Origin: a virus | Virus record (IMG/VR): IMGVR_UViG_3300022309_000001 | Location: 1 to 64,000 of that record | DNA: 64,000 bases | Reading direction: 5' to 3' (one strand) | Part shown: piece by piece, positions 1 to 64,000 of the stretch | How the letters are laid out: every line of letters begins with the position of its first letter | Position numbering within the stretch: the stretch's first letter is position 1 | Translations under genes and position numbers: made by a program | Notes under the pieces: model-generated | What the model saw: only the letters and a program-made list of their open reading frames with translations | Database searches by the model: none | Told to the model about the DNA's origin: nothing

Positions 1-2
1 TG

Positions 3-302
3 TGGCCAAGCTCCAGGGCGCTCCGGCAGGCAGATCCGGACAACATGGTGATGGGCGCCGACGACGGCGGGGCGCAGATTCATGTGACGCCGGACGGGAA
101 GGTGGAGATCAAGCTGGGCGGCGGAGCGGCGCCCAACTCGGCCGCGCTGGCCGAGAAGCTCGAGGCGCTCTGGGGGCAGCTCAAGTCCGCGTTCGACACC
201 CACACTCATGCCACGGGGACCGGGCCTTCCGGGCCTCCCGTCTCGCCGGCTCCCGGGTGGGATTCATCCATCGCGTCGGACAAGCTGAAGCTGGAGGACT
301 GA
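3..302 (+). CDS. 3' end of baseplate central spike protein (P2 gpV / Mu gp45-like apex)
   Basis: Frame open from the window edge. C-terminus ...SAFDTHTHATGTGPSGPP has an HxHxH motif like metal-binding spike apex domains. Lies directly upstream of gp25-like, J-like, I-like and fibre genes. Confidence 0.5.
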   Translation, partial: WPSSRALRQADPDNMVMGADDGGAQIHVTPDGKVEIKLGGGAAPNSAALAEKLEALWGQLKSAFDTHTHATGTGPSGPPVSPAPGWDSSIASDKLKLED

Positions 303-778
303 TGCCGCTCAGCCCGACAACCTTGGCCAGCGAGCTGGACGCTAGCGTCCGGAACACCACCAGCGAGGCGGCGGCGCGGGACGCCTGGGCCTCGGCCTGG
401 ACGGCCTATTTCTACGGCGCGCTGGCCGGTGGCGTGCCGGTGGCGCCAGGCTCTCTCGCGGGTGCCGAGCTAGCCATGTCGTCCAGCATGGCGGGCCTCT
501 CGGTGACGGATGGCGTCGCCATGCAGAACGGCCTGACGGCCTTCTGGGGCGCGGTGGTGGTGAGCGCTCCAGTCATCTTCCCAACGGCGCTGCTGGTGAC
601 GCCACCTCCCGGGCTGGCCGCTGTCGCCGCCGCGCTGGCGGCCGTCTTCTCGGCCAACACTGCGGTGGCGGCGCCCAAGGACGTGGCGCTGCTGGCCATC
701 GCCGGGACGCTGCACGGCACAGCGGGGCTTGGCGGCACGGCAACTTTGCCAGGTCCAGTCGTTGTCCCTATAGTGTGA
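302..778 (+). CDS. hypothetical baseplate-module protein (158 aa, Ala/Gly-rich)
   Basis: ATG at 302 overlaps the upstream TGA (ATGA). It is the in-frame distal part of track ORF 2..778; the first 100 codons of that ORF overlap the spike gene and were discarded. Confidence 0.5.
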   Translation: MPLSPTTLASELDASVRNTTSEAAARDAWASAWTAYFYGALAGGVPVAPGSLAGAELAMSSSMAGLSVTDGVAMQNGLTAFWGAVVVSAPVIFPTALLVTPPPGLAAVAAALAAVFSANTAVAAPKDVALLAIAGTLHGTAGLGGTATLPGPVVVPIV

Positions 779-1146
779 GCCGCATGGACTTGGCACTCGA
801 CAGCCAGACTGGGGACCTGTACCTGAGCCGTGGCGGCCTCGCCACCGTGACGGGCGTCGACGCCATCCGGCAGAGCCTCACCATCCGGCTGCGCTTCTAC
901 AAGGGCGAGTGGTTCCTGGATCCAGCGATAGGGGTGCCGTACTTCGAGAGCATCCTGGTCAAGAATCCACGCATCCCGGAGGTGCAGTCCATCCTTCGGC
1001 AAGTCATCCTGACGACTCCTGGCGTGACGGGGCTGGAGAGGTTTGACTTCACGTTCGATGCCGCGCGGAGAACCGCGCGTCTTCGTTTCACTGCGTCCAG
1101 CACCTCCGGTCCGGTGGTGTTCGACCGCGAGCTGATTGTGGGGTGA
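775..1146 (+). CDS. baseplate wedge protein, gp25/GPW-like
   Basis: 123 aa. GDLYL..GGL..V.GVDAIRQSL.IRL.F.KGEWFLD...GVPY pattern typical of gp25/W-type baseplate proteins. Precedes the J-like gene. Confidence 0.6.
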   Translation: MSRMDLALDSQTGDLYLSRGGLATVTGVDAIRQSLTIRLRFYKGEWFLDPAIGVPYFESILVKNPRIPEVQSILRQVILTTPGVTGLERFDFTFDAARRTARLRFTASSTSGPVVFDRELIVG

Positions 1147-1150
1147 CGGC

Positions 1151-2494
1151 ATGGCGGACTATGGCGTCACGCTGACAGGGTTCGTCCGGAAGCCTCTGGA
1201 CGTGCTGACAGAGGAGATGAAGACGGACCTCGTGGAGCTGTTCGGCCCAGAGGCGGACGTGACGGCAACGTCCGTGCTTGGCCAGTTGAGCGGCATCTTC
1301 CTGGAGCGAATCGACGAGCTGTGGGGTGTGGCTGAGTCGCTCTACAACGCGCGCAACCCGGACAGCGCGGTTGGTGACGCGCAGGACAACCTGTGCTCTC
1401 TGACAGGCGTCCTGCGCGAGGCCGCCCGGTCGAGCGTGGCGGTGGCGGTGCTGTGTACTGGCGACGAGGGCACTTCGCTGCTTGCTGGGCGGGTGGCGTC
1501 AGTCGTTGGCACTGGGTACAGGTTCGCGTCCGTCGCTCCGGTGGTGCTGACTATCGCGGGCTCGTGGGCCAGCGACACCGCCTATGTCTACGGGGACATC
1601 AGGACCAACGACGGCAACATCTACGTCGTGATCAGCGATGACGGCACCTCGGCTTCGTCCGGTGGCCCAACCGGCGAGGGCTCGGACATCCTGGACGGCA
1701 GCGTGCATTGGAGGTTCGTCGGCGATGGCGTGGCGTATGCGGCTGTCGACTTCGCTGCTGAGGAGACGGGGCCGATCAACGCCTCGGCCTACACGCTGAC
1801 CAAGATTGAAACCCCGGAGTCCGGCTGGCTTGGAGTCGCCAACCCAACCGATGCGGAGCTTGGCCGGAACGTGGAGACGAATGAGCAGCTCAGGTTGCGC
1901 AGGGAGCGGACGCTGCGCGCTCCTGGATCCGCAGCCCTTGAGGCGATTGGTGCCAGGGTGCGGAACCTGCCGGGCGTCGTCGAGGCGTTCGTCTTCGAGA
2001 ACGTCTCCATCGACACCAGCCCGGACGGACTACCGGGCAAGAGCTTCGAGGTGGTGGTGGACGGAGGGGATGACGACGAGATCGCACGCTCCATCTTCGA
2101 CTCCAAGCCCATCGGGATCGAGTCGTTCGGCACCACCACCGTCTACGTGGACGACTCGCAGGGCACCTCGCACGCCATCAAGTTCAGCCGCCCCGAGCGC
2201 GTGGATCTGTACGTGGACATGACGGTCAAGGTGAATCCGTCTGTCTTCCCGGTGGACGGAATCGAGGACGTGAAGCTGGCGCTCGTCCAGAAGGGCGACA
2301 CGCTTGGCATCGGGGATGATGTCATCGTGCTGCCGCTCCGAGCTTCTCCCTTGTCCGTCCCTGGCGTCGTCGACGTGTACAGCTTTGAGGTGGACACCGT
2401 GACGCCTCCGGTCAACGTCAACAACCTGATGATCTCCAATCGGCAGCGCGCCAGGTTTGACACCTCGCGCGTAACCGTGGCAGTGGTGCCTTGA
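1151..2494 (+). CDS. baseplate J-like protein (P2 gpJ / Mu gp47 family)
   Basis: 447 aa from ATG 1151, just after the upstream stop. Size, position between W-like and I-like genes and overall sequence character fit Baseplate_J. Confidence 0.7.
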   Translation: MADYGVTLTGFVRKPLDVLTEEMKTDLVELFGPEADVTATSVLGQLSGIFLERIDELWGVAESLYNARNPDSAVGDAQDNLCSLTGVLREAARSSVAVAVLCTGDEGTSLLAGRVASVVGTGYRFASVAPVVLTIAGSWASDTAYVYGDIRTNDGNIYVVISDDGTSASSGGPTGEGSDILDGSVHWRFVGDGVAYAAVDFAAEETGPINASAYTLTKIETPESGWLGVANPTDAELGRNVETNEQLRLRRERTLRAPGSAALEAIGARVRNLPGVVEAFVFENVSIDTSPDGLPGKSFEVVVDGGDDDEIARSIFDSKPIGIESFGTTTVYVDDSQGTSHAIKFSRPERVDLYVDMTVKVNPSVFPVDGIEDVKLALVQKGDTLGIGDDVIVLPLRASPLSVPGVVDVYSFEVDTVTPPVNVNNLMISNRQRARFDTSRVTVAVVP

Positions 2495-3228
2495 TGCTAG
2501 AGCGCAAGACAACCCATGTGTCCGAGATGCTGGGCCGGCTGGCGCAGCAGTTCAAGGGCAAGCCCTTGATCGAAGGCTTCATCCGCATCCTGGCGAAGTA
2601 CGTCCAGGAGTTGGAGGACGTGTTTGACGCAGTGTATGTGAAGCTCGCCAAGCCGGACGCTGAAGGGAGGCAGCTCGAGCTTGTCGGGAAGCTGGTTGGA
2701 GAGCCTCGGGGCTCCAGGGCAGATCCGGAGTTCGGCGAGGCCATCGACTCGCGCGTGGTGCTCAACACCGCGCACGGGCGAATCGAGGAGCTGATCTACC
2801 TCACGCAGACGCTCGTTGGTCCTCTCCAGGTTGTCGTCACTGAGTCTGCCCCGGCTGGCTTCGAGCTTGTCATCGCCGAGTCGGTGACGCAGATTCCAGC
2901 GCTCTGGCAGCCTAGCACCCCGTACCGGCTTGGAGAGCAGGTGACGAGCCACGGCAAGGCGTACGTGGCCATGAATGACGGAGCTTCTGGGACCGGAGAT
3001 GGGCCATCCGGGACCGGGGCCGGCATAGTTGACGGCTCGATGTTTTGGAACTACTACCAGCCTGGCACTGGAGAGAGCGCGGCGCTGTTCGCGCTCGCTG
3101 CGAAGCCGGCCGGCGTGCGAGGAATCGTCTGGTATCACGACACCAAGGAGCCGTTTGGGTTCGATGGAAACCCGGATGCTTTCGGGTTTGGAACTGGCGC
3201 GCTGGGCGGAGCGGTTGAGTTGCTGTAG
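2494..3228 (+). CDS. tail protein I-like / Mu gp48-like baseplate protein
   Basis: TGATG coupling to the J-like gene. 244 aa in the canonical position between the J-like gene and the tail fibre. Call is mainly positional. Confidence 0.5.
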   Translation: MLERKTTHVSEMLGRLAQQFKGKPLIEGFIRILAKYVQELEDVFDAVYVKLAKPDAEGRQLELVGKLVGEPRGSRADPEFGEAIDSRVVLNTAHGRIEELIYLTQTLVGPLQVVVTESAPAGFELVIAESVTQIPALWQPSTPYRLGEQVTSHGKAYVAMNDGASGTGDGPSGTGAGIVDGSMFWNYYQPGTGESAALFALAAKPAGVRGIVWYHDTKEPFGFDGNPDAFGFGTGALGGAVELL

Positions 3229-3249
3229 CGCGCGGAATGGGGATGTGAG

Positions 3250-4977
3250 ATGCCTCTGCCGAAGCCGGCTGTGATTCCGAGATGGGCCGACACTCCCGGT
3301 CGGCGTATAGAGCCCACTGAGGGGCGCAAGGACTCTGGATGGTTTGTTGGTGACATCCCGCCAGCAGAGCACTTCAACTGGTTGTGGGGGTATGGTGGAG
3401 ACTGGTGGAAGTGGCTCGCTGAGCGGGTGGATGATGGCATCGGTCCATCTCCGGAGACGCAGTTCCTCATCAAGAATCCAGACCTCGGCACTCCCCAGTT
3501 GAAGACGATGGTGACGAGTGGGGTCCAGATCCACGAGTCCCTCAATGTCGGATTTGAGGCTGCCTCTGGAATCTACCAGGCCGTCTCGGTTGGAGACATT
3601 GACTTCAGGCTGACCTACAACGCAGCGGCTCCGTCGTTGATGTTCAGCGCCGGGGTGGATCTGCTCAGGTGCAACCGCGCGGCTCACAGATTCGAGTGGC
3701 TGGCTGACTCGGTTGTGCGCGCGACGATTGGTCCGGTGGGGCTGAGGGTTGGGCAGGGCGATCCGGTCTACCCTTTACACGTCGACGAGATCGCGGTTGG
3801 CACGCTTGGTGGAATTGTTGGTGACATGGCGAACATCTCCTCCATGGAACACCTAAGCGACGACACCGTGGACCTGCTGACGTACGGCTACCGTAACGCC
3901 ACCGGGACCGACTGGACCACTGCATCAACGTACATCCACTATGGGGCCGAGGCCGGGGCCGAGCGCCATGGCTTCGTGAGGTTCTCCGGTAGTGCGGTGT
4001 CGAGCGTGGCGCATGGCATCGGTGCGCACGTGGGCATCGGATCTGGCGCCTTCGGCTCGGAGCCAGCGCTGTTTGTCGATGCGGCCAACGTCTACGTGCA
4101 TGCGCTGCTGCCTCGCACGGCGTTCGGCCTTGGCGCTCCGCTGTCCGTCATCGGCTCGAGCGCGCGCCCGTGGAGCACCATCTGGATGCGCGACAGCAGC
4201 GGGACGGACGCGCACATCAACGCCACTGGCAGCGGTGGGCCGGGGAAGCTGACGCTTGAGGTGTTCGATGGGGTGCTTACGCGCGGCAGGATCAAGCTGG
4301 TCGGCAGCGAGACGATTCCGTACCTGGATTGCTACTCTGTAGGATACCTCAAGGCTCCAGGAGTACATGCAACCGTCCACAGCGGTAACACGCCGGTCGA
4401 GACGCAAGGATTCGGCTTCAGGAACGACTCGGATGTCTGGGACGTAACTGGACTCTTCTACGCTGGGGCCCCGACTGCACTGCGTATATGGAAGCAGAAC
4501 AGGCGGATGGTCGACATCGCTGGGCGTGTTGGGAACATCGATGATGTGCAGTTCACACTGGGTCGTGGATCTGGACCTGTTGGCAGCCCTCCGACCGTGG
4601 CGGATCTGCGCGAGTATGCATGCGTCTGTCAGGACTTCCTGTCGCAAGACACAATCGCCAGGGGTGACCTGGTGCGAGTCTCGGCTGCTGCTGACCAGTC
4701 TGTTGTTAGGACCGCAGTGCTAGGTGATGCGGGTGCGGTTGGATTCGCTGTCGATGACATCGCGAACGGAGCAGTAGGAAGAATCGCGACAAGTGGTGTC
4801 GTGATTGCTCGGTCCGATGGAGCGCCAGGAGTGACGAGGGGCAACTACGTGCAAGCATCTGGGGTGACTGGTAGAGTGCAGAATTTGACCCTATTCGGCC
4901 CGGCCTGTGTGGGCATTGCACTCAAGACAGTCGGAGCGGATTCGTATTTTCCGCTGCTGATCCGATTCGGCGGCTAG
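3250..4977 (+). CDS. tail fibre protein
   Basis: 575 aa. N-terminus ...GWFVGDIPPAEHFNWLWGYGGDWWKWL resembles conserved phage fibre N-terminal attachment motifs. Gly/Ala/Val-rich beta-type distal part. Follows the baseplate genes. Confidence 0.65.
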   Translation: MPLPKPAVIPRWADTPGRRIEPTEGRKDSGWFVGDIPPAEHFNWLWGYGGDWWKWLAERVDDGIGPSPETQFLIKNPDLGTPQLKTMVTSGVQIHESLNVGFEAASGIYQAVSVGDIDFRLTYNAAAPSLMFSAGVDLLRCNRAAHRFEWLADSVVRATIGPVGLRVGQGDPVYPLHVDEIAVGTLGGIVGDMANISSMEHLSDDTVDLLTYGYRNATGTDWTTASTYIHYGAEAGAERHGFVRFSGSAVSSVAHGIGAHVGIGSGAFGSEPALFVDAANVYVHALLPRTAFGLGAPLSVIGSSARPWSTIWMRDSSGTDAHINATGSGGPGKLTLEVFDGVLTRGRIKLVGSETIPYLDCYSVGYLKAPGVHATVHSGNTPVETQGFGFRNDSDVWDVTGLFYAGAPTALRIWKQNRRMVDIAGRVGNIDDVQFTLGRGSGPVGSPPTVADLREYACVCQDFLSQDTIARGDLVRVSAAADQSVVRTAVLGDAGAVGFAVDDIANGAVGRIATSGVVIARSDGAPGVTRGNYVQASGVTGRVQNLTLFGPACVGIALKTVGADSYFPLLIRFGG

Positions 4978-4989
4978 GAAGGAGACGAC

Positions 4990-5256
4990 GTGGAGAACGT
5001 GGCGAAGTTGGAGGCTGTGAAGTCCGAGACGGTGGTGACGCTTCCGCGCGAGACGTGCCTCGAGCTGGATAATCTCCAGCTCAGGATGCACGCAACGACG
5101 CTGGAGCACTCCATTCGGATGCGCGAGTTGCAGGCCGCCAGGGAGACGGCGGCCGAGTTGATCCGGCAGAAGTACGGCGTGGACGTGAGGGACCCGGAGA
5201 TCCAGGTCAACCTCCACACGGGCGAGTGCGTGCGCAAGGCCGGGGACTCCGAGTGA
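4990..5256 (+). CDS. hypothetical protein downstream of the fibre (possible fibre chaperone)
   Basis: 88 aa, GTG start 13 nt after the fibre stop. No recognisable motif; function suggested by position only. Confidence 0.4.
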   Translation: MENVAKLEAVKSETVVTLPRETCLELDNLQLRMHATTLEHSIRMRELQAARETAAELIRQKYGVDVRDPEIQVNLHTGECVRKAGDSE

Positions 5257-5738
5257 GCGTCCAGAAGCCCCGGGTGGAGCTGCGCAAGTCGCCCAACTAC
5301 GGGCTGCGCGGCGGTCGCGCCATCGACGCCATCGTACTGCACCACACCGGCCCGGGGCGCACGTCCGGGCATCTGGCGTGGCTGTGCGACCCTGCTTCCA
5401 AGGTATCGGCCCACTACCTCATCGGCCGGGACGGCACCATCTACCAGCTTGTCCAGGACGAGATGGCGGCCTGGCACGCCGGCAAGTCGAGCCTGCACGG
5501 GGATGAGGCGGTCAACTCCCGCTCCATCGGAATCGAGCTGACGCACTCGGGCGACAACGCGACGCCCTTCCCGGAGGCGCAGTACGGGGCGCTCGAGGCG
5601 CTGCTGCTCTACCTGGTGCAGCGCTACGGGGTGAAGCCCGAGAACCTCGTCGGACACCGGGACGTGGCGCCTGACAGGAAGGTGGACCCGGCCGACAGCT
5701 TCGACTGGGAGCGGGTGCGCCGGGCCGTCTACGGCTAG
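5253..5738 (+). CDS. N-acetylmuramoyl-L-alanine amidase endolysin (Amidase_2/PGRP fold)
   Basis: Motifs IDAIVLHHTG, HYLIGRDGTIYQLV, AWHAG, NSRSIGIEL. GTG 5253 gives GTGA coupling; the track start 5226 is an alternative. Confidence 0.85.
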   Translation: MSVQKPRVELRKSPNYGLRGGRAIDAIVLHHTGPGRTSGHLAWLCDPASKVSAHYLIGRDGTIYQLVQDEMAAWHAGKSSLHGDEAVNSRSIGIELTHSGDNATPFPEAQYGALEALLLYLVQRYGVKPENLVGHRDVAPDRKVDPADSFDWERVRRAVYG

Positions 5739-5807
5739 CGGCGCGAGCGTCAAGCTTGCCAAGTCCCTCTGGTTGTGGCACGCTGGCCAGCTAGCCAGGA
5801 GGGAGAC

Positions 5808-6116
5808 GTGGCCAGACAGGTAACGATTGGCAGGACGGTGCTGTACCGGCTGACGGCGGAGGATGCCCACGCGATCAACAGGTCGCTCGTGAAGGGCATG
5901 CCGGAGGACTCTAGGGTCGCCGATGTCAACATCGGAAACCCGGAGCGCGCGGGCTCAATCCTCCCGATGGTGGTCGTCCGGGTGTGGCCGGATGCGTTCG
6001 GCCGGGACCCTAGCGTCAACGGTCAGGTGCTCCTAGACGGCAATGGCGTCATGTGGGTCCAGTCCGTTTCCGAGGGCGCCGAACCTGGCCAGTGGCACTG
6101 GCCGGAGATGGTGTAG
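5808..6116 (+). CDS. hypothetical protein
   Basis: GTG 5808 preceded by AGGAGGGAGAC. 102 aa, high GC3. Confidence 0.5.
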   Translation: MARQVTIGRTVLYRLTAEDAHAINRSLVKGMPEDSRVADVNIGNPERAGSILPMVVVRVWPDAFGRDPSVNGQVLLDGNGVMWVQSVSEGAEPGQWHWPEMV

Positions 6117-6118
6117 CC

Positions 6119-6340
6119 ATGCAGCACCGCACTCCAGCCAAGGAAGACAAGCGCCTGTGGATGGCGGCGCTCGTCCAGGTTGCGCTCGTGGGGCTGATGC
6201 TCCGGGGAGTGGTGTCGGGTGACACCGGGACGGCGGCGCTCGTGACGTTGACGCTCGGCTACCTGGGGCAGAGCCAGGCCGGCCAGACGTTGAGGGCGAG
6301 GGCGGCTAGGAGGACCGGGGAGCAGGAGGGCGAGCGGTGA
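6119..6340 (+). CDS. small two-TM membrane protein, holin candidate
   Basis: ATG 6119 inside track ORF 6053..6340. 73 aa with hydrophobic helices LWMAALVQVALVGLML and AALVTLTLGYL and a charged tail. Close to the endolysin. Confidence 0.4.
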   Translation: MQHRTPAKEDKRLWMAALVQVALVGLMLRGVVSGDTGTAALVTLTLGYLGQSQAGQTLRARAARRTGEQEGER

Positions 6341-6370
6341 CGGGGACGAATCGAGAGGCGGAGGTGGCCC

Positions 6371-6658
6371 GTGTCTGACAGGACGAGCGCCGAGATCTTC
6401 GGGGACGTGTTCATGTACCTGGCGGAGCAGCCGAAGACGCCGGAGCGCGACGCCTTCGCCAGGAAGATGTGGGAGCGTACAGGCGAGTACGACTTCTCGG
6501 CACGTCAGATGGACGCAGACGACGGGCTGATCGCCCTGGGCCTGGCACGCAAGGTGCCCGACAAAGATGACCCGGGCTGGATGGAGGTGCTCTACGACGG
6601 CGACGAAGGCTTCGAGGAGGCGCTGGCTGCTGGAGCGCCATCGGAGGGCGAGCGGTGA
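6371..6658 (+). CDS. hypothetical acidic protein
   Basis: GTG start after GGAGGTGGCCC; 95 aa. Confidence 0.5.
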   Translation: MSDRTSAEIFGDVFMYLAEQPKTPERDAFARKMWERTGEYDFSARQMDADDGLIALGLARKVPDKDDPGWMEVLYDGDEGFEEALAAGAPSEGER

Positions 6659-7368
6659 AGCCCTACTACGAGGAGCCCGGGATCCAGCTCTACCAGGGCG
6701 ACAACCGCGAGGTGCTCGCGGCGCTCGGTATTCGCCCCGAGGACGTGGCGCTCCTTTGGGGGGACCCGCCGTATGGGATCGACCTCCAACCGCATGCGGT
6801 CTCACGCGGGGGCAAGAGCGGCAAGCGCTGCGCGTCGAACACGTGGGCGCCCATCACGGGCGACGCTGAACCGTTCGACCCGGAACCCTGGCTGCGCTTC
6901 CCTCGGCTAGTGCTATGGGGGGCGAACCACTACGCCGACAGGCTGCCGGCGTCCGCCGCGTGGTGGACTTGGGACAAGACGGGCGGCGGTAAGATGTTCG
7001 ATCAGAACTCGGACGCCGAGTTGGCTTGGGTGTGTCTCGGCGACACGGCGAGCGTGCGCGTCTTCCATCACCTTTGGAAGGGGCTTGCTACCGAATCTGA
7101 GAAGGGTCGCCTTGCGTCCGGCCGTGTGACGAACACCGCCCGCGTCCACCCCACCCAGAAGCCCGAGGCGCTGGCCTCGTGGGGTTTCCAGCGCGCGGGA
7201 CTGAAGGCCGGCGATCTTGTCCTATCGCCCTGGCTCGGCTCAGGCCCGGAGGCGGCGGCGGCCAAGCGGCTCGGGCTGCGGTTCGTGGGAATCGAACTGG
7301 TCCCCGAGTACCTCGACGCCTGCGTTGACCGGCTCCGGCAGGGCGTCCTGTTCGCGGAGGGGGCATGA
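6655..7368 (+). CDS. DNA methyltransferase (N6-adenine/N4-cytosine, DPPY type)
   Basis: LLWGDPPYGID (motif IV) near the N-terminus. HPTQKPEAL and LSPWLGSGPEAAAAKRLGLRFVGIEL (AdoMet motif I) near the C-terminus. This is the beta-class order. Confidence 0.85.
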   Translation: MKPYYEEPGIQLYQGDNREVLAALGIRPEDVALLWGDPPYGIDLQPHAVSRGGKSGKRCASNTWAPITGDAEPFDPEPWLRFPRLVLWGANHYADRLPASAAWWTWDKTGGGKMFDQNSDAELAWVCLGDTASVRVFHHLWKGLATESEKGRLASGRVTNTARVHPTQKPEALASWGFQRAGLKAGDLVLSPWLGSGPEAAAAKRLGLRFVGIELVPEYLDACVDRLRQGVLFAEGA

Positions 7369-7922
7369 CGGCCGCGCTCGCCTACCTCCGGAAGAACTGG
7401 CGGCCCCTGGCCGTCCTGCTGGCGCTCGTCGGCTTGGCGGTGGCGATCCAGTGTGGCCAGCCGGCCAGGGTGGTGGAGCGCCGGAAGGTGGAGTGGCGGG
7501 ACCGGGGCGAGGAGACGACAACCAAGACGACGCGGATCGAGGAAGGCCCCAAGCGCGAGATGCGGATACGCAAGAAGTACGCGCCGCCGCCGGCAGACTC
7601 GCCGTGTGCGGACCGCCCCGTTGAGGTGGAGACCATCTTCATCGACACCGGCCCCAAGCTGACGCTGGGAGCAGAGGGTACGGCGAAGAAGTGGGACAAC
7701 GAGGGCAAGGCGGCGGCCGAGCGGGTCGTCGACTCGCGCGCGCGCTGGCGGGTGGGCGCGCTGGTGGGCGCCCAGGTGGCGCTACCGCCGGCCCTGGTGG
7801 TGGGGCTGCATGGGGAGGCCCGAGTCGCAGGCCCGGTGTGGGCTGGCGCATGGGTGCTGGCGGATCCACGCTGGCCGGCCGGCAGGGTGGAGGCTGGGGT
7901 GTCGGTGGGGGTGGAGTGGTGA
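7365..7922 (+). CDS. N-terminally membrane-anchored/secreted protein (lysis accessory candidate)
   Basis: ATGA coupling. N-terminal hydrophobic segment WRPLAVLLALVGLAVAIQCG, then a charged region and a Gly/Ala/Val/Trp-rich C-terminus. Confidence 0.45.
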   Translation: MTAALAYLRKNWRPLAVLLALVGLAVAIQCGQPARVVERRKVEWRDRGEETTTKTTRIEEGPKREMRIRKKYAPPPADSPCADRPVEVETIFIDTGPKLTLGAEGTAKKWDNEGKAAAERVVDSRARWRVGALVGAQVALPPALVVGLHGEARVAGPVWAGAWVLADPRWPAGRVEAGVSVGVEW

Positions 7923-8542
7923 CGGACTACGTGACGTGCGCCGAGTCGGTGCTGCCACTCAGAGTCGTCCCACAGCCATCGCCTGACGTGTGCGCTGGAG
8001 GCGACTGCGGCGCCTGCGTGTTGGCCGGTCTGACGGGCCTCGAGGTGCCGGAGGTGTACCGGAGGCTCCATGATGGCAAGGTGCAGACGTTCGACCAGGG
8101 CGCCATGGGCCGGGCGCTGCACGAGCCGGACTTCTTCGACAGGTGCGTTGAGGCTCCCATCGGCTGGCCGGTCAACCACGTCTGGGCGGCCTGGGGCATG
8201 CAGCCACACCACCAGAACATCGAGTGGTTCCGCTACGTCCGGATGGGGCTAGACGCGGGATACTACGGGGTGGCGTGCGTAGACTTCCGCAAGGCCGGGC
8301 CGCTCGGGATGGGGACGGACCACTGGGTGCTGCTGTGCGGCTACCGCGAGAGGAGGCCATCCCCGGGCTCGGGCGGCGGGCGCGTCTTCACGGAGCTGCT
8401 GGTGAGCTGCTCGGCGAGAAGCTCGCCGGCCGAGGAGTGGGTGGACTCTCACGACTTCCTGCGAGAGCGCGGCGGCTTCAACCTGTGCCTGGTACGCCCG
8501 CGCTTCAATGCCGGGACGCTGTGCGGCTACTCGTCCCCATAG
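7919..8542 (+). CDS. papain-fold cysteine peptidase-like protein (C39-like)
   Basis: GTGA-coupled start inside track ORF 7691..8542. Candidate catalytic pair GGDCGACVLAGL (Cys) and GTDHWVLLCGY (His). Confidence 0.45.
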   Translation: MTDYVTCAESVLPLRVVPQPSPDVCAGGDCGACVLAGLTGLEVPEVYRRLHDGKVQTFDQGAMGRALHEPDFFDRCVEAPIGWPVNHVWAAWGMQPHHQNIEWFRYVRMGLDAGYYGVACVDFRKAGPLGMGTDHWVLLCGYRERRPSPGSGGGRVFTELLVSCSARSSPAEEWVDSHDFLRERGGFNLCLVRPRFNAGTLCGYSSP

Positions 8543-8928
8543 GAGTCGAACTGCGACGCGCTCCGGGCCGCTCGTCTGGGCAACGACCGCAGCGCTTGCC
8601 AGATCCACCCAACGGCTCCGACGACCAACCCCGACAGTACAACCAGCGCCAGGAAGACATCGCCGATCAGCCTATCTTCCACCTTCACCGCCGCCCGGCT
8701 CTTCGGCCCACACCGACGCCAAGCCCCTCGAGCCGCCCGCCATAGCAGCGTGCCAAGGCAAGACAGCAAGACGCCAAGCAACAACGGAGGCGGCAGGGAC
8801 AACTCCTCGGGCGCGACGGCCAGCGCCGCACAGCCCAGCCCGTACACCAGGGCCACAATCGCAGCCACCGCAGTCAGGACGGCCACCGCAAGCCTCAGCA
8901 CGATGCCGTCTATCTCGCTGCCGTGCAT
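8527..8928 (-). CDS. multi-pass membrane protein (moron-like)
   Basis: 133 aa from ATG 8928 (GAAGGG upstream). About four hydrophobic helices. Convergent with the end of the lysis region. Confidence 0.5.
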   Translation of the reverse strand: MHGSEIDGIVLRLAVAVLTAVAAIVALVYGLGCAALAVAPEELSLPPPLLLGVLLSCLGTLLWRAARGAWRRCGPKSRAAVKVEDRLIGDVFLALVVLSGLVVGAVGWIWQALRSLPRRAARSASQFDSYGDE

Positions 8929-8983
8929 AGTCGCCCTTCGATGCGCCCATCGGAGCATTCAGCGTCCGGCGACGCGGCCGGAC

Positions 8984-9208
8984 TCACTCATCCTCGATGT
9001 AGCAGTTGGCGAAGTCCAGATCCGCACCATGTCCGGGGAACTCCGACTCGACGAGCGCCCGAGCCCACGTCTCGAAGTCCTTGCCAAAGGGATGATCGAA
9101 GCAAAAGCACTCCCGCTTCTCACCGTCGTCCTCGATGTTGATGACGTGTCCACAGCAGCCGCTATCGCAGCCGTACGTTCTGTGTAGGACGACGATCCGC
9201 TTGCTCAC
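8984..9208 (-). CDS. small Cys-rich protein
   Basis: GTGA coupling to the 9205..9525 gene; contains YGCDSGCCGH...CFCFDH. Confidence 0.45.
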   Translation of the reverse strand: MSKRIVVLHRTYGCDSGCCGHVINIEDDGEKRECFCFDHPFGKDFETWARALVESEFPGHGADLDFANCYIEDE

Positions 9209-9525
9209 GGCTGGCCGTCCAGCGTCGGCTCCACGTACTGCTTCCAGATCTCCTCGAACGTCAGTTCCGTCTCGCCTGGGCCAGCGCGGTTGATCGCGCA
9301 AGCATCCTCAGCCGACGTGCCGTCGATCCGCGATGTGCCCCACTCGCGCGCCCGCTCCAGTCGCATCGGCAGGTCCCTGAGCCCGGAGTTGCCGTGCTCT
9401 TCCTTGATGACCTCCTCGAGCTGCTTCTCTGTCATCGCTGGGCCACACGGAGCATCCCGCTCGCTATTCCACAGCAAGAAGCGCTCGACGCCCTGCCGCT
9501 CAAACCTGACGATGAAGTTGCCCAT
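9205..9525 (-). CDS. hypothetical protein
   Basis: 106 aa track ORF with high GC3. Confidence 0.5.
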   Translation of the reverse strand: MGNFIVRFERQGVERFLLWNSERDAPCGPAMTEKQLEEVIKEEHGNSGLRDLPMRLERAREWGTSRIDGTSAEDACAINRAGPGETELTFEEIWKQYVEPTLDGQP

Positions 9526-9558
9526 GGTCGCTCCCGCTGGTGCCGTTCGGATCCGTAG

Positions 9559-9861
9559 TCAGGGCGTCTGCTCGCCCATGATTCTGGCGATCAGCGCCAT
9601 GGCCGGGATGCTCCGGTGGGCACCGATCCGCTCGTTGTCGCATATGTCCTGAAGCATCCGGATCAACTCCTTGGAGCCAGCGATCAGCCTCGCGTTGGCC
9701 TTCGCCTCAGCCTGCCTTGCGTCGTAGTCAGCGCTCGAGTTCGGGACCGGACAGCGGCAGATCACGACCTTGCGCGTGGAGCGTGGCCGCGCCACCTCGC
9801 TGACAACCTGCGCCGCGTACGTATCTGAAGCCTCGATCTTCCACTCTCCATCCGTGAACAT
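9559..9861 (-). CDS. hypothetical protein
   Basis: 100 aa track ORF with high GC3. Confidence 0.5.
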   Translation of the reverse strand: MFTDGEWKIEASDTYAAQVVSEVARPRSTRKVVICRCPVPNSSADYDARQAEAKANARLIAGSKELIRMLQDICDNERIGAHRSIPAMALIARIMGEQTP

Positions 9862-9899
9862 TGACTCTCCCTTTCATCTAGCGGCCGTGACTCCGCCTG

Positions 9900-10223
9900 T
9901 CAGACCACAACCAGCCAACGTCCGGCGGCGCCAGTGCCCTCGGTCCGTGCAGTTGCCGCCGCAGTCTCAAGCTCCGCGGCCAACTCATGGATCATGCGAG
10001 CGATGCTTTCCAAGGCGGACACGCCAGCATCGTCAGCCGGAAGGCGCCCAAGCCTTCTGAGCGATTGCGAGTGAAGCAGCAACGCATCCGCAAGAGCATC
10101 CATGCCGTTCTGCGTGCCCGTTGGCCGTTGGCCATCCGCTACCGCGCCCACAGGAGGGCGCGCATCTGGGAAACCTGCGTCGGTCGTCACGGCGCGCTCC
10201 TTGTGGGCCGTCCCGCTATCCAT
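9900..10223 (-). CDS. hypothetical protein (apparently leaderless)
   Basis: ATG 10223 lies about 7 nt downstream of the TAGAGT -10 box at 10231-10236. The upstream part of the track ORF would overlap the promoter. Confidence 0.45.
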   Translation of the reverse strand: MDSGTAHKERAVTTDAGFPDARPPVGAVADGQRPTGTQNGMDALADALLLHSQSLRRLGRLPADDAGVSALESIARMIHELAAELETAAATARTEGTGAAGRWLVVV

Positions 10224-10230
10224 GCACGGC

Positions 10231-10259
10231 ACTCTACAGACAAGCCGCCGGGCTGACAA
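10231..10259 (-). promoter_or_regulatory. sigma70-type promoter TTGTCA-N17-TAGAGT
   Basis: The minus strand reads TTGTCA, a 17-nt spacer, then TAGAGT. Located in the gap between the 10281 gene and the 9900 gene. Confidence 0.5.
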
Positions 10260-10280
10260 GTCTATTCTCCCGCTGGAGGC

Positions 10281-10814
10281 TCAAGGTGCCATGCGGAGCG
10301 TGGCCTCGGCATCCAGGTCTACCGCGTAAGTCTGTCCGTCCGTGGCGACGATGAAGCCTGGCAGCCCGAACTGCTTCATGTCGTGCCTGATGTGTGCGCC
10401 GTCGCGGTACGGCCCGTACATCCGGCCTTCCCACAACCCGGACTCCTCGCGCGGGTGCCTGCCGCCAGGGCGACCTCCATTGATCGTCGTGGAGCCGATT
10501 GGAACGAAGACGACGCAATCTTTCGTTCCGTCGCAGTGAGGGCCTCCGCTCCTGGCTGTGAGGTGCCGGTAGACGAGACAGTACAGCGCCTCGGTGCTGT
10601 AGCCGTCGCGGTCAAGCGAGCGATAGCGGATCTCCAGACGCGGAACCGGAAGAGCTGGAGATGGGTCGGCGGCGTGGATCCGATGCCGCGTCCAAGACCA
10701 TGCCTCGGCGTCATCGCGCTCCTGAAGCTGCTGCTCTAGCCTGTCAATTTTCCTCTGCTTCTTCCGGAGAAGCGATTCCAGCCGCTCCAACGCCTGCTCG
10801 ACTGCGGTGCTCAT
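10281..10814 (-). CDS. hypothetical protein with N-terminal coiled coil
   Basis: 177 aa; ATGA coupling to the upstream gene. Confidence 0.55.
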   Translation of the reverse strand: MSTAVEQALERLESLLRKKQRKIDRLEQQLQERDDAEAWSWTRHRIHAADPSPALPVPRLEIRYRSLDRDGYSTEALYCLVYRHLTARSGGPHCDGTKDCVVFVPIGSTTINGGRPGGRHPREESGLWEGRMYGPYRDGAHIRHDMKQFGLPGFIVATDGQTYAVDLDAEATLRMAP

Positions 10815-12592
10815 GGGTTCCCCTTGTTATGGCCGGTGTCTGTCTCCTGGCGGTGCGCTTCGACGCGCTCACGGCAGGCGTCCGGGTCCTCGCTGCCGCA
10901 CGGGATGTGGGCGCCGCAGCGAGTGCAGCCGTGGACGTGCTCCCTCGGGGCTGGCGCGGCCCCCGATCCGACAGGTGCCGTAGACCTAGCTGCCTCGCGC
11001 GCCGTACAGTCCGCGCACTGCGTCTCGGTCCCGTAGACGTTGAAGTCGTGGCACTTGGGGCAGATGCCAGGCTCAACTCGCGGGCGGTTGGCAACGGTGG
11101 GCGTGGCGCCCGCGTCAACAGTCCGCGCACCAGGGTCGATCTCCAGCCAGGCTTCAAGCGCCTTGTAAACCTCGATGAGGATCCGGGTCCGATTTGCCTG
11201 CGTCTTAGGAGGCTCGTCCAGCCAGTCGTCGAGCGCGGTCACGGCCGCAAACAGCGCGCGCCCACGGGTCCGCCAGTCGGCTCCGGCGTCGCATGGACGC
11301 GGCTCGAACGCGACCGCCTCGCTGCACGCCTCCCGGTGCGTGTCGGCGAACTCCAGCACCGGCACATCGCCGTCATCGTACTGAAGCACGTGGTCCGACT
11401 TTGCCCACTCGCGGATCTGCTCCCAGCCATCCTCGCTGTCCCGCAGCGCTGACTCCATCCTCTGCACGCGGGCGCGCAGGGCGTCGAGCGTGCTGTCCGG
11501 GCGCTCCTTCACCAGCTTCAGCACCCGCCTCAGCGCCGCAACCGCCCCGGGGATGGCCGGCGCGGCGGTGTTCCTGTCGCCGTTCTGCTCGTCCCAGGTC
11601 CACAGGAAACCCTCGACGACCCGGAGGAGGTCATCGGCCGGCGGCGTGGCGTCGTCCTGGCCTGCGGCGGCGAACCTCGACGGGCTCCAGTCGCAAGGCC
11701 CAGCGTCCTTGTAGCTGGGTCCGAGAAGCCACTTGCACCTCGAGGAGTGCCGGCAGTCGCGGCACGGGCGCGCGCCTTCGTCTGTCCGAGGCTGGGCTGG
11801 CACGTCTTTGCACTCCCTCTTAGCTGCTGCAAGCGCAACAAGGAGAACGTGCACGTCCTTCTGCGCCAGAGACGGACCGTCGTAGGCGTAGTACCGCAAG
11901 CCGCGCGCACGCTTCTGGATTGTTTCCAACATCCCGTCGCCAGATGGCGCCTGCTCGGCCTCGCATCGTCTGAGCGCCTCGAGTATGACTGCATCGGTCG
12001 CGGCCTTGTCGGCCAATTCGGTCGCTCCGGCCGCCCTGTCCGCGTCGGTGACGTACTCGCCACGCAACAGACCGTAGAACTCCCTTTCCCTCTGCTGAGC
12101 GGCTGGGCCAATCTCCTGGTGTCCCCACCTGGTGAGCCCAGCCCGCCGGGCGGCGAAATCCAGCCGCTCGCCCATCAGTCGGCGTTCCAGTCCCCTCGCT
12201 TGCTCCCGCGCCTCGTCCCGCTGCTTCCGGAGCCCCTCAAGCGCCTCCAGGACCGCCGCCGAGTGCGAGACGTAGCTGCCGTCCTCTCGCTGGTGCTGCG
12301 GCCCCCACTCGTCCAGTACGTTGGCAACCCTGCCAAGCTCGGCCACCGCGCGGTTGCGCTCGCTCTCCATGTGCCCGAAAACCAGGCCGTGCTTCTTCTC
12401 TTGGCGCTCGGCCTCCAGGAGTCGCGCCTGCGCTTCGTCGCGCTCCTGCCGCAATGCCGTCATCTGCTCGCCCAACTCGAACGCCCGTGCAGCGTCCCGC
12501 TCGGCGGCCACGCTGGCTGCGCGCTTCGGTGTGGCCTTGCGCGGCTTCTCCGGCTTCTTCTTGCGCGTCGTCATCATCCCTCCTACATGCAC
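10811..12592 (-). CDS. large coiled-coil protein with C-terminal zinc-ribbon-like motifs
   Basis: 593 aa, basic N-terminus, long Ala/Arg/Glu-rich helices. C-terminus has CPKCHD...CADC and CTRCGAHIPC. The start may instead be ATG 12577. Confidence 0.6.
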   Translation of the reverse strand: MHVGGMMTTRKKKPEKPRKATPKRAASVAAERDAARAFELGEQMTALRQERDEAQARLLEAERQEKKHGLVFGHMESERNRAVAELGRVANVLDEWGPQHQREDGSYVSHSAAVLEALEGLRKQRDEAREQARGLERRLMGERLDFAARRAGLTRWGHQEIGPAAQQREREFYGLLRGEYVTDADRAAGATELADKAATDAVILEALRRCEAEQAPSGDGMLETIQKRARGLRYYAYDGPSLAQKDVHVLLVALAAAKRECKDVPAQPRTDEGARPCRDCRHSSRCKWLLGPSYKDAGPCDWSPSRFAAAGQDDATPPADDLLRVVEGFLWTWDEQNGDRNTAAPAIPGAVAALRRVLKLVKERPDSTLDALRARVQRMESALRDSEDGWEQIREWAKSDHVLQYDDGDVPVLEFADTHREACSEAVAFEPRPCDAGADWRTRGRALFAAVTALDDWLDEPPKTQANRTRILIEVYKALEAWLEIDPGARTVDAGATPTVANRPRVEPGICPKCHDFNVYGTETQCADCTAREAARSTAPVGSGAAPAPREHVHGCTRCGAHIPCGSEDPDACRERVEAHRQETDTGHNKGNP

Positions 12593-12601
12593 TAGCGGCG
12601 C

Positions 12602-12630
12602 ACTCTACCGTCAAGCTGCGCCAGCGTCAA
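12602..12630 (-). promoter_or_regulatory. sigma70-type promoter TTGACG-N17-TAGAGT
   Basis: The minus strand reads TTGACG, a 17-nt spacer, then TAGAGT, ending about 10 nt upstream of the 12592 start. Confidence 0.5.
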
Positions 12631-12706
12631 GCCTCTTACGCATTGCGGTTGACCCTGGCCAAGCGCCCGGCTAGCCGCAACGTCGTCCGCCCGGTAGACT
12701 GCCGGC

Positions 12707-12853
12707 ATGCGCGCGGAACTCGCACACCGGCTGGAGTCCATGACTGCCCTGGAAGTCCAGGCCCTGGTCATCGCCGTTGGGCTGTGGATCATCCTGGGCC
12801 TGGCGGCGTGGCTAGCCACCAGGGCGCTCAGGGTGGCCGGGTGGCTCCGCTAG
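12707..12853 (+). CDS. unlisted 48-aa single-TM peptide on the opposite strand
   Basis: ATG 12707 to TAG 12853: MRAELAHRLESMTALEVQALVIAVGLWIILGLAAWLATRALRVAGWLR. High GC3. TAGACT hexamer 7 nt upstream. Not in the ORF track (under 60 aa). Confidence 0.3.
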   Translation: MRAELAHRLESMTALEVQALVIAVGLWIILGLAAWLATRALRVAGWLR

Positions 12854-13080
12854 CACGCCGCGATGGCCCGCCGCACCTCCGCGTCAATCCGGTGGACGCC
12901 GCCGTTGCGGTTCCGGTAGCGGATGCGCTCAGCCCTCTGGCGCCTGGAGACGATGCCAGGCTCCACCGACTTGGGCGTGAGGTACGGCGCAAGCACGCGC
13001 GTACCCTCCCGCCCGAAGCCATCGTTCTTGGACCTCGCCCCACAGACGGGGCACATCACCACCGCATCATGTCCTGCCAT
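12850..13080 (-). CDS. small zinc-ribbon protein
   Basis: 76 aa with an N-terminal CPVCG motif and a basic C-terminus. Confidence 0.5.
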   Translation of the reverse strand: MAGHDAVVMCPVCGARSKNDGFGREGTRVLAPYLTPKSVEPGIVSRRQRAERIRYRNRNGGVHRIDAEVRRAIAAC

Positions 13081-13112
13081 TGCTTCCCTCCGTGCGCCAA
13101 TCGGCGCAGCGT

Positions 13113-13394
13113 CTACAGCACCTCGAACAGCCTGGCCCCGTACTCGCGTGCGCGGTCAAGCGCGCCGGGGAAGTCGTCGGCCACCAGGTGCCCGGCCGGC
13201 TCTCCGGTGTCGCTGACGTACGTGGCCCTCCACTTCCCCAGCCGCTCCGGGTATGTGTCCAGGTGGACCACCACCGAGCCGCAGCGGCACCGAAACGCCA
13301 TCGGCGCAGGGCGCTCGGCCAGCCGGCGCACCAGCCTGCGCGTCCAGCGCGCCTCGACGGCCCAGGGCTGGTGACGCCATGCCCTCGGAGTCAT
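13113..13394 (-). CDS. hypothetical protein
   Basis: 93 aa; ATGA coupling to the upstream gene. Confidence 0.5.
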   Translation of the reverse strand: MTPRAWRHQPWAVEARWTRRLVRRLAERPAPMAFRCRCGSVVVHLDTYPERLGKWRATYVSDTGEPAGHLVADDFPGALDRAREYGARLFEVL

Positions 13395-13681
13395 GGCGTC
13401 GGCTCCATCGGCTCCACTTCTCTGCTCGGACGGGCTGTCGACAGGCTGTGCGTGACGGCCCTATAGCGCTCGATCTCGCACATCGCCCGATCCCGCCACG
13501 CCCTCATCACGTCCTCCGGTGCTGGAGGATGGCGGCAGAGCCCACCCTCCGGAACACCGCACACCGGACACCGAAAGCGCGGGCTGGAGCGCCGCAGGAT
13601 CCACCTACCAAGCCCATCCAGTCGCCTCCCGAGGCGCATCAGGAAGCTCCCGAGACGCCAGAGAAAGGGACGGAAGAACAT
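13391..13681 (-). CDS. hypothetical protein with CPVCG motif
   Basis: Internal ATG 13681 of track ORF 13391..13927, chosen because the upstream part overlaps the ATPase gene. Confidence 0.45.
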   Translation of the reverse strand: MFFRPFLWRLGSFLMRLGRRLDGLGRWILRRSSPRFRCPVCGVPEGGLCRHPPAPEDVMRAWRDRAMCEIERYRAVTHSLSTARPSREVEPMEPTP

Positions 13682-13701
13682 CGCCCGATCCGCGTCGGGC
13701 T

Positions 13702-15084
13702 TCACTTGGCCTTCTCCTCTCCAGTCTTGTCCACCGGCTTGCCGTCCACCTTCACTACCTCGCCGTCCTCGAAGACGATGCCCACGTCGCCGTCGCCCAC
13801 CACCTCGAGGAACACCTGCACGCCGTGCTCGGCAGCCATCCTGGCCACCGCTTCGAGCGCGCCTTTGCCCAACAGCGAGGCGTTCGGGATGGGCACCACT
13901 CCCAGCCGGGGATGCTCGGCCAGCCACAGCGCGAAGGCGACCAGAATCTTCTTCGCCTGGCTCGCCTGCTCGAACGGCAGGCCGTTCAGCGTCACGCCGT
14001 CATCGGTGAAGCCCAACCCGTCCACCGGCAGCTTGGCAGCGGCCAGCATGTCGGCCTTCTCCTTGTCCACCGCCTTGATCTGCTCGGTCAGGGCGGCGGA
14101 CTGCGCGCGCAGATCCTCCAGCTCCTTGGCAAGCGTCGCCTTGGCCTCGGCGGCGTCCACTGCCTTGTTGGCGGACTCTGCGCTGGCGAGTTGAGCGGCC
14201 ACGGCTTCAAGTTCGGGCTGCACATCAACACACCCGGAAGCATCTTCCTCCGTAGTCGATTGCAGCGTCCTTGCATCAAGGAGGAGCGCCCGATGGGCGT
14301 CAAGGGTCTTCTGTCGGTCGGCCAGCTTCGCTCGTGCCTCATCAAGCGCAACCTCGGCCCTCCTGACATCGGCCTCCGCAAGCTGGAATTTCTCCTCAGT
14401 GCGCCTGACATCCATGCGGGCAGATTCCGCACGAGCCATCATCGCAAGACGACGGTCCTTGGAAGCCAGCAATTCCCTCTGCCGCTCCAGCACCTCGGCC
14501 ACGTCGACCCGCTTCGCGTCCGGCACCACCTTGATGGCGTCGTGCCTGGAGAGCGTGGCCTTGCCGTTGTTGTTGACGGTCGTGCGCTGGCCGTACAGCG
14601 CCTCGCGCTTGGCGTCGAGTTCTGTGAAGTTCAGCTTCGCGGCGCTCCGGAGGATTTCGATCTGCTCCGCTGGCTTCTTGGTGATGAAGCCGCCCGGGTC
14701 GAACCGCAGCGGCCCAAGCCAGCCGTCTAGGATGGCCTGCGGCGTGCTGTACTTCGCTCCGTCTGCGCTGCGCACCTGGACCGTCGTGCCTTTCTCGGTG
14801 ATGACGCGCTCGACCACCAGCCCATCGGGCGCGAACTTGCCGGTGATGCGGGCGCGCTTGGCACCCTTGTTGATGGGCACCGGGGGAAGCGCATCCTTGC
14901 CCCCGACCAACCCATGGATCGCGTCGAGAACGCTGGACTTCCCGGCTTCGTTGTCGCCCCGCAGATGTACCAGCTTCCCGCCTTGCTCCAACTCGAGCAG
15001 CGCCACCTTGATGCGTTTGAAGTTCTCAATCTCGAGGCTAGTCAGCGTCAACGGCCCCTTCTTCGCGTCGCCATCCTTCGTCAT
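13702..15084 (-). CDS. Rad50/SbcC/SMC-like AAA ATPase
   Basis: N-terminal LEIENFKRIK...LRGDNEAGKSSVLDAI (Walker A), central coiled coil, C-terminal ABC-type module. ATGA-coupled start at 15084. Confidence 0.7.
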   Translation of the reverse strand: MTKDGDAKKGPLTLTSLEIENFKRIKVALLELEQGGKLVHLRGDNEAGKSSVLDAIHGLVGGKDALPPVPINKGAKRARITGKFAPDGLVVERVITEKGTTVQVRSADGAKYSTPQAILDGWLGPLRFDPGGFITKKPAEQIEILRSAAKLNFTELDAKREALYGQRTTVNNNGKATLSRHDAIKVVPDAKRVDVAEVLERQRELLASKDRRLAMMARAESARMDVRRTEEKFQLAEADVRRAEVALDEARAKLADRQKTLDAHRALLLDARTLQSTTEEDASGCVDVQPELEAVAAQLASAESANKAVDAAEAKATLAKELEDLRAQSAALTEQIKAVDKEKADMLAAAKLPVDGLGFTDDGVTLNGLPFEQASQAKKILVAFALWLAEHPRLGVVPIPNASLLGKGALEAVARMAAEHGVQVFLEVVGDGDVGIVFEDGEVVKVDGKPVDKTGEEKAK

Positions 15085-15365
15085 GCTCCCTCCTCGAACT
15101 GGAACTCCAGCACCTCTCGCATCCACTCTGACTGCGAGACACCGCCCTGCTCAGCGGCCTCTGCTACTCGCCCGGCCAACTCCGCCGAGGCGTGCACCGT
15201 CAGTTTCACCGCACCTTCGCCCAGCCCCTCGTCCACCTCAGAGCCACGCCTGGCCCGCTGGTAGTGGCGGTCGCACATCCCAGCCGCCACCACCGGGCGC
15301 TGGCAGTCCTGCCCATCGTCATCCGGGACTATGCACTGCTGGGGACTCCACTCGCTCTGCTCCAC
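15081..15365 (-). CDS. zinc-finger plus ribbon-helix-helix DNA-binding protein
   Basis: GTG 15365 after GGGAGG. C..x..C...GMCDRHYQRARRG, then an RHH-like VKLTVHASAELAGRVAEAAEQGGVSQSEWMREVL. Start is uncertain (see findings). Confidence 0.5.
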   Translation of the reverse strand: MEQSEWSPQQCIVPDDDGQDCQRPVVAAGMCDRHYQRARRGSEVDEGLGEGAVKLTVHASAELAGRVAEAAEQGGVSQSEWMREVLEFQFEEGA

Positions 15366-15529
15366 GCTCGACCTCCCGAACGCCCCAGAGCCGCGCGGCA
15401 TGCCACCGGCCGAAGCTGCCACGCCGCATCGCCGCCGCCAGCCCGTCCAGCACAACAGACCGCACGCCCTGGGTGTCGCTCATTGCTCCCTCCATGTTGG
15501 GCCGCGTCCCCAGCGGCCGACAGGCAAGC

Positions 15530-15558
15530 ACTCTACGGGCTAGCTGTGGCGTTGTCAA
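15530..15558 (-). promoter_or_regulatory. sigma70-type promoter TTGACA-N17-TAGAGT (leftward)
   Basis: Perfect -35 box, 17-nt spacer, TAGAGT on the minus strand, upstream of the 15483/15365 starts. Confidence 0.55.
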
Positions 15559-15764
15559 GCAGGAAAAATGGGGCCGCCGTCCAGGTGCGCCGGAGGGGTT
15601 GAGCTGCCTGGCGGCGGCCCCGGGGCGGCCGCTCGCGAGCGCAATGCGGCCACCGGCCTCCACTATGCCCGGCACCAGGGGCCTGCGCAACCTCCATGCC
15701 CGGGTCCGCCAGCAGCCAGACCTGACAGCAAACCGCGCGAAAGCCGCCCAATGCGCAATAGCGC

Positions 15765-15793
15765 TTGACGCCAGCGGGGCGCTGTGGTAGAGC
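15765..15793 (+). promoter_or_regulatory. sigma70-type promoter TTGACG-N17-TAGAGC (rightward)
   Basis: Hexamers with a 17-nt spacer, 29 nt upstream of the GGAGGGAG ribosome-binding site and TTG start at 15822. Confidence 0.45.
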
Positions 15794-15821
15794 TGGCCGA
15801 ACACTCACCGGAGGGAGCACC

Positions 15822-16178
15822 TTGGCAGGACATCTGAAGGCGGAGACGTTTGGGTTGCGCGCTGGGCCTGGCGGGGCGGCGTGCGGCGGCTATGTGGAGG
15901 GCGATACGATCAGCACCAGGCGCACCGAGGACGTGACGTGCGCGGCGTGCTGGCAGGCATACGCTGCCGACCGAGCGGTGCTGCTGGCGGCGGAGCGCGT
16001 GGACAACGACAGGACGTGGGACCTGTTCTCACAGGCGCTCGGGGAGGCTGGCCTCGAGATAGCTATGCTGGAGGAGCAACTCACCGAGGCGCGCCAGGTC
16101 ACGCCGGCACCGGAGGTGTGCGCCCAGGACGCAGCCAGCCAGGCTGTCCCCGGCAACGGAGTCGGCCATGGCGCCTAA
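15822..16178 (+). CDS. hypothetical protein with CGG...CAAC motif
   Basis: TTG 15822 after GGAGGGAGCAC. The track ORF start 15765 coincides with the promoter -35 box. Confidence 0.45.
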   Translation: MAGHLKAETFGLRAGPGGAACGGYVEGDTISTRRTEDVTCAACWQAYAADRAVLLAAERVDNDRTWDLFSQALGEAGLEIAMLEEQLTEARQVTPAPEVCAQDAASQAVPGNGVGHGA

Positions 16179-16407
16179 GCGGACTGGACTGGAGGTCAAG
16201 CGCGCGCTCCAGGAGCAAAGCAAGCTGATGCGCGAGGCGGCCGAGTATCGGCGCAGGCGCATCGTCGCCAAGGTGCGCGAGGGGCTTCCAGCCAGAATCA
16301 TCTCCGAGATGTACGGCATCGAGGCCAAGCGCGTGCTGAACCTGGCCCGCAGTCTCGGCGTCCGGCTGGCGGATCCGCGCGAGTGGTACGGATTGGATCC
16401 GGCCTAG
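16168..16407 (+). CDS. small helix-turn-helix protein
   Basis: 79 aa. GLPARIISEMYGIEAKRVLNLARSLGVRL is HTH-like and paralogous to 40679..40861. Confidence 0.5.
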   Translation: MAPKRTGLEVKRALQEQSKLMREAAEYRRRRIVAKVREGLPARIISEMYGIEAKRVLNLARSLGVRLADPREWYGLDPA

Positions 16408-16409
16408 CC

Positions 16410-16628
16410 ATGGCGAAGCTGCTACCGCACAACATCGCGCTGCGTCCAGATCAGCACAACCGCTTGCTGGTGCTCGTCGGGCGCGGGCGCATGTCCCGTT
16501 TCGTGCGCCGTGGGGTCGACATGGTGCTGGCAGACCTGGAGTGTCAGGCCCGGCTGGCACGCAACCCAGACAGCAACACGGATCTCCTGGCTGCCCCGGC
16601 CAGCTCGGCGTACTTGGCGGAGTCGTAG
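16410..16628 (+). CDS. ribbon-helix-helix (CopG/Arc-like) protein
   Basis: ATG 16410. LLPHNIALRPDQHNRLLVLVGRGRMSRFVRRGVDMVLADLE fits a beta-strand plus two helices. 3' end overlaps convergent gene 16544..16915. Confidence 0.5.
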   Translation: MAKLLPHNIALRPDQHNRLLVLVGRGRMSRFVRRGVDMVLADLECQARLARNPDSNTDLLAAPASSAYLAES

Positions 16629-16915
16629 CGCCGTCCCGCGCTCCGGTCCGCGGCCTCTGCGTTGTCCCAGGCGTGACTCCACGCCTGGTCAGCGTCGAGG
16701 CCGAGTTGCATCCAGCGCAGCTCGTCTTCGTCCGCCGGCTCAAGGCGCCAAGCCTGCCAGCGTTCGCACAACTCAGACAGCGCCTCGCGACTTGCCCCGG
16801 CGCGCTCTAGGACTGCGCTCCTGGACAGCAACGGCTGCGGGCATCCCCACATCAGCAACTCGTCGCCTGCCAGGTAGCGCTCGGCGATGTCGCGCGTCAG
16901 ATCTCCAAAGCGCAT
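16544..16915 (-). CDS. hypothetical protein (last gene of the leftward early operon)
   Basis: 123 aa track ORF. Confidence 0.5.
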   Translation of the reverse strand: MRFGDLTRDIAERYLAGDELLMWGCPQPLLSRSAVLERAGASREALSELCERWQAWRLEPADEDELRWMQLGLDADQAWSHAWDNAEAADRSAGRRYDSAKYAELAGAARRSVLLSGLRASRA

Positions 16916-17011
16916 GATGCCTCACTGGTAAGCGACGCCCCGCCGCCGGACACCCGCTGGAGGGTGCCGGATGCCGGCGGCGAGACGCCCGGAACGCGCC
17001 ACGTGGGGGGA

Positions 17012-17290
17012 CTAGACGCGCTCCGTTTCCTTGTCAGCCCGTTTCTCAAGCTCGGCTGCCAGCCGCGCCGACTGCTTGCCGAGCCAGTCGCACAACCGCT
17101 CCTCCATCTTCTGGGCGCATGCGTCGGGCGTCCGAGCCCGGACATCAACGACTGGGATCAACGTCGAGCTTCCGGCCCAGAGCCCGTCATGCGTCGGGGT
17201 TGCCCACAGCCGCACCCAAGGGTTGAACCGGCTACCGATGGCGCGCACGTAGCCTCCGCGCCCGTCTGGCTTCCAGCCCTTGCGCCTCAT
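17012..17290 (-). CDS. hypothetical protein
   Basis: 92 aa; ATGA coupling to the upstream gene. Confidence 0.5.
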   Translation of the reverse strand: MRRKGWKPDGRGGYVRAIGSRFNPWVRLWATPTHDGLWAGSSTLIPVVDVRARTPDACAQKMEERLCDWLGKQSARLAAELEKRADKETERV

Positions 17291-17493
17291 GGCTGCAACT
17301 CCACGATTCGGAGATCTCCCATCATGGCCAGGCCCTTCGGCACCCTCGGGAACCAGCTAGCGGCGATGGAGTCCGAGCGCCACGTCTTCGCGCGAGTCTC
17401 CATCGTCGTCCACGGCTTCCGCTTGCTGCCGGTCCAGTAGAACCTCGTCGCGCCGACGTAGCCGACGATGGCGAACTTGCGGCCCGCGCTCAT
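17287..17493 (-). CDS. hypothetical protein
   Basis: ATG 17493 chosen for ATGA coupling with the upstream stop at 17490. Confidence 0.45.
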   Translation of the reverse strand: MSAGRKFAIVGYVGATRFYWTGSKRKPWTTMETRAKTWRSDSIAASWFPRVPKGLAMMGDLRIVELQP

Positions 17494-17891
17494 GCCGCGC
17501 CTCGTCGCGCCAGCCGCCACCTGATCTGCCTAACCTTCCACGCCACCCAGGCCCAGGCGTTGAACAGCTCGGACACGGCCGGGATGCGCCACGGTACGCG
17601 TTTGAGAACCAACACAAGATCCCAATACTCGTCGAACCATAGAGCGTCTCTCGTGTGACCAGCGACTAGCCAGACACCAGGTTCAAACGTCTTCCAATCC
17701 ACGGTCGCTCCGAACATCATATGCGTATCATTGGTGGACACGACCATTGACCGAAACCTTTTGGTCGCGGAGCCACGACAGACGTTGGGATCCGGATCCC
17801 GGTCGTCCACTCCACCCAACGCCGCCATGCTCCACAACACGGATGGAGTCATGGCGCGCGAGACCAGTACCGCAGCATACACGGTCTTCAT
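17490..17891 (-). CDS. hypothetical protein with N-terminal hydrophobic segment
   Basis: ATG 17891 (ATGA coupling). MKTVYAAVLVSRAMTPSVLWSMAALGG. Locally lower GC. Confidence 0.45.
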   Translation of the reverse strand: MKTVYAAVLVSRAMTPSVLWSMAALGGVDDRDPDPNVCRGSATKRFRSMVVSTNDTHMMFGATVDWKTFEPGVWLVAGHTRDALWFDEYWDLVLVLKRVPWRIPAVSELFNAWAWVAWKVRQIRWRLARRGAA

Positions 17892-18133
17892 GACTTCGGC
17901 ACCCCCATCAGTTGATCTAAGAGCGCGTCTGCCCAAGCGACAGCCATCTCGGCTGCGGCTCGTGGTTTGGTCGGATTATGAGCTGACGCGAGTGCAGCCA
18001 TGATGTCAGACGCGATGCGCTCACGGATTGTCATGCCGATGTGGTGAATCTCGGTCGGATCTCCATAGCGCCACCCACTGAGCGGTGCTGGCTCGACGGC
18101 CGGATGTACTGGGTCATCTCCACGCCAACTCAT
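17888..18133 (-). CDS. hypothetical protein
   Basis: 81 aa; ATGA coupling on both sides. Confidence 0.5.
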   Translation of the reverse strand: MSWRGDDPVHPAVEPAPLSGWRYGDPTEIHHIGMTIRERIASDIMAALASAHNPTKPRAAAEMAVAWADALLDQLMGVPKS

Positions 18134-19362
18134 GCCCCAACCTCCGGCGGCGCGTCCTCGTCACCAGGAGGAGGCGGCTCCTGTCCCACGCCCTGGAAAA
18201 AGGCCATCAGGGCGCGGTAGTCATCCTCGGTGACATCCGCCGGGCACTTTTTCTCCCGCTTCTTGAGTTCGTCCAGGTACGCCTTATCGGGCACGCCCAG
18301 CGAACGCATGCCGGCCTTGAGCCGCTCGAACGGCGTCCCCTTCGGCGCAGCAGCGCCATTCGCTGGGGCAGGCTGCTGGCCGCCCGTGGAGCGCTTCGCC
18401 ATCTCGGCCTGCACGGCCTTCAGCCACGCCAGGTCCTTCGCGTGCCACTTCTCATGCTTCCTCGCCTCAGACTCGGTGGCGCGCTGAAGCAGCCAGGGCA
18501 GATCCTCTGTGGGAACGTCGGATAGCCGCTTGCCCTTGTGCCTGCCGATGTTGACCAGCAGCTCCTTCGTCTCCTTCGTGTCCGTGGCGGGGGCGGCCTT
18601 CTCGGGAGAGCTGGGAGCGGATCTCCGCTGCGGCGCAGTCTGCGCCTGCGCCTGGCCTGCGGGCTCGGGGTGCTCCAGGTCCTCCACGTCCTGGGTGAAG
18701 AGGTCCGAGCACCTAGCGAGCGCGATAGCGCCGTCGACGAGGGCGCGCTTCTTGGCCATCTTCAGGATGGTGTTGAACAACGTGGCCACATCATCGTTTT
18801 CGATGCGCCCCGTCTCCTGCTTCTCGATCTCCTGCGCGCCATCCGGCCACTTCCCACCGCAGCCGCCCTTCTTGGCGAAGCAGATCCACCCGCCGCCGAA
18901 CTCATCCTTGCCCTTGATGATGGCCTCCTTGCCGCACGTCGGGCACTTCCGGCCGCCCTGGCGCCATCGGTAGCGAGCCTCCCTGGAGTTGGCGGAGCCG
19001 AAGCCCTCGGCCAGCACCTCGGACGGGTTGGAGCGCGACACCAGCCGGACGCGGAAGATGTAGTGGCAGAAGCCGAAGCCCCGGTCGAAGTCCTCCTCTC
19101 GGTGGACCAGCGCGAAGCGCGGAGTCGCTCGGAACAGGTCGAGCAGCTTCTCTGCGCCCGGCTTCAACAGGGTGGGCCGGACAGTCCCCGGAATCTTCCC
19201 GAAGTCCGTCCCATCCAGCATGTGCGTCCCGACGTACACCTTCACCATGCCGCGCATCTCGCTCTCCTCGGAGAGCACCTGCCGCATGGCCACCACTCGC
19301 GCCGTATCACCGGCCGCTCCCGCAAGAGCTACCGGCTCTGCCTTCACAATCGCTGCTTCCAT
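18130..19362 (-). CDS. putative single-strand annealing recombinase (ERF/RecT-like core) with embedded zinc ribbon
   Basis: 410 aa. TLLKPGAEKLLDLF and NTILKMAKKRALVDGAIALA resemble phage single-strand-annealing protein core motifs. Inserted CPTCG...C..KGGCGGKW. Family assignment is from memory only. Confidence 0.45.
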   Translation of the reverse strand: MEAAIVKAEPVALAGAAGDTARVVAMRQVLSEESEMRGMVKVYVGTHMLDGTDFGKIPGTVRPTLLKPGAEKLLDLFRATPRFALVHREEDFDRGFGFCHYIFRVRLVSRSNPSEVLAEGFGSANSREARYRWRQGGRKCPTCGKEAIIKGKDEFGGGWICFAKKGGCGGKWPDGAQEIEKQETGRIENDDVATLFNTILKMAKKRALVDGAIALARCSDLFTQDVEDLEHPEPAGQAQAQTAPQRRSAPSSPEKAAPATDTKETKELLVNIGRHKGKRLSDVPTEDLPWLLQRATESEARKHEKWHAKDLAWLKAVQAEMAKRSTGGQQPAPANGAAAPKGTPFERLKAGMRSLGVPDKAYLDELKKREKKCPADVTEDDYRALMAFFQGVGQEPPPPGDEDAPPEVGA

Positions 19363-19420
19363 GTGGTTCCCTCGCAGTGGGCCAGTCCCTCAGTCGGAAC
19401 GTCCAGCCCGTCTCAACTCT

Positions 19421-19672
19421 CTACCACGTACGACTGACACTCAGCAGCTCCTTGGCTGCCTCTCGCTCTGCTTCCAACGCCTGCCGCTTCTCCAGCAGGC
19501 TGAGCCGCCCCCACGCCTCGGCGTCCGCTGCGGCCGAGAGCCTGTCTTTGCCGAGTGGATCAAACCCCCACTCCAGCACCATCCTGTCGCGCCGCTCTAT
19601 CCAGGTGTCCTCGCCAGCGTTGCGATCTGGGTACTGGAGGATGAATGCGCGCAGTTGCTCCAACTCGCTCAT
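19421..19672 (-). CDS. hypothetical protein
   Basis: Internal ATG 19672 of the track ORF, ATGA-coupled to 19669..19857. Confidence 0.45.
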   Translation of the reverse strand: MSELEQLRAFILQYPDRNAGEDTWIERRDRMVLEWGFDPLGKDRLSAAADAEAWGRLSLLEKRQALEAEREAAKELLSVSRTW

Positions 19673-19857
19673 CGCTGGGCCTCCGACGTGTGCGTTGACT
19701 GGACGTGCTTCATGGCCTCTGTCCAGCCACGGTCGAACCACTGGCGGTACACCTTCTCCTCGGCTGCCATGTCCGCCCGGATTCGCGCCGTCAGGCGGTC
19801 CAGCCAAGCAGCCTGGCGATCCGGGCACCCACAGCACCTCTCGTCAGGCATGGCCAT
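19669..19857 (-). CDS. hypothetical protein (CCGC motif)
   Basis: 62 aa track ORF. Confidence 0.45.
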   Translation of the reverse strand: MAMPDERCCGCPDRQAAWLDRLTARIRADMAAEEKVYRQWFDRGWTEAMKHVQSTHTSEAQR

Positions 19858-20158
19858 CCTCCTCGGACTTCTTCACGAGTCCGCTGCCCTTGCAGTGCGG
19901 GCACGGGCCGAGGTTGTGCTTGCGCTGGAGCATGGCGGCGAAGGACTTGCCGAAGATGCTGTAGCTTGAATAGGTGCTGCCATGCTCTGTGCCACAGGTC
20001 AGCAAGTCGTTCACGTGGAGCAACTGGCAGTCCGGATCTGAGTCCTCCGCAATTTCGTCAACCCAGAAGCTCTCGGCATCAGCCCCACACTTCGGGCACC
20101 TCCACTCGTCATCTGTCGGCTGGTATTTCGTGTGCTTGGCACCACAGGCGTTACCCAT
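19844..20158 (-). CDS. zinc-ribbon protein
   Basis: ATG 20158; contains CPKCG...C...CPHCKG. Confidence 0.5.
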   Translation of the reverse strand: MGNACGAKHTKYQPTDDEWRCPKCGADAESFWVDEIAEDSDPDCQLLHVNDLLTCGTEHGSTYSSYSIFGKSFAAMLQRKHNLGPCPHCKGSGLVKKSEEDGHA

Positions 20159-21200
20159 CGCGCTCCTCCAGTACCTTCTTGATGTGCTCCGCAGTCGCCT
20201 GGTTGTCCTGCGCAACCGCGCCCGCGTACTCCTCGATGGCGTTTGCCAGGAAGGATGCCTCCGCCAGCACCGCGCTGCGGATCGACTCCGGAAGCTGACG
20301 CCATCCGCGCATAGCTGCCAGGACTCGCACCTCTGCCAGCCGGACGGCCTCGGAGCGCCCAGCCTCGAGCGTGACAAGGCGCTCCTTGAGCCGCTCCACC
20401 TCGGCGCGCATGGCGTCGCGTTCGGACTTGATCCCTTCGACTATGGCCAGCGCCTCCTCGCACTCCCGCGTTGCGGCGGTCATGCTCCGGAACGTCTCGG
20501 TGAACTCGCCGGCCTTCGTCCGGAGTTCGTCAAGATCGCGCTCCGCCTTCTCCGCGCGGTCTCGGACCCCACGGAACACCTCGGCCCAGCGCTTCACCTC
20601 TGGAGACTTCCAGCGCTGGTCGAGCGCATAGAAGAAGCTGCTGAGGTGCTGGGCGTGCAGCGCGTAGGTCTTCCAGTCCCTCAACTCAGCCCCGATGAGC
20701 ACGTCGCGCGGCGGCATAGCCTCAAACTCCAGGACGGCTTCACGCATGGCCGCAATCGTGGCCTCCGCCTTCCCCGCCCGCTCTTCCAGCCTCGCCACTT
20801 CCGCCTCCGCTCGGTTGACCGCCTCGTCGAGGGCCTGCTCGGCTAGATCGCGCTCGGAAACCACTCGCCGGGCCGCGTCGTCGAGCTTCTCGTCCGGAGC
20901 CCTCGCAAGGATGGCGCTCAGCTCGCGCTGTGCGTCGCTGAAGGCCGCTTCGACCTTCGCGGCCCAGGCCCGAGCTTCGTCCAACTCCCGCCCGGCCTGC
21001 TCCTCCCCGGAGCGGGCGCGGCGGGCCTCGGCGACGAGGGCCGGGATCTCCTTCTCCGCCAGCCGCAGCGCAGGTCCGGGGCATCCTCGCGGGTCGGTGC
21101 TGTCCTGGTGCATCGCGAGGTATTCGGCCAACTCCCGCTCGATCCGGGCAAGCCGTGCTTCCGTTATCGCCCCTGGACGCTCCGGCTTCGGCGGCGTCAT
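20151..21200 (-). CDS. coiled-coil protein (349 aa)
   Basis: ATG 21200 (ATGA coupling). Long Ala/Glu/Arg heptad-like helices throughout. Confidence 0.55.
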   Translation of the reverse strand: MTPPKPERPGAITEARLARIERELAEYLAMHQDSTDPRGCPGPALRLAEKEIPALVAEARRARSGEEQAGRELDEARAWAAKVEAAFSDAQRELSAILARAPDEKLDDAARRVVSERDLAEQALDEAVNRAEAEVARLEERAGKAEATIAAMREAVLEFEAMPPRDVLIGAELRDWKTYALHAQHLSSFFYALDQRWKSPEVKRWAEVFRGVRDRAEKAERDLDELRTKAGEFTETFRSMTAATRECEEALAIVEGIKSERDAMRAEVERLKERLVTLEAGRSEAVRLAEVRVLAAMRGWRQLPESIRSAVLAEASFLANAIEEYAGAVAQDNQATAEHIKKVLEERDG

Positions 21201-21532
21201 CGGGTCGGCTCCCCATCGGCCGCAGGGTGGTTCGGACAGTCGCACGTCGCGCCCTTGCACTCGCAGCCGCTGTGGTTTCCGTCGCCCAGGTCGATGCCCT
21301 GGCAGCCCTCTGGGCAGCGATCCGGAGCCTTCGGGCCGCCGTGCATCTCGCAGGCAAGATCCGGGACGTAGCCGTTGAAGCGCCCGTCTTCCCGGTACAG
21401 TCTTCCGGTCCAACCGTCTCGGTACTGGCGGCACGGCGGGCGCTTGCCGTAAGCCGGCTTGCCGCACGCCCCAGCCGGCATACCGTCGCCCCACCACATC
21501 GGGACAGAGCACTTGCCAGGAACGTCAGCCAT
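21197..21532 (-). CDS. Cys-rich protein
   Basis: ATG 21532. 13 Cys, including GCECKGATCDCPNH. Confidence 0.5.
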   Translation of the reverse strand: MADVPGKCSVPMWWGDGMPAGACGKPAYGKRPPCRQYRDGWTGRLYREDGRFNGYVPDLACEMHGGPKAPDRCPEGCQGIDLGDGNHSGCECKGATCDCPNHPAADGEPTR

Positions 21533-21824
21533 GGCTCGGCTCCTCCCCATCGGCCGCGCGGAGGGCCTCGGAAGCCCGGGTGCAGATACCGCAACCGCAC
21601 TTGCCGAACTGAGCCGCGTGCTCGCTCAGGATGTAGACCAGCGCCTCGCGCATCACCGGAGCGGCAGACGCGAGCGCAACGAACCTGTCCCGCGCCCGCT
21701 TCACAGGCTCCGGCGCACCGTCGAACTTCGGGAACGTCCGGGCGACCTGCGCGACCATCAGCTTCAGCAGCGCGTCGTCATCGAATGCCGCAACCGCTTC
21801 ATCAAGCGTCCGTTCCATTGTCAC
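21525..21824 (-). CDS. hypothetical protein, CGCGIC C-terminal module (copy 1)
   Basis: 99 aa. C-terminal 37 aa MREALVYILSEHAAQFGKCGCGICTRASEALRAADGE are identical to the neighbouring gene. Confidence 0.5.
   Translation of the reverse strand: MTMERTLDEAVAAFDDDALLKLMVAQVARTFPKFDGAPEPVKRARDRFVALASAAPVMREALVYILSEHAAQFGKCGCGICTRASEALRAADGEEPSHG
21543..21654. repeat. 112-bp direct repeat, copy 1
   Basis: 111/112 identical to 21827-21938, at an offset of 284 bp. Confidence 0.9.
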
Positions 21825-22102
21825 ATCTCCCCATCAGCCGCGCGGAGGGCCTCGGAAGCCCGGGTGCAGATACCGCAACCGCACTTGCCGAACTGAGCCG
21901 CGTGCTCGCTCAGGATGTAGACCAGCGCCTCGCGCATCGGCCCAAAGGCGTTGACGGAGCGGGTGAGCAACGTGGTGTTTTGGCGTCGCCTCTGGCGGGG
22001 CGGGACCAGGAATCCGACTTGCCCGCCCCTTGCGTCCATGACGCAGCCGTCTTCATCCACCGTCCACGGCCTCGGCGACGCATCCTTGAACTCGTCCGCC
22101 AT
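21821..22102 (-). CDS. hypothetical protein, CGCGIC C-terminal module (copy 2)
   Basis: ATG 22102 after GGAGGGAGCG. Same C-terminal module as 21525..21824. Confidence 0.5.
   Translation of the reverse strand: MADEFKDASPRPWTVDEDGCVMDARGGQVGFLVPPRQRRRQNTTLLTRSVNAFGPMREALVYILSEHAAQFGKCGCGICTRASEALRAADGEM
21827..21938. repeat. 112-bp direct repeat, copy 2
   Basis: 111/112 identical to 21543-21654. Confidence 0.9.
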
Positions 22103-22159
22103 CGCTCCCTCCAACCTACGCACAACTCCATCCGGCTATACCATTGCGCCCCGCTGGCG

Positions 22160-22459
22160 TCAAGCCCCTTCATCCGGCACGTAGTCCGCGCAGGACGACG
22201 ACTCGTGCCAGTACGACTTGTCCTGCTTGTCGACCTCGCAGACGCCCCAGGCAGCGAACGCCTTACCGGGCTTCCAGCGCTGGCAGCCTCCGCACTTCAC
22301 GCCGCGCAGGCAGGCGGCGGAGCGCGCGGACTCCAGGCCGTCCAGGAGCGCCCGGAGAGAGGGCTCGTCGACGGTCCCGTGCGCGGACTCGAACGCCTGG
22401 CGCACCCGGCCAGTGAGCGCCTCGGTGTCTTGCAGCAGTGCGGCTAGGCTGTCCGACAC
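22160..22459 (-). CDS. hypothetical protein (MSDSL N-terminus, CGGC motif)
   Basis: 99 aa. N-terminus parallels that of 22468..22704. Confidence 0.5.
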   Translation of the reverse strand: MSDSLAALLQDTEALTGRVRQAFESAHGTVDEPSLRALLDGLESARSAACLRGVKCGGCQRWKPGKAFAAWGVCEVDKQDKSYWHESSSCADYVPDEGA

Positions 22460-22467
22460 GGCATCCC

Positions 22468-22704
22468 TCAGCGCGCGAACGGCGCAATCAGCAGGTCATG
22501 CTGCTGGACGCCGCCGACCGTCCGCCCATGGATTGCCCTGGGACACATGAGCGCCTTGACCTTGAAGCCGGTCTTGCACAGGCCGTCGAAGACTGCCGCT
22601 AGGGCGGCCTCGTCCGGCTTGCCTTCGGCCCCTGCCCATGCCGCGTGGGCGCGTTCCTGGAGCGCCTCCATCTCGCGCATCAAGGTGTCGAGGGAGTCGC
22701 TCAT
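22468..22704 (-). CDS. hypothetical protein (MSDSL N-terminus)
   Basis: 78 aa; ATGA coupling to the upstream gene. Confidence 0.5.
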   Translation of the reverse strand: MSDSLDTLMREMEALQERAHAAWAGAEGKPDEAALAAVFDGLCKTGFKVKALMCPRAIHGRTVGGVQQHDLLIAPFAR

Positions 22705-23117
22705 GTTCCAGATCTCCGTTGCTGTGCGATGGCCTTGCAGAGCAAGCCTCTGGCCTCAGAGATGGCGTTCAGAGCTGCAAGCGTCTCGGCGTTCATGTCG
22801 CGGTCGTCGCCCCTGGCATTGGCGCAGCGGAAGTCTGAGAGTCGCGACTCAACCGCTTCAAGCTCTGCCTGAATGGCCTCGAGTTCAGGCGGGAGAGCGT
22901 CCTCTTCGCCGGATGGCTCGCACGTCCAGCCGGCGTCGCGCAGCACGGCGACGAGAATCTCGACGGGGATGGTCCCGCCGCACTCGTCTCCATCCTCGTT
23001 GCTCGCGACCACGGAAACCAGCTCGGCGTCGAGGAGCCCGATGCCAACGCCGTCTCGGCAGTACCAGCCCGGATCTTCCGGCTTGCAGTGGCGCTCCCAG
23101 CCATTCGGTAGAGCCAT
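22701..23117 (-). CDS. hypothetical protein
   Basis: Internal ATG 23117 of track ORF 22701..23249. Confidence 0.5.
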   Translation of the reverse strand: MALPNGWERHCKPEDPGWYCRDGVGIGLLDAELVSVVASNEDGDECGGTIPVEILVAVLRDAGWTCEPSGEEDALPPELEAIQAELEAVESRLSDFRCANARGDDRDMNAETLAALNAISEARGLLCKAIAQQRRSGT

Positions 23118-23118
23118 G

Positions 23119-23334
23119 TCACGTCCTCTTCTTCGCCGGCTCGATGATGCGCACATCGAGCGCGCCGAGAGTGTTGGGGTTGTCGTTCGGCTTCCACGTG
23201 AGGCACCTCCACACGAGGTCCTCCACGGACTCGCCGGGCAGCGGCTCAACCGCCATCGTTGCCGCGTGCAGCCCGGTGTCGTCCTCCTCGAAGTAGCGCT
23301 TCAGGATGGACACCTTCAGTTCTTCGCGTTTCAC
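23119..23334 (-). CDS. hypothetical protein
   Basis: GTG 23334 after AAGGAGGAG; 71 aa. Confidence 0.5.
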   Translation of the reverse strand: MKREELKVSILKRYFEEDDTGLHAATMAVEPLPGESVEDLVWRCLTWKPNDNPNTLGALDVRIIEPAKKRT

Positions 23335-23414
23335 GTCTCCTCCTTCTCGGGCGGCTCACACGTCATCTCGGCCGCTGCCTTCGCCGCCTCCAGCAAGTCC
23401 GGCGGGGGCGTCAT
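23331..23414 (-). CDS. 27-aa coupling micro-ORF
   Basis: MTPPPDLLEAAKAAAEMTCEPPEKEET. Its ATG overlaps the upstream stop (ATGA) and its TGA overlaps the downstream GTG (GTGA). High GC3. Confidence 0.3.
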   Translation of the reverse strand: MTPPPDLLEAAKAAAEMTCEPPEKEET

Positions 23415-23671
23415 GGCGCGCGGCCCCCGAGATCTTCGATGGCTGCCCTGATGGACAAAAGCCACTCGCTCCGATTCGCGGCGGCTCGGTAGCCATGCCA
23501 GGCCAACTTCGCGCTCGCGATGCGGACTGGCTCAGACTGCATCCACCAGATGAGACTCGCGCCAGCCGGACGCAGCGGAGCAAGAAGCGGCCGGCCCCTC
23601 TGCTTGCGATTGCGGGCCAGTGCCCGGAGCCTCTCCAGGATGGCGATAGCGGCGGCAACATCGGGCGTCAT
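23411..23671 (-). CDS. small helical paralog-family protein (leftward copy 1)
   Basis: 86 aa. ILERLRALARNRKQRGRPLLAPLRPAGASLIWWMQ...WHGYRAAANRSEWLLSIRAAIEDL aligns with 27201..27467. Confidence 0.5.
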   Translation of the reverse strand: MTPDVAAAIAILERLRALARNRKQRGRPLLAPLRPAGASLIWWMQSEPVRIASAKLAWHGYRAAANRSEWLLSIRAAIEDLGGRAP

Positions 23672-23946
23672 CGGGGCACCTCGTCGAGAGATCGAATGGC
23701 GCGCAGCACGGACCGCATCACCACGCCGCGCCTGATGGGCCGGTCGGACATGGCCAGCCAGTACCCGGCGCACGTCAGCGCGGCATCAACCAGTCTGTCT
23801 GTCGCCTCGTCCAGGGCCAGAAGGCGCTTCACTGCATAGGTGTCCCAGGAGCCGATAACGGGGACGAACCATCGTATCGGCGCCTCGACGGACAGGAGCG
23901 CCCAGAGCAGCGCCAGCGCCCACTGGGCCTGCTCTTGCGTCGTCAT
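23668..23946 (-). CDS. small helical paralog-family protein (leftward copy 2)
   Basis: 92 aa. MTTQEQAQWALALL...AGYWLAMSDRPIRRGVVMRSVLRAIRSLDE. Confidence 0.5.
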   Translation of the reverse strand: MTTQEQAQWALALLWALLSVEAPIRWFVPVIGSWDTYAVKRLLALDEATDRLVDAALTCAGYWLAMSDRPIRRGVVMRSVLRAIRSLDEVPR

Positions 23947-24176
23947 CGGACCGCCTCGTCGAGCGTGTCGATGGCGCTGCGAATGCGCCGGAAGAGCAGT
24001 CGACGCGAGCCCCCGCACATCGGGACAGCCCTGATCGTCCGCACAAGCGCGTCGTAAGCCAGCGCCTGCGCCCGGTCGCGTGGTGCCGAAAAGACGAGCA
24101 GGCTGCCCACCCCATCCACCAGCAGGCACGCCCGGTACAGCGCGAGCACCCACTGCGCCTGTTCTCGCGTCGTCAT
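23943..24176 (-). CDS. small helical paralog-family protein (leftward copy 3)
   Basis: 77 aa. MTTREQAQWVLALY...YDALVRTIRAV...LLFRRIRSAIDTLDE. Confidence 0.5.
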   Translation of the reverse strand: MTTREQAQWVLALYRACLLVDGVGSLLVFSAPRDRAQALAYDALVRTIRAVPMCGGSRRLLFRRIRSAIDTLDEAVR

Positions 24177-24511
24177 CGGCTCGCCTTCCCTTCCTGCGCC
24201 TCGGGGGCCGGCTCCATCGTCACGCGCACGCGCCCAGCCTCGACGTCCTCGGGAGTCCCGCCAGCGGCCCGGACAAGGGCCGCGCACCGGACCGCGAACG
24301 CCTCCTCTGCCCAGTGCGCCTCGCGGCGTTTCGCGTCCGCCGCCCACTTGGCATCCCGGGCGGCTCGCCGCTTTTCCACGGCTGATGGCGCGTGCTGGTA
24401 GCACCATGGCTTGCCGTCTTCGACGACGGTCGGCTTGCGGGAGCAGTCCGTAATCCCCCATGCGTCCGAGCTGACGCGCTCCGAGCACGGGCCGTTGATC
24501 GTCTCACCCAT
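24173..24511 (-). CDS. hypothetical protein
   Basis: 112 aa; ATGA coupling downstream. Confidence 0.5.
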   Translation of the reverse strand: MGETINGPCSERVSSDAWGITDCSRKPTVVEDGKPWCYQHAPSAVEKRRAARDAKWAADAKRREAHWAEEAFAVRCAALVRAAGGTPEDVEAGRVRVTMEPAPEAQEGKASR

Positions 24512-25358
24512 GGTGCGGTTCCTCCGGGGCCGGCTCCACTCCGGCGGCGCGGATGGAGGCGAGAAGCTGCTTCGCGCTTGCGTGCGTCGTCTCGTAGGCG
24601 TCGCCGTCTACCAGGAAGTCACCGTTGGAGCGATACTTGCCCACACTGCGCAAGCCGGCCACGAGATCCAACACCGTCGCGCACCGTCCGAGGAGCGCGC
24701 GCATGCCGTTCTCGTGCTTGCTCGTGCGCTCGTACCAGTCGCGGATCGTCTCATCGCTCGGATCCTGCCGAAGCGAGAGAGGGAGATGCCGGCTGCCGAG
24801 TTCGGCGATCTTCGCGCGCAGGTCGTGAAGTTCCACGTCCCTCGGGTCCTCGGCTGCCGGCCGCGCCCTCCGGGCCTCCTCGTCGGTGATGGCGCGCTCG
24901 AGGGCCGCAAGGTCTCCAAGGATCTCCGCCGCGTCCTCCTCGTGGATGAGCAGTGCCGGCCAGTCCCACGAGGTGACGGAGCGCAACGCTGCGAGCACGT
25001 CCGGTCCCTCCCGGTCCGCGCTCGCTGGCGGGGAGTCGGTGGGCTTCGGCTGGAACTCGGCGCACGGGTCAGACGCAACAAGGCGCCAGGGGAATCGCAT
25101 TCCAGTCGCGGTGCATCGGAAGCCATCGCCCTCCACGATATCGAAGATGTGCGCGCACTCGCGGCAGTCCACGACCGGCAGTGAGGCGGAGGATGGCACG
25201 AAGTCTTCGCACGGGTCCGACGCCACGACGCTCCATGGCATCAGCGTGTCTGACTTGGCGCATCGGTACGAGTAGCCTTCCTTGACATCGAAGACGTGCG
25301 CGCACTTCCGGCAGTCCACCGCCACAACGGCTCCCTTCTCAATATCTTCGTTATTCAC
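24504..25358 (-). CDS. protein with two tandem Cys-modules
   Basis: GTG 25358 (GTGA coupling). VDCRKCAHVFDV.EG..YRC....MPWSVVASDPCEDF is repeated as VDCRECAHIFDIVEGDGFRC...FPWRLVASDPCAEF. Confidence 0.55.
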   Translation of the reverse strand: MNNEDIEKGAVVAVDCRKCAHVFDVKEGYSYRCAKSDTLMPWSVVASDPCEDFVPSSASLPVVDCRECAHIFDIVEGDGFRCTATGMRFPWRLVASDPCAEFQPKPTDSPPASADREGPDVLAALRSVTSWDWPALLIHEEDAAEILGDLAALERAITDEEARRARPAAEDPRDVELHDLRAKIAELGSRHLPLSLRQDPSDETIRDWYERTSKHENGMRALLGRCATVLDLVAGLRSVGKYRSNGDFLVDGDAYETTHASAKQLLASIRAAGVEPAPEEPHHG

Positions 25359-25558
25359 GGCGCCAAGCCTCCAGCTTTCGTCCAGCACCCTTCGCAGACG
25401 CGTTCCGGCCGACGCTTGCCCCTCTCAACCGCACCGGCCGCTGTCCAGAGTCCGCACAGGATGCACTTGCCCTCCCATGTGAAGGCCCGTCGCGCCCACT
25501 CCAGCCCGCTGACGTTGCCCTCGCGAACCGCCTCCTTGATCCGCTCGTACGCCGTCAC
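25355..25558 (-). CDS. small Cys-containing protein
   Basis: 67 aa; contains CILCG...CEGC. Confidence 0.5.
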   Translation of the reverse strand: MTAYERIKEAVREGNVSGLEWARRAFTWEGKCILCGLWTAAGAVERGKRRPERVCEGCWTKAGGLAP

Positions 25559-25773
25559 GACGTGGGCTCCTCCTTCAGCTCAACCACCTCCACCCGCCCA
25601 TCTACGACTCGAAGCGCCTTCCCGTAGAGCGCGCCCCACCTCCGGCACCCGGTGTCAGCCTCGAGCGGTGTGCCGAGAAACCGGATGACCACCTTGGGCG
25701 GCTCACCTCCAATCAGCGAGATGTATCCGTCTCCGGCCTTGCCAAGGCTGATGTAGTCGTCGTGCTTGCTCAT
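25555..25773 (-). CDS. hypothetical protein
   Basis: 72 aa; ATGA coupling on both sides. Confidence 0.5.
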   Translation of the reverse strand: MSKHDDYISLGKAGDGYISLIGGEPPKVVIRFLGTPLEADTGCRRWGALYGKALRVVDGRVEVVELKEEPTS

Positions 25774-25907
25774 GGCTTCTCCTTCTTCCCGATGCTCGCC
25801 AGCCGAGGTCCCTGCCGCGTCTCCTGGCGGACCTTCCCGCGAGCCATCCAGCCGCAGGAGAAGCCCACCGCAAACAACCCGAACAGCGCCAGCGCCTCGC
25901 AGGCCAT
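25770..25907 (-). CDS. 45-aa single-TM peptide
   Basis: MACEALALFGLFAVGFSCGWMARGK... with TGATG and ATGA coupling. Confidence 0.35.
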   Translation of the reverse strand: MACEALALFGLFAVGFSCGWMARGKVRQETRQGPRLASIGKKEKP

Positions 25908-26227
25908 CACGTCTCCTCCAGTTGCAACTCGCCAGCCTCGTCGATCCTCAGCCTGGTCGCGCCGGGCCAGGTGCTCAACCACTGGACGACGAAGCGCCGG
26001 GCTTCCTCCAGCGAAGTGGTGGCGCTCTTGGCCAGCGCATTGTCTAGGGTGTACGCGCACGACAGGTCGACGGCATCCATGGCGTACCACGGACCCTCAA
26101 TCGCGTCCCTGATGCTGTCGGCTTCCGGTCCTTGATCAAGCCCATCCCGTTCCAGCCGATCCAGCCGAATCGACAGGCGGATGTAGTCCACAAAGGCAGC
26201 CCGCGATTCGCCGCTTGCTCTGTCCAC
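25907..26227 (-). CDS. first gene of the leftward early operon, hypothetical
   Basis: GTG 26227 (or 26230) after AAGGAGGGA. The upstream part of the track ORF would overlap the promoter. Confidence 0.5.
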   Translation of the reverse strand: MDRASGESRAAFVDYIRLSIRLDRLERDGLDQGPEADSIRDAIEGPWYAMDAVDLSCAYTLDNALAKSATTSLEEARRFVVQWLSTWPGATRLRIDEAGELQLEET

Positions 26228-26273
26228 CACTCCCTCCTTGCGCCGCCCACTCGGCGCTCGTCCAGCATCGCGC

Positions 26274-26302
26274 ACACTACGCGCACTCAGCGGGCTTGTC
26301 AA
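26274..26302 (-). promoter_or_regulatory. leftward promoter TTGACA-N17-TAGTGT
   Basis: Minus-strand hexamers with a 17-nt spacer. Its -35 box overlaps the -35 box of the rightward promoter within CTTGTCAAG. Confidence 0.5.
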
Positions 26303-26324
26303 GCGCCTTCTCGTGTGCTAGGGT
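26296..26324 (+). promoter_or_regulatory. rightward promoter TTGTCA-N17-TAGGGT
   Basis: Plus-strand hexamers with a 17-nt spacer, about 30 nt upstream of AAGGAGGAG and ATG 26356. Confidence 0.5.
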
Positions 26325-26355
26325 GCCGGCTGCCGTTGTGAAGGAGGAGCCATTG

Positions 26356-26715
26356 ATGGGTACGAGGTTCGGCGCGGAGTTGCGCGAGCGTCGTCAGTCC
26401 GCCGGCCTGACGATGAGGGAGTTGGCGAAGGGGCTAGAAGTCTCGCTGTCCTACGTCTCCGACGTGGAGCGCGGGAGCAGACGGCCATGGAGCGAGGACA
26501 AGGTACGTGCTGCGGCTGCCCTCGTCCGGGCGGATCCGGACGAGTTCGCTGCCCTTGCTGCGGAGGGGCGCGGCGGCTTCGTCCTGCGTGCTGTCGGGGT
26601 GTCGGACCAGCACGTGCGCGTCGGGGCGGAGTTGCAGCGGGCCTGGGAGCGCCTGGGCGAGGATGGGCTGTCCGCCATCGGACGGGCGCTGGTGCGGTAC
26701 GGAGGTGGGCGATGA
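26356..26715 (+). CDS. XRE-family helix-turn-helix regulator (Cro/CI-like)
   Basis: GAELRERRQSAGLTMRELAKGLEVSLSYVSDVERGSRRP is a canonical HTH_3 motif. ATG 26356 follows AAGGAGGAG. Confidence 0.8.
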   Translation: MGTRFGAELRERRQSAGLTMRELAKGLEVSLSYVSDVERGSRRPWSEDKVRAAAALVRADPDEFAALAAEGRGGFVLRAVGVSDQHVRVGAELQRAWERLGEDGLSAIGRALVRYGGGR

Positions 26716-26981
26716 GCGGCACGGAGTCTGGCGTCCTGACTCCCGAGTTGCGCGCCTGGACGCGGCGCTTCTGCCGGCACCTGTGCGACGAGATCAACGC
26801 CATGGCCGAACGCGAGCAGCGAGGCCCTGGAGACGTACTGGAGTCGCTGACGTTTGTGGCTACTGCGATCATCAAGGCCAAAGCGAAGACCGCGCAGGCC
26901 ATGGCGGCCAAGGCGAACCAGGCGTTCCAGCGGCGCAACGTGGCATCCGGGCAGCGGCGCTCCGGTCGGAGCAAGAAGTGA
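26712..26981 (+). CDS. hypothetical protein
   Basis: ATGA-coupled internal start of track ORF 26487..26981; 89 aa. Confidence 0.5.
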   Translation: MSGTESGVLTPELRAWTRRFCRHLCDEINAMAEREQRGPGDVLESLTFVATAIIKAKAKTAQAMAAKANQAFQRRNVASGQRRSGRSKK

Positions 26982-27232
26982 CCGGCGTCCCTCGCCAAGA
27001 GGCTGTCGATCTGCTGCGTCGCCTGCGCGCTGACGCTGTGCGGTTCGACATCCGGCCTAGCCTGGCCGGCATCGGGATGGTGCGGCTTGAGGTGTTCCGG
27101 GCCGTGCGCGAAGCGCTGGAGCGGCACGGCTACTACGAGCTGCCGGTGCCAACGCGGGAGAAGTGGCTGGCTGCAATCGACGGGGCGATTGCTGAAATGG
27201 ATGGTGGAGATGACGGACGAGACGAGAAGTGA
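26978..27232 (+). CDS. small helical paralog-family protein (rightward copy 1)
   Basis: GTGA coupling. EAVDLLRRLRADAVR...ALERHGYYELPVPTREKWLAAIDGAIAEMD. Confidence 0.5.
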   Translation: MTGVPRQEAVDLLRRLRADAVRFDIRPSLAGIGMVRLEVFRAVREALERHGYYELPVPTREKWLAAIDGAIAEMDGGDDGRDEK

Positions 27233-27467
27233 AGCCATCCGGGTGCTGAAGCGCATGCGCTGCCTGGCTAAGATCCGGGTGCAAAGGCCATCCCTTCGGC
27301 TCATGCGCCCGGCAGACGTTGGACTGCTGAAGTGGATGCAGACCGACGTGGCGCGCGCCGTCGCGGATGCGCTCTCCGGTACGCGCTACTACCGGGAGAC
27401 CTTGCGGACCGGGTGGCTCGCGTCGCTAGATAAGGCCATCGCGTCCCTGGAGGCCAGCGATGCCTGA
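27201..27467 (+). CDS. small helical paralog-family protein (rightward copy 2)
   Basis: EAIRVLKRMRCLAKIRVQRPSLRLMRPADVGLLKWMQ...ALSGTRYYRETLRTGWLASLDKAIASLE. Start is 27201 or 27210. Confidence 0.5.
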   Translation: MVEMTDETRSEAIRVLKRMRCLAKIRVQRPSLRLMRPADVGLLKWMQTDVARAVADALSGTRYYRETLRTGWLASLDKAIASLEASDA

Positions 27468-27723
27468 CATGTGCCACATCATCCGGGACAACGCGTTCCG
27501 TCGCCTGGCTGCCGTGCGGATGCTCCAGGCGCTGCGCGAGGAAGTGGCCGCCTGTCCAGATGTCGCCGGCCCCGTTCCTTCGCCCGGCCGCAACATCCTG
27601 GATGCCGAGAACGCCTTGATGTGGGCCGGCTGGTACGCGCTCGATGAGTCGTCCACTCGCGAGGAGCGGCTTCGCGTAGTGGAGGCCGCCATCGCTAGCC
27701 TGGAGCGGCGGGACGCGCCATGA
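27460..27723 (+). CDS. small helical paralog-family protein (rightward copy 3)
   Basis: NAFRRLAAVRMLQALR...ALMWAGWYALDESSTREERLRVVEAAIASLE. Confidence 0.5.
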   Translation: MPDMCHIIRDNAFRRLAAVRMLQALREEVAACPDVAGPVPSPGRNILDAENALMWAGWYALDESSTREERLRVVEAAIASLERRDAP

Positions 27724-27914
27724 CTCCGGGAGCGCGTCGGGATGCACGCGAGGCCAGGCGCCAGCTTCTCGGGGCTTCGCGACGCCTGGAGATGCTGGCC
27801 GCGATGCTGAGGGCCTCCGGGCATGTGCGCTGTGAGGAGGTGGAGAAGGACTGCGGCGCGGTACGCAAGGCCACCAAACGGTTGACGTTGATGCTGGAGG
27901 AGCGGACGAGATGA
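27720..27914 (+). CDS. small basic helical protein
   Basis: 64 aa; ATGA coupling on both sides. Confidence 0.45.
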   Translation: MTPGARRDAREARRQLLGASRRLEMLAAMLRASGHVRCEEVEKDCGAVRKATKRLTLMLEERTR

Positions 27915-28444
27915 GCGACAAGACGCAGACTGGGGACGGGTGTCCAATCTCGCCCGCCAAGTTGTTGTTGGTATGTCTCAGGGGCGCGGTTCGGAGGCGT
28001 GCTCTGCCAAAGCTGGCGGACTTCACCGAGACGAGAGGCGAGGCGTTCGAGACGGCCTACAGCGCGCTGGAGGAAACCGGCTACTACTCTTCGGCCCCCA
28101 CCACCCCCAGGCGCCGCAGGAAGTGCATCGACGCTGCGCTAGCCGCCATCTCGGGCGAGAAGCAGCCCAAGGCGCGGGGGGGCGAAGTCGTGACGCGCAC
28201 CACGTACATTCAGGCCAGCGCGCTTCTGCATCGTTTGCGGCGCATCGTTGCAAAGGACGCCGACGCGGCGCTTGTGTCTGCGTGGAAGCGTGAAAGGTGC
28301 GTCGCATTCGCTGCCGCGCACGATGCTCTGATGCAGACCAGATTCTACAACCTGACGCGCTCGCGCCCGGCGATGGTTCGCGCGGTAGGCCACGCACTGC
28401 AACTGCTTGCCCGCGCCGCACTGAAGGCGAGGGCGACGCTATGA
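27911..28444 (+). CDS. fused double copy of the helical paralog family
   Basis: Two modules in one ORF: ...YSALEETGYYSSAPTTPRRRRKCIDAALAAIS and ...ALLHRLRRIVAKD...HDALMQTRFYNLTRSRPAMVRAVGHALQLL. Confidence 0.55.
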   Translation: MSDKTQTGDGCPISPAKLLLVCLRGAVRRRALPKLADFTETRGEAFETAYSALEETGYYSSAPTTPRRRRKCIDAALAAISGEKQPKARGGEVVTRTTYIQASALLHRLRRIVAKDADAALVSAWKRERCVAFAAAHDALMQTRFYNLTRSRPAMVRAVGHALQLLARAALKARATL

Positions 28445-28641
28445 CGCGTGCCGAGCTAGTCATCCGGAGCGCGCTCGTGGGTGTGCATCGAACGCAGAGG
28501 CGGCTGGAGGCAGCGCGCACTGCACTGGCGACGTTGGATTCAGATGACCGCGAACGCCTCGAACTGGAGGCCGCGCTCTATGGCGCTGGGCTCGTGGAGA
28601 AGAAGCTGCTGGCGCTCTTGGGCGCCAAGGGGAAGCCATGA
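28441..28641 (+). CDS. small helical protein
   Basis: ATGA-coupled internal start of the track ORF; 66 aa. Confidence 0.45.
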   Translation: MTRAELVIRSALVGVHRTQRRLEAARTALATLDSDDRERLELEAALYGAGLVEKKLLALLGAKGKP

Positions 28642-30317
28642 CGGAGACGACGGTGTTGACGGCGGAGAGGCCGTCCGACGATCAGTTTGACCGCGACTTC
28701 ACGGCCGGCTGTCGAGCCCCGGACTGGGGTGAGCGGAGTTGTACGGCCGCCATCGAGGAGCTTCACGCCGAAGCCACGCGCGCCCGCGCTGGAGAGGCCA
28801 CCCTCCTCGCCGCACTCGAAGCGGCGCAGGAAGCGCTGGTGAAGGCGGAGTGGGAGCGCGACGAAACGTTTACCGCGCTCACGACCGCCGAGGGCGCGCT
28901 TGATGTTGCTGGTGGTCGCGCAGACCGCGCGAACGCGGAGCGCGACGAGGCCCTCGCCCGGCGCAAGGACGCCCTCGACTCGCTGTCCGCGATGACGCTC
29001 AAGCGGGACGCCCTCGTGGCCGAGAGGGATGCCATGGTGCTGGAGTCCGCGAACCTCGCGGCGCGGGTGGCGGAGCTGGAGGGGGCGCTTGCGGCGGCGA
29101 CAGAGCGGAACAAGGCATGGCGCGAGCGGGCATGGACCGTAATTGCCGCGCACGACCGCTTCATGGAGTCGGCTCACTACAGCGTCACCTATCGCGACTC
29201 GGATTCCGAGGCGCTCGATGTCGCCAGGCTGACTCAAATCGGCAAGCTGCGCGCCCTCGCCGCCGCCCTTCCCGAGCAGGCGCCCGGCATGGAGACTTGC
29301 GCCCGGGACGTGTGGCGGTGCTCGGGATGCGGCGAGATGCTCGACAACCCGCCGGGGACGGCCTGGCGCTGGAACGGGAAGGCGTGGGAGCACCGCTGCC
29401 CCGAGCGAGACCCGCAGGCCGGCTACGAGCCCGCCAAGAACTTCGGGCCGCGCGTGGCGCCCGGGCAGGCGCCCCGGACGGACGACGCGAAGGTGCGCGA
29501 GAGGCTCGCGCGCCTGGAATGGGCATTTCCAGCGCTGGACGGTCGCGGCTCATGCTTCTACTGCCTGCGAGTCCGCGAGGAGGGCCACGTCGGCGGATGC
29601 CCGGTCGCCGAGGTGTTGGCGCAAAGCCCGCCCCGGACGGCTGACGAAGCGCGCCCGGCCCTCCCCTGGCCCGCAACGGCGAACGCGATGCACGCCTGTG
29701 CAGACGCATTTCCTGACGTAGAGGTTGGGCACATCTACAACGTGTGCGAGCACCCGACAACGGCGGAGCACCGCACTCGAGATCTTGCGCTAGTAACCTG
29801 CCTTGATTGCCTGCGTGAGATCGCCTGGCAGCGGGGCGAGCACCTTGGGTCCGCGCGCCCGGCCGACGTGGGCGCGGCGCCCCCCGCCTCCACCGGGGTG
29901 GCGGAGTTCGACGCACAGATGCGGCGCGAGCTGGGGCTGGAGGCGCCCCCCGCCTCCACCGGGACGGACATTGGTAAATGCGCGACCTGTGTTCGCGCGC
30001 GGGACGACAGTTGCGCTCGCATGCACAAGACAGAAATCGGACCTCTGGTGTGCCCAGACTACCAGGGCAATTCCGAAGCCCCCACCGGGACGGCGCCCGA
30101 CCTCTCCCGGTTCGGCGACATGGCAGCGGAGGAGGCGCGGAAGCTGGGGGTGGCCGGGGACCCGCTCTGTGCGCGGGACCTCGGGGGCGTGCTCCCATGC
30201 GCGCATCGCAAATCGGAACACAGGCCGCAGTGCTGCGGCAACCAGCCGGGCGAAACAATCTGCCCTTGCCACCTCTTCGTCTCGCCGGGCGCCGGAGAGA
30301 GCGAGGGGGCGCCATGA
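28638..30317 (+). CDS. large coiled-coil protein with Cys/Trp-rich modules
   Basis: 559 aa. N-terminal half is Ala/Glu/Arg coiled coil. Then WRCSGCGEML...WRWNGKAWEHRCPE, CFYCL, CLDCL and CATCV motifs. Confidence 0.6.
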   Translation: MTETTVLTAERPSDDQFDRDFTAGCRAPDWGERSCTAAIEELHAEATRARAGEATLLAALEAAQEALVKAEWERDETFTALTTAEGALDVAGGRADRANAERDEALARRKDALDSLSAMTLKRDALVAERDAMVLESANLAARVAELEGALAAATERNKAWRERAWTVIAAHDRFMESAHYSVTYRDSDSEALDVARLTQIGKLRALAAALPEQAPGMETCARDVWRCSGCGEMLDNPPGTAWRWNGKAWEHRCPERDPQAGYEPAKNFGPRVAPGQAPRTDDAKVRERLARLEWAFPALDGRGSCFYCLRVREEGHVGGCPVAEVLAQSPPRTADEARPALPWPATANAMHACADAFPDVEVGHIYNVCEHPTTAEHRTRDLALVTCLDCLREIAWQRGEHLGSARPADVGAAPPASTGVAEFDAQMRRELGLEAPPASTGTDIGKCATCVRARDDSCARMHKTEIGPLVCPDYQGNSEAPTGTAPDLSRFGDMAAEEARKLGVAGDPLCARDLGGVLPCAHRKSEHRPQCCGNQPGETICPCHLFVSPGAGESEGAP

Positions 30318-30625
30318 GCGGCCGGCCAACTCCCGAGATGGCGGAGCAACTGCTCGCTGTTCTGTCTGCGAGCATGTCCAACCTGGCGAGCCTGCGCTCC
30401 ATGACGGACGAGCGCAAGCGGCTCAACGCTGAGATCGCCAAGGCCGAAGAGCGCGAGGCCGAGTTGGGGAAGGAGATTTGCCGGCTTCTGGGCTCCATGG
30501 ACTGCAACACGGTCGGCAACTATGGGTACGAGGGGCGGATCGGGTGGCTGTTCCGGGAGATGCTCCGGCTCGACCGGAAGCAGCGCGAGGCGCCGGGCGC
30601 CGGAGAGAGCGAGGGGACGCCATGA
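30314..30625 (+). CDS. hypothetical coiled-coil protein
   Basis: ATGA coupling. Ends APGAGESEGTP, like the preceding gene. Confidence 0.5.
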   Translation: MSGRPTPEMAEQLLAVLSASMSNLASLRSMTDERKRLNAEIAKAEEREAELGKEICRLLGSMDCNTVGNYGYEGRIGWLFREMLRLDRKQREAPGAGESEGTP

Positions 30626-30837
30626 CGGCGACCGAGGCGATTCGAAAGCTCGGCGCCATGCTTGAGACGGCGCGGCGCGCGGAAGCGTCGGGGCGCGAAA
30701 CTTTGGCGGCCGGCTTGCGCAATCCGCCTTCGAGCTTCGGTTATCGCGCTCTTTCACGCGCTTGCGCGGATCTGGGCGAGGAACAGGACGCGCTCGCCGT
30801 GGCAATCGCGGCAGTCAAGCGGGAGGTGCTTCGGTGA
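30622..30837 (+). CDS. small helical protein (RNPP motif, copy 1)
   Basis: LAAGLRNPPSSFGYRALSRACADLGEEQDALAVAIAAV parallels 31042..31260. Confidence 0.5.
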   Translation: MTATEAIRKLGAMLETARRAEASGRETLAAGLRNPPSSFGYRALSRACADLGEEQDALAVAIAAVKREVLR

Positions 30838-31049
30838 TGCGCGACTGCCAAAGCGTCAACCACCAGGGGCCGCGAGCCTCCGACGAGACGTGGGAGTGTC
30901 CCTGCTGCAAGAAGATCTGTTGCTACGACTGCGAGGGCACGGCAGACGACGACGATCCGTTCGAGGATTCTTGCGACGACTGCTGGGGCGCGCTTCACGA
31001 TCTTTACGATCTGATGATGACCGACATGGAGGACGGGCGCCATGCGTGA
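30837..31049 (+). CDS. acidic Cys-rich protein
   Basis: TGATG coupling; contains CPCCKKICCYDCEG...CDDC. Confidence 0.5.
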   Translation: MRDCQSVNHQGPRASDETWECPCCKKICCYDCEGTADDDDPFEDSCDDCWGALHDLYDLMMTDMEDGRHA

Positions 31050-31260
31050 CAAGCTCAATCGGTACATCGACGCCTACAGGAAGGCCCGGAAGCGATGGCG
31101 GTCCGCAAACGCGCGGCTCGCGGCGGCACAGCGAAACCCGCCCCTCGGGGTGTTTGGCTCGGAGATGTTGAACGACCTGACCGGAGCGCGCGACTCGGCC
31201 TGGGTCGCCATGGCCTACGCGGCGATCAGTGTGGCCAACGCGGAGGACCGCAATGGGTGA
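31042..31260 (+). CDS. small helical protein (RNPP motif, copy 2)
   Basis: LAAAQRNPPLGVFGSEMLNDLTGARDSAWVAMAYAAISV. Confidence 0.5.
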   Translation: MRDKLNRYIDAYRKARKRWRSANARLAAAQRNPPLGVFGSEMLNDLTGARDSAWVAMAYAAISVANAEDRNG

Positions 31261-32020
31261 GCAGACGAAGATCGCGTGGACTGATGCCACCTGGAACCCG
31301 TGGCAGGGGTGCCGGAAGGTGAATCCGGACTGCGCCGGATGCTACATGTACCGCGACAAAAAGCGCTACGGGCAGGACCCGCTCGACATTCACCGCTCGT
31401 CGGCGCGGACGTTCAATCTGCCGCTTCGGCTCAAGGATCCGGCGCGCGTGTTCGTCTGCTCGTGGTCCGACTTTTTCATCGAGGAGGCGGACGCCTGGCG
31501 TTCGGAGGCGTGGGAGATCATCCGGCGCTCGCCGCACCTGACGTTTCAGATCCCGACAAAGCGCCCGGAGAGGATCCGCCAGTGCCTCCCGTCTGACTGG
31601 GGCGACGGCTGGCCCAACGTCTGGCTCGGCGTGAGCGCCGGGCACCGCAAGGCGTGGGACACGTTCGTCCCCATCCTCCAGGGCATCCCGGCGGCCCTCC
31701 GGTGGGTGAGCATCGAACCCCAGATCGAGGGCTTCCTTCCGGACGCGGGCACCCTGGACGGCATCTCGTGGCTGGTGGTTGGCGGGGCATCGGGTGGGCT
31801 GGACGCGCCACCGTTCGATCCCCAGTGGGTGCGGGAGTGGCTCTCGCTCTCGCTCCGGAGGCCGGGGATTGCTGTCTACGTCAAGCAATTCGGCTCGGTC
31901 TGGGCGCGGCGGAACGGCAGCACCAGCGCGCACGATGCTGGCGCAGACCCCGTCCAATGGCCCGCTGACACGCGTGTCCGTGAGTTCCCAGATGTGCGCG
32001 GCGGTCGGTGCGAGCCGTGA
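31253..32020 (+). CDS. phage Gp37/Gp68 family protein (DUF5131)
   Basis: N-terminus TKIAWTDATWNPWQGCRKVNPDCAGCYM and later FVCSWSDFF, WVSIEPQ, VVGGASG are hallmark motifs of this family. Confidence 0.8.
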   Translation: MGEQTKIAWTDATWNPWQGCRKVNPDCAGCYMYRDKKRYGQDPLDIHRSSARTFNLPLRLKDPARVFVCSWSDFFIEEADAWRSEAWEIIRRSPHLTFQIPTKRPERIRQCLPSDWGDGWPNVWLGVSAGHRKAWDTFVPILQGIPAALRWVSIEPQIEGFLPDAGTLDGISWLVVGGASGGLDAPPFDPQWVREWLSLSLRRPGIAVYVKQFGSVWARRNGSTSAHDAGADPVQWPADTRVREFPDVRGGRCEP

Positions 32021-32235
32021 GCCTCAAACGCTGTGGTTCCAGGAAGCAGGTGCGCGAGCTGTTGAGCGGATCAACCCGTCCGACCTACTGCAACCTTCCG
32101 GCTGGCCACGATGGCGAGCAACACGAGGACGCCTGGGGCTATCGGTGGAAGCGTGGTCAGGTCCAAGTCCGCAAGCCGGCCGGGCAGCCATCCGGAGACC
32201 TGTTTGCGCCATGCGCCAGGGAGGACTTGCAGTGA
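32017..32235 (+). CDS. hypothetical protein
   Basis: GTGA-coupled start; 72 aa. Confidence 0.4.
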   Translation: MSLKRCGSRKQVRELLSGSTRPTYCNLPAGHDGEQHEDAWGYRWKRGQVQVRKPAGQPSGDLFAPCAREDLQ

Positions 32236-32468
32236 CAAATCTCCGCGCAACACTGACCGCTGTGGGGCGCCGGCTGGATGCCCTGGCCGGCCTGGGTCAA
32301 CGACGGTGCCCGGCATCCCACGCTTCCGAGACACTGGTACAAGTGTGGATGTGGGCGCTCTGCTGGGAGCCGTGCCGGTGCGTGCGCGAGGAGAGCCACA
32401 AGGGGCAGCACCGGAACGCTCTGGGAGAACGCTGGAGAGCGAAGACCAAGGAGCAACAAGATGTCTAG
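32232..32468 (+). CDS. hypothetical protein
   Basis: GTGA-coupled internal start of track ORF 31779..32468. Confidence 0.4.
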   Translation: MTNLRATLTAVGRRLDALAGLGQRRCPASHASETLVQVWMWALCWEPCRCVREESHKGQHRNALGERWRAKTKEQQDV

Positions 32469-32790
32469 CAGCGCCTGCCGCCTGTGCGCCCTTGGTGCAG
32501 CCCGAACCGAGCGCGGCACCCACTACGTAGACCGGAGCGGCAAGCTCGTCGAGGAGATCTGCCCGGCTGTCCGCCTGGCATCGGCCGAGGCAGAGCAGGC
32601 GCTTCGGGACGCCTTCTCGGTTGCGACCGGGCACGTTGGGTGCGGCGACAGCGCTTGTGAGTTCGTCCCACGCGTGCGCGGGATGGCGGCGAGCAGCGGG
32701 TGCCGCTGCAAGCACCGGGCGTTCGCCACCTCGGCGCTGGCCGGTCTGTACCGGGCCGTCGAGCAGTACCTCCAGGGAGTGGCGAGGTGA
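32461..32790 (+). CDS. hypothetical Cys-containing protein
   Basis: ATG 32461; 109 aa. Confidence 0.45.
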   Translation: MSSSACRLCALGAARTERGTHYVDRSGKLVEEICPAVRLASAEAEQALRDAFSVATGHVGCGDSACEFVPRVRGMAASSGCRCKHRAFATSALAGLYRAVEQYLQGVAR

Positions 32791-33311
32791 CGAGGGCGGC
32801 ACGCGCCGGTCCGCCGAAGCCCTACGCCGGGCAGCCTGGCGTGTGCTGTTGGTGTGGCGGCGCGCTGCCCAAGGGCCGGCGGAGTTGGTGCTCCCAGCGG
32901 TGTGTCGATGAATACCTAATCCAGACTCCGGCGGGGTTGCGGGAGGCAGTGTTGAAGCGCGATCATGGCGTCTGCGCGCAGTGTGGACGAGACTGTGAGG
33001 GCCTCAAGAATCGCCTGGACGCCATCGTCTGGGGCTTCTACCGAGGAGTGTTGGGCGAGCAGGCGTTACGCGGTCTGCTGTGGAAGCGCATGCTGGATCG
33101 CCTCGGCCTTCGGACAGCGCTAGGTTATCTGCGCTCGTTCTGGGAGGCGGACCATATCGTACCCTTGTGCGAGGGTGGAACGAATGTTCTAGACAACCTC
33201 CGCACTCTGTGCATATGCTGCCACAAGTCCGAGACGGCGGCGCTGGCCAAGAGACGTGCAGCAAGGCGTCGGCAGCAGTTGTCGCTTGAGCTGGAGGGAG
33301 ACGATGACTGA
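32787..33311 (+). CDS. HNH endonuclease
   Basis: CCWCG...RDHGVCAQCG...EADHIVPLCEGGTNVLDNLRTLCICCHKSET; GTGA coupling. Confidence 0.8.
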   Translation: MTRAARAGPPKPYAGQPGVCCWCGGALPKGRRSWCSQRCVDEYLIQTPAGLREAVLKRDHGVCAQCGRDCEGLKNRLDAIVWGFYRGVLGEQALRGLLWKRMLDRLGLRTALGYLRSFWEADHIVPLCEGGTNVLDNLRTLCICCHKSETAALAKRRAARRRQQLSLELEGDDD

Positions 33312-33531
33312 GCAGCGCAAGACGAGCATCGGGACTTGCATCATCGAAGGACTCGGGCGACCAGAGTACGCCGGCCTTCCGACGCTGAACCTCGAGTGCC
33401 CGGAGTGCGGTTCGAGGTGGGTTGCTAAGCCCCGGCCGGATGGGCTCGGCTACGACTTGCAGATCTGCCCGAACGCGCAGTGCCAGAAGGCGCAGCGGGA
33501 CAGGGCAGCGGCGGAGGTGCCGACGCCATGA
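33304..33531 (+). CDS. zinc-ribbon protein
   Basis: CPECGSRW...CPNAQC; 75 aa. Confidence 0.5.
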   Translation: MTEQRKTSIGTCIIEGLGRPEYAGLPTLNLECPECGSRWVAKPRPDGLGYDLQICPNAQCQKAQRDRAAAEVPTP

Positions 33532-34361
33532 ACAAGCCAAAGGAACGTCCGATCCTTTTCTCGACGGAGATGATGCGCCGGCTGTTGGCCGGCGAGAAGA
33601 CACAGACCCGGAGGCTCATCGAGTGGCAGCCGCTCGAGGAGGGCTTGAGCCTCAGCTTCAGCGGGCTGTCGGTCGGCGAGTACTGCACCGGAGACCGGCG
33701 GAGCGGCTACGTCCTGCGCTCGCAGAGCGGCGGCTGCTGGCAGGACCGCACGATGCCGCTGAAGTGCAAGCTGGGATACGCGGGGGACTTGCTCTGGACG
33801 CGCGAGGCGTGGGCGCAGCTTCGGGGGTGCGCACCGAGTGACCGGGCTCGCACAATCAGCCGCCACAACAGGTCCTGTGATGTCATCTGGCGTGCGGATG
33901 GTCCATTTGTGTGGGGCCAAACTGACGCGAGGCTGTGGCTGCCGGGCGACCCTTCTCCAGACTCCGAAATCCCATGGCGCCCATCCATCCACATGCCGCG
34001 CTGGGCCTCCCGCTGCACACTGGAACTGACGCGCGACCGGCTGCCCGAGCGTCTCCGGAGCATCACCGAGGAGGACGCAATGGCTGAGGGCTTCCGGCCT
34101 GTGGTGCATGAGAGCTGGTCGGCGTTCGATCCACACACCGAGGCTTATCCGGAGTTCATGTCCGAGCCGACAGCCGAGGATATCGCCCGCTTCGGCTACC
34201 AGAACGTCCGTCACCACGGGCCGAAGGTCATCGCCACCGCGCGCGACGCCTTCAGGACGTACTGGGACGGCCAGTACGGCAAGCGAGACGGTGGGCGCTG
34301 CTCCTGGGATGCGAATCCATGGGTGCAGCCGTACGAGTTCAAGGTGGTGAATCGTGGCTAG
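33528..34361 (+). CDS. phage protein with ASCH/PUA-like N-terminal motif (copy 1)
   Basis: PILFSTEMMRRLLAGEKTQTRR and HMPRWASRCTLELT...ITEEDAMAEGF. Paralogous to 36216..36917. Fold assignment is tentative. Confidence 0.45.
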   Translation: MNKPKERPILFSTEMMRRLLAGEKTQTRRLIEWQPLEEGLSLSFSGLSVGEYCTGDRRSGYVLRSQSGGCWQDRTMPLKCKLGYAGDLLWTREAWAQLRGCAPSDRARTISRHNRSCDVIWRADGPFVWGQTDARLWLPGDPSPDSEIPWRPSIHMPRWASRCTLELTRDRLPERLRSITEEDAMAEGFRPVVHESWSAFDPHTEAYPEFMSEPTAEDIARFGYQNVRHHGPKVIATARDAFRTYWDGQYGKRDGGRCSWDANPWVQPYEFKVVNRG

Positions 34362-34581
34362 AAAGAAGCCCTGCCTTCAGTGCCCGAAGTGCCGGTCTGA
34401 CGTGCCTGGCAGCCTGACGTTCGCGGTGCCAGATGAAGGCGGCCGAGGCTGGCCTCGTTGGCTTGCGTACGATGGAGACCGGCACGCCTGCCCGTCCTGT
34501 GGGGCTGAACTAGTCGTCGATGTGACGGACGACTATTCCGAAGACAGCGTGGCATCGTTGGTGGAGGTGAAGCGTGGATAA
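34354..34581 (+). CDS. zinc-ribbon protein
   Basis: CLQCPKC...CPSCG; 75 aa. Confidence 0.5.
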   Translation: MARKKPCLQCPKCRSDVPGSLTFAVPDEGGRGWPRWLAYDGDRHACPSCGAELVVDVTDDYSEDSVASLVEVKRG

Positions 34582-35059
34582 CGCCGACGCGGTATGTCCT
34601 GTCTGTGGCCTGGCTCCGCAGTCTGTGTGCGTGATGTCCGCGACGTTGGCGTGTCCAAACTGGAGCAGCACTCGCAACCTGGATTGTCCGGTCTGCGACT
34701 CTGGCGTCCCGGCGCTGCGCTGGCTTGAGTCCGCTGGCGAGTACGTCGCGTACGTGGGGGATGTACACGTCTGCCGCGCGTGCGGGTGGGAGTTGGTTGT
34801 AGGTGAATTCGAGGATCGGGCGTGGCTTGATCTGCTCTGTTGCCCGCATGGGCTTCAGGAGGGCGAGCCGTGCTGGCGCTGCAAGGTTGTTGAGTGGTGC
34901 AGCATTCGACTGGCCATCGTTCGGTCGCGGATGCAGCAGGCATGGTGCGGATTGCGCGGCCGGCATGACTGGGAGATGCCCAGCGACAAGGCCGCTGAAG
35001 TCGGGGTGCTGGGCTGCTGCCGCAACTGCCGCGCGACAGCGAGGAGGAGGCATGCGTAA
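34574..35059 (+). CDS. Cys-rich protein
   Basis: 161 aa with multiple CxxC pairs (CPVCG, CPVCD, CRACG, CWRC, CRNC). Confidence 0.5.
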   Translation: MDNADAVCPVCGLAPQSVCVMSATLACPNWSSTRNLDCPVCDSGVPALRWLESAGEYVAYVGDVHVCRACGWELVVGEFEDRAWLDLLCCPHGLQEGEPCWRCKVVEWCSIRLAIVRSRMQQAWCGLRGRHDWEMPSDKAAEVGVLGCCRNCRATARRRHA

Positions 35060-35312
35060 GCCGCTCGGAGATGATCTGGTCGTTTCTGGCACGCACGCCA
35101 GGTTCGGCGGGATGGTCTGGCCGTTCCCTTGCGAACAGATGAGCGAACTCGTGTGGACCCTGACGTACGGCGAGCCCGGTCAGCAGGACAAGCTCTACGC
35201 TGCGGCCATCATCTCGGCCTTCCGGCAGATGGTGGATGACCCGGAATCAAAGCGGCGCGTGGTCATCCGGGCGCTGCGGAAGGCGATGAAGGAGAGCGGG
35301 GGGACGCCATGA
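35052..35312 (+). CDS. hypothetical protein
   Basis: ATG 35052 after GAGGAGGAGG; 86 aa. Confidence 0.5.
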   Translation: MRKPLGDDLVVSGTHARFGGMVWPFPCEQMSELVWTLTYGEPGQQDKLYAAAIISAFRQMVDDPESKRRVVIRALRKAMKESGGTP

Positions 35313-36223
35313 AGGATCCGCTGGTGAAGCTGCGGTTGACGGATGCGCGCAAGTGCCGCGCAAGCATGCCGGGATGGGGCAACCTCGCGCACGGCCGGGC
35401 GCTCGATGCCGCGATCTCCGCCGCCGAGAAGCTCTCCGACAGGAAGAAGGCGCGGCCCCTGAAGCAGAAGCACGAGAAGCCATCGAAGCTCGACCGGCTC
35501 CAGAAGGGCCACAAGAGGCGCAGCGCCAAGGCGCAGCGAACGACGCTCGTCTACGATGCCGTCAAGAAGCGAGCCGGCGGTTTCTGTGAGTTCTGCGGTA
35601 TAGCGTTCGACCAGACGCTGAGCGGCGCGCCGGAGATGGATCACTTCTGGGGCAGGGGCGAGACGGGCGACAAGGCTGAGAGCATCGAGACGTGCTGGAT
35701 GCTGCATGCTGGCTGCCACAAGCTGAAGACGGACAACGTCCCGTCGCGGGTCGTGTGGCTGGAGCGCTTCCGCTTCTACGCGAGCACCCTCCACTATGCC
35801 ACGCAGAGAGACTTGGCGCTCCGGGAGATCGAATCCGAGGAACTCGTCGTGCGGGCCGCTGCCGTCACGCGGCTTGGGAAGGACTTGTTGGTGGACGCCG
35901 TTGGTGACAAGTTGTCGGTGAAGTACATTCGGGCGGTCGCTGGCGTCTCGTACAGCAACATCATCTGGCAACCCGCCTGGCCGATGCGGAACGGGACGTT
36001 CCCGTCTGGGCACCCATGCTTTGGAAACCCGAGGCCACTGACTTTCGGAGTCGAGCCAGAAACCACAGACCCGCTTGGACGCTTTCGGGGCCGGGGCTAC
36101 TTCGCGAGTTGCTTTCCTGAAGGAGACGGGATCAGCTTCGCTCCGTTGAATGACGAGCGCCCGGACGAGGTTGTCATGCGCGACATCGCCGAGTGCTTCG
36201 GCTTTGAGGTGCGCCGTGGATAG
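35309..36223 (+). CDS. HNH/NinG-like nuclease-motif protein
   Basis: CEFCG...MDHFWGRG...CHKLKTD in the central region; basic N-terminus. Confidence 0.5.
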   Translation: MKDPLVKLRLTDARKCRASMPGWGNLAHGRALDAAISAAEKLSDRKKARPLKQKHEKPSKLDRLQKGHKRRSAKAQRTTLVYDAVKKRAGGFCEFCGIAFDQTLSGAPEMDHFWGRGETGDKAESIETCWMLHAGCHKLKTDNVPSRVVWLERFRFYASTLHYATQRDLALREIESEELVVRAAAVTRLGKDLLVDAVGDKLSVKYIRAVAGVSYSNIIWQPAWPMRNGTFPSGHPCFGNPRPLTFGVEPETTDPLGRFRGRGYFASCFPEGDGISFAPLNDERPDEVVMRDIAECFGFEVRRG

Positions 36224-36917
36224 GCCCCTCATCTGCCCCGACTGGGAAGTCCAGGGCCTGCTGGCCGGGCGCATTAAGCTGCTTTGGCGTCCAGTCCAGC
36301 ACTGCAAGGAGTTCCCCGACTCAAACCAGTGGCCGGTATGGTATCCGGCCAAGGATGGGGCGCCGGTCTTCCTGGACCGTGACGGCAAGGGCGCGGACAA
36401 GCTGGCGCTCCGGTACGCGCACGGGAAGCGCTCGCCCTTCGGTGTCGCTGGGGACACGGCCTGGATCCGGGAGACGTGGCGTGTTTGCGCCATAGAGCGC
36501 ACGCGATGCGCCGATGGGGAACGGTATATGGCCGGTGTCCAGTTCAAGTCCGGTGGTGCGATGTTCGTCACCATCTCGCCCGACCAGAAAGCGCAGTCGG
36601 TGGTTGTGCGGCCGGGACGTGACAAGTGGCGCTCGTCCAGCCATATGCCCCGCTGGGCATCCCGCCTCTCGGTGCTCGTCGAAAGCGTCCGGCCGCTGCG
36701 TGTCCAGAGCGCCACAGAAGAAGACGCGCGCCTGTCCGGACTGGACCAGTACACACTCCGGGCCGCCGACGAGAGCCCGGACGCAGACATCCCGAGACGA
36801 GGGCTGGCGAAGTTGTGGGACGCCAGGATCGCGCGCCGTCCAGAGCACGCCTGGGAGCGCAACCCGTGGGCATGGTGCGCGAACGTGAAGGTGCAGGAGG
36901 TGAGCTGTGGCAAGTGA
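36216..36917 (+). CDS. phage protein with ASCH/PUA-like motif (copy 2)
   Basis: LICPDWEVQGLLAGRIKLLWRP and HMPRWASRLSVLVE...ATEEDARLSGL parallel 33528..34361. Confidence 0.45.
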   Translation: MDRPLICPDWEVQGLLAGRIKLLWRPVQHCKEFPDSNQWPVWYPAKDGAPVFLDRDGKGADKLALRYAHGKRSPFGVAGDTAWIRETWRVCAIERTRCADGERYMAGVQFKSGGAMFVTISPDQKAQSVVVRPGRDKWRSSSHMPRWASRLSVLVESVRPLRVQSATEEDARLSGLDQYTLRAADESPDADIPRRGLAKLWDARIARRPEHAWERNPWAWCANVKVQEVSCGK

Positions 36918-37131
36918 GCGGATCGGAATCTGGGTGCTCGCATGGAGATCTGCGTACGGTCCGGCCTACTGGACTGGATCCGGATGGGTGCTTAATCCTC
37001 GAGCTGCGAGGAAGTGGAAGACACGCGAAGGCGCATCCCGGGCGTTGACGGCCATGCGCGACAGTATGCCGCGCGGCGCCGAAGTCCGGCAGATCGCCAA
37101 GCCGGGCCAGGAGGTGCGCCGTGGGGCGTAG
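36907..37131 (+). CDS. hypothetical protein
   Basis: 74 aa track ORF with a GTG start. Confidence 0.45.
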   Translation: MASERIGIWVLAWRSAYGPAYWTGSGWVLNPRAARKWKTREGASRALTAMRDSMPRGAEVRQIAKPGQEVRRGA

Positions 37132-37495
37132 GAAGTCGGCCGGCGGCGTCTCCCGCTACCAGGCGCGGCTTGAGAGGCTCCGCGCTGAGCGGCTTCGTGG
37201 GGGAGCGGTGCCAACTGAACGTCAGCTCGAGGTGCTGCGGATGATGGTGCTCCCGCTCCTGGAGAGGCCAGTGCCCAAGCCGCCGCCAACATACGAAAGG
37301 CTTGGTAAGGCGCTCGGCGTTAGCAGCGCTCACACCGTCTTCTGTCACATGACGGGGCTCGAGGCGTGTGGGTTGGTGGAAAAGCTGGAAGACCGGGACG
37401 CCTACTGGCCGACAGCCGCCGGGATGGCGCGCGCCCAGGACGCATTGCTGGTCGAGGCGCTCGAGCGGGCGCTGGGGCGAGGAGAAGAGCAGTGA
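37121..37495 (+). CDS. winged-helix DNA-binding protein (LexA-N/MarR-like)
   Basis: TERQLEVLRMMV...TYERLGKALGVSSAHTVFCHMTGLEACGLVE. Confidence 0.5.
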   Translation: MGRRKSAGGVSRYQARLERLRAERLRGGAVPTERQLEVLRMMVLPLLERPVPKPPPTYERLGKALGVSSAHTVFCHMTGLEACGLVEKLEDRDAYWPTAAGMARAQDALLVEALERALGRGEEQ

Positions 37496-37520
37496 AGTGC
37501 AACGCAGGAAGGAGAACCGC

Positions 37521-38369
37521 ATGAAGTCTGAGATCATGAGCGTTACGCCGAAGATGGCCACCGAATGGCTTGAGCAGTGCAACACCAACAACAGGTCCGT
37601 GTCGGACAGACTGGTGAAGCGGTACGCTTCCGACATGACGCGGGGCGCCTGGAGGCTCACTCACCAGGGCATCGCGTTCGGCGAGGATGGGATGCTGTAC
37701 GACGGTCAGCACCGGCTGTTTGCCGTGCTGGAGTCCGGGGCCACCGTCAAGATGATGGTCACCACCGGCCTGCCGGAGTCGGCTCGTGCAGAGATTGACG
37801 GCGCTCGTAAGCGCACCGTGGCCGACAACTTCGCCATCCTGTCCGGGCGCACCAACGCCAAGAAGCTGGTCGAGTTGGCCAACATCATCAGGCTGCTGGT
37901 CGCGCACAACAAGGTTGCCGGCACGTACGCGGAGACCTCCGAGTATGTGAAGAAGTATGAGGCCGGAATCGAGTGGGCCATTGGCCTGCCGAAGGCCGTG
38001 CGGTTGCTGTCGGCCGCCGTGAGGGGCGCGATGGCGTTCGCCCACAAGACATCTCCGGAGAAGGTGGAGCAGTTCGCCGAGTTGCTGCTGAGCGGTGCGA
38101 ACTTGAAGGAGACGGATCCGGCGCTGGTGCTGCGCAACCACCTCATGCGGGTCGGCACCACCCTCAGCTCGCAGGCAAGGCGGGACCGCGCCGTCAGGAC
38201 GTTGCGTGCGCTGGCGGCGCACGTCAACGGGCAGCCGCTGGCCGGGAAGCTCTACGCGACCGAGGATTCCGTCGTGTACTTCGGGCGCGCCCATGGGCTG
38301 ACGCTTCAGGGCAGCTCCACTGCCGGAACGTCCGTCTTCACCAGTAGGCTGGCCGGCAAGAAGCGCTAG
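37521..38369 (+). CDS. ParB N-terminal-domain-like (DGQHR motif) protein
   Basis: NRSVSDRLVKRYASDMTRGAWR...GMLYDGQHRLFAV. ATG 37521 after GGAAGGAGAACCGC. Confidence 0.6.
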   Translation: MKSEIMSVTPKMATEWLEQCNTNNRSVSDRLVKRYASDMTRGAWRLTHQGIAFGEDGMLYDGQHRLFAVLESGATVKMMVTTGLPESARAEIDGARKRTVADNFAILSGRTNAKKLVELANIIRLLVAHNKVAGTYAETSEYVKKYEAGIEWAIGLPKAVRLLSAAVRGAMAFAHKTSPEKVEQFAELLLSGANLKETDPALVLRNHLMRVGTTLSSQARRDRAVRTLRALAAHVNGQPLAGKLYATEDSVVYFGRAHGLTLQGSSTAGTSVFTSRLAGKKR

Positions 38370-38517
38370 GCTGGTTCTGGGCTGGCTCTCGGCAGACACC
38401 TCGGCTGGCGCTCGGCACAGCCGAGCAAGTGGCGGTCGCTGGCGTCAGCGGGGTTGTCCGGTCGCCGCTGCGGTCGGATGCTGGTAACGGGGCAGTGAGT
38501 GGCGCAAGCATGGCCAC

Positions 38518-38546
38518 TTGACAGGCCACTACAATGGCGCTAAGGA
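38518..38546 (+). promoter_or_regulatory. candidate promoter TTGACA-N17-TAAGGA with GGCCACT repeats
   Basis: Perfect -35 box but a weak -10 box. GGCCACT occurs at 38512, 38524 and 38570. Locally lower-GC intergenic region upstream of the replication module. Confidence 0.3.
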
Positions 38547-38577
38547 AGTGCATAACCGAAGTGGCATAGGGCCACTG

Positions 38578-38775
38578 ATGGAGGCTGGGTTGGAGATCAC
38601 GGATCCAAGGCCGAGGATGAAGCGGCACAACATGCTCTTCCCGCTTGAACTGTTCGACGAGATCGAAAGGTTCGCAGGGAAGCTGGCGGGCAAGTTCGGG
38701 CGGCCTGTCAAGACCTGCGAGGCGGTCCGCTTGCTGTGCCGTGCTGCCCTTGACCACGAGAAGCGGACCGAGTAG
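38578..38775 (+). CDS. ribbon-helix-helix-like small regulator
   Basis: ATG 38578. KRHNMLFPLELFDEIERFAGKLAGKFGRPVKTCEAVRLLCRAAL fits a strand plus two helices. Confidence 0.45.
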   Translation: MEAGLEITDPRPRMKRHNMLFPLELFDEIERFAGKLAGKFGRPVKTCEAVRLLCRAALDHEKRTE

Positions 38776-38796
38776 CCGCGAGAGGGTGGCTGAGCG

Positions 38797-39846
38797 ATGG
38801 ATCTGCCATGGTATCAGGTGGCCGCCGACTGGATGACGCGGGACGCTCCCACCGTGGCGAACCTCCTGCGGGCTGGCAACACTCCCCTGGCCGTCCGGGA
38901 CGTACAGCGCGTGATTGGCCTTGGGTGCCTGCTCTTCGCGTACGCCGTGGACAAAACCTGGAACTCAGAGACCCCTCCTGACGGGGTGTTCCTCGGGCCT
39001 GGCGCCGGAGACCGACTGGAAGCGGCAGTCCAGTGGGACGGGCCACGGGGTGCGCTGATCGAAGCCTTCGTGACCGCCGACGTGATTGAACGTCTCGATG
39101 GCGGCCTGCGCGTGAGGGGGTGCGAGAGGTACGAGTCTCTTTGGCGCAAGAACCAGCACAAGCCCGGCAGACACGGGCGCAAGCGGGACGGGCGCGGAAC
39201 GAATGCGCCCGCACGCGGTTCGCATGCGCACGCATGCGAATCTGTGGCTCCGGATTCAGGCCAAAATGGGACCGATGCGCACGCACGCGGTCCGCATGCG
39301 TCCGCTTCCGCTCCGGTAGACGGAGACGGAGATGTAGATAGAGATTCAAAGTCAAAACCTATTGCGGGCGACGGTGCGCCCGCAGGACAGCAGCCGCTGG
39401 TCGACCCTGCCCAGACCCCTGCCGCGCCCGCGAACATCGCCCTGGAACCAAGCCAGGCGCTCCTGATGCCTGTTGCGGAGCAGCCGGCGAAGCGGACGAA
39501 GCGCGCCAGGGCCGACGCGCCGCCCACATCTCCCCACTTCAAGCCGTTGTCGGACCGGCTCGTTGAGGGCTACCGGCGCGCTATGGGCTGCAAGTACATC
39601 TGGAACGGCTCGGTAGACGGGGAGGCGGTCAAGCGGCTGTGCGTCGCCGTAGATGCCGGGGACGTGACCGTTGAGGAGTTGGGCGCCAGGTTCGAGCGCT
39701 CCCTATCGGTGGACTTCAACCCGACGACGGGGATCGCGAACTTCGCCCCTCGCAGCGCAGATCCGCGCTGGCAGAGGGGGTCGACAAGAGCCGAGGATCA
39801 GGAGCACGGACCTGTGGGCATCGTGCAAGGGGGACGGCGTGGGTGA
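38797..39846 (+). CDS. putative replication initiator/organiser
   Basis: 349 aa, directly upstream of the DnaC-like loader. Central low-complexity linker is encoded by iteron-like DNA. Call is positional. Confidence 0.4.
   Translation: MDLPWYQVAADWMTRDAPTVANLLRAGNTPLAVRDVQRVIGLGCLLFAYAVDKTWNSETPPDGVFLGPGAGDRLEAAVQWDGPRGALIEAFVTADVIERLDGGLRVRGCERYESLWRKNQHKPGRHGRKRDGRGTNAPARGSHAHACESVAPDSGQNGTDAHARGPHASASAPVDGDGDVDRDSKSKPIAGDGAPAGQQPLVDPAQTPAAPANIALEPSQALLMPVAEQPAKRTKRARADAPPTSPHFKPLSDRLVEGYRRAMGCKYIWNGSVDGEAVKRLCVAVDAGDVTVEELGARFERSLSVDFNPTTGIANFAPRSADPRWQRGSTRAEDQEHGPVGIVQGGRRG
39203..39368. other. candidate origin of replication (iterons plus AT-rich patch)
   Basis: ATGCGC[C/A]CGCACGCGGT[T/C]CGCATGCG at 39203-39228 and 39275-39300 (24/26 identical). 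CGCATGCG octamer occurs three times. AT-rich gatgtagatagagattcaaagtcaaaacctatt at about 39331-39365. Confidence 0.4.
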
Positions 39847-39847
39847 C

Positions 39848-40675
39848 ATGAAGAAGCCTGGAGAGATCGCTGAACATCCAGATCTTGAGTTGGTCCGACG
39901 CGGACTCTCGCCGCTGCCTGGGTGGGCATTGGTGCGCGAGGCCATCCTGCGGGCAAGCGGCGGGCAGGAAGCGGTAGATCGCTGGCGTGCCGCCAACCCG
40001 AAGCAGGCGGATCATGAAGATCGCGCCCGCGAGATCGCATCTGAGCGCACGGCCGCGCTGGAGTCGAAGCGCTCCGATGTACAAAGCCGCGGGCCAGCAA
40101 CCAGCGAGGAGATCGCGCGCTTGATGCGCGCTGCCGGTGCCCATCCCGAGGACGTAGAGGAGTGGTTGCGCAAGCGCCCCCTCGACACTCCGGCAGCCGG
40201 CTTCGCCAGGGAGTGGATCGGCGAGATGAATCGTCCCGACGCTCCTCGTGTTCTGGTGCTGACCGGAGGCACCGGAGCAGGCAAGACGCTCGCTGGCCTC
40301 GGCGTGCTGGCGTGGGGCGTTCAGCAGCCAAGGCGCAGGAGCGGATGGCCGGCCGCCCGCTGGTTCGCCCTGCCGGAGTTGCTCCCGCTTGGAGAGTACG
40401 AGCGCCCAGGCCGAGATCGCTGGGATGAAGCGATGCACTCATGGCTTGTTGTCCTGGACGACCTGGGCTCAGGCACCTGGAACGAGTACCAGCGGAGACG
40501 CTTCGAGGCACTCCTTGAGCACCGGATGTCTTCCGGGCTGCCCACCGTCGTCACCACCAATTTGTCGCCCAGGATGGTGCAAGACGATCCGAAGGAGCTT
40601 GGGCAGCGGGTGAATAGCAGGATGTCGGGACCTAGGGCTCGCGTGGCCGAATGCGGAAGTAGAGACAGGAGGTGA
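39848..40675 (+). CDS. DnaC/IstB-like AAA+ helicase loader
   Basis: Walker A LTGGTGAGKT, Walker B LVVLDDLG, sensor TVVTTN. Confidence 0.75.
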   Translation: MKKPGEIAEHPDLELVRRGLSPLPGWALVREAILRASGGQEAVDRWRAANPKQADHEDRAREIASERTAALESKRSDVQSRGPATSEEIARLMRAAGAHPEDVEEWLRKRPLDTPAAGFAREWIGEMNRPDAPRVLVLTGGTGAGKTLAGLGVLAWGVQQPRRRSGWPAARWFALPELLPLGEYERPGRDRWDEAMHSWLVVLDDLGSGTWNEYQRRRFEALLEHRMSSGLPTVVTTNLSPRMVQDDPKELGQRVNSRMSGPRARVAECGSRDRR

Positions 40676-40678
40676 GGC

Positions 40679-40861
40679 ATGAGAGGCCCGAAGGCGTGGA
40701 TGACCGAGGAGGCAAGACAGCGGTTCGAGCGCGCGCTCAAAGAGAGGCTGCCAGCGGATGTGCTTGCCGAGCGATTCCGGATCAGCCCCAACCACGCGCG
40801 CAACATGGCGCGAGCGCGTGGCATCAAGCTGATGGGGCTCGAGGAATTCAGGGGTGCGTAG
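40679..40861 (+). CDS. small helix-turn-helix protein
   Basis: RLPADVLAERFRISPNHARNMARARGIKL; paralogous to 16168..16407. Confidence 0.5.
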   Translation: MRGPKAWMTEEARQRFERALKERLPADVLAERFRISPNHARNMARARGIKLMGLEEFRGA

Positions 40862-41363
40862 TGGCAGTCGAGAGGACACAGCCTTGAGCATACCGGCTTC
40901 CTTCACCATTCCGCTCCGCACCGGCCGGGGGCTGAATGACCGACACGCCCACTGGGGCCAGCGCCACAGTAGGGTGGCGACCGAGCGCGACGCCATCCGG
41001 CTGGCCTGGCCGTGGCAGTGGCGGGAGAAGACGCGCAAAGGCGAGTGGGAGTGGCCGGTCGACGTGATGATTGTGAGAATCAAGCCGAAGGGCCGGAAGC
41101 TGGACAAGGAGGAGAACCTGACCGGCGCACTGAAGGGCGTGAAGGACCAAGTGACGGATGAGTTGGGCCTCAAGGATGACAGCGACGAGCGGTTGCGGTG
41201 GCACTTCGGGCAGGAGATTGGAGCGTGGGGCGTGCGGGTGGAGGTGGTGGACGAAGGCAAGCGCCGCCGCATGGCGACGCTCGAGCGGCTCCGGGCGCTT
41301 GGGCCACTGCCAACGTCGGTCCTGGCCTGCGCGGAAGCTCCAGTGCGCGATGGTGATACTTGA
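40854..41363 (+). CDS. RusA-like Holliday junction resolvase
   Basis: N-terminal ...GLNDRHAHW and KLDKEENLTGALKGVKDQVTDELGLKDDSDE match the RusA D..N..K...D...DD pattern. Confidence 0.6.
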   Translation: MRSGSREDTALSIPASFTIPLRTGRGLNDRHAHWGQRHSRVATERDAIRLAWPWQWREKTRKGEWEWPVDVMIVRIKPKGRKLDKEENLTGALKGVKDQVTDELGLKDDSDERLRWHFGQEIGAWGVRVEVVDEGKRRRMATLERLRALGPLPTSVLACAEAPVRDGDT

Positions 41364-41527
41364 ATCCGGAGGAGTTCTACGAGCGGGGTTGGTCGGTCTG
41401 TAGCTTGTGCGGTAGCCGCCGGCCTGACCGTCACATCGGAGAAGATGGGCAATGCTCTGACGGGTGGTGCGAGCGCAAGCGGGAGATTGAGGCGGAAGAC
41501 AAGCACAGGAGGAACGGGAAGCGATGA
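41360..41527 (+). CDS. unlisted 55-aa zinc-ribbon ORF
   Basis: TTG 41360 overlaps the RusA stop (TTGA). Its stop overlaps ATG 41524 (ATGA). LNPEEFYERGWSVCSLCGSRRPDRHIGEDGQCSDGWCERKR... Confidence 0.35.
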   Translation: MNPEEFYERGWSVCSLCGSRRPDRHIGEDGQCSDGWCERKREIEAEDKHRRNGKR

Positions 41528-41859
41528 GCGACTACAACAAGAGGGCCTGCACTGCGTGCCGTTCGCTGCTCTGCCATCGTGACGATGACTGCCCAACGTG
41601 CGACAACTGTGGGGAGCGTGGACACATCACGTGCTTGAGGGCTGTGGCGTCGCAGCCGAATCCTGAGCCCAACCGCGAGCTGGCGGTCTGGGATCTGGTG
41701 TTGGAGGATATGCGGGCTCGAGACGCGGCCGGCGCGGAGAAGTACGGCACGCGCCTTCAGCCGCACAACGGCAGGGACTTCCTGATGGACGCCTACCAGG
41801 AGGCGCTCGACCTCGCGGTGTACCTGCGCGGCGCCATCTACGAGAGGGACGGACTATGA
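41524..41859 (+). CDS. Zn-knuckle plus MazG-like/dNTP-pyrophosphohydrolase-like helical domain protein
   Basis: N-terminal CTAC...CPTCDNCGERGH. C-terminal ARDAAGAEKYG...NGRDFLMDAYQEALDLAVYLR resembles phage nucleotide pyrophosphohydrolase helices. Tentative. Confidence 0.4.
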   Translation: MSDYNKRACTACRSLLCHRDDDCPTCDNCGERGHITCLRAVASQPNPEPNRELAVWDLVLEDMRARDAAGAEKYGTRLQPHNGRDFLMDAYQEALDLAVYLRGAIYERDGL

Positions 41860-42200
41860 GCGAGCGCAAGCGGATCGTAATTCTGGAGTCGCCATACGCT
41901 GGAGACATCGAGCGTAATCTGGCGTACGCGAGAGCCGCGTTGCGCGACTGCGTACTTCGGGGCGAGGTGCCGCTAGCGTCGCACCTGCTCTACACGCAGC
42001 CGGGGGTGCTCCGGGACGAGGTGCCGGAAGAGCGGGCGCTCGGGATCTCCCTCGGGCTGGAACTCCGCCGTGTTGCCGAGGCGACGGTCGTCTACACAGA
42101 CCGAGGAATCTCCGAAGGGATGCGGCTTGGAATAGCAGACGCGGAAGCGCACGGGCGGCCTGTCGAGTTTCGGCGCCTGGATTCGTGGGTATTCGGATGA
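41856..42200 (+). CDS. nucleoside 2-deoxyribosyltransferase-like (DUF4406-like) protein
   Basis: KRIVILESPYAGDIERNLAYARAALRDCVLRGEVPLASHLLYTQ is recalled as this fold. Tentative. Confidence 0.35.
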   Translation: MSERKRIVILESPYAGDIERNLAYARAALRDCVLRGEVPLASHLLYTQPGVLRDEVPEERALGISLGLELRRVAEATVVYTDRGISEGMRLGIADAEAHGRPVEFRRLDSWVFG

Positions 42201-43009
42201 CTACCGCCATCGACGATGTTCTGTCCGGCCGCTCCCAGTGGTGCGTCTTGCACGGCAAGTGCGAAGACATCCTGCCGACCATGGCCAAGCGCTCAGTCAC
42301 GCACGTCATCGCGGATCCACCCTACAGCGAGCACGTCCACAGCAAGCAGCGTCGAGTCTTGAAGGGCTCCGGCGGAAGGGTGGCGAAGGGGCAGCGGTCT
42401 GGACGCGGGAAGGTCGTCGAGGCGGACCTCGGCTTCGTGGCCTTGACGCCGGAGCTGCGGAGGCTGTGCGGAGTGCACTTCTCGCGCATCGCCCAGCGGT
42501 GGATCCTCGCATTCACCGACCTCGAAGGGCAGGCCGCGTGGCAGTCGGATCTCGAGCGCGCTGGCGCTCGGCACGTCAGGATCGGCATCTCGCGCAAGCT
42601 GGCCGGCCAGCCCCAACTGTCAGGAGATCGGCCAGCAGTCGGGTGTGAAGGCGTCGAGGTGGCGCACGTCAGGGGCGAGCGGCTCCGCTGGAACGGCGGC
42701 GGGCTTCCGGCCTTCTGGGAGCACGCCATTGCCACCGACCGGAACGGCAACAGCCGCGTCCACACGACACAGAAGCCGATCTCGCTGATGCTGGAGATGG
42801 TCGAGCAATTCACGGATCCGGGCGACGTGGTGCTGGATGCCTTCACGGGATCGGGCACCACTGGCGCGGCTTGCGTGCAGCTCGGCCGGCGCTTCATCGG
42901 AATCGAGATGGACGAGACGTACGCGCAGCTAGCCCGCGACCGGATCCGAGGCTGGGGACCGGCGCTGGATGGGCGAGGCGGACAGCTTGCGCTCCTGGAG
43001 GGGGCCTAG
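42197..43009 (+). CDS. DNA methyltransferase (N6-adenine/N4-cytosine, DPPY type), second copy
   Basis: HVIADPPYSEH, HTTQKPISL and VLDAFTGSGTTGAACVQLGRRFIGIEM; ATGA coupling. Confidence 0.85.
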   Translation: MTTAIDDVLSGRSQWCVLHGKCEDILPTMAKRSVTHVIADPPYSEHVHSKQRRVLKGSGGRVAKGQRSGRGKVVEADLGFVALTPELRRLCGVHFSRIAQRWILAFTDLEGQAAWQSDLERAGARHVRIGISRKLAGQPQLSGDRPAVGCEGVEVAHVRGERLRWNGGGLPAFWEHAIATDRNGNSRVHTTQKPISLMLEMVEQFTDPGDVVLDAFTGSGTTGAACVQLGRRFIGIEMDETYAQLARDRIRGWGPALDGRGGQLALLEGA

Positions 43010-44476
43010 ATGGCGATTCAAGACACGAGGAAGGACAAGACGATGGCGGACGACGGACCGAAGCTGGATCGCTGGGAAGAGGAGCAACTTGCGGCCATCG
43101 CGCGCGACGCCGTGGATGTCGTGCGCAACAAGATGCTGCACCAGCACGCGGCAGAAGCGGAGCGGGACAAGGAGCGCGCTCGGGCAGAGGCAGCTGAGAA
43201 GCGCGCTCAGGAAGCGGAGCGGCGGGCCGGCGTGGCCGAGAAGACGGTTGGGAATATCCGCACAGCTCTAGGCATGCAACTGTTGCACGTTGACGCTGAG
43301 GCGGTTGAGATGATCGACGCCCTGAAGGCGCGCTTCGACGGTGCAGAGCGTATCGCATCACAGTGGCGGAAGGTCGCCGAAGGGCTCGTGCGGGAGTTGG
43401 ACCAAGCGCGTGAAGCGAACGCACGGCTTGTGAACCGGATACACGACATTCGCCAACTTGTCGGCGGGGAAGAGGACTTGGTTGAGGGCATTCGCGCCCT
43501 CAAGGCGCGCTGCGAAGGAGCCGAGCGGGCGGCGAGCACGATGGACGGCAGCGCGTACGTCCACGGGGTTGAGCGCGAGCGGAGCGACTGGCGCGAGCGC
43601 GCCATGGCGGCGGAGGCAGTGCTGGCAGAGCGCAACCCGGATGTCGACCGACTCAAGCGCGAGGACGCGTCCCTCCGGGACCGCATCCAAGAGTACGAGG
43701 TGGCCTTCGCCGCCATCAACCGGGCGCTGGACGGCTGCGATACGCGGCTGGACGCGGACAAGGTGGTGGCAAAGATTCGCGCGCTGAAGGACCAGCGCGA
43801 CGACAGCGAGGCGGACTGCATGACCGCGCAAGGGGAGCAGGAGAGTCTAGAAGGCGAGGTTGTGTCTCTTCGGGCGCAGGTCGCTGAGTTGAACGAGACG
43901 ATCAAAGCCACCGCACATGGACCGCTAGCGGCCCTCTTCGAGATTGGTCGCCTGCTCGACAGCGTCGGGCAGCCGTACGCGGTGACAATCGAGAAGATCA
44001 GGGGCCTTCAGGCGCAGGTGGACAGCATCGCTGGCGCCATGGCGACGCTTCTCGGTGTGACCATGCGCCTGGCGCCATACCCGCCGGAGGTTGCTGAGGG
44101 CGTGATTGCCGCATGCGACGTTGCGCGGGAGGCGCTTCCTGAGAAGTGGCGGCCGAAGAGACCGGGCGACGAGAGGATCCTGGAGCTTGGTGACGCTCTC
44201 CGCCTGCAAGATAGGCTGTGCCGGATGCGCACCGTTGGGATGCGGGAGTTGATCGAATCCCTGCCGCCGATCTCGTCGCCAAAGACGGGGCGGTGGAAGT
44301 GCGGAAGATGCACCGATGAACTCTGCGTCAGGAGCCAGGATCTCGTCGGCGAGGAGCGCCAGCCCAAGCCGAAGTGGACGTGGGACGCCGAACACACGTG
44401 CTGGCTTCATTGGTGCTACGGGTGGGGTGGATTCCCAGCCCACCGCATCGGCGACGCTCCAGAGGTGACGCCGTGA
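43010..44476 (+). CDS. large coiled-coil protein with internal repeats and C-terminal Cys/Trp module
   Basis: 488 aa. Repeated MIDALKARFDGAERIAS / GIRALKARCEGAERAAS / KIRALKDQRDDSEADCM / KIRGLQAQVDSIAGAM. C-terminus RWKCGRCTDELC...KWTWDAEHTCWLHWC. Confidence 0.6.
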   Translation: MAIQDTRKDKTMADDGPKLDRWEEEQLAAIARDAVDVVRNKMLHQHAAEAERDKERARAEAAEKRAQEAERRAGVAEKTVGNIRTALGMQLLHVDAEAVEMIDALKARFDGAERIASQWRKVAEGLVRELDQAREANARLVNRIHDIRQLVGGEEDLVEGIRALKARCEGAERAASTMDGSAYVHGVERERSDWRERAMAAEAVLAERNPDVDRLKREDASLRDRIQEYEVAFAAINRALDGCDTRLDADKVVAKIRALKDQRDDSEADCMTAQGEQESLEGEVVSLRAQVAELNETIKATAHGPLAALFEIGRLLDSVGQPYAVTIEKIRGLQAQVDSIAGAMATLLGVTMRLAPYPPEVAEGVIAACDVAREALPEKWRPKRPGDERILELGDALRLQDRLCRMRTVGMRELIESLPPISSPKTGRWKCGRCTDELCVRSQDLVGEERQPKPKWTWDAEHTCWLHWCYGWGGFPAHRIGDAPEVTP

Positions 44477-44670
44477 GCCGGCATCCATGCCCGCAGTGTG
44501 GAGCATCGAAGGTGTGCCACGTCCGGATCGGCAAGATCGGTTACGGATCGTGCCGGGCCTGCGCCGTCGTGCTGCGATGGACCGGACCCGGGTGGCGGAT
44601 CCTCACGGCACGGGAGTGGAAGGGGAAGCCGGACTTGGCGCTCGAAGTGATTCGGAGGGTGACACCGTGA
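44473..44670 (+). CDS. zinc-ribbon protein (CPQC family, copy 1)
   Basis: CPQCG...GSCRACAVVLRWTGPGWRILTAREW; paralogous to 63773..63976. Confidence 0.5.
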   Translation: MSRHPCPQCGASKVCHVRIGKIGYGSCRACAVVLRWTGPGWRILTAREWKGKPDLALEVIRRVTP

Positions 44671-44713
44671 GCGCACCCGAGCCGATGGCTCCGCTCCGAG
44701 AGCCGGAGGGCAC

Positions 44714-44833
44714 ATGACAACCACGGTGCCGCTGTACGCAGCCGTAGCCTGGGCAAGCCTGGCTTGTGCGGCAGGCGTGGTGCTCGGGATGTTGCTTGAG
44801 GCATGGAGGGCAAGAAGTCAGACACGCCAGTGA
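44714..44833 (+). CDS. unlisted 39-aa single-TM peptide
   Basis: MTTTVPLYAAVAWASLACAAGVVLGMLLEAWRARSQTRQ. Linked to 44473..44670 through a 16-codon GTGA/ATGA-coupled micro-ORF at 44667-44717. Confidence 0.3.
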   Translation: MTTTVPLYAAVAWASLACAAGVVLGMLLEAWRARSQTRQ

Positions 44834-44855
44834 CAGCTACTGGAAGGAGAAGCAA

Positions 44856-45074
44856 GTGGAAGGAAGCAACAGGCAGAGCCCGCTGCTCAAGGCGGCAATC
44901 GAGGCGAGGGAGAGAGAGCAATACCAGGCCAGATCCGAACAGGGCTGGCGCCCTACCTGCCGGTACTGTGGCCGGAGAGTGGTAGGCGACGAAGAAGACT
45001 CCGGCGCCCATGAGGGCTGCGCACGACAGGCCAGGGTGAGCGGCGTACAGCTTCGACTTGATGGGATGAGGTGA
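44856..45074 (+). CDS. hypothetical protein
   Basis: GTG 44856 after GGAAGGAGAAGCAA; 72 aa with CRYCG. Confidence 0.4.
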   Translation: MEGSNRQSPLLKAAIEAREREQYQARSEQGWRPTCRYCGRRVVGDEEDSGAHEGCARQARVSGVQLRLDGMR

Positions 45075-46678
45075 ACGTGGCGACAAGACGACTGAAGATT
45101 AGCGACGTGGACGAGAACGACGTGGAGGTGCAGGAGAAGGAGCAGATGACCTACTTCCAGCACGGAGATCTCCGCCCAGCCCCGGGCAACCGAAGCAACT
45201 TCAACCCAGACAAGCTCGAGGAGTTGGCCATCTCGATTGCTGGCATTGGCCTCATTCATGCGCTGCTGGTACGCCCCATCCCGGGCGGGCACGAGATTGT
45301 GGCCGGCGAGAGGCGCTGGAGGGCCTGGACGCGGGCGGGTGTCCTGCGCGCCGAGTTGAACCAGAAGCGAGCGCAGGAAGGAGAGCAGGCGCTTCCGGCA
45401 CTGGACACCGTGCCGTGTGTTGTGCGCGTCATGTCCGATGAGCAAGCAATCCAGGCCCGCTGCGTGGAGAACGCGCAGCGCGAGGACGTGACGCCGCTCG
45501 ACGAGGCGCACGCCTACCAGGAGCTGGTGGCGCTCGGGCGCACGCAGGCGGACGTGGCCGCCATGGTGGGCAGGACGCGGGTGCATGTCAGCGAGCGCCT
45601 CAGCCTGTTGCGGCTGTGCCCGGAGGCGGTCGAGATGCTGACTGACGGGAGGTTGCCAGTCACGCACTGCACCTTGCTGTCTTCGCTGCCGGGACACGCT
45701 ACCCAGCGGGAGGCGCTGGCCGCGCTGGTGACTGGCAAGCCCAAGCCTCCGCCCGCGCGCGCCTTCCAGCACGCGCTCCAGGAGCGCTACTTCTGCCGGC
45801 TCAGCGGATCGACCTTCTCGCTGAAGGACGTGAAGCCGTGGCCAGAGCGAGGCGCCTGCACCGCATGTCCGAAGCGCGCCGGAAACTGCCGAGAGCAGTA
45901 CCCCGGAATCCACGATGACAACATCTGCGTGGATCCGCCATGCTTCCACGAGAAGCTGAAGATCGCGACCTCGCACCGCATCGCCCAGGCCCAGAAGTCC
46001 GGCGCGGAGATACTGCCGCCGGCAGCGCTGGACGGACTGCTGAAGGGCAAGAAGCTCCGCCCGGAAGCCCCATACGTCGAGCTGTCCAGCCTGGTGCCGC
46101 AGGACAAGAGCGGACGCACCTGGGCCACGGTGGCGAAGCAGGCCAAGAAGATCGGCGCAGCTCCCAAGGCGCTGGCGGCCGTCACACCGTCCGGGCGAGT
46201 CATGATGGTGGCCGAGAAGGCTAAGATGGTGGAGGCCCTCGCGGCGCTGAGCGGAGCATCGAAGCAGACCAGCCCGGAGCGCCAGGCGCCCCCATCCGGT
46301 GCGTCCAACTCGGCGCGAGCCATCGAGTCGGTGTGCCGCACCGTGGCGCTGGCGGCTGCCAAGCGGGCCGGAGAGCACGGGCTGTCACAGACGTTGCTCC
46401 AGCTCGCCGCCGAGTCGATGGCGGCCTCCGGGCTTGACACTGAAGGGGCCACGAGCCTCGTTACGGCAATCGCCAAGGCCAAGGACTACGACTTCAAGAC
46501 AGCGCTCGGCCGCCTCGGAGTCGCGGACTTGCAGGCCGTCATCGCGGTCCTGGCGATCGAGTTCGCCAGCGGCTTCGAGGCCCCACAGGACGGGCAGCTG
46601 CCAGCGATCATCAAGTCGCTAGCCGCGCAGCTCAGACTGGACACGGACAAGATGCTGCAAGAGGCGGCCGGAGAGTAG
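45071..46678 (+). CDS. ParB/Spo0J-family protein (ParB N-terminal domain plus HTH, extended C-terminus)
   Basis: GLIHALLVRPIPGGHEIVAGERRWRA, ENAQREDVTPLDEAHAY and GRTQADVAAMVGRTRVHVSERLSLLRL. Confidence 0.75.
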   Translation: MNVATRRLKISDVDENDVEVQEKEQMTYFQHGDLRPAPGNRSNFNPDKLEELAISIAGIGLIHALLVRPIPGGHEIVAGERRWRAWTRAGVLRAELNQKRAQEGEQALPALDTVPCVVRVMSDEQAIQARCVENAQREDVTPLDEAHAYQELVALGRTQADVAAMVGRTRVHVSERLSLLRLCPEAVEMLTDGRLPVTHCTLLSSLPGHATQREALAALVTGKPKPPPARAFQHALQERYFCRLSGSTFSLKDVKPWPERGACTACPKRAGNCREQYPGIHDDNICVDPPCFHEKLKIATSHRIAQAQKSGAEILPPAALDGLLKGKKLRPEAPYVELSSLVPQDKSGRTWATVAKQAKKIGAAPKALAAVTPSGRVMMVAEKAKMVEALAALSGASKQTSPERQAPPSGASNSARAIESVCRTVALAAAKRAGEHGLSQTLLQLAAESMAASGLDTEGATSLVTAIAKAKDYDFKTALGRLGVADLQAVIAVLAIEFASGFEAPQDGQLPAIIKSLAAQLRLDTDKMLQEAAGE

Positions 46679-46694
46679 GCAGAGCGTAGCAAGC

Positions 46695-46712
46695 GCGGGG
46701 CTTCGGCCCCGC
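46695..46712 (+). terminator. perfect GC hairpin after the ParB gene
   Basis: GCGGGGC-TTCG-GCCCCGC followed by TT. Lies 17 nt after the stop codon. Confidence 0.5.
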
Positions 46713-46732
46713 TTCACCAGGGAGGAGACGAC

Positions 46733-47137
46733 GTGAGAATCAGGGCAACAATCGCATGCGCTGTGGCAGTCGTGTTGATGGGCACATCCGGAACGTGCGG
46801 CAATGGGGTGATGAATCTGCGACACACCGCAGACAGCCCCTACTGGCCGGCCACCATCGGCGAGAATCTCCAGTGCTGGGAATGGCAGACTCCGGATGGC
46901 ATGCTTGTCACGATTGAGATCGACAATAGGACGGACGTGTCCGGCTACTACGTGACGGACAGCTCCGGCGATGTCGTTGGAAGGATGGTGAAGATCGACT
47001 GCAAAGAGGTGCGCGGCTCGAGGACGGTGTACCTGTCGGACGGAGGCTCGTCCAAGCAGACACGCCGCTACCGGGGGCGCGTCACCTGGCCTTGCCAGAT
47101 GTGGCCCATCCTGCCCGGAGGCAAGTGCAAGGAGTAG
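46733..47137 (+). CDS. secreted protein or lipoprotein (moron)
   Basis: Signal-like MRIRATIACAVAVVLMGTSGTCG. Lower GC than its surroundings. Flanked by hairpins on both sides. Confidence 0.55.
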   Translation: MRIRATIACAVAVVLMGTSGTCGNGVMNLRHTADSPYWPATIGENLQCWEWQTPDGMLVTIEIDNRTDVSGYYVTDSSGDVVGRMVKIDCKEVRGSRTVYLSDGGSSKQTRRYRGRVTWPCQMWPILPGGKCKE

Positions 47138-47149
47138 ACAACACGGCGA

Positions 47150-47175
47150 GCCCCGGGGAGAGAGTTCCCCGGGGC
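47150..47175 (+). terminator. GC hairpin after the lipoprotein gene
   Basis: GCCCCGGGGA-GAGAGT-TCCCCGGGGC, a 10-bp stem. Confidence 0.5.
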
Positions 47176-47248
47176 CTGCCGGCCATGGCGAACGGGGAAG
47201 GAGTGCCATTCGTCAACGGCCGAAGCAGACTAGCCGGCTTGCGCGAAG

Positions 47249-47277
47249 TTGGCGAATCAGCACCGACGAGCTAGATT
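47249..47277 (+). promoter_or_regulatory. candidate promoter TTGGCG-N17-TAGATT
   Basis: Hexamers with a 17-nt spacer, 20 nt upstream of ATG 47297. Confidence 0.3.
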
Positions 47278-47296
47278 CTCGGAACACGGAGAGACC

Positions 47297-47848
47297 ATGA
47301 AGAAGATTCCGAGCGTTTGGAAGCGCGACTTCTCAAAGAAGGGCGCGCCGTACCTGGACGAGGTGGCGCCAGGCTGTGAGTGGGTACTGGCCGGCGAGGG
47401 TGTGGTGACCAGGAAGTGGGACGGAGCAGCGTGCCGCATCGACGATGATGGCATGCTGTGGGCCAGGTACGACGCGAAGCACGGCAAGCAGCCGCCCCAG
47501 GACTTCGAGCCGTGTGGACAGCCAGATTCTGAGACCGGCCACTGGCCTGGGTGGGTGCCAGCCATCAGGCCGCAGGACCAGTGGATCCGGGAGGCGGTGA
47601 AGCCGCTGAGCCCGAAGCGCCCTGGCACCTACGAGGCTGTGGGACCGAAGATCAACGGCAACCCAGAGCGGCTCGAGCAGCATGTCGCCATCCGCCACTC
47701 CGAGTCGGCGCAGTACGCCGACGCACCGCGTACGTTCGACGGGCTGAGGGCATGGCTGGAGCCGCTGGACATCGAGGGCGTGGTCTTCCACCACCCGGAC
47801 GGCAGGATGGCCAAGGCGACCAAGCAGGGCTTCGGGCTCAAGCGATGA
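47297..47848 (+). CDS. ATP-dependent RNA/DNA ligase-like nucleotidyltransferase
   Basis: 183 aa. VVTRKWDGAACRI carries the KxDG adenylylation motif I. Size and layout resemble small phage RNA-ligase-like proteins. Confidence 0.5.
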   Translation: MKKIPSVWKRDFSKKGAPYLDEVAPGCEWVLAGEGVVTRKWDGAACRIDDDGMLWARYDAKHGKQPPQDFEPCGQPDSETGHWPGWVPAIRPQDQWIREAVKPLSPKRPGTYEAVGPKINGNPERLEQHVAIRHSESAQYADAPRTFDGLRAWLEPLDIEGVVFHHPDGRMAKATKQGFGLKR

Positions 47849-47859
47849 CTTCCAGGCAC

Positions 47860-47896
47860 CTGCACGAAAGTTCAAACCTTTTGAACTTCAGTGCAG
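47860..47896. repeat. palindromic element, copy 1
   Basis: CTGCACGAAAGTTCAAACCTTTTGAACTTCAGTGCAG forms a 15-bp interrupted stem. Starts 12 nt after the ligase-like stop. Confidence 0.7.
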
Positions 47897-47925
47897 CCAT
47901 GGCGCGCTAGGCCAGCTGTGGCCTG

Positions 47926-47956
47926 CACGAAGGTTCAAACCTGTTGAACGTTCGTG
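47926..47956. repeat. palindromic element, copy 2
   Basis: CACGAAGGTTCAAACCTGTTGAACGTTCGTG. Shares the 20-nt core CCTGCACGAA[A/G]GTTCAAACC with copy 1, 63 bp away. Overlaps the stop of the convergent gene. Confidence 0.7.
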
Positions 47957-48330
47957 AGCCTCTCGCGCACCGCTGACTCCAGCCAGTGCCGTGGCGTCAC
48001 TCCTGCCTCGTCTGCCGCCTGGCGCACCTGCTCGGCCAGCTCTCCGGAGAGGCAGATGACTCCTGGCGTGGCCAGGAAGGCCCCGATGGCTTCCCGGACG
48101 GTTTCCGAGACGTGGCGAGCGCCGGCCCGGCGTTTGAGCGCCTCGGCCATCGGCGGGGAGAGCCGGACGCAGACCTGGGGCGCTGACACCTGGGGACGCG
48201 GCGGCTCATGGACCAGGCGCATCGAGTCCCCGACGCGCTCGAAGGTGCCCACGGCGTCACAGAGCATGCAGCGCAGCGTGCCGCGTGCGGCGTCGTGAGT
48301 CTCGAGGGATGTGTGGGGGCAGTCGGTCAT
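47935..48330 (-). CDS. Zn-finger plus double ribbon-helix-helix DNA-binding protein
   Basis: ATG 48330 (ATGA coupling). CPH...CMLC, then two RHH-like units: VCVRLSPPMAEALKRRAGARHVSETVREAIGAFL and ICLSGELAEQVRQAADEAGVTPRHWLESAVRERL. Confidence 0.55.
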   Translation of the reverse strand: MTDCPHTSLETHDAARGTLRCMLCDAVGTFERVGDSMRLVHEPPRPQVSAPQVCVRLSPPMAEALKRRAGARHVSETVREAIGAFLATPGVICLSGELAEQVRQAADEAGVTPRHWLESAVRERLTNVQQV

Positions 48331-48605
48331 AGGGCCTCCCGGCAATCGCACTGCGGATCCGGACACTCCTCCAACTGCTCATGTCGGAGGCGGTAGATTC
48401 CATCCTCCAGGTTGCTGATCTTCCACTCGGCCGGCCACTCCGCACGGTACGGCAAGCACAGGGTGTGCGGTCCGGATGCCCAGCGCTTGCCGTCTGGAGC
48501 CACAACCTCGTACGCGGTAGCGCCCCGCTCGATGGTGCCGCCCTTGGATGCGACGAGCGCGCGCAGCTCCATCAACAGGCCCTTGATGTGTGGTTTGTGG
48601 TTCAA
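48327..48605 (-). CDS. hypothetical protein
   Basis: 92 aa track ORF. Confidence 0.5.
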   Translation of the reverse strand: MNHKPHIKGLLMELRALVASKGGTIERGATAYEVVAPDGKRWASGPHTLCLPYRAEWPAEWKISNLEDGIYRLRHEQLEECPDPQCDCREAL

Positions 48606-48607
48606 GG

Positions 48608-49102
48608 CTAACGCTCTCCTGTCTTGATCATCTCTGGAGTCTCGGCGGCAGCGTGGCGACCGTCAGTCTTAAGCAACTGGCCGCGCCGGAAAAGGCGCAG
48701 CATGTGAAGGGCGTAGGCGTCGGCATCGCGCTCTGAGAACTGGCCGCGCGCGCCCCAGACGCGCCGGCCGCGCTTGACCTTCCCCTGCCACAGGTGGCGA
48801 AGCTCGTGGGCCAGGACGGCAACCACGGACTCGCGCCGGTTTCCGAGCGCCATCCGCAAGTAGCCGTCGCCGCCCGGCAGCACGCCGCGCGCCTCCGCAT
48901 CGGTCCTGGCGACGGACACGACCACGAAGGGGCAGGCCCGGTCATGGTAACCGGAGCCGTAGGAGTAGGCTCTGCCCCGCGTCCCACGCCCGGCGCGGTT
49001 CGAGATCCGCACATCGAAGCCAGTCACTCCAGGAGGGCACACCGCCCGGATGACGGAGCGGATCCACTCGCTCGGGATGTCGGTGTGGTTCTTGAGTCGC
49101 AT
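48608..49102 (-). CDS. putative zinc metallopeptidase (HExxH)
   Basis: VLAHELRHLWQG contains HExxH. ATG follows GGAGGAG. 164 aa. Confidence 0.5.
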   Translation of the reverse strand: MRLKNHTDIPSEWIRSVIRAVCPPGVTGFDVRISNRAGRGTRGRAYSYGSGYHDRACPFVVVSVARTDAEARGVLPGGDGYLRMALGNRRESVVAVLAHELRHLWQGKVKRGRRVWGARGQFSERDADAYALHMLRLFRRGQLLKTDGRHAAAETPEMIKTGER

Positions 49103-49156
49103 CGTTCTCCTCCGTGTCCCCGGCGCAAGCGGCCGGGGATCGCAGAAATGCCAGCG

Positions 49157-49705
49157 CTACCCCGGCTTCTCTTCGCCCGTCGAGGGTGTAGGCGGGTCGC
49201 CAGCTCCGCCGCGCGGACCGCCCTGGGGCCACCGCTCCCAGTGGGTGGGCTGCCTCGGCTTCGACTTCACCCCCGCGTCCGGCACCGTGGCCGGCGGCGG
49301 ATCCGCGACCGCCACGGGGGCGGCGAGGAGGAGCGCCACGGCCCCGAGAAGCGCCAGCCACGCGATGCGGATGTGGCCGGTCGGCATCGATGCCACCGGC
49401 ATCGTCGGCAACTGGACCAGCCGATACGACTCGGGCTTCGTCCACGCGTCGGGGAAGTGCTCGTCCGGGTAGCCGTGCGTCACCACCACATCGTCCGGCT
49501 GGTCCGCTGGTGCGCGGCGCCGCGCGACGATGGAGCCGCTCAGGAGATCCTCGGGCACCCCGGCCGGGATCTTCTCCGGATCCACGCCCGTCTGTGCGTG
49601 CACCCGGGCGAAGAACCGCTCGCGCGTCTCGTATCCTGCACCCGCCTGCGTCACCATCCGCGCCTGCTCGTCGGTCAATCTCAGCGGCTGGTCCATCGTC
49701 CCCAT
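49157..49705 (-). CDS. C-terminally membrane-anchored protein
   Basis: ATG 49705 after GGAGAG. TM segment IRIAWLALLGAVALLLAAPVAVA, then a Pro-rich tail. Confidence 0.5.
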   Translation of the reverse strand: MGTMDQPLRLTDEQARMVTQAGAGYETRERFFARVHAQTGVDPEKIPAGVPEDLLSGSIVARRRAPADQPDDVVVTHGYPDEHFPDAWTKPESYRLVQLPTMPVASMPTGHIRIAWLALLGAVALLLAAPVAVADPPPATVPDAGVKSKPRQPTHWERWPQGGPRGGAGDPPTPSTGEEKPG

Positions 49706-49819
49706 GGTCTCTCCAAGCCCGCGCCACCGGGCGATGTGCTGGCGTGGTGGTCCGGCAACCGGCCGGACTAACGGGCGCATCCATGGGCGAGTGGGTGGGG
49801 CTGTGGGCCGGCTGGGATG

Positions 49820-50035
49820 CTACGCCCACCGCAGATCGTATCCCGGAGCGGAGTACAGCCGCGCGATGGACTGGACAGCGGCCGAACGGTGGCGGAACGT
49901 CAGGCCGAGCTGGCGCACGGAGCCGTTCGGGAGCATCACACACAGCGCGACGCCATCCTCGAGGTACAGCTCGGCGCGCGAATCGCTATCGAGCTTGATG
50001 GTGGCGATGGTGGCGGTCTGGTCGGTGGTGGTCAT
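49820..50035 (-). CDS. hypothetical protein
   Basis: Internal ATG 50035 of track ORF 49820..50119; 71 aa. Confidence 0.45.
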   Translation of the reverse strand: MTTTDQTATIATIKLDSDSRAELYLEDGVALCVMLPNGSVRQLGLTFRHRSAAVQSIARLYSAPGYDLRWA

Positions 50036-50373
50036 CGTGGGCTCCAGGGTCCGGCGGCTTCGTCGCCGCCATGCCCACCAACAATGCAGCACGCATGCCA
50101 CGCCCAAGCGCTGGCGCAAACGCGCGTAACCACAAGGGACGCCAGAAAGGCCGAACGCACCGTTTGCGCGTCTTTCGGCCGGATGGCCAGCCTGGCGGCT
50201 AAGTGCGCGTAACTACTAGCTGCATAGATTGCGCTCCAGAAGGCCGCTCGCGCAAGTTGCGCGCTAGGCTCTTGGCGCTGCTCTAGTGGTTTCGCGTGGT
50301 TGCGATTGGCACCTAGACTGCAAAGGCTAGCTGCGTGGCTGCCAGGCTGTGGCCCGCTGGAAGGAACTCGACC

Positions 50374-50574
50374 ATGATCACCGACTTCGCGACCCTGTTG
50401 GAGCAGCCCAGCATCACCGCAGCGACCGTCACCTACGGCCAGCTCATCCAGCTCCGGGAGCAGGCGCAGGACGCCGGGGACGAAGACATGGTGGCCGAGT
50501 GCGGCCTGGCGCTGTCGGGCGACACGGCGGCGCTGGAGCGGTGCGCGCAGTTCATTGCGGACATGGAGGAGTAG
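50374..50574 (+). CDS. small acidic protein
   Basis: ATG 50374 after GGAAGGAAC; 66 aa. Confidence 0.5.
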   Translation: MITDFATLLEQPSITAATVTYGQLIQLREQAQDAGDEDMVAECGLALSGDTAALERCAQFIADMEE

Positions 50575-50576
50575 CG

Positions 50577-50765
50577 ATGCAGAGCGACACGTTGCTGGGA
50601 CGGACGTACCTGAGCGTCGGGGCGGTGGAGCGGGCGCCCCGGATGGTGGTGGTGGAGGCGGAGACGCGCGCCTCGGTAACGGTGCGCGACGTGCAGCGGC
50701 CGGCCCTGCGCTGGCTGGTGGCCAGGTGGGCGGACGGGCTGCTGGGCTACCGGGAGGCGTCGTGA
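50577..50765 (+). CDS. hypothetical protein
   Basis: ATG 50577, 3 nt after the upstream stop; 62 aa. Confidence 0.45.
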   Translation: MQSDTLLGRTYLSVGAVERAPRMVVVEAETRASVTVRDVQRPALRWLVARWADGLLGYREAS

Positions 50766-51007
50766 GCTGGCTCTTCATGGGTCAGATGCCGGATCCGGAC
50801 CTGGACACAGCCGAGGCCCGGGGCTTTCCGCGCATCTACGACGCCAGCGCGCCCATGACAGAGGCGGACCTGCGCGCCATCCGCTCCGCCCCTAGGCGCC
50901 CACCTGGCGGCCGTCCCGGACGCGCAGTGCTGACCGGCGGCGGCGATTGCCGGTGCGGCCGGTGCCTGTGGGAGACGAGGTGCCCGCTGGACACCGCTGG
51001 ACGGTAG
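50762..51007 (+). CDS. hypothetical protein (CRCGRC motif)
   Basis: GTGA coupling; 81 aa. Confidence 0.45.
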   Translation: MSWLFMGQMPDPDLDTAEARGFPRIYDASAPMTEADLRAIRSAPRRPPGGRPGRAVLTGGGDCRCGRCLWETRCPLDTAGR

Positions 51008-51175
51008 GCCACCACCGGCACCCGGGCGCATACCAATAGGCGCCCTGGGGTATACCAACGCGCGCAGGCGCTAAGCGGCCGGATGGCCAGCAGGCTAGGA
51101 CAGAATCCATAGACATTGCGTGCACTTGCACATTGCTTGACACTGGGCTAGCGCGGTGCCATACTGTCTTTGTTG
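51005..51175 (+). repeat. intergenic promoter cassette, copy A
   Basis: Homologous to 54767-54940. Both start at the upstream TAG, have TAGGCGCCCTGG 32 nt later, an inverted repeat before the -35 box, and GCTTGACA...GCTAGCGC...CATACTGTCTT.GTTGGGC. Confidence 0.75.
51137..51165 (+). promoter_or_regulatory. promoter TTGACA-N17-CATACT
   Basis: Perfect -35 box with a 17-nt spacer, inside cassette copy A. Confidence 0.55.
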
Positions 51176-51211
51176 GGCGGCACTTCCGCCGCCCGGGATG
51201 GAGCGGACGAC

Positions 51212-51391
51212 ATGGCGACGACGAACGAGACGATGGCGCGTGCGGCAGAGAGGGCGGCGAGGTTTGGGTATGCGGTGTTCGTGTACAGCAACGGGCGTCG
51301 CGATCTGCTCCTGTGCGGAACCGAGGCACCGCCGAAGGGCTTTCACCTTCGCGCGACCGTCCTCCGCGATGGCTCGTGCGCGCTGACGTAG
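51212..51391 (+). CDS. hypothetical protein
   Basis: ATG 51212 downstream of the predicted transcription start; 59 aa. Confidence 0.45.
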   Translation: MATTNETMARAAERAARFGYAVFVYSNGRRDLLLCGTEAPPKGFHLRATVLRDGSCALT

Positions 51392-51412
51392 CCCCGCCGG
51401 TCCGCCGGCCCT

Positions 51413-51458
51413 CTCGCCCGGGGTGGCCCGGGGGCCGGCTTCGAGGCCGGCGGGCGAG
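51413..51458 (+). terminator. compound GC-rich hairpin
   Basis: Outer stem CTCGCCCG/CGGGCGAG encloses an inner CCGGC-TTCGAG-GCCGG hairpin. No U-tract. Confidence 0.35.
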
Positions 51459-51484
51459 ATCACGAAGCAAGAAGGAGGCGTTCC

Positions 51485-51799
51485 ATGTTGAGCCCGGAGA
51501 TACGCACCCACGACGCACGGAGAGAACAGGAGATTCCAAGCGGAATCGGATCGTTCCTGGCTGCCGCGTCCCGTGTGCTCGGGATCGTGCTGGACGTTGA
51601 CGGTCCGTCGTCATGCGGGTGGGGAGTTCGGGCGCGTAGCGAAGACAACCCGGGGCTGACGCTGGACCAGATTGTCTCTAGGGTGCGCAAGCTGCGCGGC
51701 GAGCTGGCCAGGAAGGGCCATGACGTTGATGCCGTGCGCTCTTGGGGACGGGGCGCGAGGCAGACGACGCACGGGGCGCGGTTCTGGATCTATGCGTGA
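51485..51799 (+). CDS. hypothetical protein
   Basis: ATG after AAGGAGG; 104 aa. Confidence 0.5.
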   Translation: MLSPEIRTHDARREQEIPSGIGSFLAAASRVLGIVLDVDGPSSCGWGVRARSEDNPGLTLDQIVSRVRKLRGELARKGHDVDAVRSWGRGARQTTHGARFWIYA

Positions 51800-51810
51800 G
51801 GAGGTTGGCT

Positions 51811-52065
51811 GTGTCTTGGAGAGTCGTGCGACGCGAACGCGCAGATGCCGAAGGGCTCGCCGTTGTGAACTCCACGGGCGCGACCGTCTGTGAGCGCTTT
51901 TGGCCCGACGCGGTGCCGAGGTCGGCGCGGCGGACGTTCGCCCGGATTGTCAGGCTGGAGCGGGCCGAACGCACGCGCGAGCGGGAGCGCGCCAGGGCAA
52001 GAAGCCGCCCGCTGGTAGCTACTGGTGCGCGGACTGTGGGGACTGGCACATGCCGCCGTAAGTAG
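51811..52065 (+). CDS. hypothetical protein with possible frameshift near its 3' end
   Basis: GTG 51811 after GAGGAGG. GC3 drops after about 51990, while the -1 frame becomes GC3-rich and ends YWCADCGDWHMPP (TAA 52059-52061). Confidence 0.35.
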   Translation: MSWRVVRRERADAEGLAVVNSTGATVCERFWPDAVPRSARRTFARIVRLERAERTRERERARARSRPLVATGARTVGTGTCRRK

Positions 52066-52070
52066 CCCCT

Positions 52071-52091
52071 CCCCGGCCGCTGACGCCGGGG
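52071..52091 (+). terminator. GC hairpin CCCCGGC-N7-GCCGGGG
   Basis: 7-bp stem directly after the stop; no U-tract. Confidence 0.35.
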
Positions 52092-52107
52092 GACGCGGAG
52101 GACAACG

Positions 52108-52296
52108 ATGGTGCGCGTGATCGACGACACGACGTTGCGCGAGCTGGTGGAGGCGACGAGGACGCTCTTGCGCCAGGCGCCGCACGACCCGGCCAAGTGC
52201 AGAGACCCGAGCGGATGGCGCCCGCGGCTTTGTACCTGCGCCGTGAGGCGGGTGGAGAAGGCTCTTGCCGCCGCCGACGATACGCTTGGACGATAG
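52108..52296 (+). CDS. hypothetical protein
   Basis: ATG after GGAGGACAACG; 62 aa. Confidence 0.5.
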   Translation: MVRVIDDTTLRELVEATRTLLRQAPHDPAKCRDPSGWRPRLCTCAVRRVEKALAAADDTLGR

Positions 52297-52314
52297 GCCA
52301 CGTCCGCCCCGTTC

Positions 52315-52336
52315 GTCCGGCCGGGTGACGCCGGAC
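52315..52336 (+). terminator. GC hairpin GTCCGGC-N8-GCCGGAC
   Basis: 7-bp stem. Loop resembles that of the 52071 hairpin (CCGGCCG.TGACGCCGG). Confidence 0.35.
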
Positions 52337-52380
52337 CACCACGCCAGCACATCGCCCGGTGGCGCGGGCCTGGAGAAGCG

Positions 52381-52761
52381 ATGAACTACCTGAACTGTAC
52401 GCCGCACGCCATTGTCATCTACGACGCCGAGGGCAAGAACATCCTCGCGACGATCCCGCCCAGCCAGTGGACGATCCGCGTCCTTACGCCCCCGCAGCGC
52501 GAGCGCGCCCCGGTCGAGATCGCTGGTGCCGACGTCCCGGTCGTCAGCGCCCAGGACTTCGAGGCCGGCGAGGTCCACGGAATCCCGCCTTGCGACGAGT
52601 TCCAGCAGCAGAGCACGGCCCTGATCGTGGGCATCATCGGAGCCAAGGCCGTGGATCGCCTGTGGGATGGCCCGGTCTACGTGACGGACACCGGACCCGA
52701 GTCCGCGGTGCGCGACCCGAGCGGGCGGATCCTCGGGGTGCGGCGGTTGCAGCTCCCGTAG
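52381..52761 (+). CDS. hypothetical protein
   Basis: 126 aa, MNYLNCTPHAIVIYDAEG...; high GC3. Confidence 0.55.
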   Translation: MNYLNCTPHAIVIYDAEGKNILATIPPSQWTIRVLTPPQRERAPVEIAGADVPVVSAQDFEAGEVHGIPPCDEFQQQSTALIVGIIGAKAVDRLWDGPVYVTDTGPESAVRDPSGRILGVRRLQLP

Positions 52762-52782
52762 CTGGGGTCGGAGTCGCTGGAC

Positions 52783-52801
52783 GGGCGGCCCGTTGCCGCC
52801 C
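52783..52801 (+). terminator. GC hairpin GGGCGGC-N5-GCCGCCC
   Basis: 7-bp stem, 22 nt after the stop. Confidence 0.35.
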
Positions 52802-52836
52802 GAGACGCCCCCGGGAGGGGGCAGGAGGAAGAGACG

Positions 52837-53361
52837 ATGACCACGCCCATTTGCGCGAACCTGGACCAGTTCACGGACGGCGAGCTGCCCCGGGCCGCCG
52901 CCGATGCTTTCAGGGCGCACCTGCCGGACTGCGCCCCGTGCCAGGCGGGACTTGGGGATCGACTCCATCTCGACGCCCTCGCGGCGCGAGCGGTGAAGCG
53001 CGCGGAGGGGTCCGCGCCCCCGCCGCCCCCAGTAGAGGGGCCGGGGCTGCGACACCTCAACAACCTGCGCCGCGTCCTCGACGCCATGTACCACCACGAC
53101 AACGAGCGCCGGGATCCGATGTGGCTTGCCGGACTTGTCCATCAGGCGCGTCAGGAGGTGGACGCTGCCCTCGCCGCCGAGCAGGCGCGCGAGAAGCTCC
53201 AGCGGGAGGCGTCGCGTCTCTTCCAGCGCGACGACATCCAGGATAACCGGCTCACCTACAGTCCGGACGACAGCCCGGCCCACATGCACTTGGAGATCGA
53301 CGAGGACACGGTCGCCGCGATCCGCGCCATGTTCGCAGCCGAGCCGGGGTCCGCGCCATGA
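52837..53361 (+). CDS. protein with N-terminal zf-HC2 (ZAS) anti-sigma-factor motif
   Basis: CANLDQFTDGELPRAAADAFRAHLPDCAPC matches the C...DGEL...HxxxCxxC anti-sigma zinc-finger signature. No TM segment. Confidence 0.5.
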   Translation: MTTPICANLDQFTDGELPRAAADAFRAHLPDCAPCQAGLGDRLHLDALAARAVKRAEGSAPPPPPVEGPGLRHLNNLRRVLDAMYHHDNERRDPMWLAGLVHQARQEVDAALAAEQAREKLQREASRLFQRDDIQDNRLTYSPDDSPAHMHLEIDEDTVAAIRAMFAAEPGSAP

Positions 53362-53549
53362 TGCCGGATCAGGTGCTCGCTCGGGTCTCCTGGCTGGCCG
53401 GAGATCGACGCCTTGGCGAAGCGACGAGGCGCGCTCTCCGGACTGAAGTTGATCGGATGGTGGACGCGCAGCGGGTGAGCCGCGCGGCCTACCGGGTAGC
53501 CGCGAGCCGGGCCGCTGTCGCCGCGCGTGAGATGGGGGTGTCGCTGTGA
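53358..53549 (+). CDS. hypothetical protein
   Basis: ATGA coupling; 63 aa. Confidence 0.4.
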   Translation: MMPDQVLARVSWLAGDRRLGEATRRALRTEVDRMVDAQRVSRAAYRVAASRAAVAAREMGVSL

Positions 53550-53848
53550 CCGCCCCCACCCTCGGCATCCGCATCCGCCGCGCCCGCGAGGCCGCCGGCA
53601 TGGGCCTGCGGGAGCTGGCGCGCGCCGCCGGCAAGTCCGCCGGGTGGCTGTCGCGGTTGGAGCGCGGCGAGGACAAGCGCGCCAGCGTTGGGGCGCTCCA
53701 GGCGCTCGCCCGGCTGCTGCGGATCGACCCGGACGCGCTCCTTCTCTCCGCCGGGAAGGTCCCGCCGGACGTGCTCCGGCACCTCCAGGCCAACCCCGGC
53801 CTGTGCGAGATGGTCCGGCTCTGGGCCGACAAGGAGAAGACACGATGA
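53546..53848 (+). CDS. XRE-family helix-turn-helix regulator
   Basis: LGIRIRRAREAAGMGLRELARAAGKSAGWLSRLERGE; GTGA coupling. Confidence 0.7.
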   Translation: MTAPTLGIRIRRAREAAGMGLRELARAAGKSAGWLSRLERGEDKRASVGALQALARLLRIDPDALLLSAGKVPPDVLRHLQANPGLCEMVRLWADKEKTR

Positions 53849-54150
53849 GCATCCGCACCGTCACGCTGGACCTGTTCGACGCGGTGCGCGCCTACCGCGA
53901 GGCAATCACGACACTCGAAAGCCTCGCCCGGATGGACGTGCTGACGAGCGCCGACGCGATGCGGATCGCCGCTGGGCTGGAGCTGGGTCCGGCCCGCGCC
54001 GGGCTAGCGAAGCTCGAAGACGCCATCCTCGCTGTGAACGCGCTCGAGGAGCGCCTCGGACGCTCCGGGCGAGCGCTGGAGTCCATCGCGCAGGCTGCAA
54101 CCAAGACGATTCACGACCTGCGCCGCACCACCAAGGAGCCGAACGAATGA
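53845..54150 (+). CDS. hypothetical helical protein
   Basis: ATGA coupling; 101 aa. Confidence 0.5.
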   Translation: MSIRTVTLDLFDAVRAYREAITTLESLARMDVLTSADAMRIAAGLELGPARAGLAKLEDAILAVNALEERLGRSGRALESIAQAATKTIHDLRRTTKEPNE

Positions 54151-54572
54151 TCGCCCGACCGACCATGCCAACCCCGCAGCCTCGCGACGTGCGCGACCCG
54201 AAGACGGGACAGCGGATCTGCGCATACGAGACCGACCCTAACGGCGCTCCCGGAGTCATCTGTGGCCGTCCCCACAACGCCAAGGGCCGCTGTGCCACCC
54301 ACTACGGGCACATCCGCCGGGACCGTCCACGCCCCCCGGAGGGCCAGCGTCCACGGCGAGGGGCAGACCTGGTGCAGGTGGGCCTACGAGTCAGCCGCGA
54401 ACTATGGGAGCGATTCGAGCGCGAGCGGGCCACGTCGGAACTGGGCCAGAGTCGGGCCATCGAGGACGCGCTCGAGCTGTGGCTCGTCTGGGCAGTCCAG
54501 GACCGGCTCGACACACACCAGGGGCTGGCCCGGCCAGCGCGCACCGTCCGGACGCCGAGGGGGTCGCCATGA
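54147..54572 (+). CDS. zinc-finger plus ribbon-helix-helix DNA-binding protein
   Basis: ICAYE...ICGRPHNAKGRCATHYGHIRRD, then VQVGLRVSRELWERFERERATSELGQSRAIEDALELWL. Same architecture as 15081..15365. Confidence 0.5.
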   Translation: MIARPTMPTPQPRDVRDPKTGQRICAYETDPNGAPGVICGRPHNAKGRCATHYGHIRRDRPRPPEGQRPRRGADLVQVGLRVSRELWERFERERATSELGQSRAIEDALELWLVWAVQDRLDTHQGLARPARTVRTPRGSP

Positions 54573-54769
54573 AGCCAGCGACGCGGTTTCCACCCCAGGG
54601 CCTACGCGAGGCCGTGCGGCGCCTGGACGAGCACATCAACGGCATCCCGCATCGCCATGAGCCCGGGAGCGCCTTGGGGCGGCGGTGCCTTCAACTCGGC
54701 GGATGCGACCGGGCGCTGCTCGAAGCGTGGCGCGTCGCAAAACGGCGCATCCGGACGCCCACGAGGTAG
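54569..54769 (+). CDS. hypothetical protein
   Basis: ATGA coupling; 66 aa. Confidence 0.45.
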   Translation: MKPATRFPPQGLREAVRRLDEHINGIPHRHEPGSALGRRCLQLGGCDRALLEAWRVAKRRIRTPTR

Positions 54770-54940
54770 CCACCCACATGCTTCCGGGTGCGTCCTATTA
54801 GGCGCCCTGGCGCATACCAGCGGCAACAGGGTAAGCGCCAGCGTGCCCAAGCTGGAGGCGGCGGCGATTCCGCTTGTGCTGCGCACACTTGCGCTAGAGC
54901 TTGACAGTGAGCTAGCGCATAGGCATACTGTCTTCGTTGG
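54767..54940 (+). repeat. intergenic promoter cassette, copy B
   Basis: Homologous to 51005-51175, with the same spacing of conserved blocks. Confidence 0.75.
54901..54929 (+). promoter_or_regulatory. promoter TTGACA-N17-CATACT
   Basis: Perfect -35 box with a 17-nt spacer, inside cassette copy B. Confidence 0.55.
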
Positions 54941-54973
54941 GCAGCGCTGACGCGGCCCGAGACGAGGGACACC

Positions 54974-55495
54974 ATGGACACCACCACCCAGGCAGCCGAG
55001 CGGATCCACAGGTTTGAGAAGGCAGGACTTGGCAAGGCGCCCTTCCGCTACCTGGGCTGGTACAAGGCGGTCTACCAGGCCATCCCGGGCGACCCGAACT
55101 GCCCGATCCAGCCCGGCTCCTCCTGTGACTACTGCGGCCAGGGCATCATGTACGTCTGCCGCATCGTCGGCACGGACGGCAAGGAGTTCAAGGTGGGCTG
55201 CGACTGCGTGGCCAAGACTGGCGACGCGGGCCTCATGAAGGTGGTGGACAACGAGAAGCGCCAGCACGAGCGGAAGCTGCGGCGCGAGTTGGCCGCCAGG
55301 AAGGCCGACGCCCTTGGCGCTCTGCTGGCCGATGAAGGCAACCTGGCGAAGCTGTCCGCTCGGCCCCACCCGGCGCAGTGGGCCGTAGCCCAGGGCAAGA
55401 CGCTGCTGGACTGGGCGCGGTGGATGGTTGAGCACTCCGGCGCGGCCGGCAAGGCGAAGACGCTGAAGGCGCTCAGGCTGGCGCTGGCGCAGTAG
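54974..55495 (+). CDS. hypothetical protein with CDYCG...GCDC motif
   Basis: 173 aa. ATG after GAGGGACACC, downstream of the cassette B promoter. Confidence 0.55.
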   Translation: MDTTTQAAERIHRFEKAGLGKAPFRYLGWYKAVYQAIPGDPNCPIQPGSSCDYCGQGIMYVCRIVGTDGKEFKVGCDCVAKTGDAGLMKVVDNEKRQHERKLRRELAARKADALGALLADEGNLAKLSARPHPAQWAVAQGKTLLDWARWMVEHSGAAGKAKTLKALRLALAQ

Positions 55496-55521
55496 GGCTC
55501 AGGCGAACCAAGGAGGACACG

Positions 55522-55737
55522 ATGGCAACCAAGCTAGTGAGAATGGGCGATGCGGTATACGAGGTTCCGGAGGACGGGTGCCGGGCGCTTCTCAACGCGC
55601 TCGTCCGTGGCGAGCATGCCCGGCTGTCCGACCACGGAGCAAGGTTCCTCGGCTCGTCGGTGGACTTGCTTGGCAAGACGCGGGACGACGCTATCCAGGC
55701 GCTGCACGACCTGGACGCTTCGGAGGCGCAGGAGTGA
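55522..55737 (+). CDS. hypothetical protein
   Basis: ATG after AAGGAGGACACG; 71 aa. Confidence 0.5.
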   Translation: MATKLVRMGDAVYEVPEDGCRALLNALVRGEHARLSDHGARFLGSSVDLLGKTRDDAIQALHDLDASEAQE

Positions 55738-55982
55738 ACGGCAGGCCCGACAGCGCATCCGCCGAGTTGCTGGCGCTTCGGCGCCGCGCCCGGGAGTTCT
55801 GTAGGGCCTACCGTCCGGTCCTGCCGGTTGGACTTCATCCACCCTACCGGACCGACGCCCAGCTTCGCGCCCAGGACGCGCTCCAGGCGGCCGGCTACTA
55901 CGAGACGGGCATCATGTACGACACGGCGGGCTGGGTGGCTGCAATCGACCGGGCGATTGCGCTTGACGCACGGGCGGCATAG
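55734..55982 (+). CDS. small helical paralog-family protein (dispersed copy)
   Basis: AELLALRRRAREFCRAY...QDALQAAGYYETGIMYDTAGWVAAIDRAIAL; GTGA coupling. Confidence 0.5.
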   Translation: MNGRPDSASAELLALRRRAREFCRAYRPVLPVGLHPPYRTDAQLRAQDALQAAGYYETGIMYDTAGWVAAIDRAIALDARAA

Positions 55983-55991
55983 GCGTAGAAC
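55963..55991 (+). promoter_or_regulatory. candidate promoter TTGACG-N17-TAGAAC
   Basis: Hexamers with a 17-nt spacer, overlapping the 3' end of the preceding gene and upstream of ATG 56015. Confidence 0.4.
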
Positions 55992-56014
55992 GCTTGGCCA
56001 AGGATGGGGCAACC

Positions 56015-56191
56015 ATGACTGATGAAGATCGGGACAGCGTGCTGGAGCACATTGCCAAGGAGCACCTGTGCATCCCGACGCTGGCCGGACGGGGCTCAGA
56101 CTCGCTGGACTTCCACGCGCTGTCTGTCTGGCGCTTGAAGAACGCGCTCGAGGCCGCCTTCATGGCTGGCGCCCGGGATGGCAGGCGATGA
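56015..56191 (+). CDS. hypothetical protein
   Basis: ATG 56015 after AAGGATGGGG; 58 aa. The track start 55994 precedes the predicted transcription start. Confidence 0.45.
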   Translation: MTDEDRDSVLEHIAKEHLCIPTLAGRGSDSLDFHALSVWRLKNALEAAFMAGARDGRR

Positions 56192-56379
56192 GCGACGAGA
56201 CGCGAGTCTGCCCGGCCTGCGACAAGGCGCAGCCCGAGAGCGACTTCTTCTGGACCTACGACCGCTACAGCAACCCATGGCGCAAGGTGTGCCTGGGCTG
56301 CCTGGATCGCGTCCAGGCAGAGAATCTCGAATGGGAGTTCGACCCGGCCGATGCCGGGGAGAGCATGGAGCCGGTGTGA
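56188..56379 (+). CDS. zinc-ribbon protein
   Basis: CPACD...CLGC; ATGA coupling. Confidence 0.5.
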   Translation: MSDETRVCPACDKAQPESDFFWTYDRYSNPWRKVCLGCLDRVQAENLEWEFDPADAGESMEPV

Positions 56380-56957
56380 TGGCGAAGATCGAACAGACGA
56401 AGAATCCATGCCGGCACCGCTGGACGCGGTACGCGGTGACCGGCGCAGCGGCCATGAGCGGGCGCGGAGAGCTGCTGATCATCGAGCGCTGCGACTACTG
56501 TCGAGAGGGGAACAGTCGGAAGGCGACAAGCGCCGAGAGGCGCGAGCACCGGGCAAGGTGCATCCGTGACCAGGGCCGCAGCCGGGAGTTCCATCGCGCC
56601 TGGCTTCACGTCCGGAAGCTGCTGGAGCGCTATCGCGACTGCGCAGAGCAGGACGGCAAGCTGGAGTTCGGCCGCCGGATGGAGCGCTTGCAGAGGCGCT
56701 TCCAGGACCGGATCAAGTACGTCCACGTCGACGATGCAGTACACGCGAACTCGGATCTGTGGCTGGTGCTCCACTACTGCGACGACCCACGGTGGGGCTT
56801 CGAGTACTGGGGGACGAGCGCCATCTACGTCGGCCAGTGCGACGCCATGCCGCTGTCGGAGTTCTTCTTCTATCCGCGCGACATGAAGATGATGCTCAAG
56901 GCGGCCAAGGAGATCGAGGCGCTCCAGCGCAAGCTCAACAGAGGCAGGAGATGGTGA
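56379..56957 (+). CDS. hypothetical protein
   Basis: TGATG coupling; 192 aa. Confidence 0.5.
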   Translation: MAKIEQTKNPCRHRWTRYAVTGAAAMSGRGELLIIERCDYCREGNSRKATSAERREHRARCIRDQGRSREFHRAWLHVRKLLERYRDCAEQDGKLEFGRRMERLQRRFQDRIKYVHVDDAVHANSDLWLVLHYCDDPRWGFEYWGTSAIYVGQCDAMPLSEFFFYPRDMKMMLKAAKEIEALQRKLNRGRRW

Positions 56958-57787
56958 TGACAACGGCGTGCTTCAGGATTACCGGCGCGTTCATGACAGA
57001 GCAAGCGCGTAGCTTCTGGAGCGAGGAGCAAGATCCAGAGCGCGCTATCAGATGGCTAATGGACGGGCTTCCTGGAATCACCTACGATCAAGTCTTGGCT
57101 GTGCTGGAAGGGCGCCAGAAACTGACCGGCGATAGCGTTGGCGGAATAGTCCTCGAGCCGGATAGCGCATCCGGTCTTCCAACGCTCAGTGTTGTCATGA
57201 GGCGAGAGCGCGCAGCGCGAGAGGACGCCGAGGATCGGGCCGCTGATTACGCCCAGATGGCTGTCGGGGCCACGGTTGGTCTGGCGAGTCCTGGCGGATT
57301 GAGACACGTCCCGGAGCGAAAGGTCGCCCGGTCGTCCGGTAAGATGGCTCTTGTGGACGGCTACGACTGGCCAGAAAACGCCGTCGCGTCTGGGTGCAAG
57401 CCGCTCCAGGTCTACCGCGCCACTGACACTCCGTGGCTCGATCGCATGTCGGCACAGCCCGCCGAACCGGGAGAGCAATACGACGAGGAATCAGGCCACG
57501 AACTACCGCATCCCAGTTCCAGCATCGACCAGGAGAACGGCTGGCTTGCTCCTGATGGGAAGTTCTATCCTTGCGCCAGGACGGGGCATGTTCAGGCGAT
57601 CTGCGATCTAGGACTCAACCCCGCCATGGCCGAGGTTATCGGATGGGTGAAGATCGCCGATGGGAACGTGTTCGGGTTTCTCGGCGATGCCAAGCAAGCA
57701 CGGCCGACAGAGATCCAGATCAAGCGCGTGGTGGACTACTGCCTGACCGGATCCCACGAGTTGCCACACTGGGCGCAGGAGCATTGA
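56957..57787 (+). CDS. hypothetical protein
   Basis: ATG 56957 (or 56951); 276 aa with high GC3. Confidence 0.5.
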   Translation: MTTACFRITGAFMTEQARSFWSEEQDPERAIRWLMDGLPGITYDQVLAVLEGRQKLTGDSVGGIVLEPDSASGLPTLSVVMRRERAAREDAEDRAADYAQMAVGATVGLASPGGLRHVPERKVARSSGKMALVDGYDWPENAVASGCKPLQVYRATDTPWLDRMSAQPAEPGEQYDEESGHELPHPSSSIDQENGWLAPDGKFYPCARTGHVQAICDLGLNPAMAEVIGWVKIADGNVFGFLGDAKQARPTEIQIKRVVDYCLTGSHELPHWAQEH

Positions 57788-57838
57788 GGCCATCGACGCG
57801 CGGATGATCGCGGCGGACGCGAACGACTAGGGACCGAC

Positions 57839-58264
57839 GTGCAGACCTTCCTCCCCTACCCGAGCTTCTCCGAGTCAGCCCGCGCGCTCGACTGGCGGCG
57901 GCTCGGCAATCAGCGCAAGGAGACTTGGCAGATTCTCAACGCGCTTGAGGGCCGGACCAAGGGTTGGGTCAACCACTCGGCCACTAGGATGTGGCGCGGC
58001 TACGAGCGGGCGCTGTGTCTCTACGGCCTGGCCGTCTGCGATGAGTGGATCCGCCGGGGCTACCGGGACACGATGCGCGAGAGGTTCGCCTCGGCGCTCC
58101 AGCGCCATGCCGGGGCTACTCGGCCGGCATGGCTGGGCGACGAGGACTTCCACCGGAGCCACCAGAGCAACCTGCTCCGGAAGCTGCCGGATCACTACGG
58201 GCCGCTCTTCGGTGACGTGCCGGCAGATCTGCCGTACGTCTGGCCGCCGGGAGGTACGAGGTGA
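57839..58264 (+). CDS. pyrimidine-dimer DNA glycosylase-related protein (MSMEG_6728-like family)
   Basis: MQTFLPYPSFSESARALDWRRLGNQRKETWQIL...GWVNHSATRMWRGYE...EW.RRGY matches my recollection of this EndoV-related family. Confidence 0.5.
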   Translation: MQTFLPYPSFSESARALDWRRLGNQRKETWQILNALEGRTKGWVNHSATRMWRGYERALCLYGLAVCDEWIRRGYRDTMRERFASALQRHAGATRPAWLGDEDFHRSHQSNLLRKLPDHYGPLFGDVPADLPYVWPPGGTR

Positions 58265-58464
58265 GCGACAGACTGACGCCCGAGCAGGTTCGGGACCGCC
58301 TGGAGTGGGCGCTAGGTGAGCGGCTATCAGAGCAGACACGGCAAGCACTGGCCGCAGAGTTGGAGAACCTTCTGCGGAAGATCCAAGGCGGAGACCAGCA
58401 GGCGAGCCGGGCGGCGGCGCTGAGGGCTGAGGCCGTGGCGTCCCTGTTCCGGATCGGGCTGTAG
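58261..58464 (+). CDS. small helical protein
   Basis: GTGA coupling; 67 aa. Confidence 0.45.
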   Translation: MSDRLTPEQVRDRLEWALGERLSEQTRQALAAELENLLRKIQGGDQQASRAAALRAEAVASLFRIGL

Positions 58465-58479
58465 GGACGAAAGAAAGGC

Positions 58480-58508
58480 TTGACTGCCTAGCAGCAGTCC
58501 AGTAAAGT
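58480..58508 (+). promoter_or_regulatory. promoter TTGACT-N17-TAAAGT
   Basis: Hexamers with a 17-nt spacer. The -10 box ends 8 nt before ATG 58517, implying a leaderless transcript. Confidence 0.5.
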
Positions 58509-58516
58509 GCCTGGCC

Positions 58517-58765
58517 ATGGAGACGACTACCACTGAGTGCCGCGATGTCGAGCTGGCCACCGGGCTGCGCTCCAGGACGGTCCGGCCACTGGATGGCGGG
58601 CGGTGCGTTGCCTACGGCTGCGAGGATGCCAGCCGCTACGGCGTGGCGCCCGGCTCCGACCGGAAGGCCGTGGGGCCGTGTGAGGCGCATGCGGTGCTGG
58701 GCTCGAGTCGCGGTTGGTTAGAGCTGGACGCTGGCCGCGCGGCTGGCAGGACGAAGAGCGCCTAA
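58517..58765 (+). CDS. hypothetical protein (apparently leaderless)
   Basis: 82 aa track ORF with no ribosome-binding site. Its ATG is at the predicted transcription start. Confidence 0.45.
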   Translation: METTTTECRDVELATGLRSRTVRPLDGGRCVAYGCEDASRYGVAPGSDRKAVGPCEAHAVLGSSRGWLELDAGRAAGRTKSA

Positions 58766-58797
58766 CCCGGGAGTGGCGCACCGGACTGGAGGGAAAA

Positions 58798-59073
58798 ATG
58801 TGGACGTTCAAGAAGAAGCAGCGGAACCCCGCCGACGTTGTGCCTGATGGGCCGTACTACAGGGTCGTGTATCGAGCTATCGAGACGGCCGAGTACTCCA
58901 AGGTCTGGGTCTTCTGCTCGGGTGTGGATCGGATGCGTGGGAAGCTGCTCAGCAAGCGCGCCGAGAACGGGTGGATCCAGGCCGAGATGAGCAACGACCT
59001 CGGCAACACCTGGAGGCAGTGCGACGACATGGGCCGCCCCATCGAGACGGAAGATCCGGAGGCGGCGGCGTGA
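58798..59073 (+). CDS. hypothetical protein
   Basis: ATG 58798 after GGAGGGAAAA; 91 aa. Confidence 0.5.
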   Translation: MWTFKKKQRNPADVVPDGPYYRVVYRAIETAEYSKVWVFCSGVDRMRGKLLSKRAENGWIQAEMSNDLGNTWRQCDDMGRPIETEDPEAAA

Positions 59074-59255
59074 GCGATCCGGACTTCACCGTGGGGCAGC
59101 CCATCTGGTTCCTGCGCGACGGAGACCAGAAGCGGGAGAGCGGCCGGTTTGTCGGCCGTGGCGCCAAGCCTGGGCGCTCTGTGGTGTCGGTTGGCGGACC
59201 GGACCAGCTTGTAGAGGTGCAGCGGTCGAACGTCAAGCCGAAGTGGCCACTATGA
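59070..59255 (+). CDS. hypothetical protein
   Basis: GTGA coupling; 61 aa. Confidence 0.45.
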   Translation: MSDPDFTVGQPIWFLRDGDQKRESGRFVGRGAKPGRSVVSVGGPDQLVEVQRSNVKPKWPL

Positions 59256-59674
59256 GCACCACCGAGACAACGCACGCGACAGCACCATTGCCAACCATGG
59301 CCGAGGTTGTGGACGGGATCCGCGCTGGCCGCTACTCGGTGGAGTTTCAGCCAGCGCATCCCCCCGCCGAACTCCTCGCTAATGTCCGCGAAATGGCCGA
59401 TCTGGTCAGCCAAATAGTGGCGAGGACATGGGCGCCGCGCTTGTCAGCCAGCGGATGCCGCAACGAGAGCCTTGATGACATGAAGCGGTTCAACCTTGAG
59501 GCGGCGGGCATACCGAGGGGCATCCGTGAGCGCGCCGCCGACCTGCTGATTGAGTGGAGGCTCGAGGACGAGAAAGTCCGCGAGCGCGCCATGTCGCCGC
59601 TGCGGAGGTGGTACGAGATGTGCGGGCTCCAGGGCGTGTGGACAGTGACCAAGACGAAGAAAGGCGCTCCATGA
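59252..59674 (+). CDS. hypothetical protein
   Basis: ATGA coupling; 140 aa. Confidence 0.5.
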   Translation: MSTTETTHATAPLPTMAEVVDGIRAGRYSVEFQPAHPPAELLANVREMADLVSQIVARTWAPRLSASGCRNESLDDMKRFNLEAAGIPRGIRERAADLLIEWRLEDEKVRERAMSPLRRWYEMCGLQGVWTVTKTKKGAP

Positions 59675-59877
59675 CCGACACCGAGACAACGCTACGCGGA
59701 GCTGCCATCGGCCTGCTGTCTGGGCTCGAGGTGCTGGCGCAGTGCCGGCCCTACCGTGGCGTCCACGGCTGGCACGAGGTCGGAGGTTGGGCATTCGCCG
59801 AGGACGTGTGCCCGGCTTGCAGGCTGAGGGTGGCGTTGAAGGCGAAGGATGCCGGCGGCGGTGAGTGCAAGGATTGA
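59671..59877 (+). CDS. hypothetical protein
   Basis: ATGA coupling; 68 aa with CPAC. Confidence 0.45.
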   Translation: MTDTETTLRGAAIGLLSGLEVLAQCRPYRGVHGWHEVGGWAFAEDVCPACRLRVALKAKDAGGGECKD

Positions 59878-59890
59878 CTAGGAGGCAAAC

Positions 59891-60085
59891 GTGCAGCTCT
59901 CGACAACCATACGGCTGAGGCCGGACCAGTACCAGCGGCTGAAGGCCCTGAGAGAGGAAACGAGGGTGCCGTCGTCCGTGCTCATCAAGACGGCGCTCGA
60001 CACCTTCTTCGCCATGACGCCCGAGCAGCGGGCCGAAGCGGTGGAGCGCCAGCCGGCGTCGGGGCGATGGAGCGAAACGAAGTAG
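59891..60085 (+). CDS. ribbon-helix-helix (CopG-like) protein
   Basis: LSTTIRLRPDQYQRLKALREETRVPSSVLIKTALDTFF. GTG follows TAGGAGGCAAAC. Confidence 0.55.
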   Translation: MQLSTTIRLRPDQYQRLKALREETRVPSSVLIKTALDTFFAMTPEQRAEAVERQPASGRWSETK

Positions 60086-60117
60086 CCACAGCAGCATCGG
60101 CCGCAAGGAGACGCGAG

Positions 60118-60531
60118 ATGACCGAACGACACCGCGCAACCCTGCTTCTCATCCCGCCGCCAGGATGGTCCGGCGCGCGAGTCGCTCCGCAGCACCTTCA
60201 GGCGGCAGACGAGCTGGTGATTCTGGGGCTCTGCCTGCGAGGCCAGCACGCCCAATACGGGCACGCCGTCTACAACCGGACTCGGGCCGGCGAGGCGGCC
60301 GTGAAGGAGTCGCAGCACATGGCGCTGGCGGATGGCATCCGCTCCCTGGTCGGCGAGCGCCTGCGCTTCGTCTTCCCGGACGGAGAGCGCCGAGCGAACG
60401 TCGACGCCTGGGCGGCCGTGGCGCTAGAGTGCGGCCATGACGCGAAGTGGGCCGCCGGGTGGATCAACTCGGGCTACCCCGAGCCTCCGGCGTGGATGAC
60501 GAGGAGCGACGTAGGAGCGGAGCCCAGGTGA
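60118..60531 (+). CDS. hypothetical protein
   Basis: ATG 60118 after AAGGAGACGCGAG; the track start 60067 is an alternative. Confidence 0.4.
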   Translation: MTERHRATLLLIPPPGWSGARVAPQHLQAADELVILGLCLRGQHAQYGHAVYNRTRAGEAAVKESQHMALADGIRSLVGERLRFVFPDGERRANVDAWAAVALECGHDAKWAAGWINSGYPEPPAWMTRSDVGAEPR

Positions 60532-61019
60532 GCCGCGTGCTCAAGACGAAGTATCCGTGCCGGGTGTGCGGTGGGCCTGCTGAGGTGGCGAGCCGGAAGC
60601 TCATCGACCGGGCCATCTGCGAGCCGTGTCTTTCCAGGGATGATGCCTACCGGCGCGTCAACTGGAGCCAGGCGCGCGCGCTCGAGGCGTTCGGGGCCGT
60701 CAACGTCAAGACGGACGACGTTGTGGAGTTGCTGCGCGGCGTCCTGAAGGCATGCGGAAGCATGACGGAGAGCGCCGAGTTGACGCTGGCAGCGCTGCCA
60801 CATGCGAAGGCTCACGAGCGGCGGCGGCTAGTCCGGGCAGCGAAGGCGCGCGCCATGTGGGCGGAGGAGAAGCTGCGCCAGTGCCTGGCGTTCTTCGACG
60901 AGGCGGAGGAGAGCCAGCCGAACGAATCCGTCAGGCTGGTGGTGTCGCAAGAGCTTCCGGAAGAAGCGCTGCCGACAGCCGCAGCGCCGAGGTTGATGCT
61001 GGTGAAGGAGCGAGCATGA
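60528..61019 (+). CDS. hypothetical protein with CRVCG...CEPC motif
   Basis: GTGA coupling; 163 aa. Confidence 0.5.
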   Translation: MSRVLKTKYPCRVCGGPAEVASRKLIDRAICEPCLSRDDAYRRVNWSQARALEAFGAVNVKTDDVVELLRGVLKACGSMTESAELTLAALPHAKAHERRRLVRAAKARAMWAEEKLRQCLAFFDEAEESQPNESVRLVVSQELPEEALPTAAAPRLMLVKERA

Positions 61020-61219
61020 TCTGCTTGTCGCCCAAGCTGGAATCTCCGCTGCCGTGCCGATGCAGCCGCCAGGTTCCAGTTGTCTGGGACTTCGGCTCCG
61101 GGTGGCAAGTCATCTGCTGCGTGTGTCAGCTTCGAGGCAAGGGCGGAAGCTCTCGGGTTGAGGCTGTGCGGCAGTGGAACTCGGCCGGATGGCGCAAGGA
61201 AGCAAGGAGGAGCACATGA
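61016..61219 (+). CDS. Lar-like restriction-alleviation candidate
   Basis: 67 aa. CRC...ICCVCQLRG...RVEAVRQWNSAGWR resembles the Cys pairs plus ...A..WN.R ending of Lar-family proteins. Weak call. Confidence 0.35.
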   Translation: MICLSPKLESPLPCRCSRQVPVVWDFGSGWQVICCVCQLRGKGGSSRVEAVRQWNSAGWRKEARRST

Positions 61220-61545
61220 CAGATGAACAGTTGGATCGCGCCGGAGCCATGCTGGCCGGAGTGTCTTCAGGGCCGGCGGGGTAGCTATCGCCAGCATCGG
61301 ACTGGCTTGGCTGCTGTTTGACGTGCATCCCATTGACGGCGTGGCGGTGGTGCTCATCTCATGGGCGCTGGCGCTGGTGGTGGGGGAGGCTGACGTATCT
61401 CTACCGACACGGGGTGTGAGGTATAGTTACTCCACAAGTTCGCCACCCAACCGGGGCGTGGTGCCCGGAGATGTGCCGGGACGGCCTGGGATCGTCGGCT
61501 CATGAATCACCCGGGTGGAGTGGCACTAGATGGAAGGAGGAGCGA

Positions 61546-61731
61546 GTGAGCAGGTCAACCGTGAGCATGTTGAGTGGAATGATGATGTCTGGCGCGCTGG
61601 CAGTGGCGGCGACGGTAGTGCTTGAGTGCGACGGCGTGCAATCTTTGAAAGTGTTCTGGGCCTGGTCGGCGGTCAACGTCATACACGTTGGTCTTCTCAT
61701 TGCAATGCAGTTGCCGGGAAGCAGGAGATAG
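61546..61731 (+). CDS. small two-TM membrane protein
   Basis: GTG 61546 after GGAAGGAGGAGCGA. MLSGMMMSGALAVAATVVL and WAWSAVNVIHVGLLIAM. Lower-GC patch. Confidence 0.4.
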   Translation: MSRSTVSMLSGMMMSGALAVAATVVLECDGVQSLKVFWAWSAVNVIHVGLLIAMQLPGSRR

Positions 61732-61735
61732 GCAC

Positions 61736-62254
61736 GTGAACGTCGCGGCCTTCTGCGCCATGTCGCTGTTCGACGAGAAGTACGCGCGGCTCAAGCGCGA
61801 GAGGCACACGGCCAAGTCCTGCGGCGAGTCCAGGTGCCAGCGGTGCGGCCTGTGCTGCTGGCACATGCCAGGGGCGCTGACGCAGAAGGACCTGGCAAAG
61901 CTGTCCGAGCGCTACGACATGACGCCCAAGGAGTTCTTCGCCAAGCACTGCGTCATCAGCGAGAGGCTTGGGCAGAACGTCGTCCGGCTGGCGCGCGCCA
62001 ACGAGCAGGACAAGCTCGGGCACTACCTGTCGGACGCCGACTCCTGGAACCTTGGCGCCCCTTGCGGCTTCCTCAAAGAGGATGGTGGCTCCTGCCGATG
62101 CGCCTTGCAGGACGTGAAGCCGGCCGAGTGCCGGGCCTCGAAGTGCTGGAAGCCGACCAGCGAGGCGCTGCCGATCTGCTGGAGCGATGCGGAGCTGCAC
62201 GCGCTGGGCTGGGACGGGTGGACGGGAGAGTTCGCGGAAGAGTACGAGGAGTGA
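61736..62254 (+). CDS. YkgJ-family cysteine-cluster protein
   Basis: CGESRCQRCGLCCW (CxxCxxCC) plus distal C...C..C motifs typical of the UPF0153/YkgJ family. Confidence 0.6.
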   Translation: MNVAAFCAMSLFDEKYARLKRERHTAKSCGESRCQRCGLCCWHMPGALTQKDLAKLSERYDMTPKEFFAKHCVISERLGQNVVRLARANEQDKLGHYLSDADSWNLGAPCGFLKEDGGSCRCALQDVKPAECRASKCWKPTSEALPICWSDAELHALGWDGWTGEFAEEYEE

Positions 62255-62268
62255 TAGTGTCTGTTACT

Positions 62269-62342
62269 CGGGATGTGGCGCAGCCTGGAAGCGCACTCGC
62301 CTTGGGCGCGAGGGGCCGGGGGTTCAAATCCCTCCATCCCGA
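62269..62342 (+). tRNA. tRNA-Pro (anticodon UGG)
   Basis: Manual cloverleaf. Acceptor CGGGATG/CATCCCG; D stem GCGC/GCGC with an AGCCTGGAA loop. Anticodon stem CTCGC/GCGAG with loop CTTGGGC. 5-nt variable loop; T stem GGGGG/CCCTC with loop TTCAAAT. Discriminator A; no encoded CCA. Confidence 0.85.
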
Positions 62343-62469
62343 CTTGGAGGCTCCTGCCTACGGTGGTGCGCCGGTGTCCGGTGACGGCTTGGTGCGACCT
62401 CCGGTAGACGGCAGCGACCGTCGAATTAGCGGTGGGCAGGAGCCTCCAGTAGTACAAGCAGAGGCGAAT

Positions 62470-62916
62470 ATGACGTTCCCCAGGGTCAGCAGCGCGAAAC
62501 GACGGGCGGTGTACAAACGCGATGGGATGCGATGCTACCTCTGCGGCCAGCCGGTCACTAGGCAGCGCGGCCCTAGCGGCGAGATGCTGCCGAACACATC
62601 CACCATCGACCACGTCGTGCCGTTCCTGTACGGTGGGCGTTCGACTGAGGACAACCTCAAGGTGTGCTGCTACCGCTGCAACATAGCCAAGGGTCAGCGC
62701 ACGCCCGAGGAGTTCAGAAGTGGCGAGCCGAAGTCGGTCGAGCGGAGGCTGACAGAGGCGCTTGCCCAAGTGAATGGCGGACGGGATGCCACTCTGCCGC
62801 TGAGGGCTACGCTGCGCGATCTGGTCCAATGGGCGCGATTTGCGCTTGGACCTTCGGACGAGGATGAACCGGAGACTACGTCTCAGCAGCGCAAGCGGAG
62901 GAAAGTGACGTGCTAG
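62470..62916 (+). CDS. HNH endonuclease
   Basis: RDGMRCYLCG...IDHVVPFLYGGRSTEDNLKVCCYRCNIAKG. Only the distal part of track ORF 61834..62916 is coding; the rest spans the tRNA. Confidence 0.8.
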   Translation: MTFPRVSSAKRRAVYKRDGMRCYLCGQPVTRQRGPSGEMLPNTSTIDHVVPFLYGGRSTEDNLKVCCYRCNIAKGQRTPEEFRSGEPKSVERRLTEALAQVNGGRDATLPLRATLRDLVQWARFALGPSDEDEPETTSQQRKRRKVTC

Positions 62917-63110
62917 AATGGGTACAGTGTGTGGCTTGTGGAGAGATGAACATGTATAGGCCGGACCAGACCACCCGGGCAACCCGGGAGGGGTACGCGA
63001 TGCAGCGCATTGCGCACCGTTCGGACGATGGACATGGATGTGGCGCAGTGATGCGCCGTTTTATTGGGGCACAAGGCGTGGCGAGGCAGTGGGAGATGGA
63101 GAGGGCCTGA
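62910..63110 (+). CDS. small zinc-ribbon protein
   Basis: CVACG...HGCG; 66 aa. Confidence 0.4.
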   Translation: MLEWVQCVACGEMNMYRPDQTTRATREGYAMQRIAHRSDDGHGCGAVMRRFIGAQGVARQWEMERA

Positions 63111-63210
63111 TGTTGGAGCACGTCGTGCGGATTGCCAGACTTGCAGCAGGGGCGCTCCGGTGGGAGCGACTGCCGCCGAGGCTTCAGGCTTTCTACTTCG
63201 TATGCCTGTC

Positions 63211-63561
63211 ATGCTGAGACCTGTATGGGCGAGGGAAGAGCCACACGGCCTCGCAAGGCGTGCATGTCCAGTCGATGGGGCGGAGCTGATGCGGATGACG
63301 ACCAGCGAAGAGCGATGCCGTTGCGGTGCTGCCTACGGGATGGCGCCTGGGCAGTGGGAGGATTTGGAGCGCATCGACGCCAGGTTGCGGGAGGTCTCCG
63401 GGCTAGTCGGGAAGGTCACGCGCCTGTCCGGGCTGCCCGATGAGACCCTGGTGCTGCTGTCCGAGAAGTTCCGACTGCTGAACGAGCGGCAGCGTCTCAT
63501 GATCAAGGTCATCGGTAGCCACTGGGTCTGCGCCTACGAAGCGGGGAGCAAGGAGCCATGA
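63211..63561 (+). CDS. hypothetical protein
   Basis: ATG 63211 inside track ORF 63064..63561. A 35-codon coupled ORF (63110-63217) precedes it. Confidence 0.45.
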   Translation: MLRPVWAREEPHGLARRACPVDGAELMRMTTSEERCRCGAAYGMAPGQWEDLERIDARLREVSGLVGKVTRLSGLPDETLVLLSEKFRLLNERQRLMIKVIGSHWVCAYEAGSKEP

Positions 63562-63773
63562 CGCCGGATGAGATCGCAGAAGCCGAGACGGTACTGCTGT
63601 TCATGGACCAAGATGACATAGCAGCGAACTTGCGCATGTGGCGGTGGTTGCGAGGTCCAATGGCTGACATTCTGACAGATCGCCAGTGCGTGATGGTGCT
63701 GGAGTGGGAGCGTATGTTGAGGCGCAGGAGAACCGAGTTGAAGCGTCAGGCTGCGCGCGCCGGGGTGCTGTGA
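63558..63773 (+). CDS. hypothetical protein
   Basis: ATGA coupling; 71 aa. Confidence 0.45.
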   Translation: MTPDEIAEAETVLLFMDQDDIAANLRMWRWLRGPMADILTDRQCVMVLEWERMLRRRRTELKRQAARAGVL

Positions 63774-63976
63774 TGGAGCTTTGCTCGTGTCCCCAGTGCT
63801 ACTCCTACGACATCTGGACCATCCCGGAGCAGGACGGCTTCGGGCGCTGCCATCGGTGCTACGTCGGGCTGGTGTGGAGCTTCGGGTGGTGGCGGCTGCT
63901 GTCAGAGTCGGAGTGGCTTCTCCGGCATCGGCTGGCGGATGCGAGGCCGTGGGCGTGGGCCGAGGCGCATAGGTAG
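63773..63976 (+). CDS. zinc-ribbon protein (CPQC family, copy 2)
   Basis: CPQC...GRCHRCYVGLVWSFGWWRLLSESEW parallels 44473..44670. Confidence 0.5.
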   Translation: MELCSCPQCYSYDIWTIPEQDGFGRCHRCYVGLVWSFGWWRLLSESEWLLRHRLADARPWAWAEAHR

Positions 63977-64000
63977 TGAAGGAGGAAGACGTGAATCTCA

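Follow-up and report, generated by a model that had tools for sequence, protein, structure and literature searches.

A previously undescribed family of small phage proteins, predicted to be helical, on both sides of a divergent control region

Introduction

The 64,000-nucleotide stretch of viral DNA analysed here (the window; positions 1 to 64,000 of IMG/VR record IMGVR_UViG_3300022309_000001) carries two operons that diverge from a short intergenic region near 26.3 kb, and both contain short genes whose products end in similar motifs. An earlier note on this DNA had read these genes as about ten domains of one paralogous family that flanks the divergent region on both sides and has also spread to a distant site. 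The locus raises the question of whether the genes on the two sides are truly related, how old their duplications are, and which task could require so many copies of one small protein at the head of two opposite operons. Small early phage proteins are the chief source of new inhibitors of bacterial defence, transcription, and replication, and most of them are orphans that have been seen once.

Genomic setting of the locus

The window has a GC content of 67% and codes for a baseplate J protein, a cement-like protein, ParB, an SMC-like ATPase, an RNA ligase, and HNH and DUF5131 proteins; its source is an uncultured high-GC, myovirus-like phage, and no near-identical DNA was found among 50,697 deposited phages. 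It comes from a metagenome contig of 98.9 kb (ENA ERZ27296412, k141_2878059), and an unrelated run (SRR7133727) contains a 6.5 kb contig that matches the window letter for letter over 6,496 nt of the studied region, so that the assembly around the divergent junction is sound. The junction, here termed the switch, is the intergenic region at 26228-26355, as delimited by a codon-usage gene model and by independent gene calls. The leftward operon extends from approximately 26.2 kb down to 8.5 kb and its first gene lies at 25907-26227, while the rightward operon opens with a gene (26356-26715) for an XRE-type HTH protein that matches HTH_31/HTH_3 in Pfam as well as repressor PHROGs. A sigma-70 scan detected no consensus promoter at the junction. 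A second divergent junction is present in the window at 50035-50374.

Family members in the window

On the leftward side, three genes lie on the minus strand at 23411-23671 (86 aa), 23668-23946 (92 aa), and 23943-24176 (77 aa). The codon-usage model and the independent caller (source contig) place all three identically, and ATGA stop/start overlaps connect the neighbouring genes, in full agreement with their earlier description as a coupled set. The first of them belongs to subtype A, as defined below, and is directly related to the plus-strand gene at 27201-27467: the two products align along their length, as had been proposed, with 37.8% identity over 82 aa (45.4 bits, blastp), and their Smith-Waterman score (z = 18.4) was reached by none of 500 composition-preserving shuffles, so that the similarity is not compositional. 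Moreover, 23411-23671 resembles 26978-27232 (z = 7.6) and falls in the subgroup formed by 27201-27467, P0006, and P0010, which is marked by an RPxL...LRP...WMQ insertion; its profile scores were not used because the sequence itself is a row of the A-family profiles. The other two genes, of subtype B, are paralogues of each other (32.7 bits, shuffle z = 11.7). Specifically, the product of 23668-23946, which is translationally coupled on both sides, has the N-terminus MTTQEQAQWALAL and the C-terminus ALTCAGYW...LRAIRSLDE, and that of 23943-24176 has the C-terminus IRSAIDTLDEAVR and a deleted or degenerate aromatic GYY loop.

On the rightward side, the plus-strand array is made of subtype-A members. 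The gene at 26978-27232 codes for an acidic protein of 84 aa, for which an AF2 model was obtained, that scores z = 17.6 against 27201-27467 and z = 14.4 against the N domain of 27911-28444; its orthologues are P0011 and P0007 (54% identity). The next gene, at 27201-27467, is supported by blastp, by the shuffles, and by the orthologues P0006 (52%), P0010 (59%), and P0001 (96%), and codes for 88 aa, or for 85 aa if it starts at 27210 (MTDETR), which is the more likely true start according to the independent caller and to the orthologue P0001. The 87-aa product of 27460-27723, with a GWY variant of the motif, is 66% identical to its orthologue P0009. The last gene of the array, at 27911-28444, codes for a 177-aa protein with two HMM domains, the N domain at approximately 27911-28174 and the C domain at approximately 28175-28444; the N half resembles P0008 (72%), the C half P0016 (53%) and P0013 (49%), and since these are separate single-domain proteins of 71-82 aa in other phages, the gene is a fusion.

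A dispersed subtype-A member of 82 aa (P0004 in the public protein set) is coded on the plus strand at 55734-55982, about 27.5 kb past the array end (28444), in a separate plus-strand gene block approximately 5.4 kb downstream of the second divergent junction. The earlier attribution of this distant copy to the family is borne out by its similarity to 27201-27467 (z = 10.4) and to 26978-27232 (z = 7.8), and by a score of 92% (hhalign) with a five-sequence B profile that holds no subtype-A sequence and hence not this one.

A five-copy HMM run against the six-frame translation of the window recovered 27460-27723 (E = 1e-5), which had been left out of its five seeds, and the C domain of 27911-28444 (E = 1.3e-3), and nothing further; likewise, no additional members were found when the called window genes of up to 200 aa were scanned with the A and B profiles. 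The total for the window is 9 domains in 8 genes, so that the large family previously claimed stands, at a count below the suggested ten or so. Seven of the domains are of subtype A (23411-23671, 26978-27232, 27201-27467, 27460-27723, both halves of 27911-28444, and 55734-55982) and two of subtype B. Two neighbouring genes were considered as extra members and rejected, namely 27720-27914, whose group reaches only 5.5% against subtype A in hhalign, and 28441-28641, which stays below 1% against both profiles when every small gene of the window is scanned.

Two subtypes of one superfamily

Subtype A is recognised by the motifs A..LL.RLR, AL...GYY, and W..AID.AIA.L, and subtype B has an N-terminal motif of its own, MTxREQAQWVLAL. 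When the comparison is confined to window sequences, 23668-23946 and 23943-24176 give pairwise z values of at most 3.0 against the plus-strand copies, and E values of 0.12 to 1.2 (hmmsearch) and 3-4% (hhalign) against subtype A. Two external proteins, L012 2303-2539 and L011 7158-7415, which are the closest external matches of 23943-24176 (49% and 43% identity, respectively), carry a B-type N-terminus together with a complete A-type C-terminal half (AL..AGFY...AIRRAIRSLDE); L011 7158-7415 and L012 2303-2539 match both the A profile (1.4e-6 and 1.8e-8) and the B profile (5e-13 and 8e-12). In addition, the A profile (26 sequences) and the B profile (5 sequences, including external B homologues) align with each other in hhalign at 95.1% (E = 3.2e-8, score 44.7) over 72 columns that include helix 1; as controls, the reversed B alignment gives 0.1% against A, and 100 shuffles of the B columns reach a score of at most 17.2, with a mean of 8.7. 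The external intermediates and the profile-profile match thus place all three minus-strand genes in one superfamily, two of them as a divergent subtype, and by sequence comparison all nine window domains are homologous. The earlier assignment of the three genes to the plus-strand family therefore holds directly for 23411-23671 and through external intermediates for 23668-23946 and 23943-24176, the latter two having no significant direct similarity to the plus-strand copies within the window.

Part of the likeness at the C-termini is confounded. The terminal L-D/E-E/A codons (CTCGACGAGG, CTGGAGGCC) contain a GAGG or GGAGG ribosome-binding site located 6-7 nt ahead of the overlapping ATG of the next gene, so that this part of the similarity is constrained at the nucleotide level, while the similarities of the GYY loop, helix 3, and helix 1 are independent of that constraint. 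The C-terminal motif likeness on which the earlier note relied is accordingly retained for the GYY loop and helix 3 and partly confounded for the L-D/E-E/A end. It is highly improbable that 23668-23946 and 23943-24176 are unrelated to the rest and that their C-terminal resemblance is the convergent outcome of an amphipathic Ala/Arg/Leu helix and of a shared embedded ribosome-binding site: the in-window pairwise and HMM comparisons do lack direct significance, and GAGG does lie within the L-D-E codons, 7 nt ahead of the next ATG, but the external proteins join the B N-terminus to the full A-type motif and score with both profiles, the A-B alignment extends through helix 1 with shuffled and reversed controls near noise, and the B profile by itself finds 55734-55982. 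The further reading of the similarity as compositional, or of the ORFs as chance open frames in 67% GC DNA, in which many spurious ORFs arise and in which 23411-23671 has a weak codon score (9.7), is of negligible probability and already refuted by the composition-preserving shuffles, by orthologues in more than 10 independent metagenome contigs, by the dN/dS of 0.23, and by the identical independent gene calls.

Arrangement and copy number in related phages

In the fetched loci, members are nearly always in tandem and lie among the first few genes past a divergent junction (window, L008, L009, L011, L012, L013, and L014). Two tandem members are found in L009 and in L013, and three in L014; L008 has two rightward and one leftward, L011 has one rightward (subtype A) and one leftward (subtype B), and a 56 kb contig, whose ends are L003 and L012, has one in the rightward-equivalent and three in the leftward-equivalent operon. 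Related contigs are also represented in Logan, among them SRR14640487_4528, SRR14116354_6091, and SRR20819497_40032. Since the minus-strand genes and the plus-strand array form one superfamily, the family does flank the switch at 26.3 kb on both sides, as first proposed, and because this layout recurs in relatives (L008, L011, and the L003/L012 contig), it is ancestral to this phage clade, with only the copy number changing.

The copy number was compared at syntenic slots. On the leftward side, the slot bounded by the orthologues of 24504-25388 and 22701-23117 holds one subtype-B gene in L011, and in the window it holds 23943-24176, 23668-23946, and 23411-23671, with a 71-aa gene beside them; on the rightward side, the slot bounded by the orthologues of 26712-26981 and 28638-30317 holds one subtype-A gene and a 27720-like gene in L011, and five domains in the window. 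Copy number (1 vs 3 genes and 1 vs 5 domains) and position within both operons thus change between related phages.

Age of the duplications, selection, and exchange

The external orthologues of the rightward paralogues are 52-72% identical to them, while paralogues within the window reach at most 45%; orthologues are thus much closer than paralogues, the duplications are old, and on these sequence identities they go back to a time before the phages sampled here diverged. The statement that the family has also spread elsewhere is accordingly to be limited to the one far copy at 55734-55982, as the data do not speak for recent movement. Against the close relative L004, dN/dS is 0.23 for 26978-27232 and for 27201-27467 each, which indicates purifying selection.

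Within 27460-27723, a mosaic patch with sharp boundaries (27481-27630) has 53-77% nucleotide identity to L004, whereas its flanks have 90-100%. Diversifying selection was considered for this hypervariable patch and rejected, since dS is likewise high (1.06, compared with 0.1-0.2 in the flanks) and dN/dS is 0.29; these values point instead to an imported divergent allele, i.e., inter-phage recombination, and exchange between phages therefore takes place inside the array. Conversely, a gene-conversion check on the window paralogues found no long common nucleotide tracts, and thus no recent gene conversion was seen among them: the 25-nt match between 26978-27232 and 55734-55982 (96%) corresponds to the conserved W-x-A-A-I-D codons, and the 32-nt match between 26978-27232 and 27201-27467 (100%) is their physical overlap. 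That the family is real and that this evolutionary picture is correct can be regarded as almost certain.

Distribution and database searches

All relatives come from metagenomes. A search of 1.84 billion (1.84e9) representative proteins with the A profile returned only 27 matches, made up of five of the window's own, three spurious repeat proteins, and approximately 19 external proteins; the latter are about 80 aa long, unannotated, and all metagenomic, and have in common A..LL.RLR, AL...GYY, and W..AIDRAIA.LEA. The long profile matches P0015 and P0018 were discarded as spurious, being repetitive or of low complexity. In GTDB genomes, IMG/VR, and JGI metagenomes, scans by motif gave no confirmed family loci, no prophage copy, and no host assignment, nor any confirmed loci with relatives of the 294-aa neighbour protein or of the baseplate protein. 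With 26978-27232 as the query, tblastn gave nothing below E = 4 in 50,697 phage records, word-index protein searches returned near-identical sequences only, and a literature search found nothing relevant to the family.

None of the 28 members has a Pfam hit, and in PHROGs (criterion E <= 1e-3 or recurrence) the best match has E = 0.011 and any one PHROG is common to at most two of the 28. PADLOC, which covers defence and not anti-defence families, and a sequence-profile search of the PDB gave nothing significant; PDB searches by sequence and by fold, solved Acr structures included, found no significant match, and Foldseek reached best E values of 1.9 against the PDB and 0.9 against BFVD. No enzyme or DNA-binding family was matched in the Pfam, PHROGs, PADLOC, and PDB searches, and for HTH folds of the XRE/Cro type there was a single isolated HTH_36 match (E = 0.17, one of 28 members) and no Foldseek E value below 0.9. 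The family, whose proteins have approximately 75-100 residues, is thus previously undescribed and lineage-specific, and what was missing from Pfam, PHROGs, and the PDB is now defined. The family is new, yet small early phage proteins are well known to expand in a lineage-specific manner.

A likeness to the three-helix, peptidoglycan-binding domain PG_binding_1 (PF01471) lies in a helix ending "(A/L)L...GYY" followed by a loop and a further helix, and P0026, a protein with five PG_binding_1 repeats, is weakly picked up by the family profile. Identity with this domain was rejected: hhalign gives 16% over 21 columns, in which only the "L...GYY" helix end aligns, no Pfam hit, judged at the gathering threshold, was obtained in the 28 members, and no peptidoglycan-binding domain is among the Foldseek PDB matches. 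Moreover, unlike PG_binding_1 proteins, the members are without signal peptide and outside a lysis-gene context, and the resemblance is confined to the motif level.

Predicted fold, conserved residues, and charge

The AF2 model of 26978-27232, built on a 26-sequence alignment (pLDDT 83.5, pTM 0.73), places helices at residues 6-22, 29-32, 37-49, and 60-76; three long helices and a short one are thus predicted, with good confidence, to pack into a bundle, a fold without known relative. In this model, helix 1 carries A..LL.RLR, helix 2 ends with AL...GYY, the GYY motif is placed in the loop ahead of the last helix, and helix 3 carries W..AID.AIA.L. The model of the subtype-B protein 23668-23946 (pLDDT 82.5) arranges its helices in the order seen for subtype A; as its alignment is mixed and dominated by subtype A, this agreement is partly circular, and supportive rather than independent.

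Most of the columns that are invariant or nearly so are hydrophobic, and they follow one another at about 3-4 residues (e.g., A9, L12/L13, and L16 in helix 1), a spacing consistent with one face per helix; helix 1 also has an invariant Arg (RLR). Net charge ranges from -6 to +14 across members and is kept within orthologue groups. Many members are strongly basic, with a net charge of +8 to +14 and a pI of 10-12, and other groups are acidic or neutral (26978/P0007/P0011, -1 to -2; 27460/P0009, -3 to 0; P0028, -6). The basic members include 23411-23671, the C domain of 27911-28444, and P0016.

Proposed function and alternatives

Taken as one explanation, the family, its evolution, and a function of the proteins as binders are given a probability of roughly 0.5, a compromise figure. 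The functional part, in which the proteins would be early, non-enzymatic binders, is tentative and stands a little short of even. The position beside the HTH regulator gene suggests early expression, and synthesis of the proteins would be driven by the divergent promoters as infection begins; the proteins would act stoichiometrically and not as enzymes. Around a hydrophobic core that the conserved residues would form, the surfaces would have diverged, giving lineages with widely differing charges. Each lineage would probably engage a partner of its own, from the host or from the phage, in taking over the host or in countering its defences. The proteins may work as dimers, which are probable because two lineages are fused into one polypeptide in a single fusion (27911-28444).

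A more specific form of this proposal, possible though somewhat unlikely, is that an evolvable helical scaffold was duplicated and re-surfaced into a panel of early inhibitors, with one host factor or defence system per lineage. The acidic, neutral, and strongly basic lineages would each neutralise a different target, as homodimers or as heterodimers of the kind represented by the natural fusion 27911-28444, and copies under both divergent promoters would guarantee expression in either state of the switch.

The main alternative is that the members are small nucleic-acid-binding proteins, either accessory regulators of transcription or replication or nucleoid-associated proteins, which would target DNA or RNA of the phage or the host near the switch and whose paralogues would recognise different sites. 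The location next to the divergent control region and the XRE-type HTH gene, the very basic character of many members, and the invariant helix-1 Arg all speak for it, but entire orthologue groups (26978, 27460, and P0028) are acidic or neutral, the Foldseek searches of the PDB and BFVD gave no HTH, ribbon-helix-helix, or other DNA-binding fold, and no Pfam DNA-binding family recurs across the 28 members, which makes this alternative unlikely.

It is improbable that the members, instead of being effectors in their own right, serve as accessory subunits or chaperones of the adjoining conserved Cys-rich protein (24504-25388 and its orthologues). This gene is adjacent to a member or one to two genes away in every longer locus (window, L006, L008, L011, and L012), and in L012 it has a family member on each side; however, all these loci are syntenic relatives, and the adjacency is therefore not independent, most members (the rightward array and 55734-55982) do not lie near the gene, and nine copies for a single partner are hard to explain.

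Relation to known phage systems

Arrays of small early accessory genes with a fast turnover are known in phages from the anti-CRISPR and anti-defence clusters beside an HTH regulator (Aca) and from the host-takeover module of SPO1. The window array resembles them in that it codes for proteins of 60-100 aa that lack enzymatic motifs, its genes are packed and coupled beside an HTH gene at the start of an inferred early operon, its content and copy number vary among close relatives, and recombination occurs inside it. It differs in that those arrays usually hold unrelated proteins, whereas here one predicted fold is repeated nine times; the copies flank the switch on either side and belong to lineages that are old, conserved, and subject to purifying selection.

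Among single proteins, T4 AsiA is a small, all-helical phage inhibitor of host RNA polymerase or sigma factors. The proteins proposed here as early binders are like AsiA in size (about 80-90 aa), in their predicted all-helical structure, in the early expression suggested by gene position, and in being likely dimeric, and unlike it in having no sequence or fold match in the PDB. With one predicted fold in up to nine copies per genome, under purifying selection and at the most regulated spot of the genome, the family offers a comparative series for target finding. It also shows the expansion and contraction of a tandem array, and allele exchange, between related phages.

A mosaic patch and overlapping signals in the family array

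The gene at 27460-27723 (plus strand), which belongs to the tandem array of small helical family proteins near the divergent switch, carries a mosaic patch at 27481-27630 whose edges are sharp when it is compared with a close relative (locus L004). Nucleotide identity to L004 is 53-77% within the patch, with no indels, and 90-100% in its flanks, and the dS of the patch reaches 1.06 versus 0.1-0.2 for the neighbouring genes; this disparity in dS points to allele replacement by inter-phage recombination inside the array.

Coding sequence and translation signals are superimposed at the ends of family genes. Specifically, GAGG or GGAGG lies within the final codons of family members (23943-23960, 23668-23690 and 27440-27462), 6-7 nt 5' of the ATG at which the following gene overlaps, so that the conserved C-terminal residues encoded there (L-D-E-A/V, L-E-A-S) also serve as the downstream ribosome-binding site.

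Neighbouring genes and other paralogues

On the minus strand, 24504-25388 codes for a Cys-rich protein of 294 aa, for which a Pfam match was not found and within which a Cys-rich unit, roughly 45 aa long, is duplicated (CRKCAHVFD...RC...DPCEDF and CRECAHIFD...RC...DPCAEF). In four loci from related phages (L006, L008, L011 and L012), its orthologue adjoins a family member or sits one or two genes away.

Paralogy in the window extends beyond the family. The unrelated small genes 21525-21818 and 21821-22114 (minus strand; 72% identity, 58 aa) share the C-terminus MREALVYILSEHAAQFGKCGCGICTRASEALRAADGE and are a recent tandem duplication. The adjacent paralogues 22160-22459 and 22468-22704 of the leftward operon (minus strand; 35% identity, 68 aa) both start with MSDSL, and L011 holds orthologues of both. 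Two further intragenomic pairs are 33528-34361 and 36216-36917 (37% identity, 110 aa), and 6655-7368 and 42197-43009 (41% identity, 76 aa), the latter with one gene in the structural block and the other in the rightward operon.

A second divergent junction occurs at 50035-50374 (about 50.0-50.4 kb). Downstream of it, 52837-53361 encodes a protein bearing a zf-HC2 zinc finger of the anti-sigma type, and the product of 53546-53848 is paralogous to the switch HTH protein, with which it shares 37% identity. The dispersed family copy at 55734 is roughly 2-3 kb downstream of these two genes.

Contig ends, RNA ligase and tRNA

The ends of the related Logan contig SRR14640487_4528 (56,472 nt; L003 1-285 and L012 1-31) have 7 nt in common, and joining them keeps the frame of an ORF that begins at an ATGA-coupled ATG (MKTRAVNLRREEYDVYIGRAGHGQDGYFGNP...), which suggests that the contig is a circular or complete phage genome.

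The window also encodes an RNA ligase (47297-47848; PHROG 14301, E = 6.5e-62); among deposited sequences, its nearest relatives come from Mycobacterium phages (about 49% identity). Near the end of the window is a single tRNA-Pro (TGG) at 62269-62343.

Follow-up and report, generated by a model that had tools for sequence, protein, structure and literature searches.

The locus considered here raises the question of what is encoded by a run of small, overlapping genes at the head of a rightward phage operon. The window (the whole stretch of 64,000 nucleotides that was analysed) is part of a metagenome contig of 98,894 bp (ENA ERZ27296412 k141_2878059). In a preliminary description of this DNA, five domains of a single unrecognised helical family were proposed to lie consecutively in four translationally coupled genes behind an XRE switch gene, and to serve host takeover, anti-defence or as regulatory decoys under diversifying selection. 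We therefore asked if the five domains are related to each other and to any known family, how they came to lie together, and what they might do.

Judged by its gene content, the contig is a phage genome. It encodes a baseplate J/wedge protein (1136-2494; PHROG 6, 4e-49), an SbcC-like ATPase (13702-15126, minus strand) and a ParB-like protein (45071-46678), and also an N6/N4 methylase and an RNA-ligase-like gene, at a GC content of approximately 67%. The closest cultured phages, the hosts of which are varied, share 30-36% protein identity with the baseplate, ATPase and ParB proteins, and a scan of genome contigs using the baseplate protein gave no match. Leftward genes run from 26227 and rightward genes from 26356, and the sign of the GC skew flips at about 26 kb, where these divergent operons meet. 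A consensus scan for promoters and terminators was uninformative, no promoter being found with the sigma-70 consensus. That the array sits where the operons diverge is in line with the GC-skew switch, the gene orientation and the gene overlaps.

The rightward operon opens with a gene for an XRE-family HTH protein of 119 aa (26356-26715, plus strand; Pfam HTH_31, 6e-15), also present among the public gene calls. All of the genes that follow are on the plus strand. An 89-aa gene (26712-26981), the frame of which is indicated by third-position GC and by a public call, has no match to the family profile and is not a member. Then come the family copies A (84 aa, GTG start, 26978-27232), B (85 aa, 27210-27467) and C (87 aa, 27460-27723), followed by gene X, coding for an unrelated basic helical protein of 64 aa without a profile match (27720-27914), and by a 177-aa gene (27911-28444) in which two profile domains, D and E, are fused. 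The fusion gene shares a 4-nt overlap with a 66-aa non-member (28441-28641; public call, no profile match), and the run of overlapping genes reaches its downstream end with a 559-aa gene beginning at 28638. Third-position GC is at its maximum in the proposed frame of each of the four array genes, and an independent caller, represented by the public gene calls on the contig, found the same genes; the four genes were thus read in their correct frames. Gene B exists as a coding gene, but its start was originally placed at 27201, while 27210 is more likely, matching both the public call and the homologues. Translational coupling was equally borne out, all junctions from the XRE gene through the 559-aa gene being overlaps, mostly ATGA or GTGA. 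The copies are consecutive only in part: A, B and C adjoin, but gene X splits C from the D-E fusion. Similarly, the array does lie downstream of the XRE gene, but with the 89-aa gene intervening before A. It does lie close to the start of the rightward operon, a position that family copies also occupy, behind small regulator genes, in other phage contigs (see below).

High-GC DNA gives many spurious Ala/Arg-rich ORFs, and shuffle controls were therefore used in comparing the domains. Smith-Waterman z-scores (1000 shuffles) were 16 for A-B, 13 for A-D, 6.1 for C-D, 4.5 for A-C and 4.3 for D-E. When E was left out and the profile made only from A-D plus homologues, E was still matched with an i-E of 8e-7 along almost all of its length (profile positions 7-81). 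When the whole subfamily of the copy in question was removed from the profile and a database of 1123 six-frame window segments was searched, E-values were 1e-18 for A (1.4e-18), 1e-16 for B, 1e-10 for C, 3e-10 for D and 2e-7 for E. Profile comparison thus revealed significant similarity, and the claim that the five domains are homologous stands. Both motifs that the copies were said to share, an N-terminal and a C-terminal one, are also real, as columns L13, R17, L47, Y53 and A70 are invariant or nearly so and D68 is 84% conserved.

These results bear directly on the possibility that the array consists of chance Ala/Arg-rich ORFs of high-GC DNA or of decaying, non-functional duplicates. At 67% GC, long spurious ORFs indeed abound in the region, whichever strand is read. 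However, the shuffle z-scores reach 16, the only ones of 1122 six-frame segments that the profile matches are in called coding frames, dN/dS values are below 0.5, at least seven independent metagenome contigs contain orthologues, and the AlphaFold2 model is confident (both the selection and the model are described below). On these grounds chance ORFs and pseudogenes were rejected, and we regard such an origin as barely credible.

When the same profile was run over all six frames of the window, two more full-length copies were detected in called coding frames. Copy F (86 aa; 23411-23671, minus strand; public call) belongs to the leftward early operon and was matched with an i-E of 9e-9 (leave-one-out E 2e-11). 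Copy H (82 aa; 55734-55982, plus strand) has a GTG start overlapping the stop codon of the gene before it and was matched with an i-E of 1e-10 (leave-one-out E 2.5e-13); a cluster of 82-aa proteins, P0029, is recorded on the same 98,894-bp contig, and we take it to be H. The family is accordingly larger than initially described, and the phage encodes at least seven of its domains: five at the rightward head, one in the leftward operon and one elsewhere.

We next consider how widespread the family is. Six proteins were retrieved from 5.8 billion protein clusters by a word-indexed search. When 1.84 billion representatives were searched exhaustively with HMMER, 22 matches at E <1e-3 were obtained. 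Two of these, the large proteins P0015 and P0018, were rejected as repeat proteins in which weak short matches add up, leaving about 20 members, all single-domain and 71-132 aa long. Across all searches, approximately 30 family sequences were collected, and every member with a listed source comes from a metagenome assembly (Logan, ENA or JGI). No relatives were found in 50,697 GenBank phage records, either by blastn of the region or by tblastn of the family consensus, and pattern scans of GTDB representative genomes, IMG/VR and JGI metagenome contigs yielded none that could be confirmed. Nowhere in the full alignment is a run of 7-10 residues conserved.

As for known families, the window ORFs and, one by one, 25 members were scanned against Pfam-A, PHROGs v4 and NCBIfam 20 without a match for the members; the best E-values (0.006-0.2) were each confined to one or two members and each pointed to a different, unrelated family. 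Likewise, a sequence-profile search of the PDB gave no significant match, and a Foldseek search of the copy A model against PDB and BFVD gave nothing at E <1. The original impression of an unrecognised family was therefore correct as far as Pfam, PHROGs, NCBIfam, PDB sequences, PDB folds and BFVD are concerned, and none of these searches produced a confident match to a characterised family. Taken together, these proteins make up a rare, phage-restricted family without a previous name, with about 80 residues per domain and a predicted helical-bundle fold.

Structure was predicted for single as well as fused copies, as had been proposed, with uneven success. The AlphaFold2 model of copy A, based on an eight-sequence alignment, is confident (pLDDT 83.7, pTM 0.74) and depicts a small helical bundle with predicted helices at residues 6-22, 29-32, 37-49 and 60-76, while that of the D-E fusion (pLDDT 53) is too poor to show how the domains pack. 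The family signature comprises an N-terminal helix xEAxxLLxRLR, a turn P-x-L, a helix ending in AL-x3-GYY and a C-terminal helix (I/V)D-x-A(I/L)-x-x-L, commonly IDRAIAxLE. Low-entropy columns are mainly hydrophobic (A9, L13, L16, L29, A43, A46, L47, I67, A70, I71 and L74) and spaced i/i+3/i+4/i+7, corresponding to one face of a helix; other conserved columns are P27, Y52, Y53, D68 and the invariant R17. R15 is conserved in 76% of sequences, and position 60 is K or R in 72%. Exposed columns, in turn, have high entropy; the net charges of members lie between -3.4 and +13.6 and their pI values between 5.0 and 11.9. More than half of the tabulated members (17 of 28) have a pI above 9, with many at pI 10-12, and six are acidic (A, C, P0006, P0008, P0020 and P0023; pI 5.0-5.8). 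This pattern corresponds to a fixed scaffold whose surfaces have diversified.

To place the copies in an evolutionary context, a neighbour-joining tree was built from the window copies and their orthologues from other contigs. A grouped with P0006 and P0008, B with P0009, P0012 and P0025, D with P0005, E with P0011 and P0013, and H with P0014 and P0016. At the DNA level, matches within the array did not exceed motif length, by which recent tandem duplication was ruled out. Since each copy has orthologues elsewhere and the copies share no DNA repeat, the paralogs represent old subfamilies, at least six distinct ones, rather than recent duplicates. The view of the array as tandem copies diversified after local duplication is thus not supported.

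The proposed diversifying selection is not supported either. The sole comparison made, with the sister contig L005 (89% nucleotide identity overall), gave dN/dS values of 0.23 for A, 0.23 for B, 0.44 for C, 0.29 for X and 0.34 for D, indicating that these five have evolved under purifying selection. Copy C contains a hypervariable 5' patch of approximately 150 nt, in which nucleotide identity drops to 55-75% (27470-27650) while most flanking windows are at 90-98%. Given that dS in the patch is 1.1 and dN/dS 0.29, the N-terminal part of C looks like a mosaic replacement by a divergent allele and not like a product of positive selection.

In the D-E fusion, domain D spans approximately 27947-28162 and domain E approximately 28193-28420, with a 10-residue linker between them. 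In other contigs, D-type (P0005) and E-type (P0011, P0013) sequences are separate genes, the former ending with "...ALKGE*" and the latter starting with "MTR(T/A)T...". The junction in the window reads "...ISGE-KQPKARGGEV-V(GTG, 28190)-TRTT...", i.e. an in-frame GTG at 28190 occupies the start position of the stand-alone E-type genes, and a G-rich stretch lies upstream of it. The fusion thus looks as if it arose by loss of a stop codon, which joined two adjacent genes. As the former start codon has been kept in frame, we infer that a separate E product could still be made from GTG 28190. The same 177-aa gene is present in a second assembly (L002), which may come from the same sample.

Related loci in other phage contigs contain one to three copies each, in subfamily combinations that differ between phages, and the seven domains of the window are the largest repertoire seen. 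Two placements recur. The first is close to the start of the rightward operon, after a small regulator gene. In L003, a ribbon-helix-helix gene (RHH_1, 4e-5) is followed by a D-type and a B-type copy; in L006, a ribbon-helix-helix-like gene (RHH_1, 3e-3) is followed by an E-type and a second copy; and in L009, a single copy follows two small genes immediately to the right of the divergent junction. All three thus have copies where divergent operons begin. The second placement is in the leftward operon, where L006 and L009 have one further copy each; the leftward operon of L009 also includes Mu Gam and AAA_24 genes. In the remaining loci, L007 contains a near-tandem pair (an E-type copy, an 84-aa gene and an H-type copy), L004 an A-type copy followed by a homologue of X (71% identical to gene X), and L008 a single B-type copy.

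What could such proteins do? The explanation that we favour, quite possible if short of probable, is that they are immediate-early small protein-binding modulators. This reading is based on the constant core, the charge-diverse surfaces, the lack of a DNA-binding signature, the old subfamilies, retained by purifying selection and shuffled among phages, the adjoining early regulators, and the tandem pairs together with the fusion. The family proteins would act as inhibitors or adaptors on host or phage targets, with the core of the bundle as a constant scaffold and a variable, subfamily-specific surface setting the specificity. They would probably work as homo- or hetero-oligomers; the D-E fusion, the tandem pairs of L003 and L006 and the near-tandem pair of L007 are compatible with this. 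All components of this proposal, i.e. early expression, the binding function, oligomerisation and the targets, are what we infer from such features. In a far-reaching version, which we consider unlikely, the domain would found a new superfamily of immediate-early phage effectors: each old subfamily would neutralise a different host target, either in defence or in core machinery, the subfamilies would act as combinatorial homo- or heterodimers, phages would put together differing repertoires of them, and D-E would be a covalently fixed pair.

The main rival is that the family proteins are nucleic-acid-binding regulators, the Arg-rich first helix of which contacts DNA or RNA. Together with the XRE or ribbon-helix-helix gene, they would modulate the switch, early transcription or antitermination. 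The copies do lie just downstream of such regulators, and both the invariance of R17 and the frequent basic residues at positions 15 and 60 would fit, as would the very high pI of many members. That so many members are basic, and that the conserved R15, R17, R60, Y52 and Y53 could instead make up a site for a ligand or nucleic acid, also speaks against modulators that bind proteins. The acidic members listed above, however, tell against nucleic-acid binding, and no HTH, ribbon-helix-helix or other DNA-binding Pfam family was matched above threshold by any of the 25 members scanned, the nearest case being one HTH_36 match at E 0.17. In addition, Foldseek matched the confident model to none of the HTH folds that are abundant in the PDB, and R17 and D68 may simply form a salt bridge between helices. 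We consider this role unlikely. Another view would make the proteins stoichiometric subunits or chaperones of some phage-internal machine, such as accessory factors of replication or recombination, the production of which is kept equimolar by coupling. The overlap at every array junction agrees with it, the fusion suggests physical association, and leftward copies share operons with recombination or repair genes, in the window with the gene for the SbcC-like ATPase and in L009 with Mu Gam and AAA_24. On the other hand, a copy number between one and seven and a subfamily set variable among related phages would be unusual for subunits of a conserved machine, and there is no non-family partner gene common to all loci, which makes this explanation distinctly improbable. 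As for a toxin-antitoxin module, no toxin family was matched among the members, the number of copies varies, and some copies are present where there is no ribbon-helix-helix gene.

The modulator reading can be compared with known systems. Small early phage proteins have repeatedly been found to inhibit host transcription, proteolysis and immunity, and T4 AsiA is a small all-helical early protein that binds a host protein. In SPO1, the host-takeover module is an early cluster of small proteins whose characterised members bind host proteins (bioRxiv 10.1101/569657), and the T7 class I gene products Gp2 and Gp5.7 are likewise small early proteins that bind host proteins (bioRxiv 10.1101/262279). 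What the window shares with the SPO1, T7 and AsiA systems is small proteins, often without recognisable homologues, clustered at the start of transcription units, early in those phages and presumably so here; the family domain is also, like AsiA, small and predicted to be all-helical. There is, however, no similarity in sequence or fold to any of them (PDB sequence and Foldseek searches), and whereas those modules consist of unrelated genes, the window contains at least seven copies of one family.

Anti-CRISPR/Aca-type operons offer another parallel, as guilt by association with a regulator is the standard route of their discovery (PMC11065993). Here too, small proteins without annotated relatives share an operon with an HTH or ribbon-helix-helix regulator (XRE in the window, RHH_1 immediately before the copies in L003 and L006), and related phages differ in their gene content. 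The differences are that the regulator is located upstream instead of downstream, and that the copies are paralogs of one fold instead of unrelated genes. No characterised anti-defence protein was significantly matched in the PDB sequence-profile search or by Foldseek against PDB and BFVD, and no nucleotide-signal sponge chain of the Acb2/Tad type was among the Foldseek PDB matches at E <=10. A position near an early promoter is itself guilt by association, and this tells against the modulator reading. The helical immunity proteins of type VI secretion and bacteriocin systems resemble the picture proposed for the family, in which binding surfaces vary on a scaffold that is conserved. Immunity proteins (4nso_B, 4nsr and 2ip6) also occupy the top Foldseek rows, but with an E of 1.7-6, a probability of 0.16 or less and a TM of 0.33-0.37 these matches are non-significant and were treated as noise.

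We thus see here a new family within a familiar phenomenon, that of multi-gene sets of small early phage proteins, and as yet there is no sign that its mechanism is out of the ordinary. Rarity limits its value, with some 30 sequences that are metagenomic wherever a source is listed. Nevertheless, with a compact foldable domain, no known relatives, at least seven copies, conserved positions next to early regulators and at least six subfamilies, it makes a well-defined candidate set for anti-defence and host-takeover screens, and it would also provide a natural test of how a single scaffold diversifies its binding surfaces.

Finally, two small paralogous genes are located upstream of copy F on the minus strand, G1 (23943-24176) overlapping G2 (23668-23946) by 4 nt and G2 in turn overlapping F by 4 nt. 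Against the family profile the two gave weak matches, with i-E values of 0.17 and 0.68, and hhalign P-values of 0.002-0.004. Since the hhalign probability was below 14%, they were left out of the member count; they may nonetheless be very divergent relatives of the family.

In the comparison with a sister contig of 89% overall nucleotide identity (L005), the 5' part of gene C, one of the copies of the helical domain family, was exceptional. At window positions 27470-27650, nucleotide identity dropped to 55-75%, while the surroundings mostly remained at 90-98%, and this divergent patch gave a dS of 1.1 and a dN/dS of 0.29. The patch looks like a short recombinational replacement within a single gene. 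Further along the array, the two-domain D-E fusion contains an in-frame GTG at 28190, just downstream of a G-rich stretch and coinciding exactly with the start position of stand-alone E-type genes in other contigs; from this codon the E domain might also be made as a product of its own. The array also encloses gene X (27720-27914, +), encoding a basic, helical protein of 64 aa which is 71% identical to the product of the gene following the A-type copy in L004. The family may have a conserved partner in gene X.

After the array comes a gene (28638-30317, +) for a 559-aa protein with a coiled-coil-like N-terminal part and numerous Cys/His clusters; a match to L009 spans 51 of its residues. Further to the right, two genes (33528-34361 and 36216-36917, both +) have a common match, a gene at 2148-2804 in L003 and at 10392-11030 in L009, and are probably paralogs of each other. 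In L009 this gene is located directly 3' of the family copy, and in L003 it is separated from the copy by one gene. No Pfam match was obtained for any of these three window genes.

In the leftward operon, the small paralogous genes G1 and G2 (23668-24176, -) share the N-terminus MTT(R/Q)EQAQW, and 4-nt overlaps join G1 with G2 and the pair with family copy F. Their resemblance to the family is weak, consisting of a C-terminal helix ending ...AI(R/D)(S/T)LDE and, in G2, of AGYW as a second point. Another minus-strand gene encodes a 284-aa protein (24504-25358, -) without a Pfam match; L006 and L009 both have homologues in their leftward operons. Its two tandem Cys-rich repeats of ~45 residues each, with the pattern VDCR(K/E)CAH(V/I)FD...C...DPC, look like zinc ribbons.

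The cumulative GC skew reached its minimum at ~26000, exactly where the leftward and rightward operons diverge. A single tRNA gene, tRNA-Pro (TGG), was found at 62269-62343 (+).
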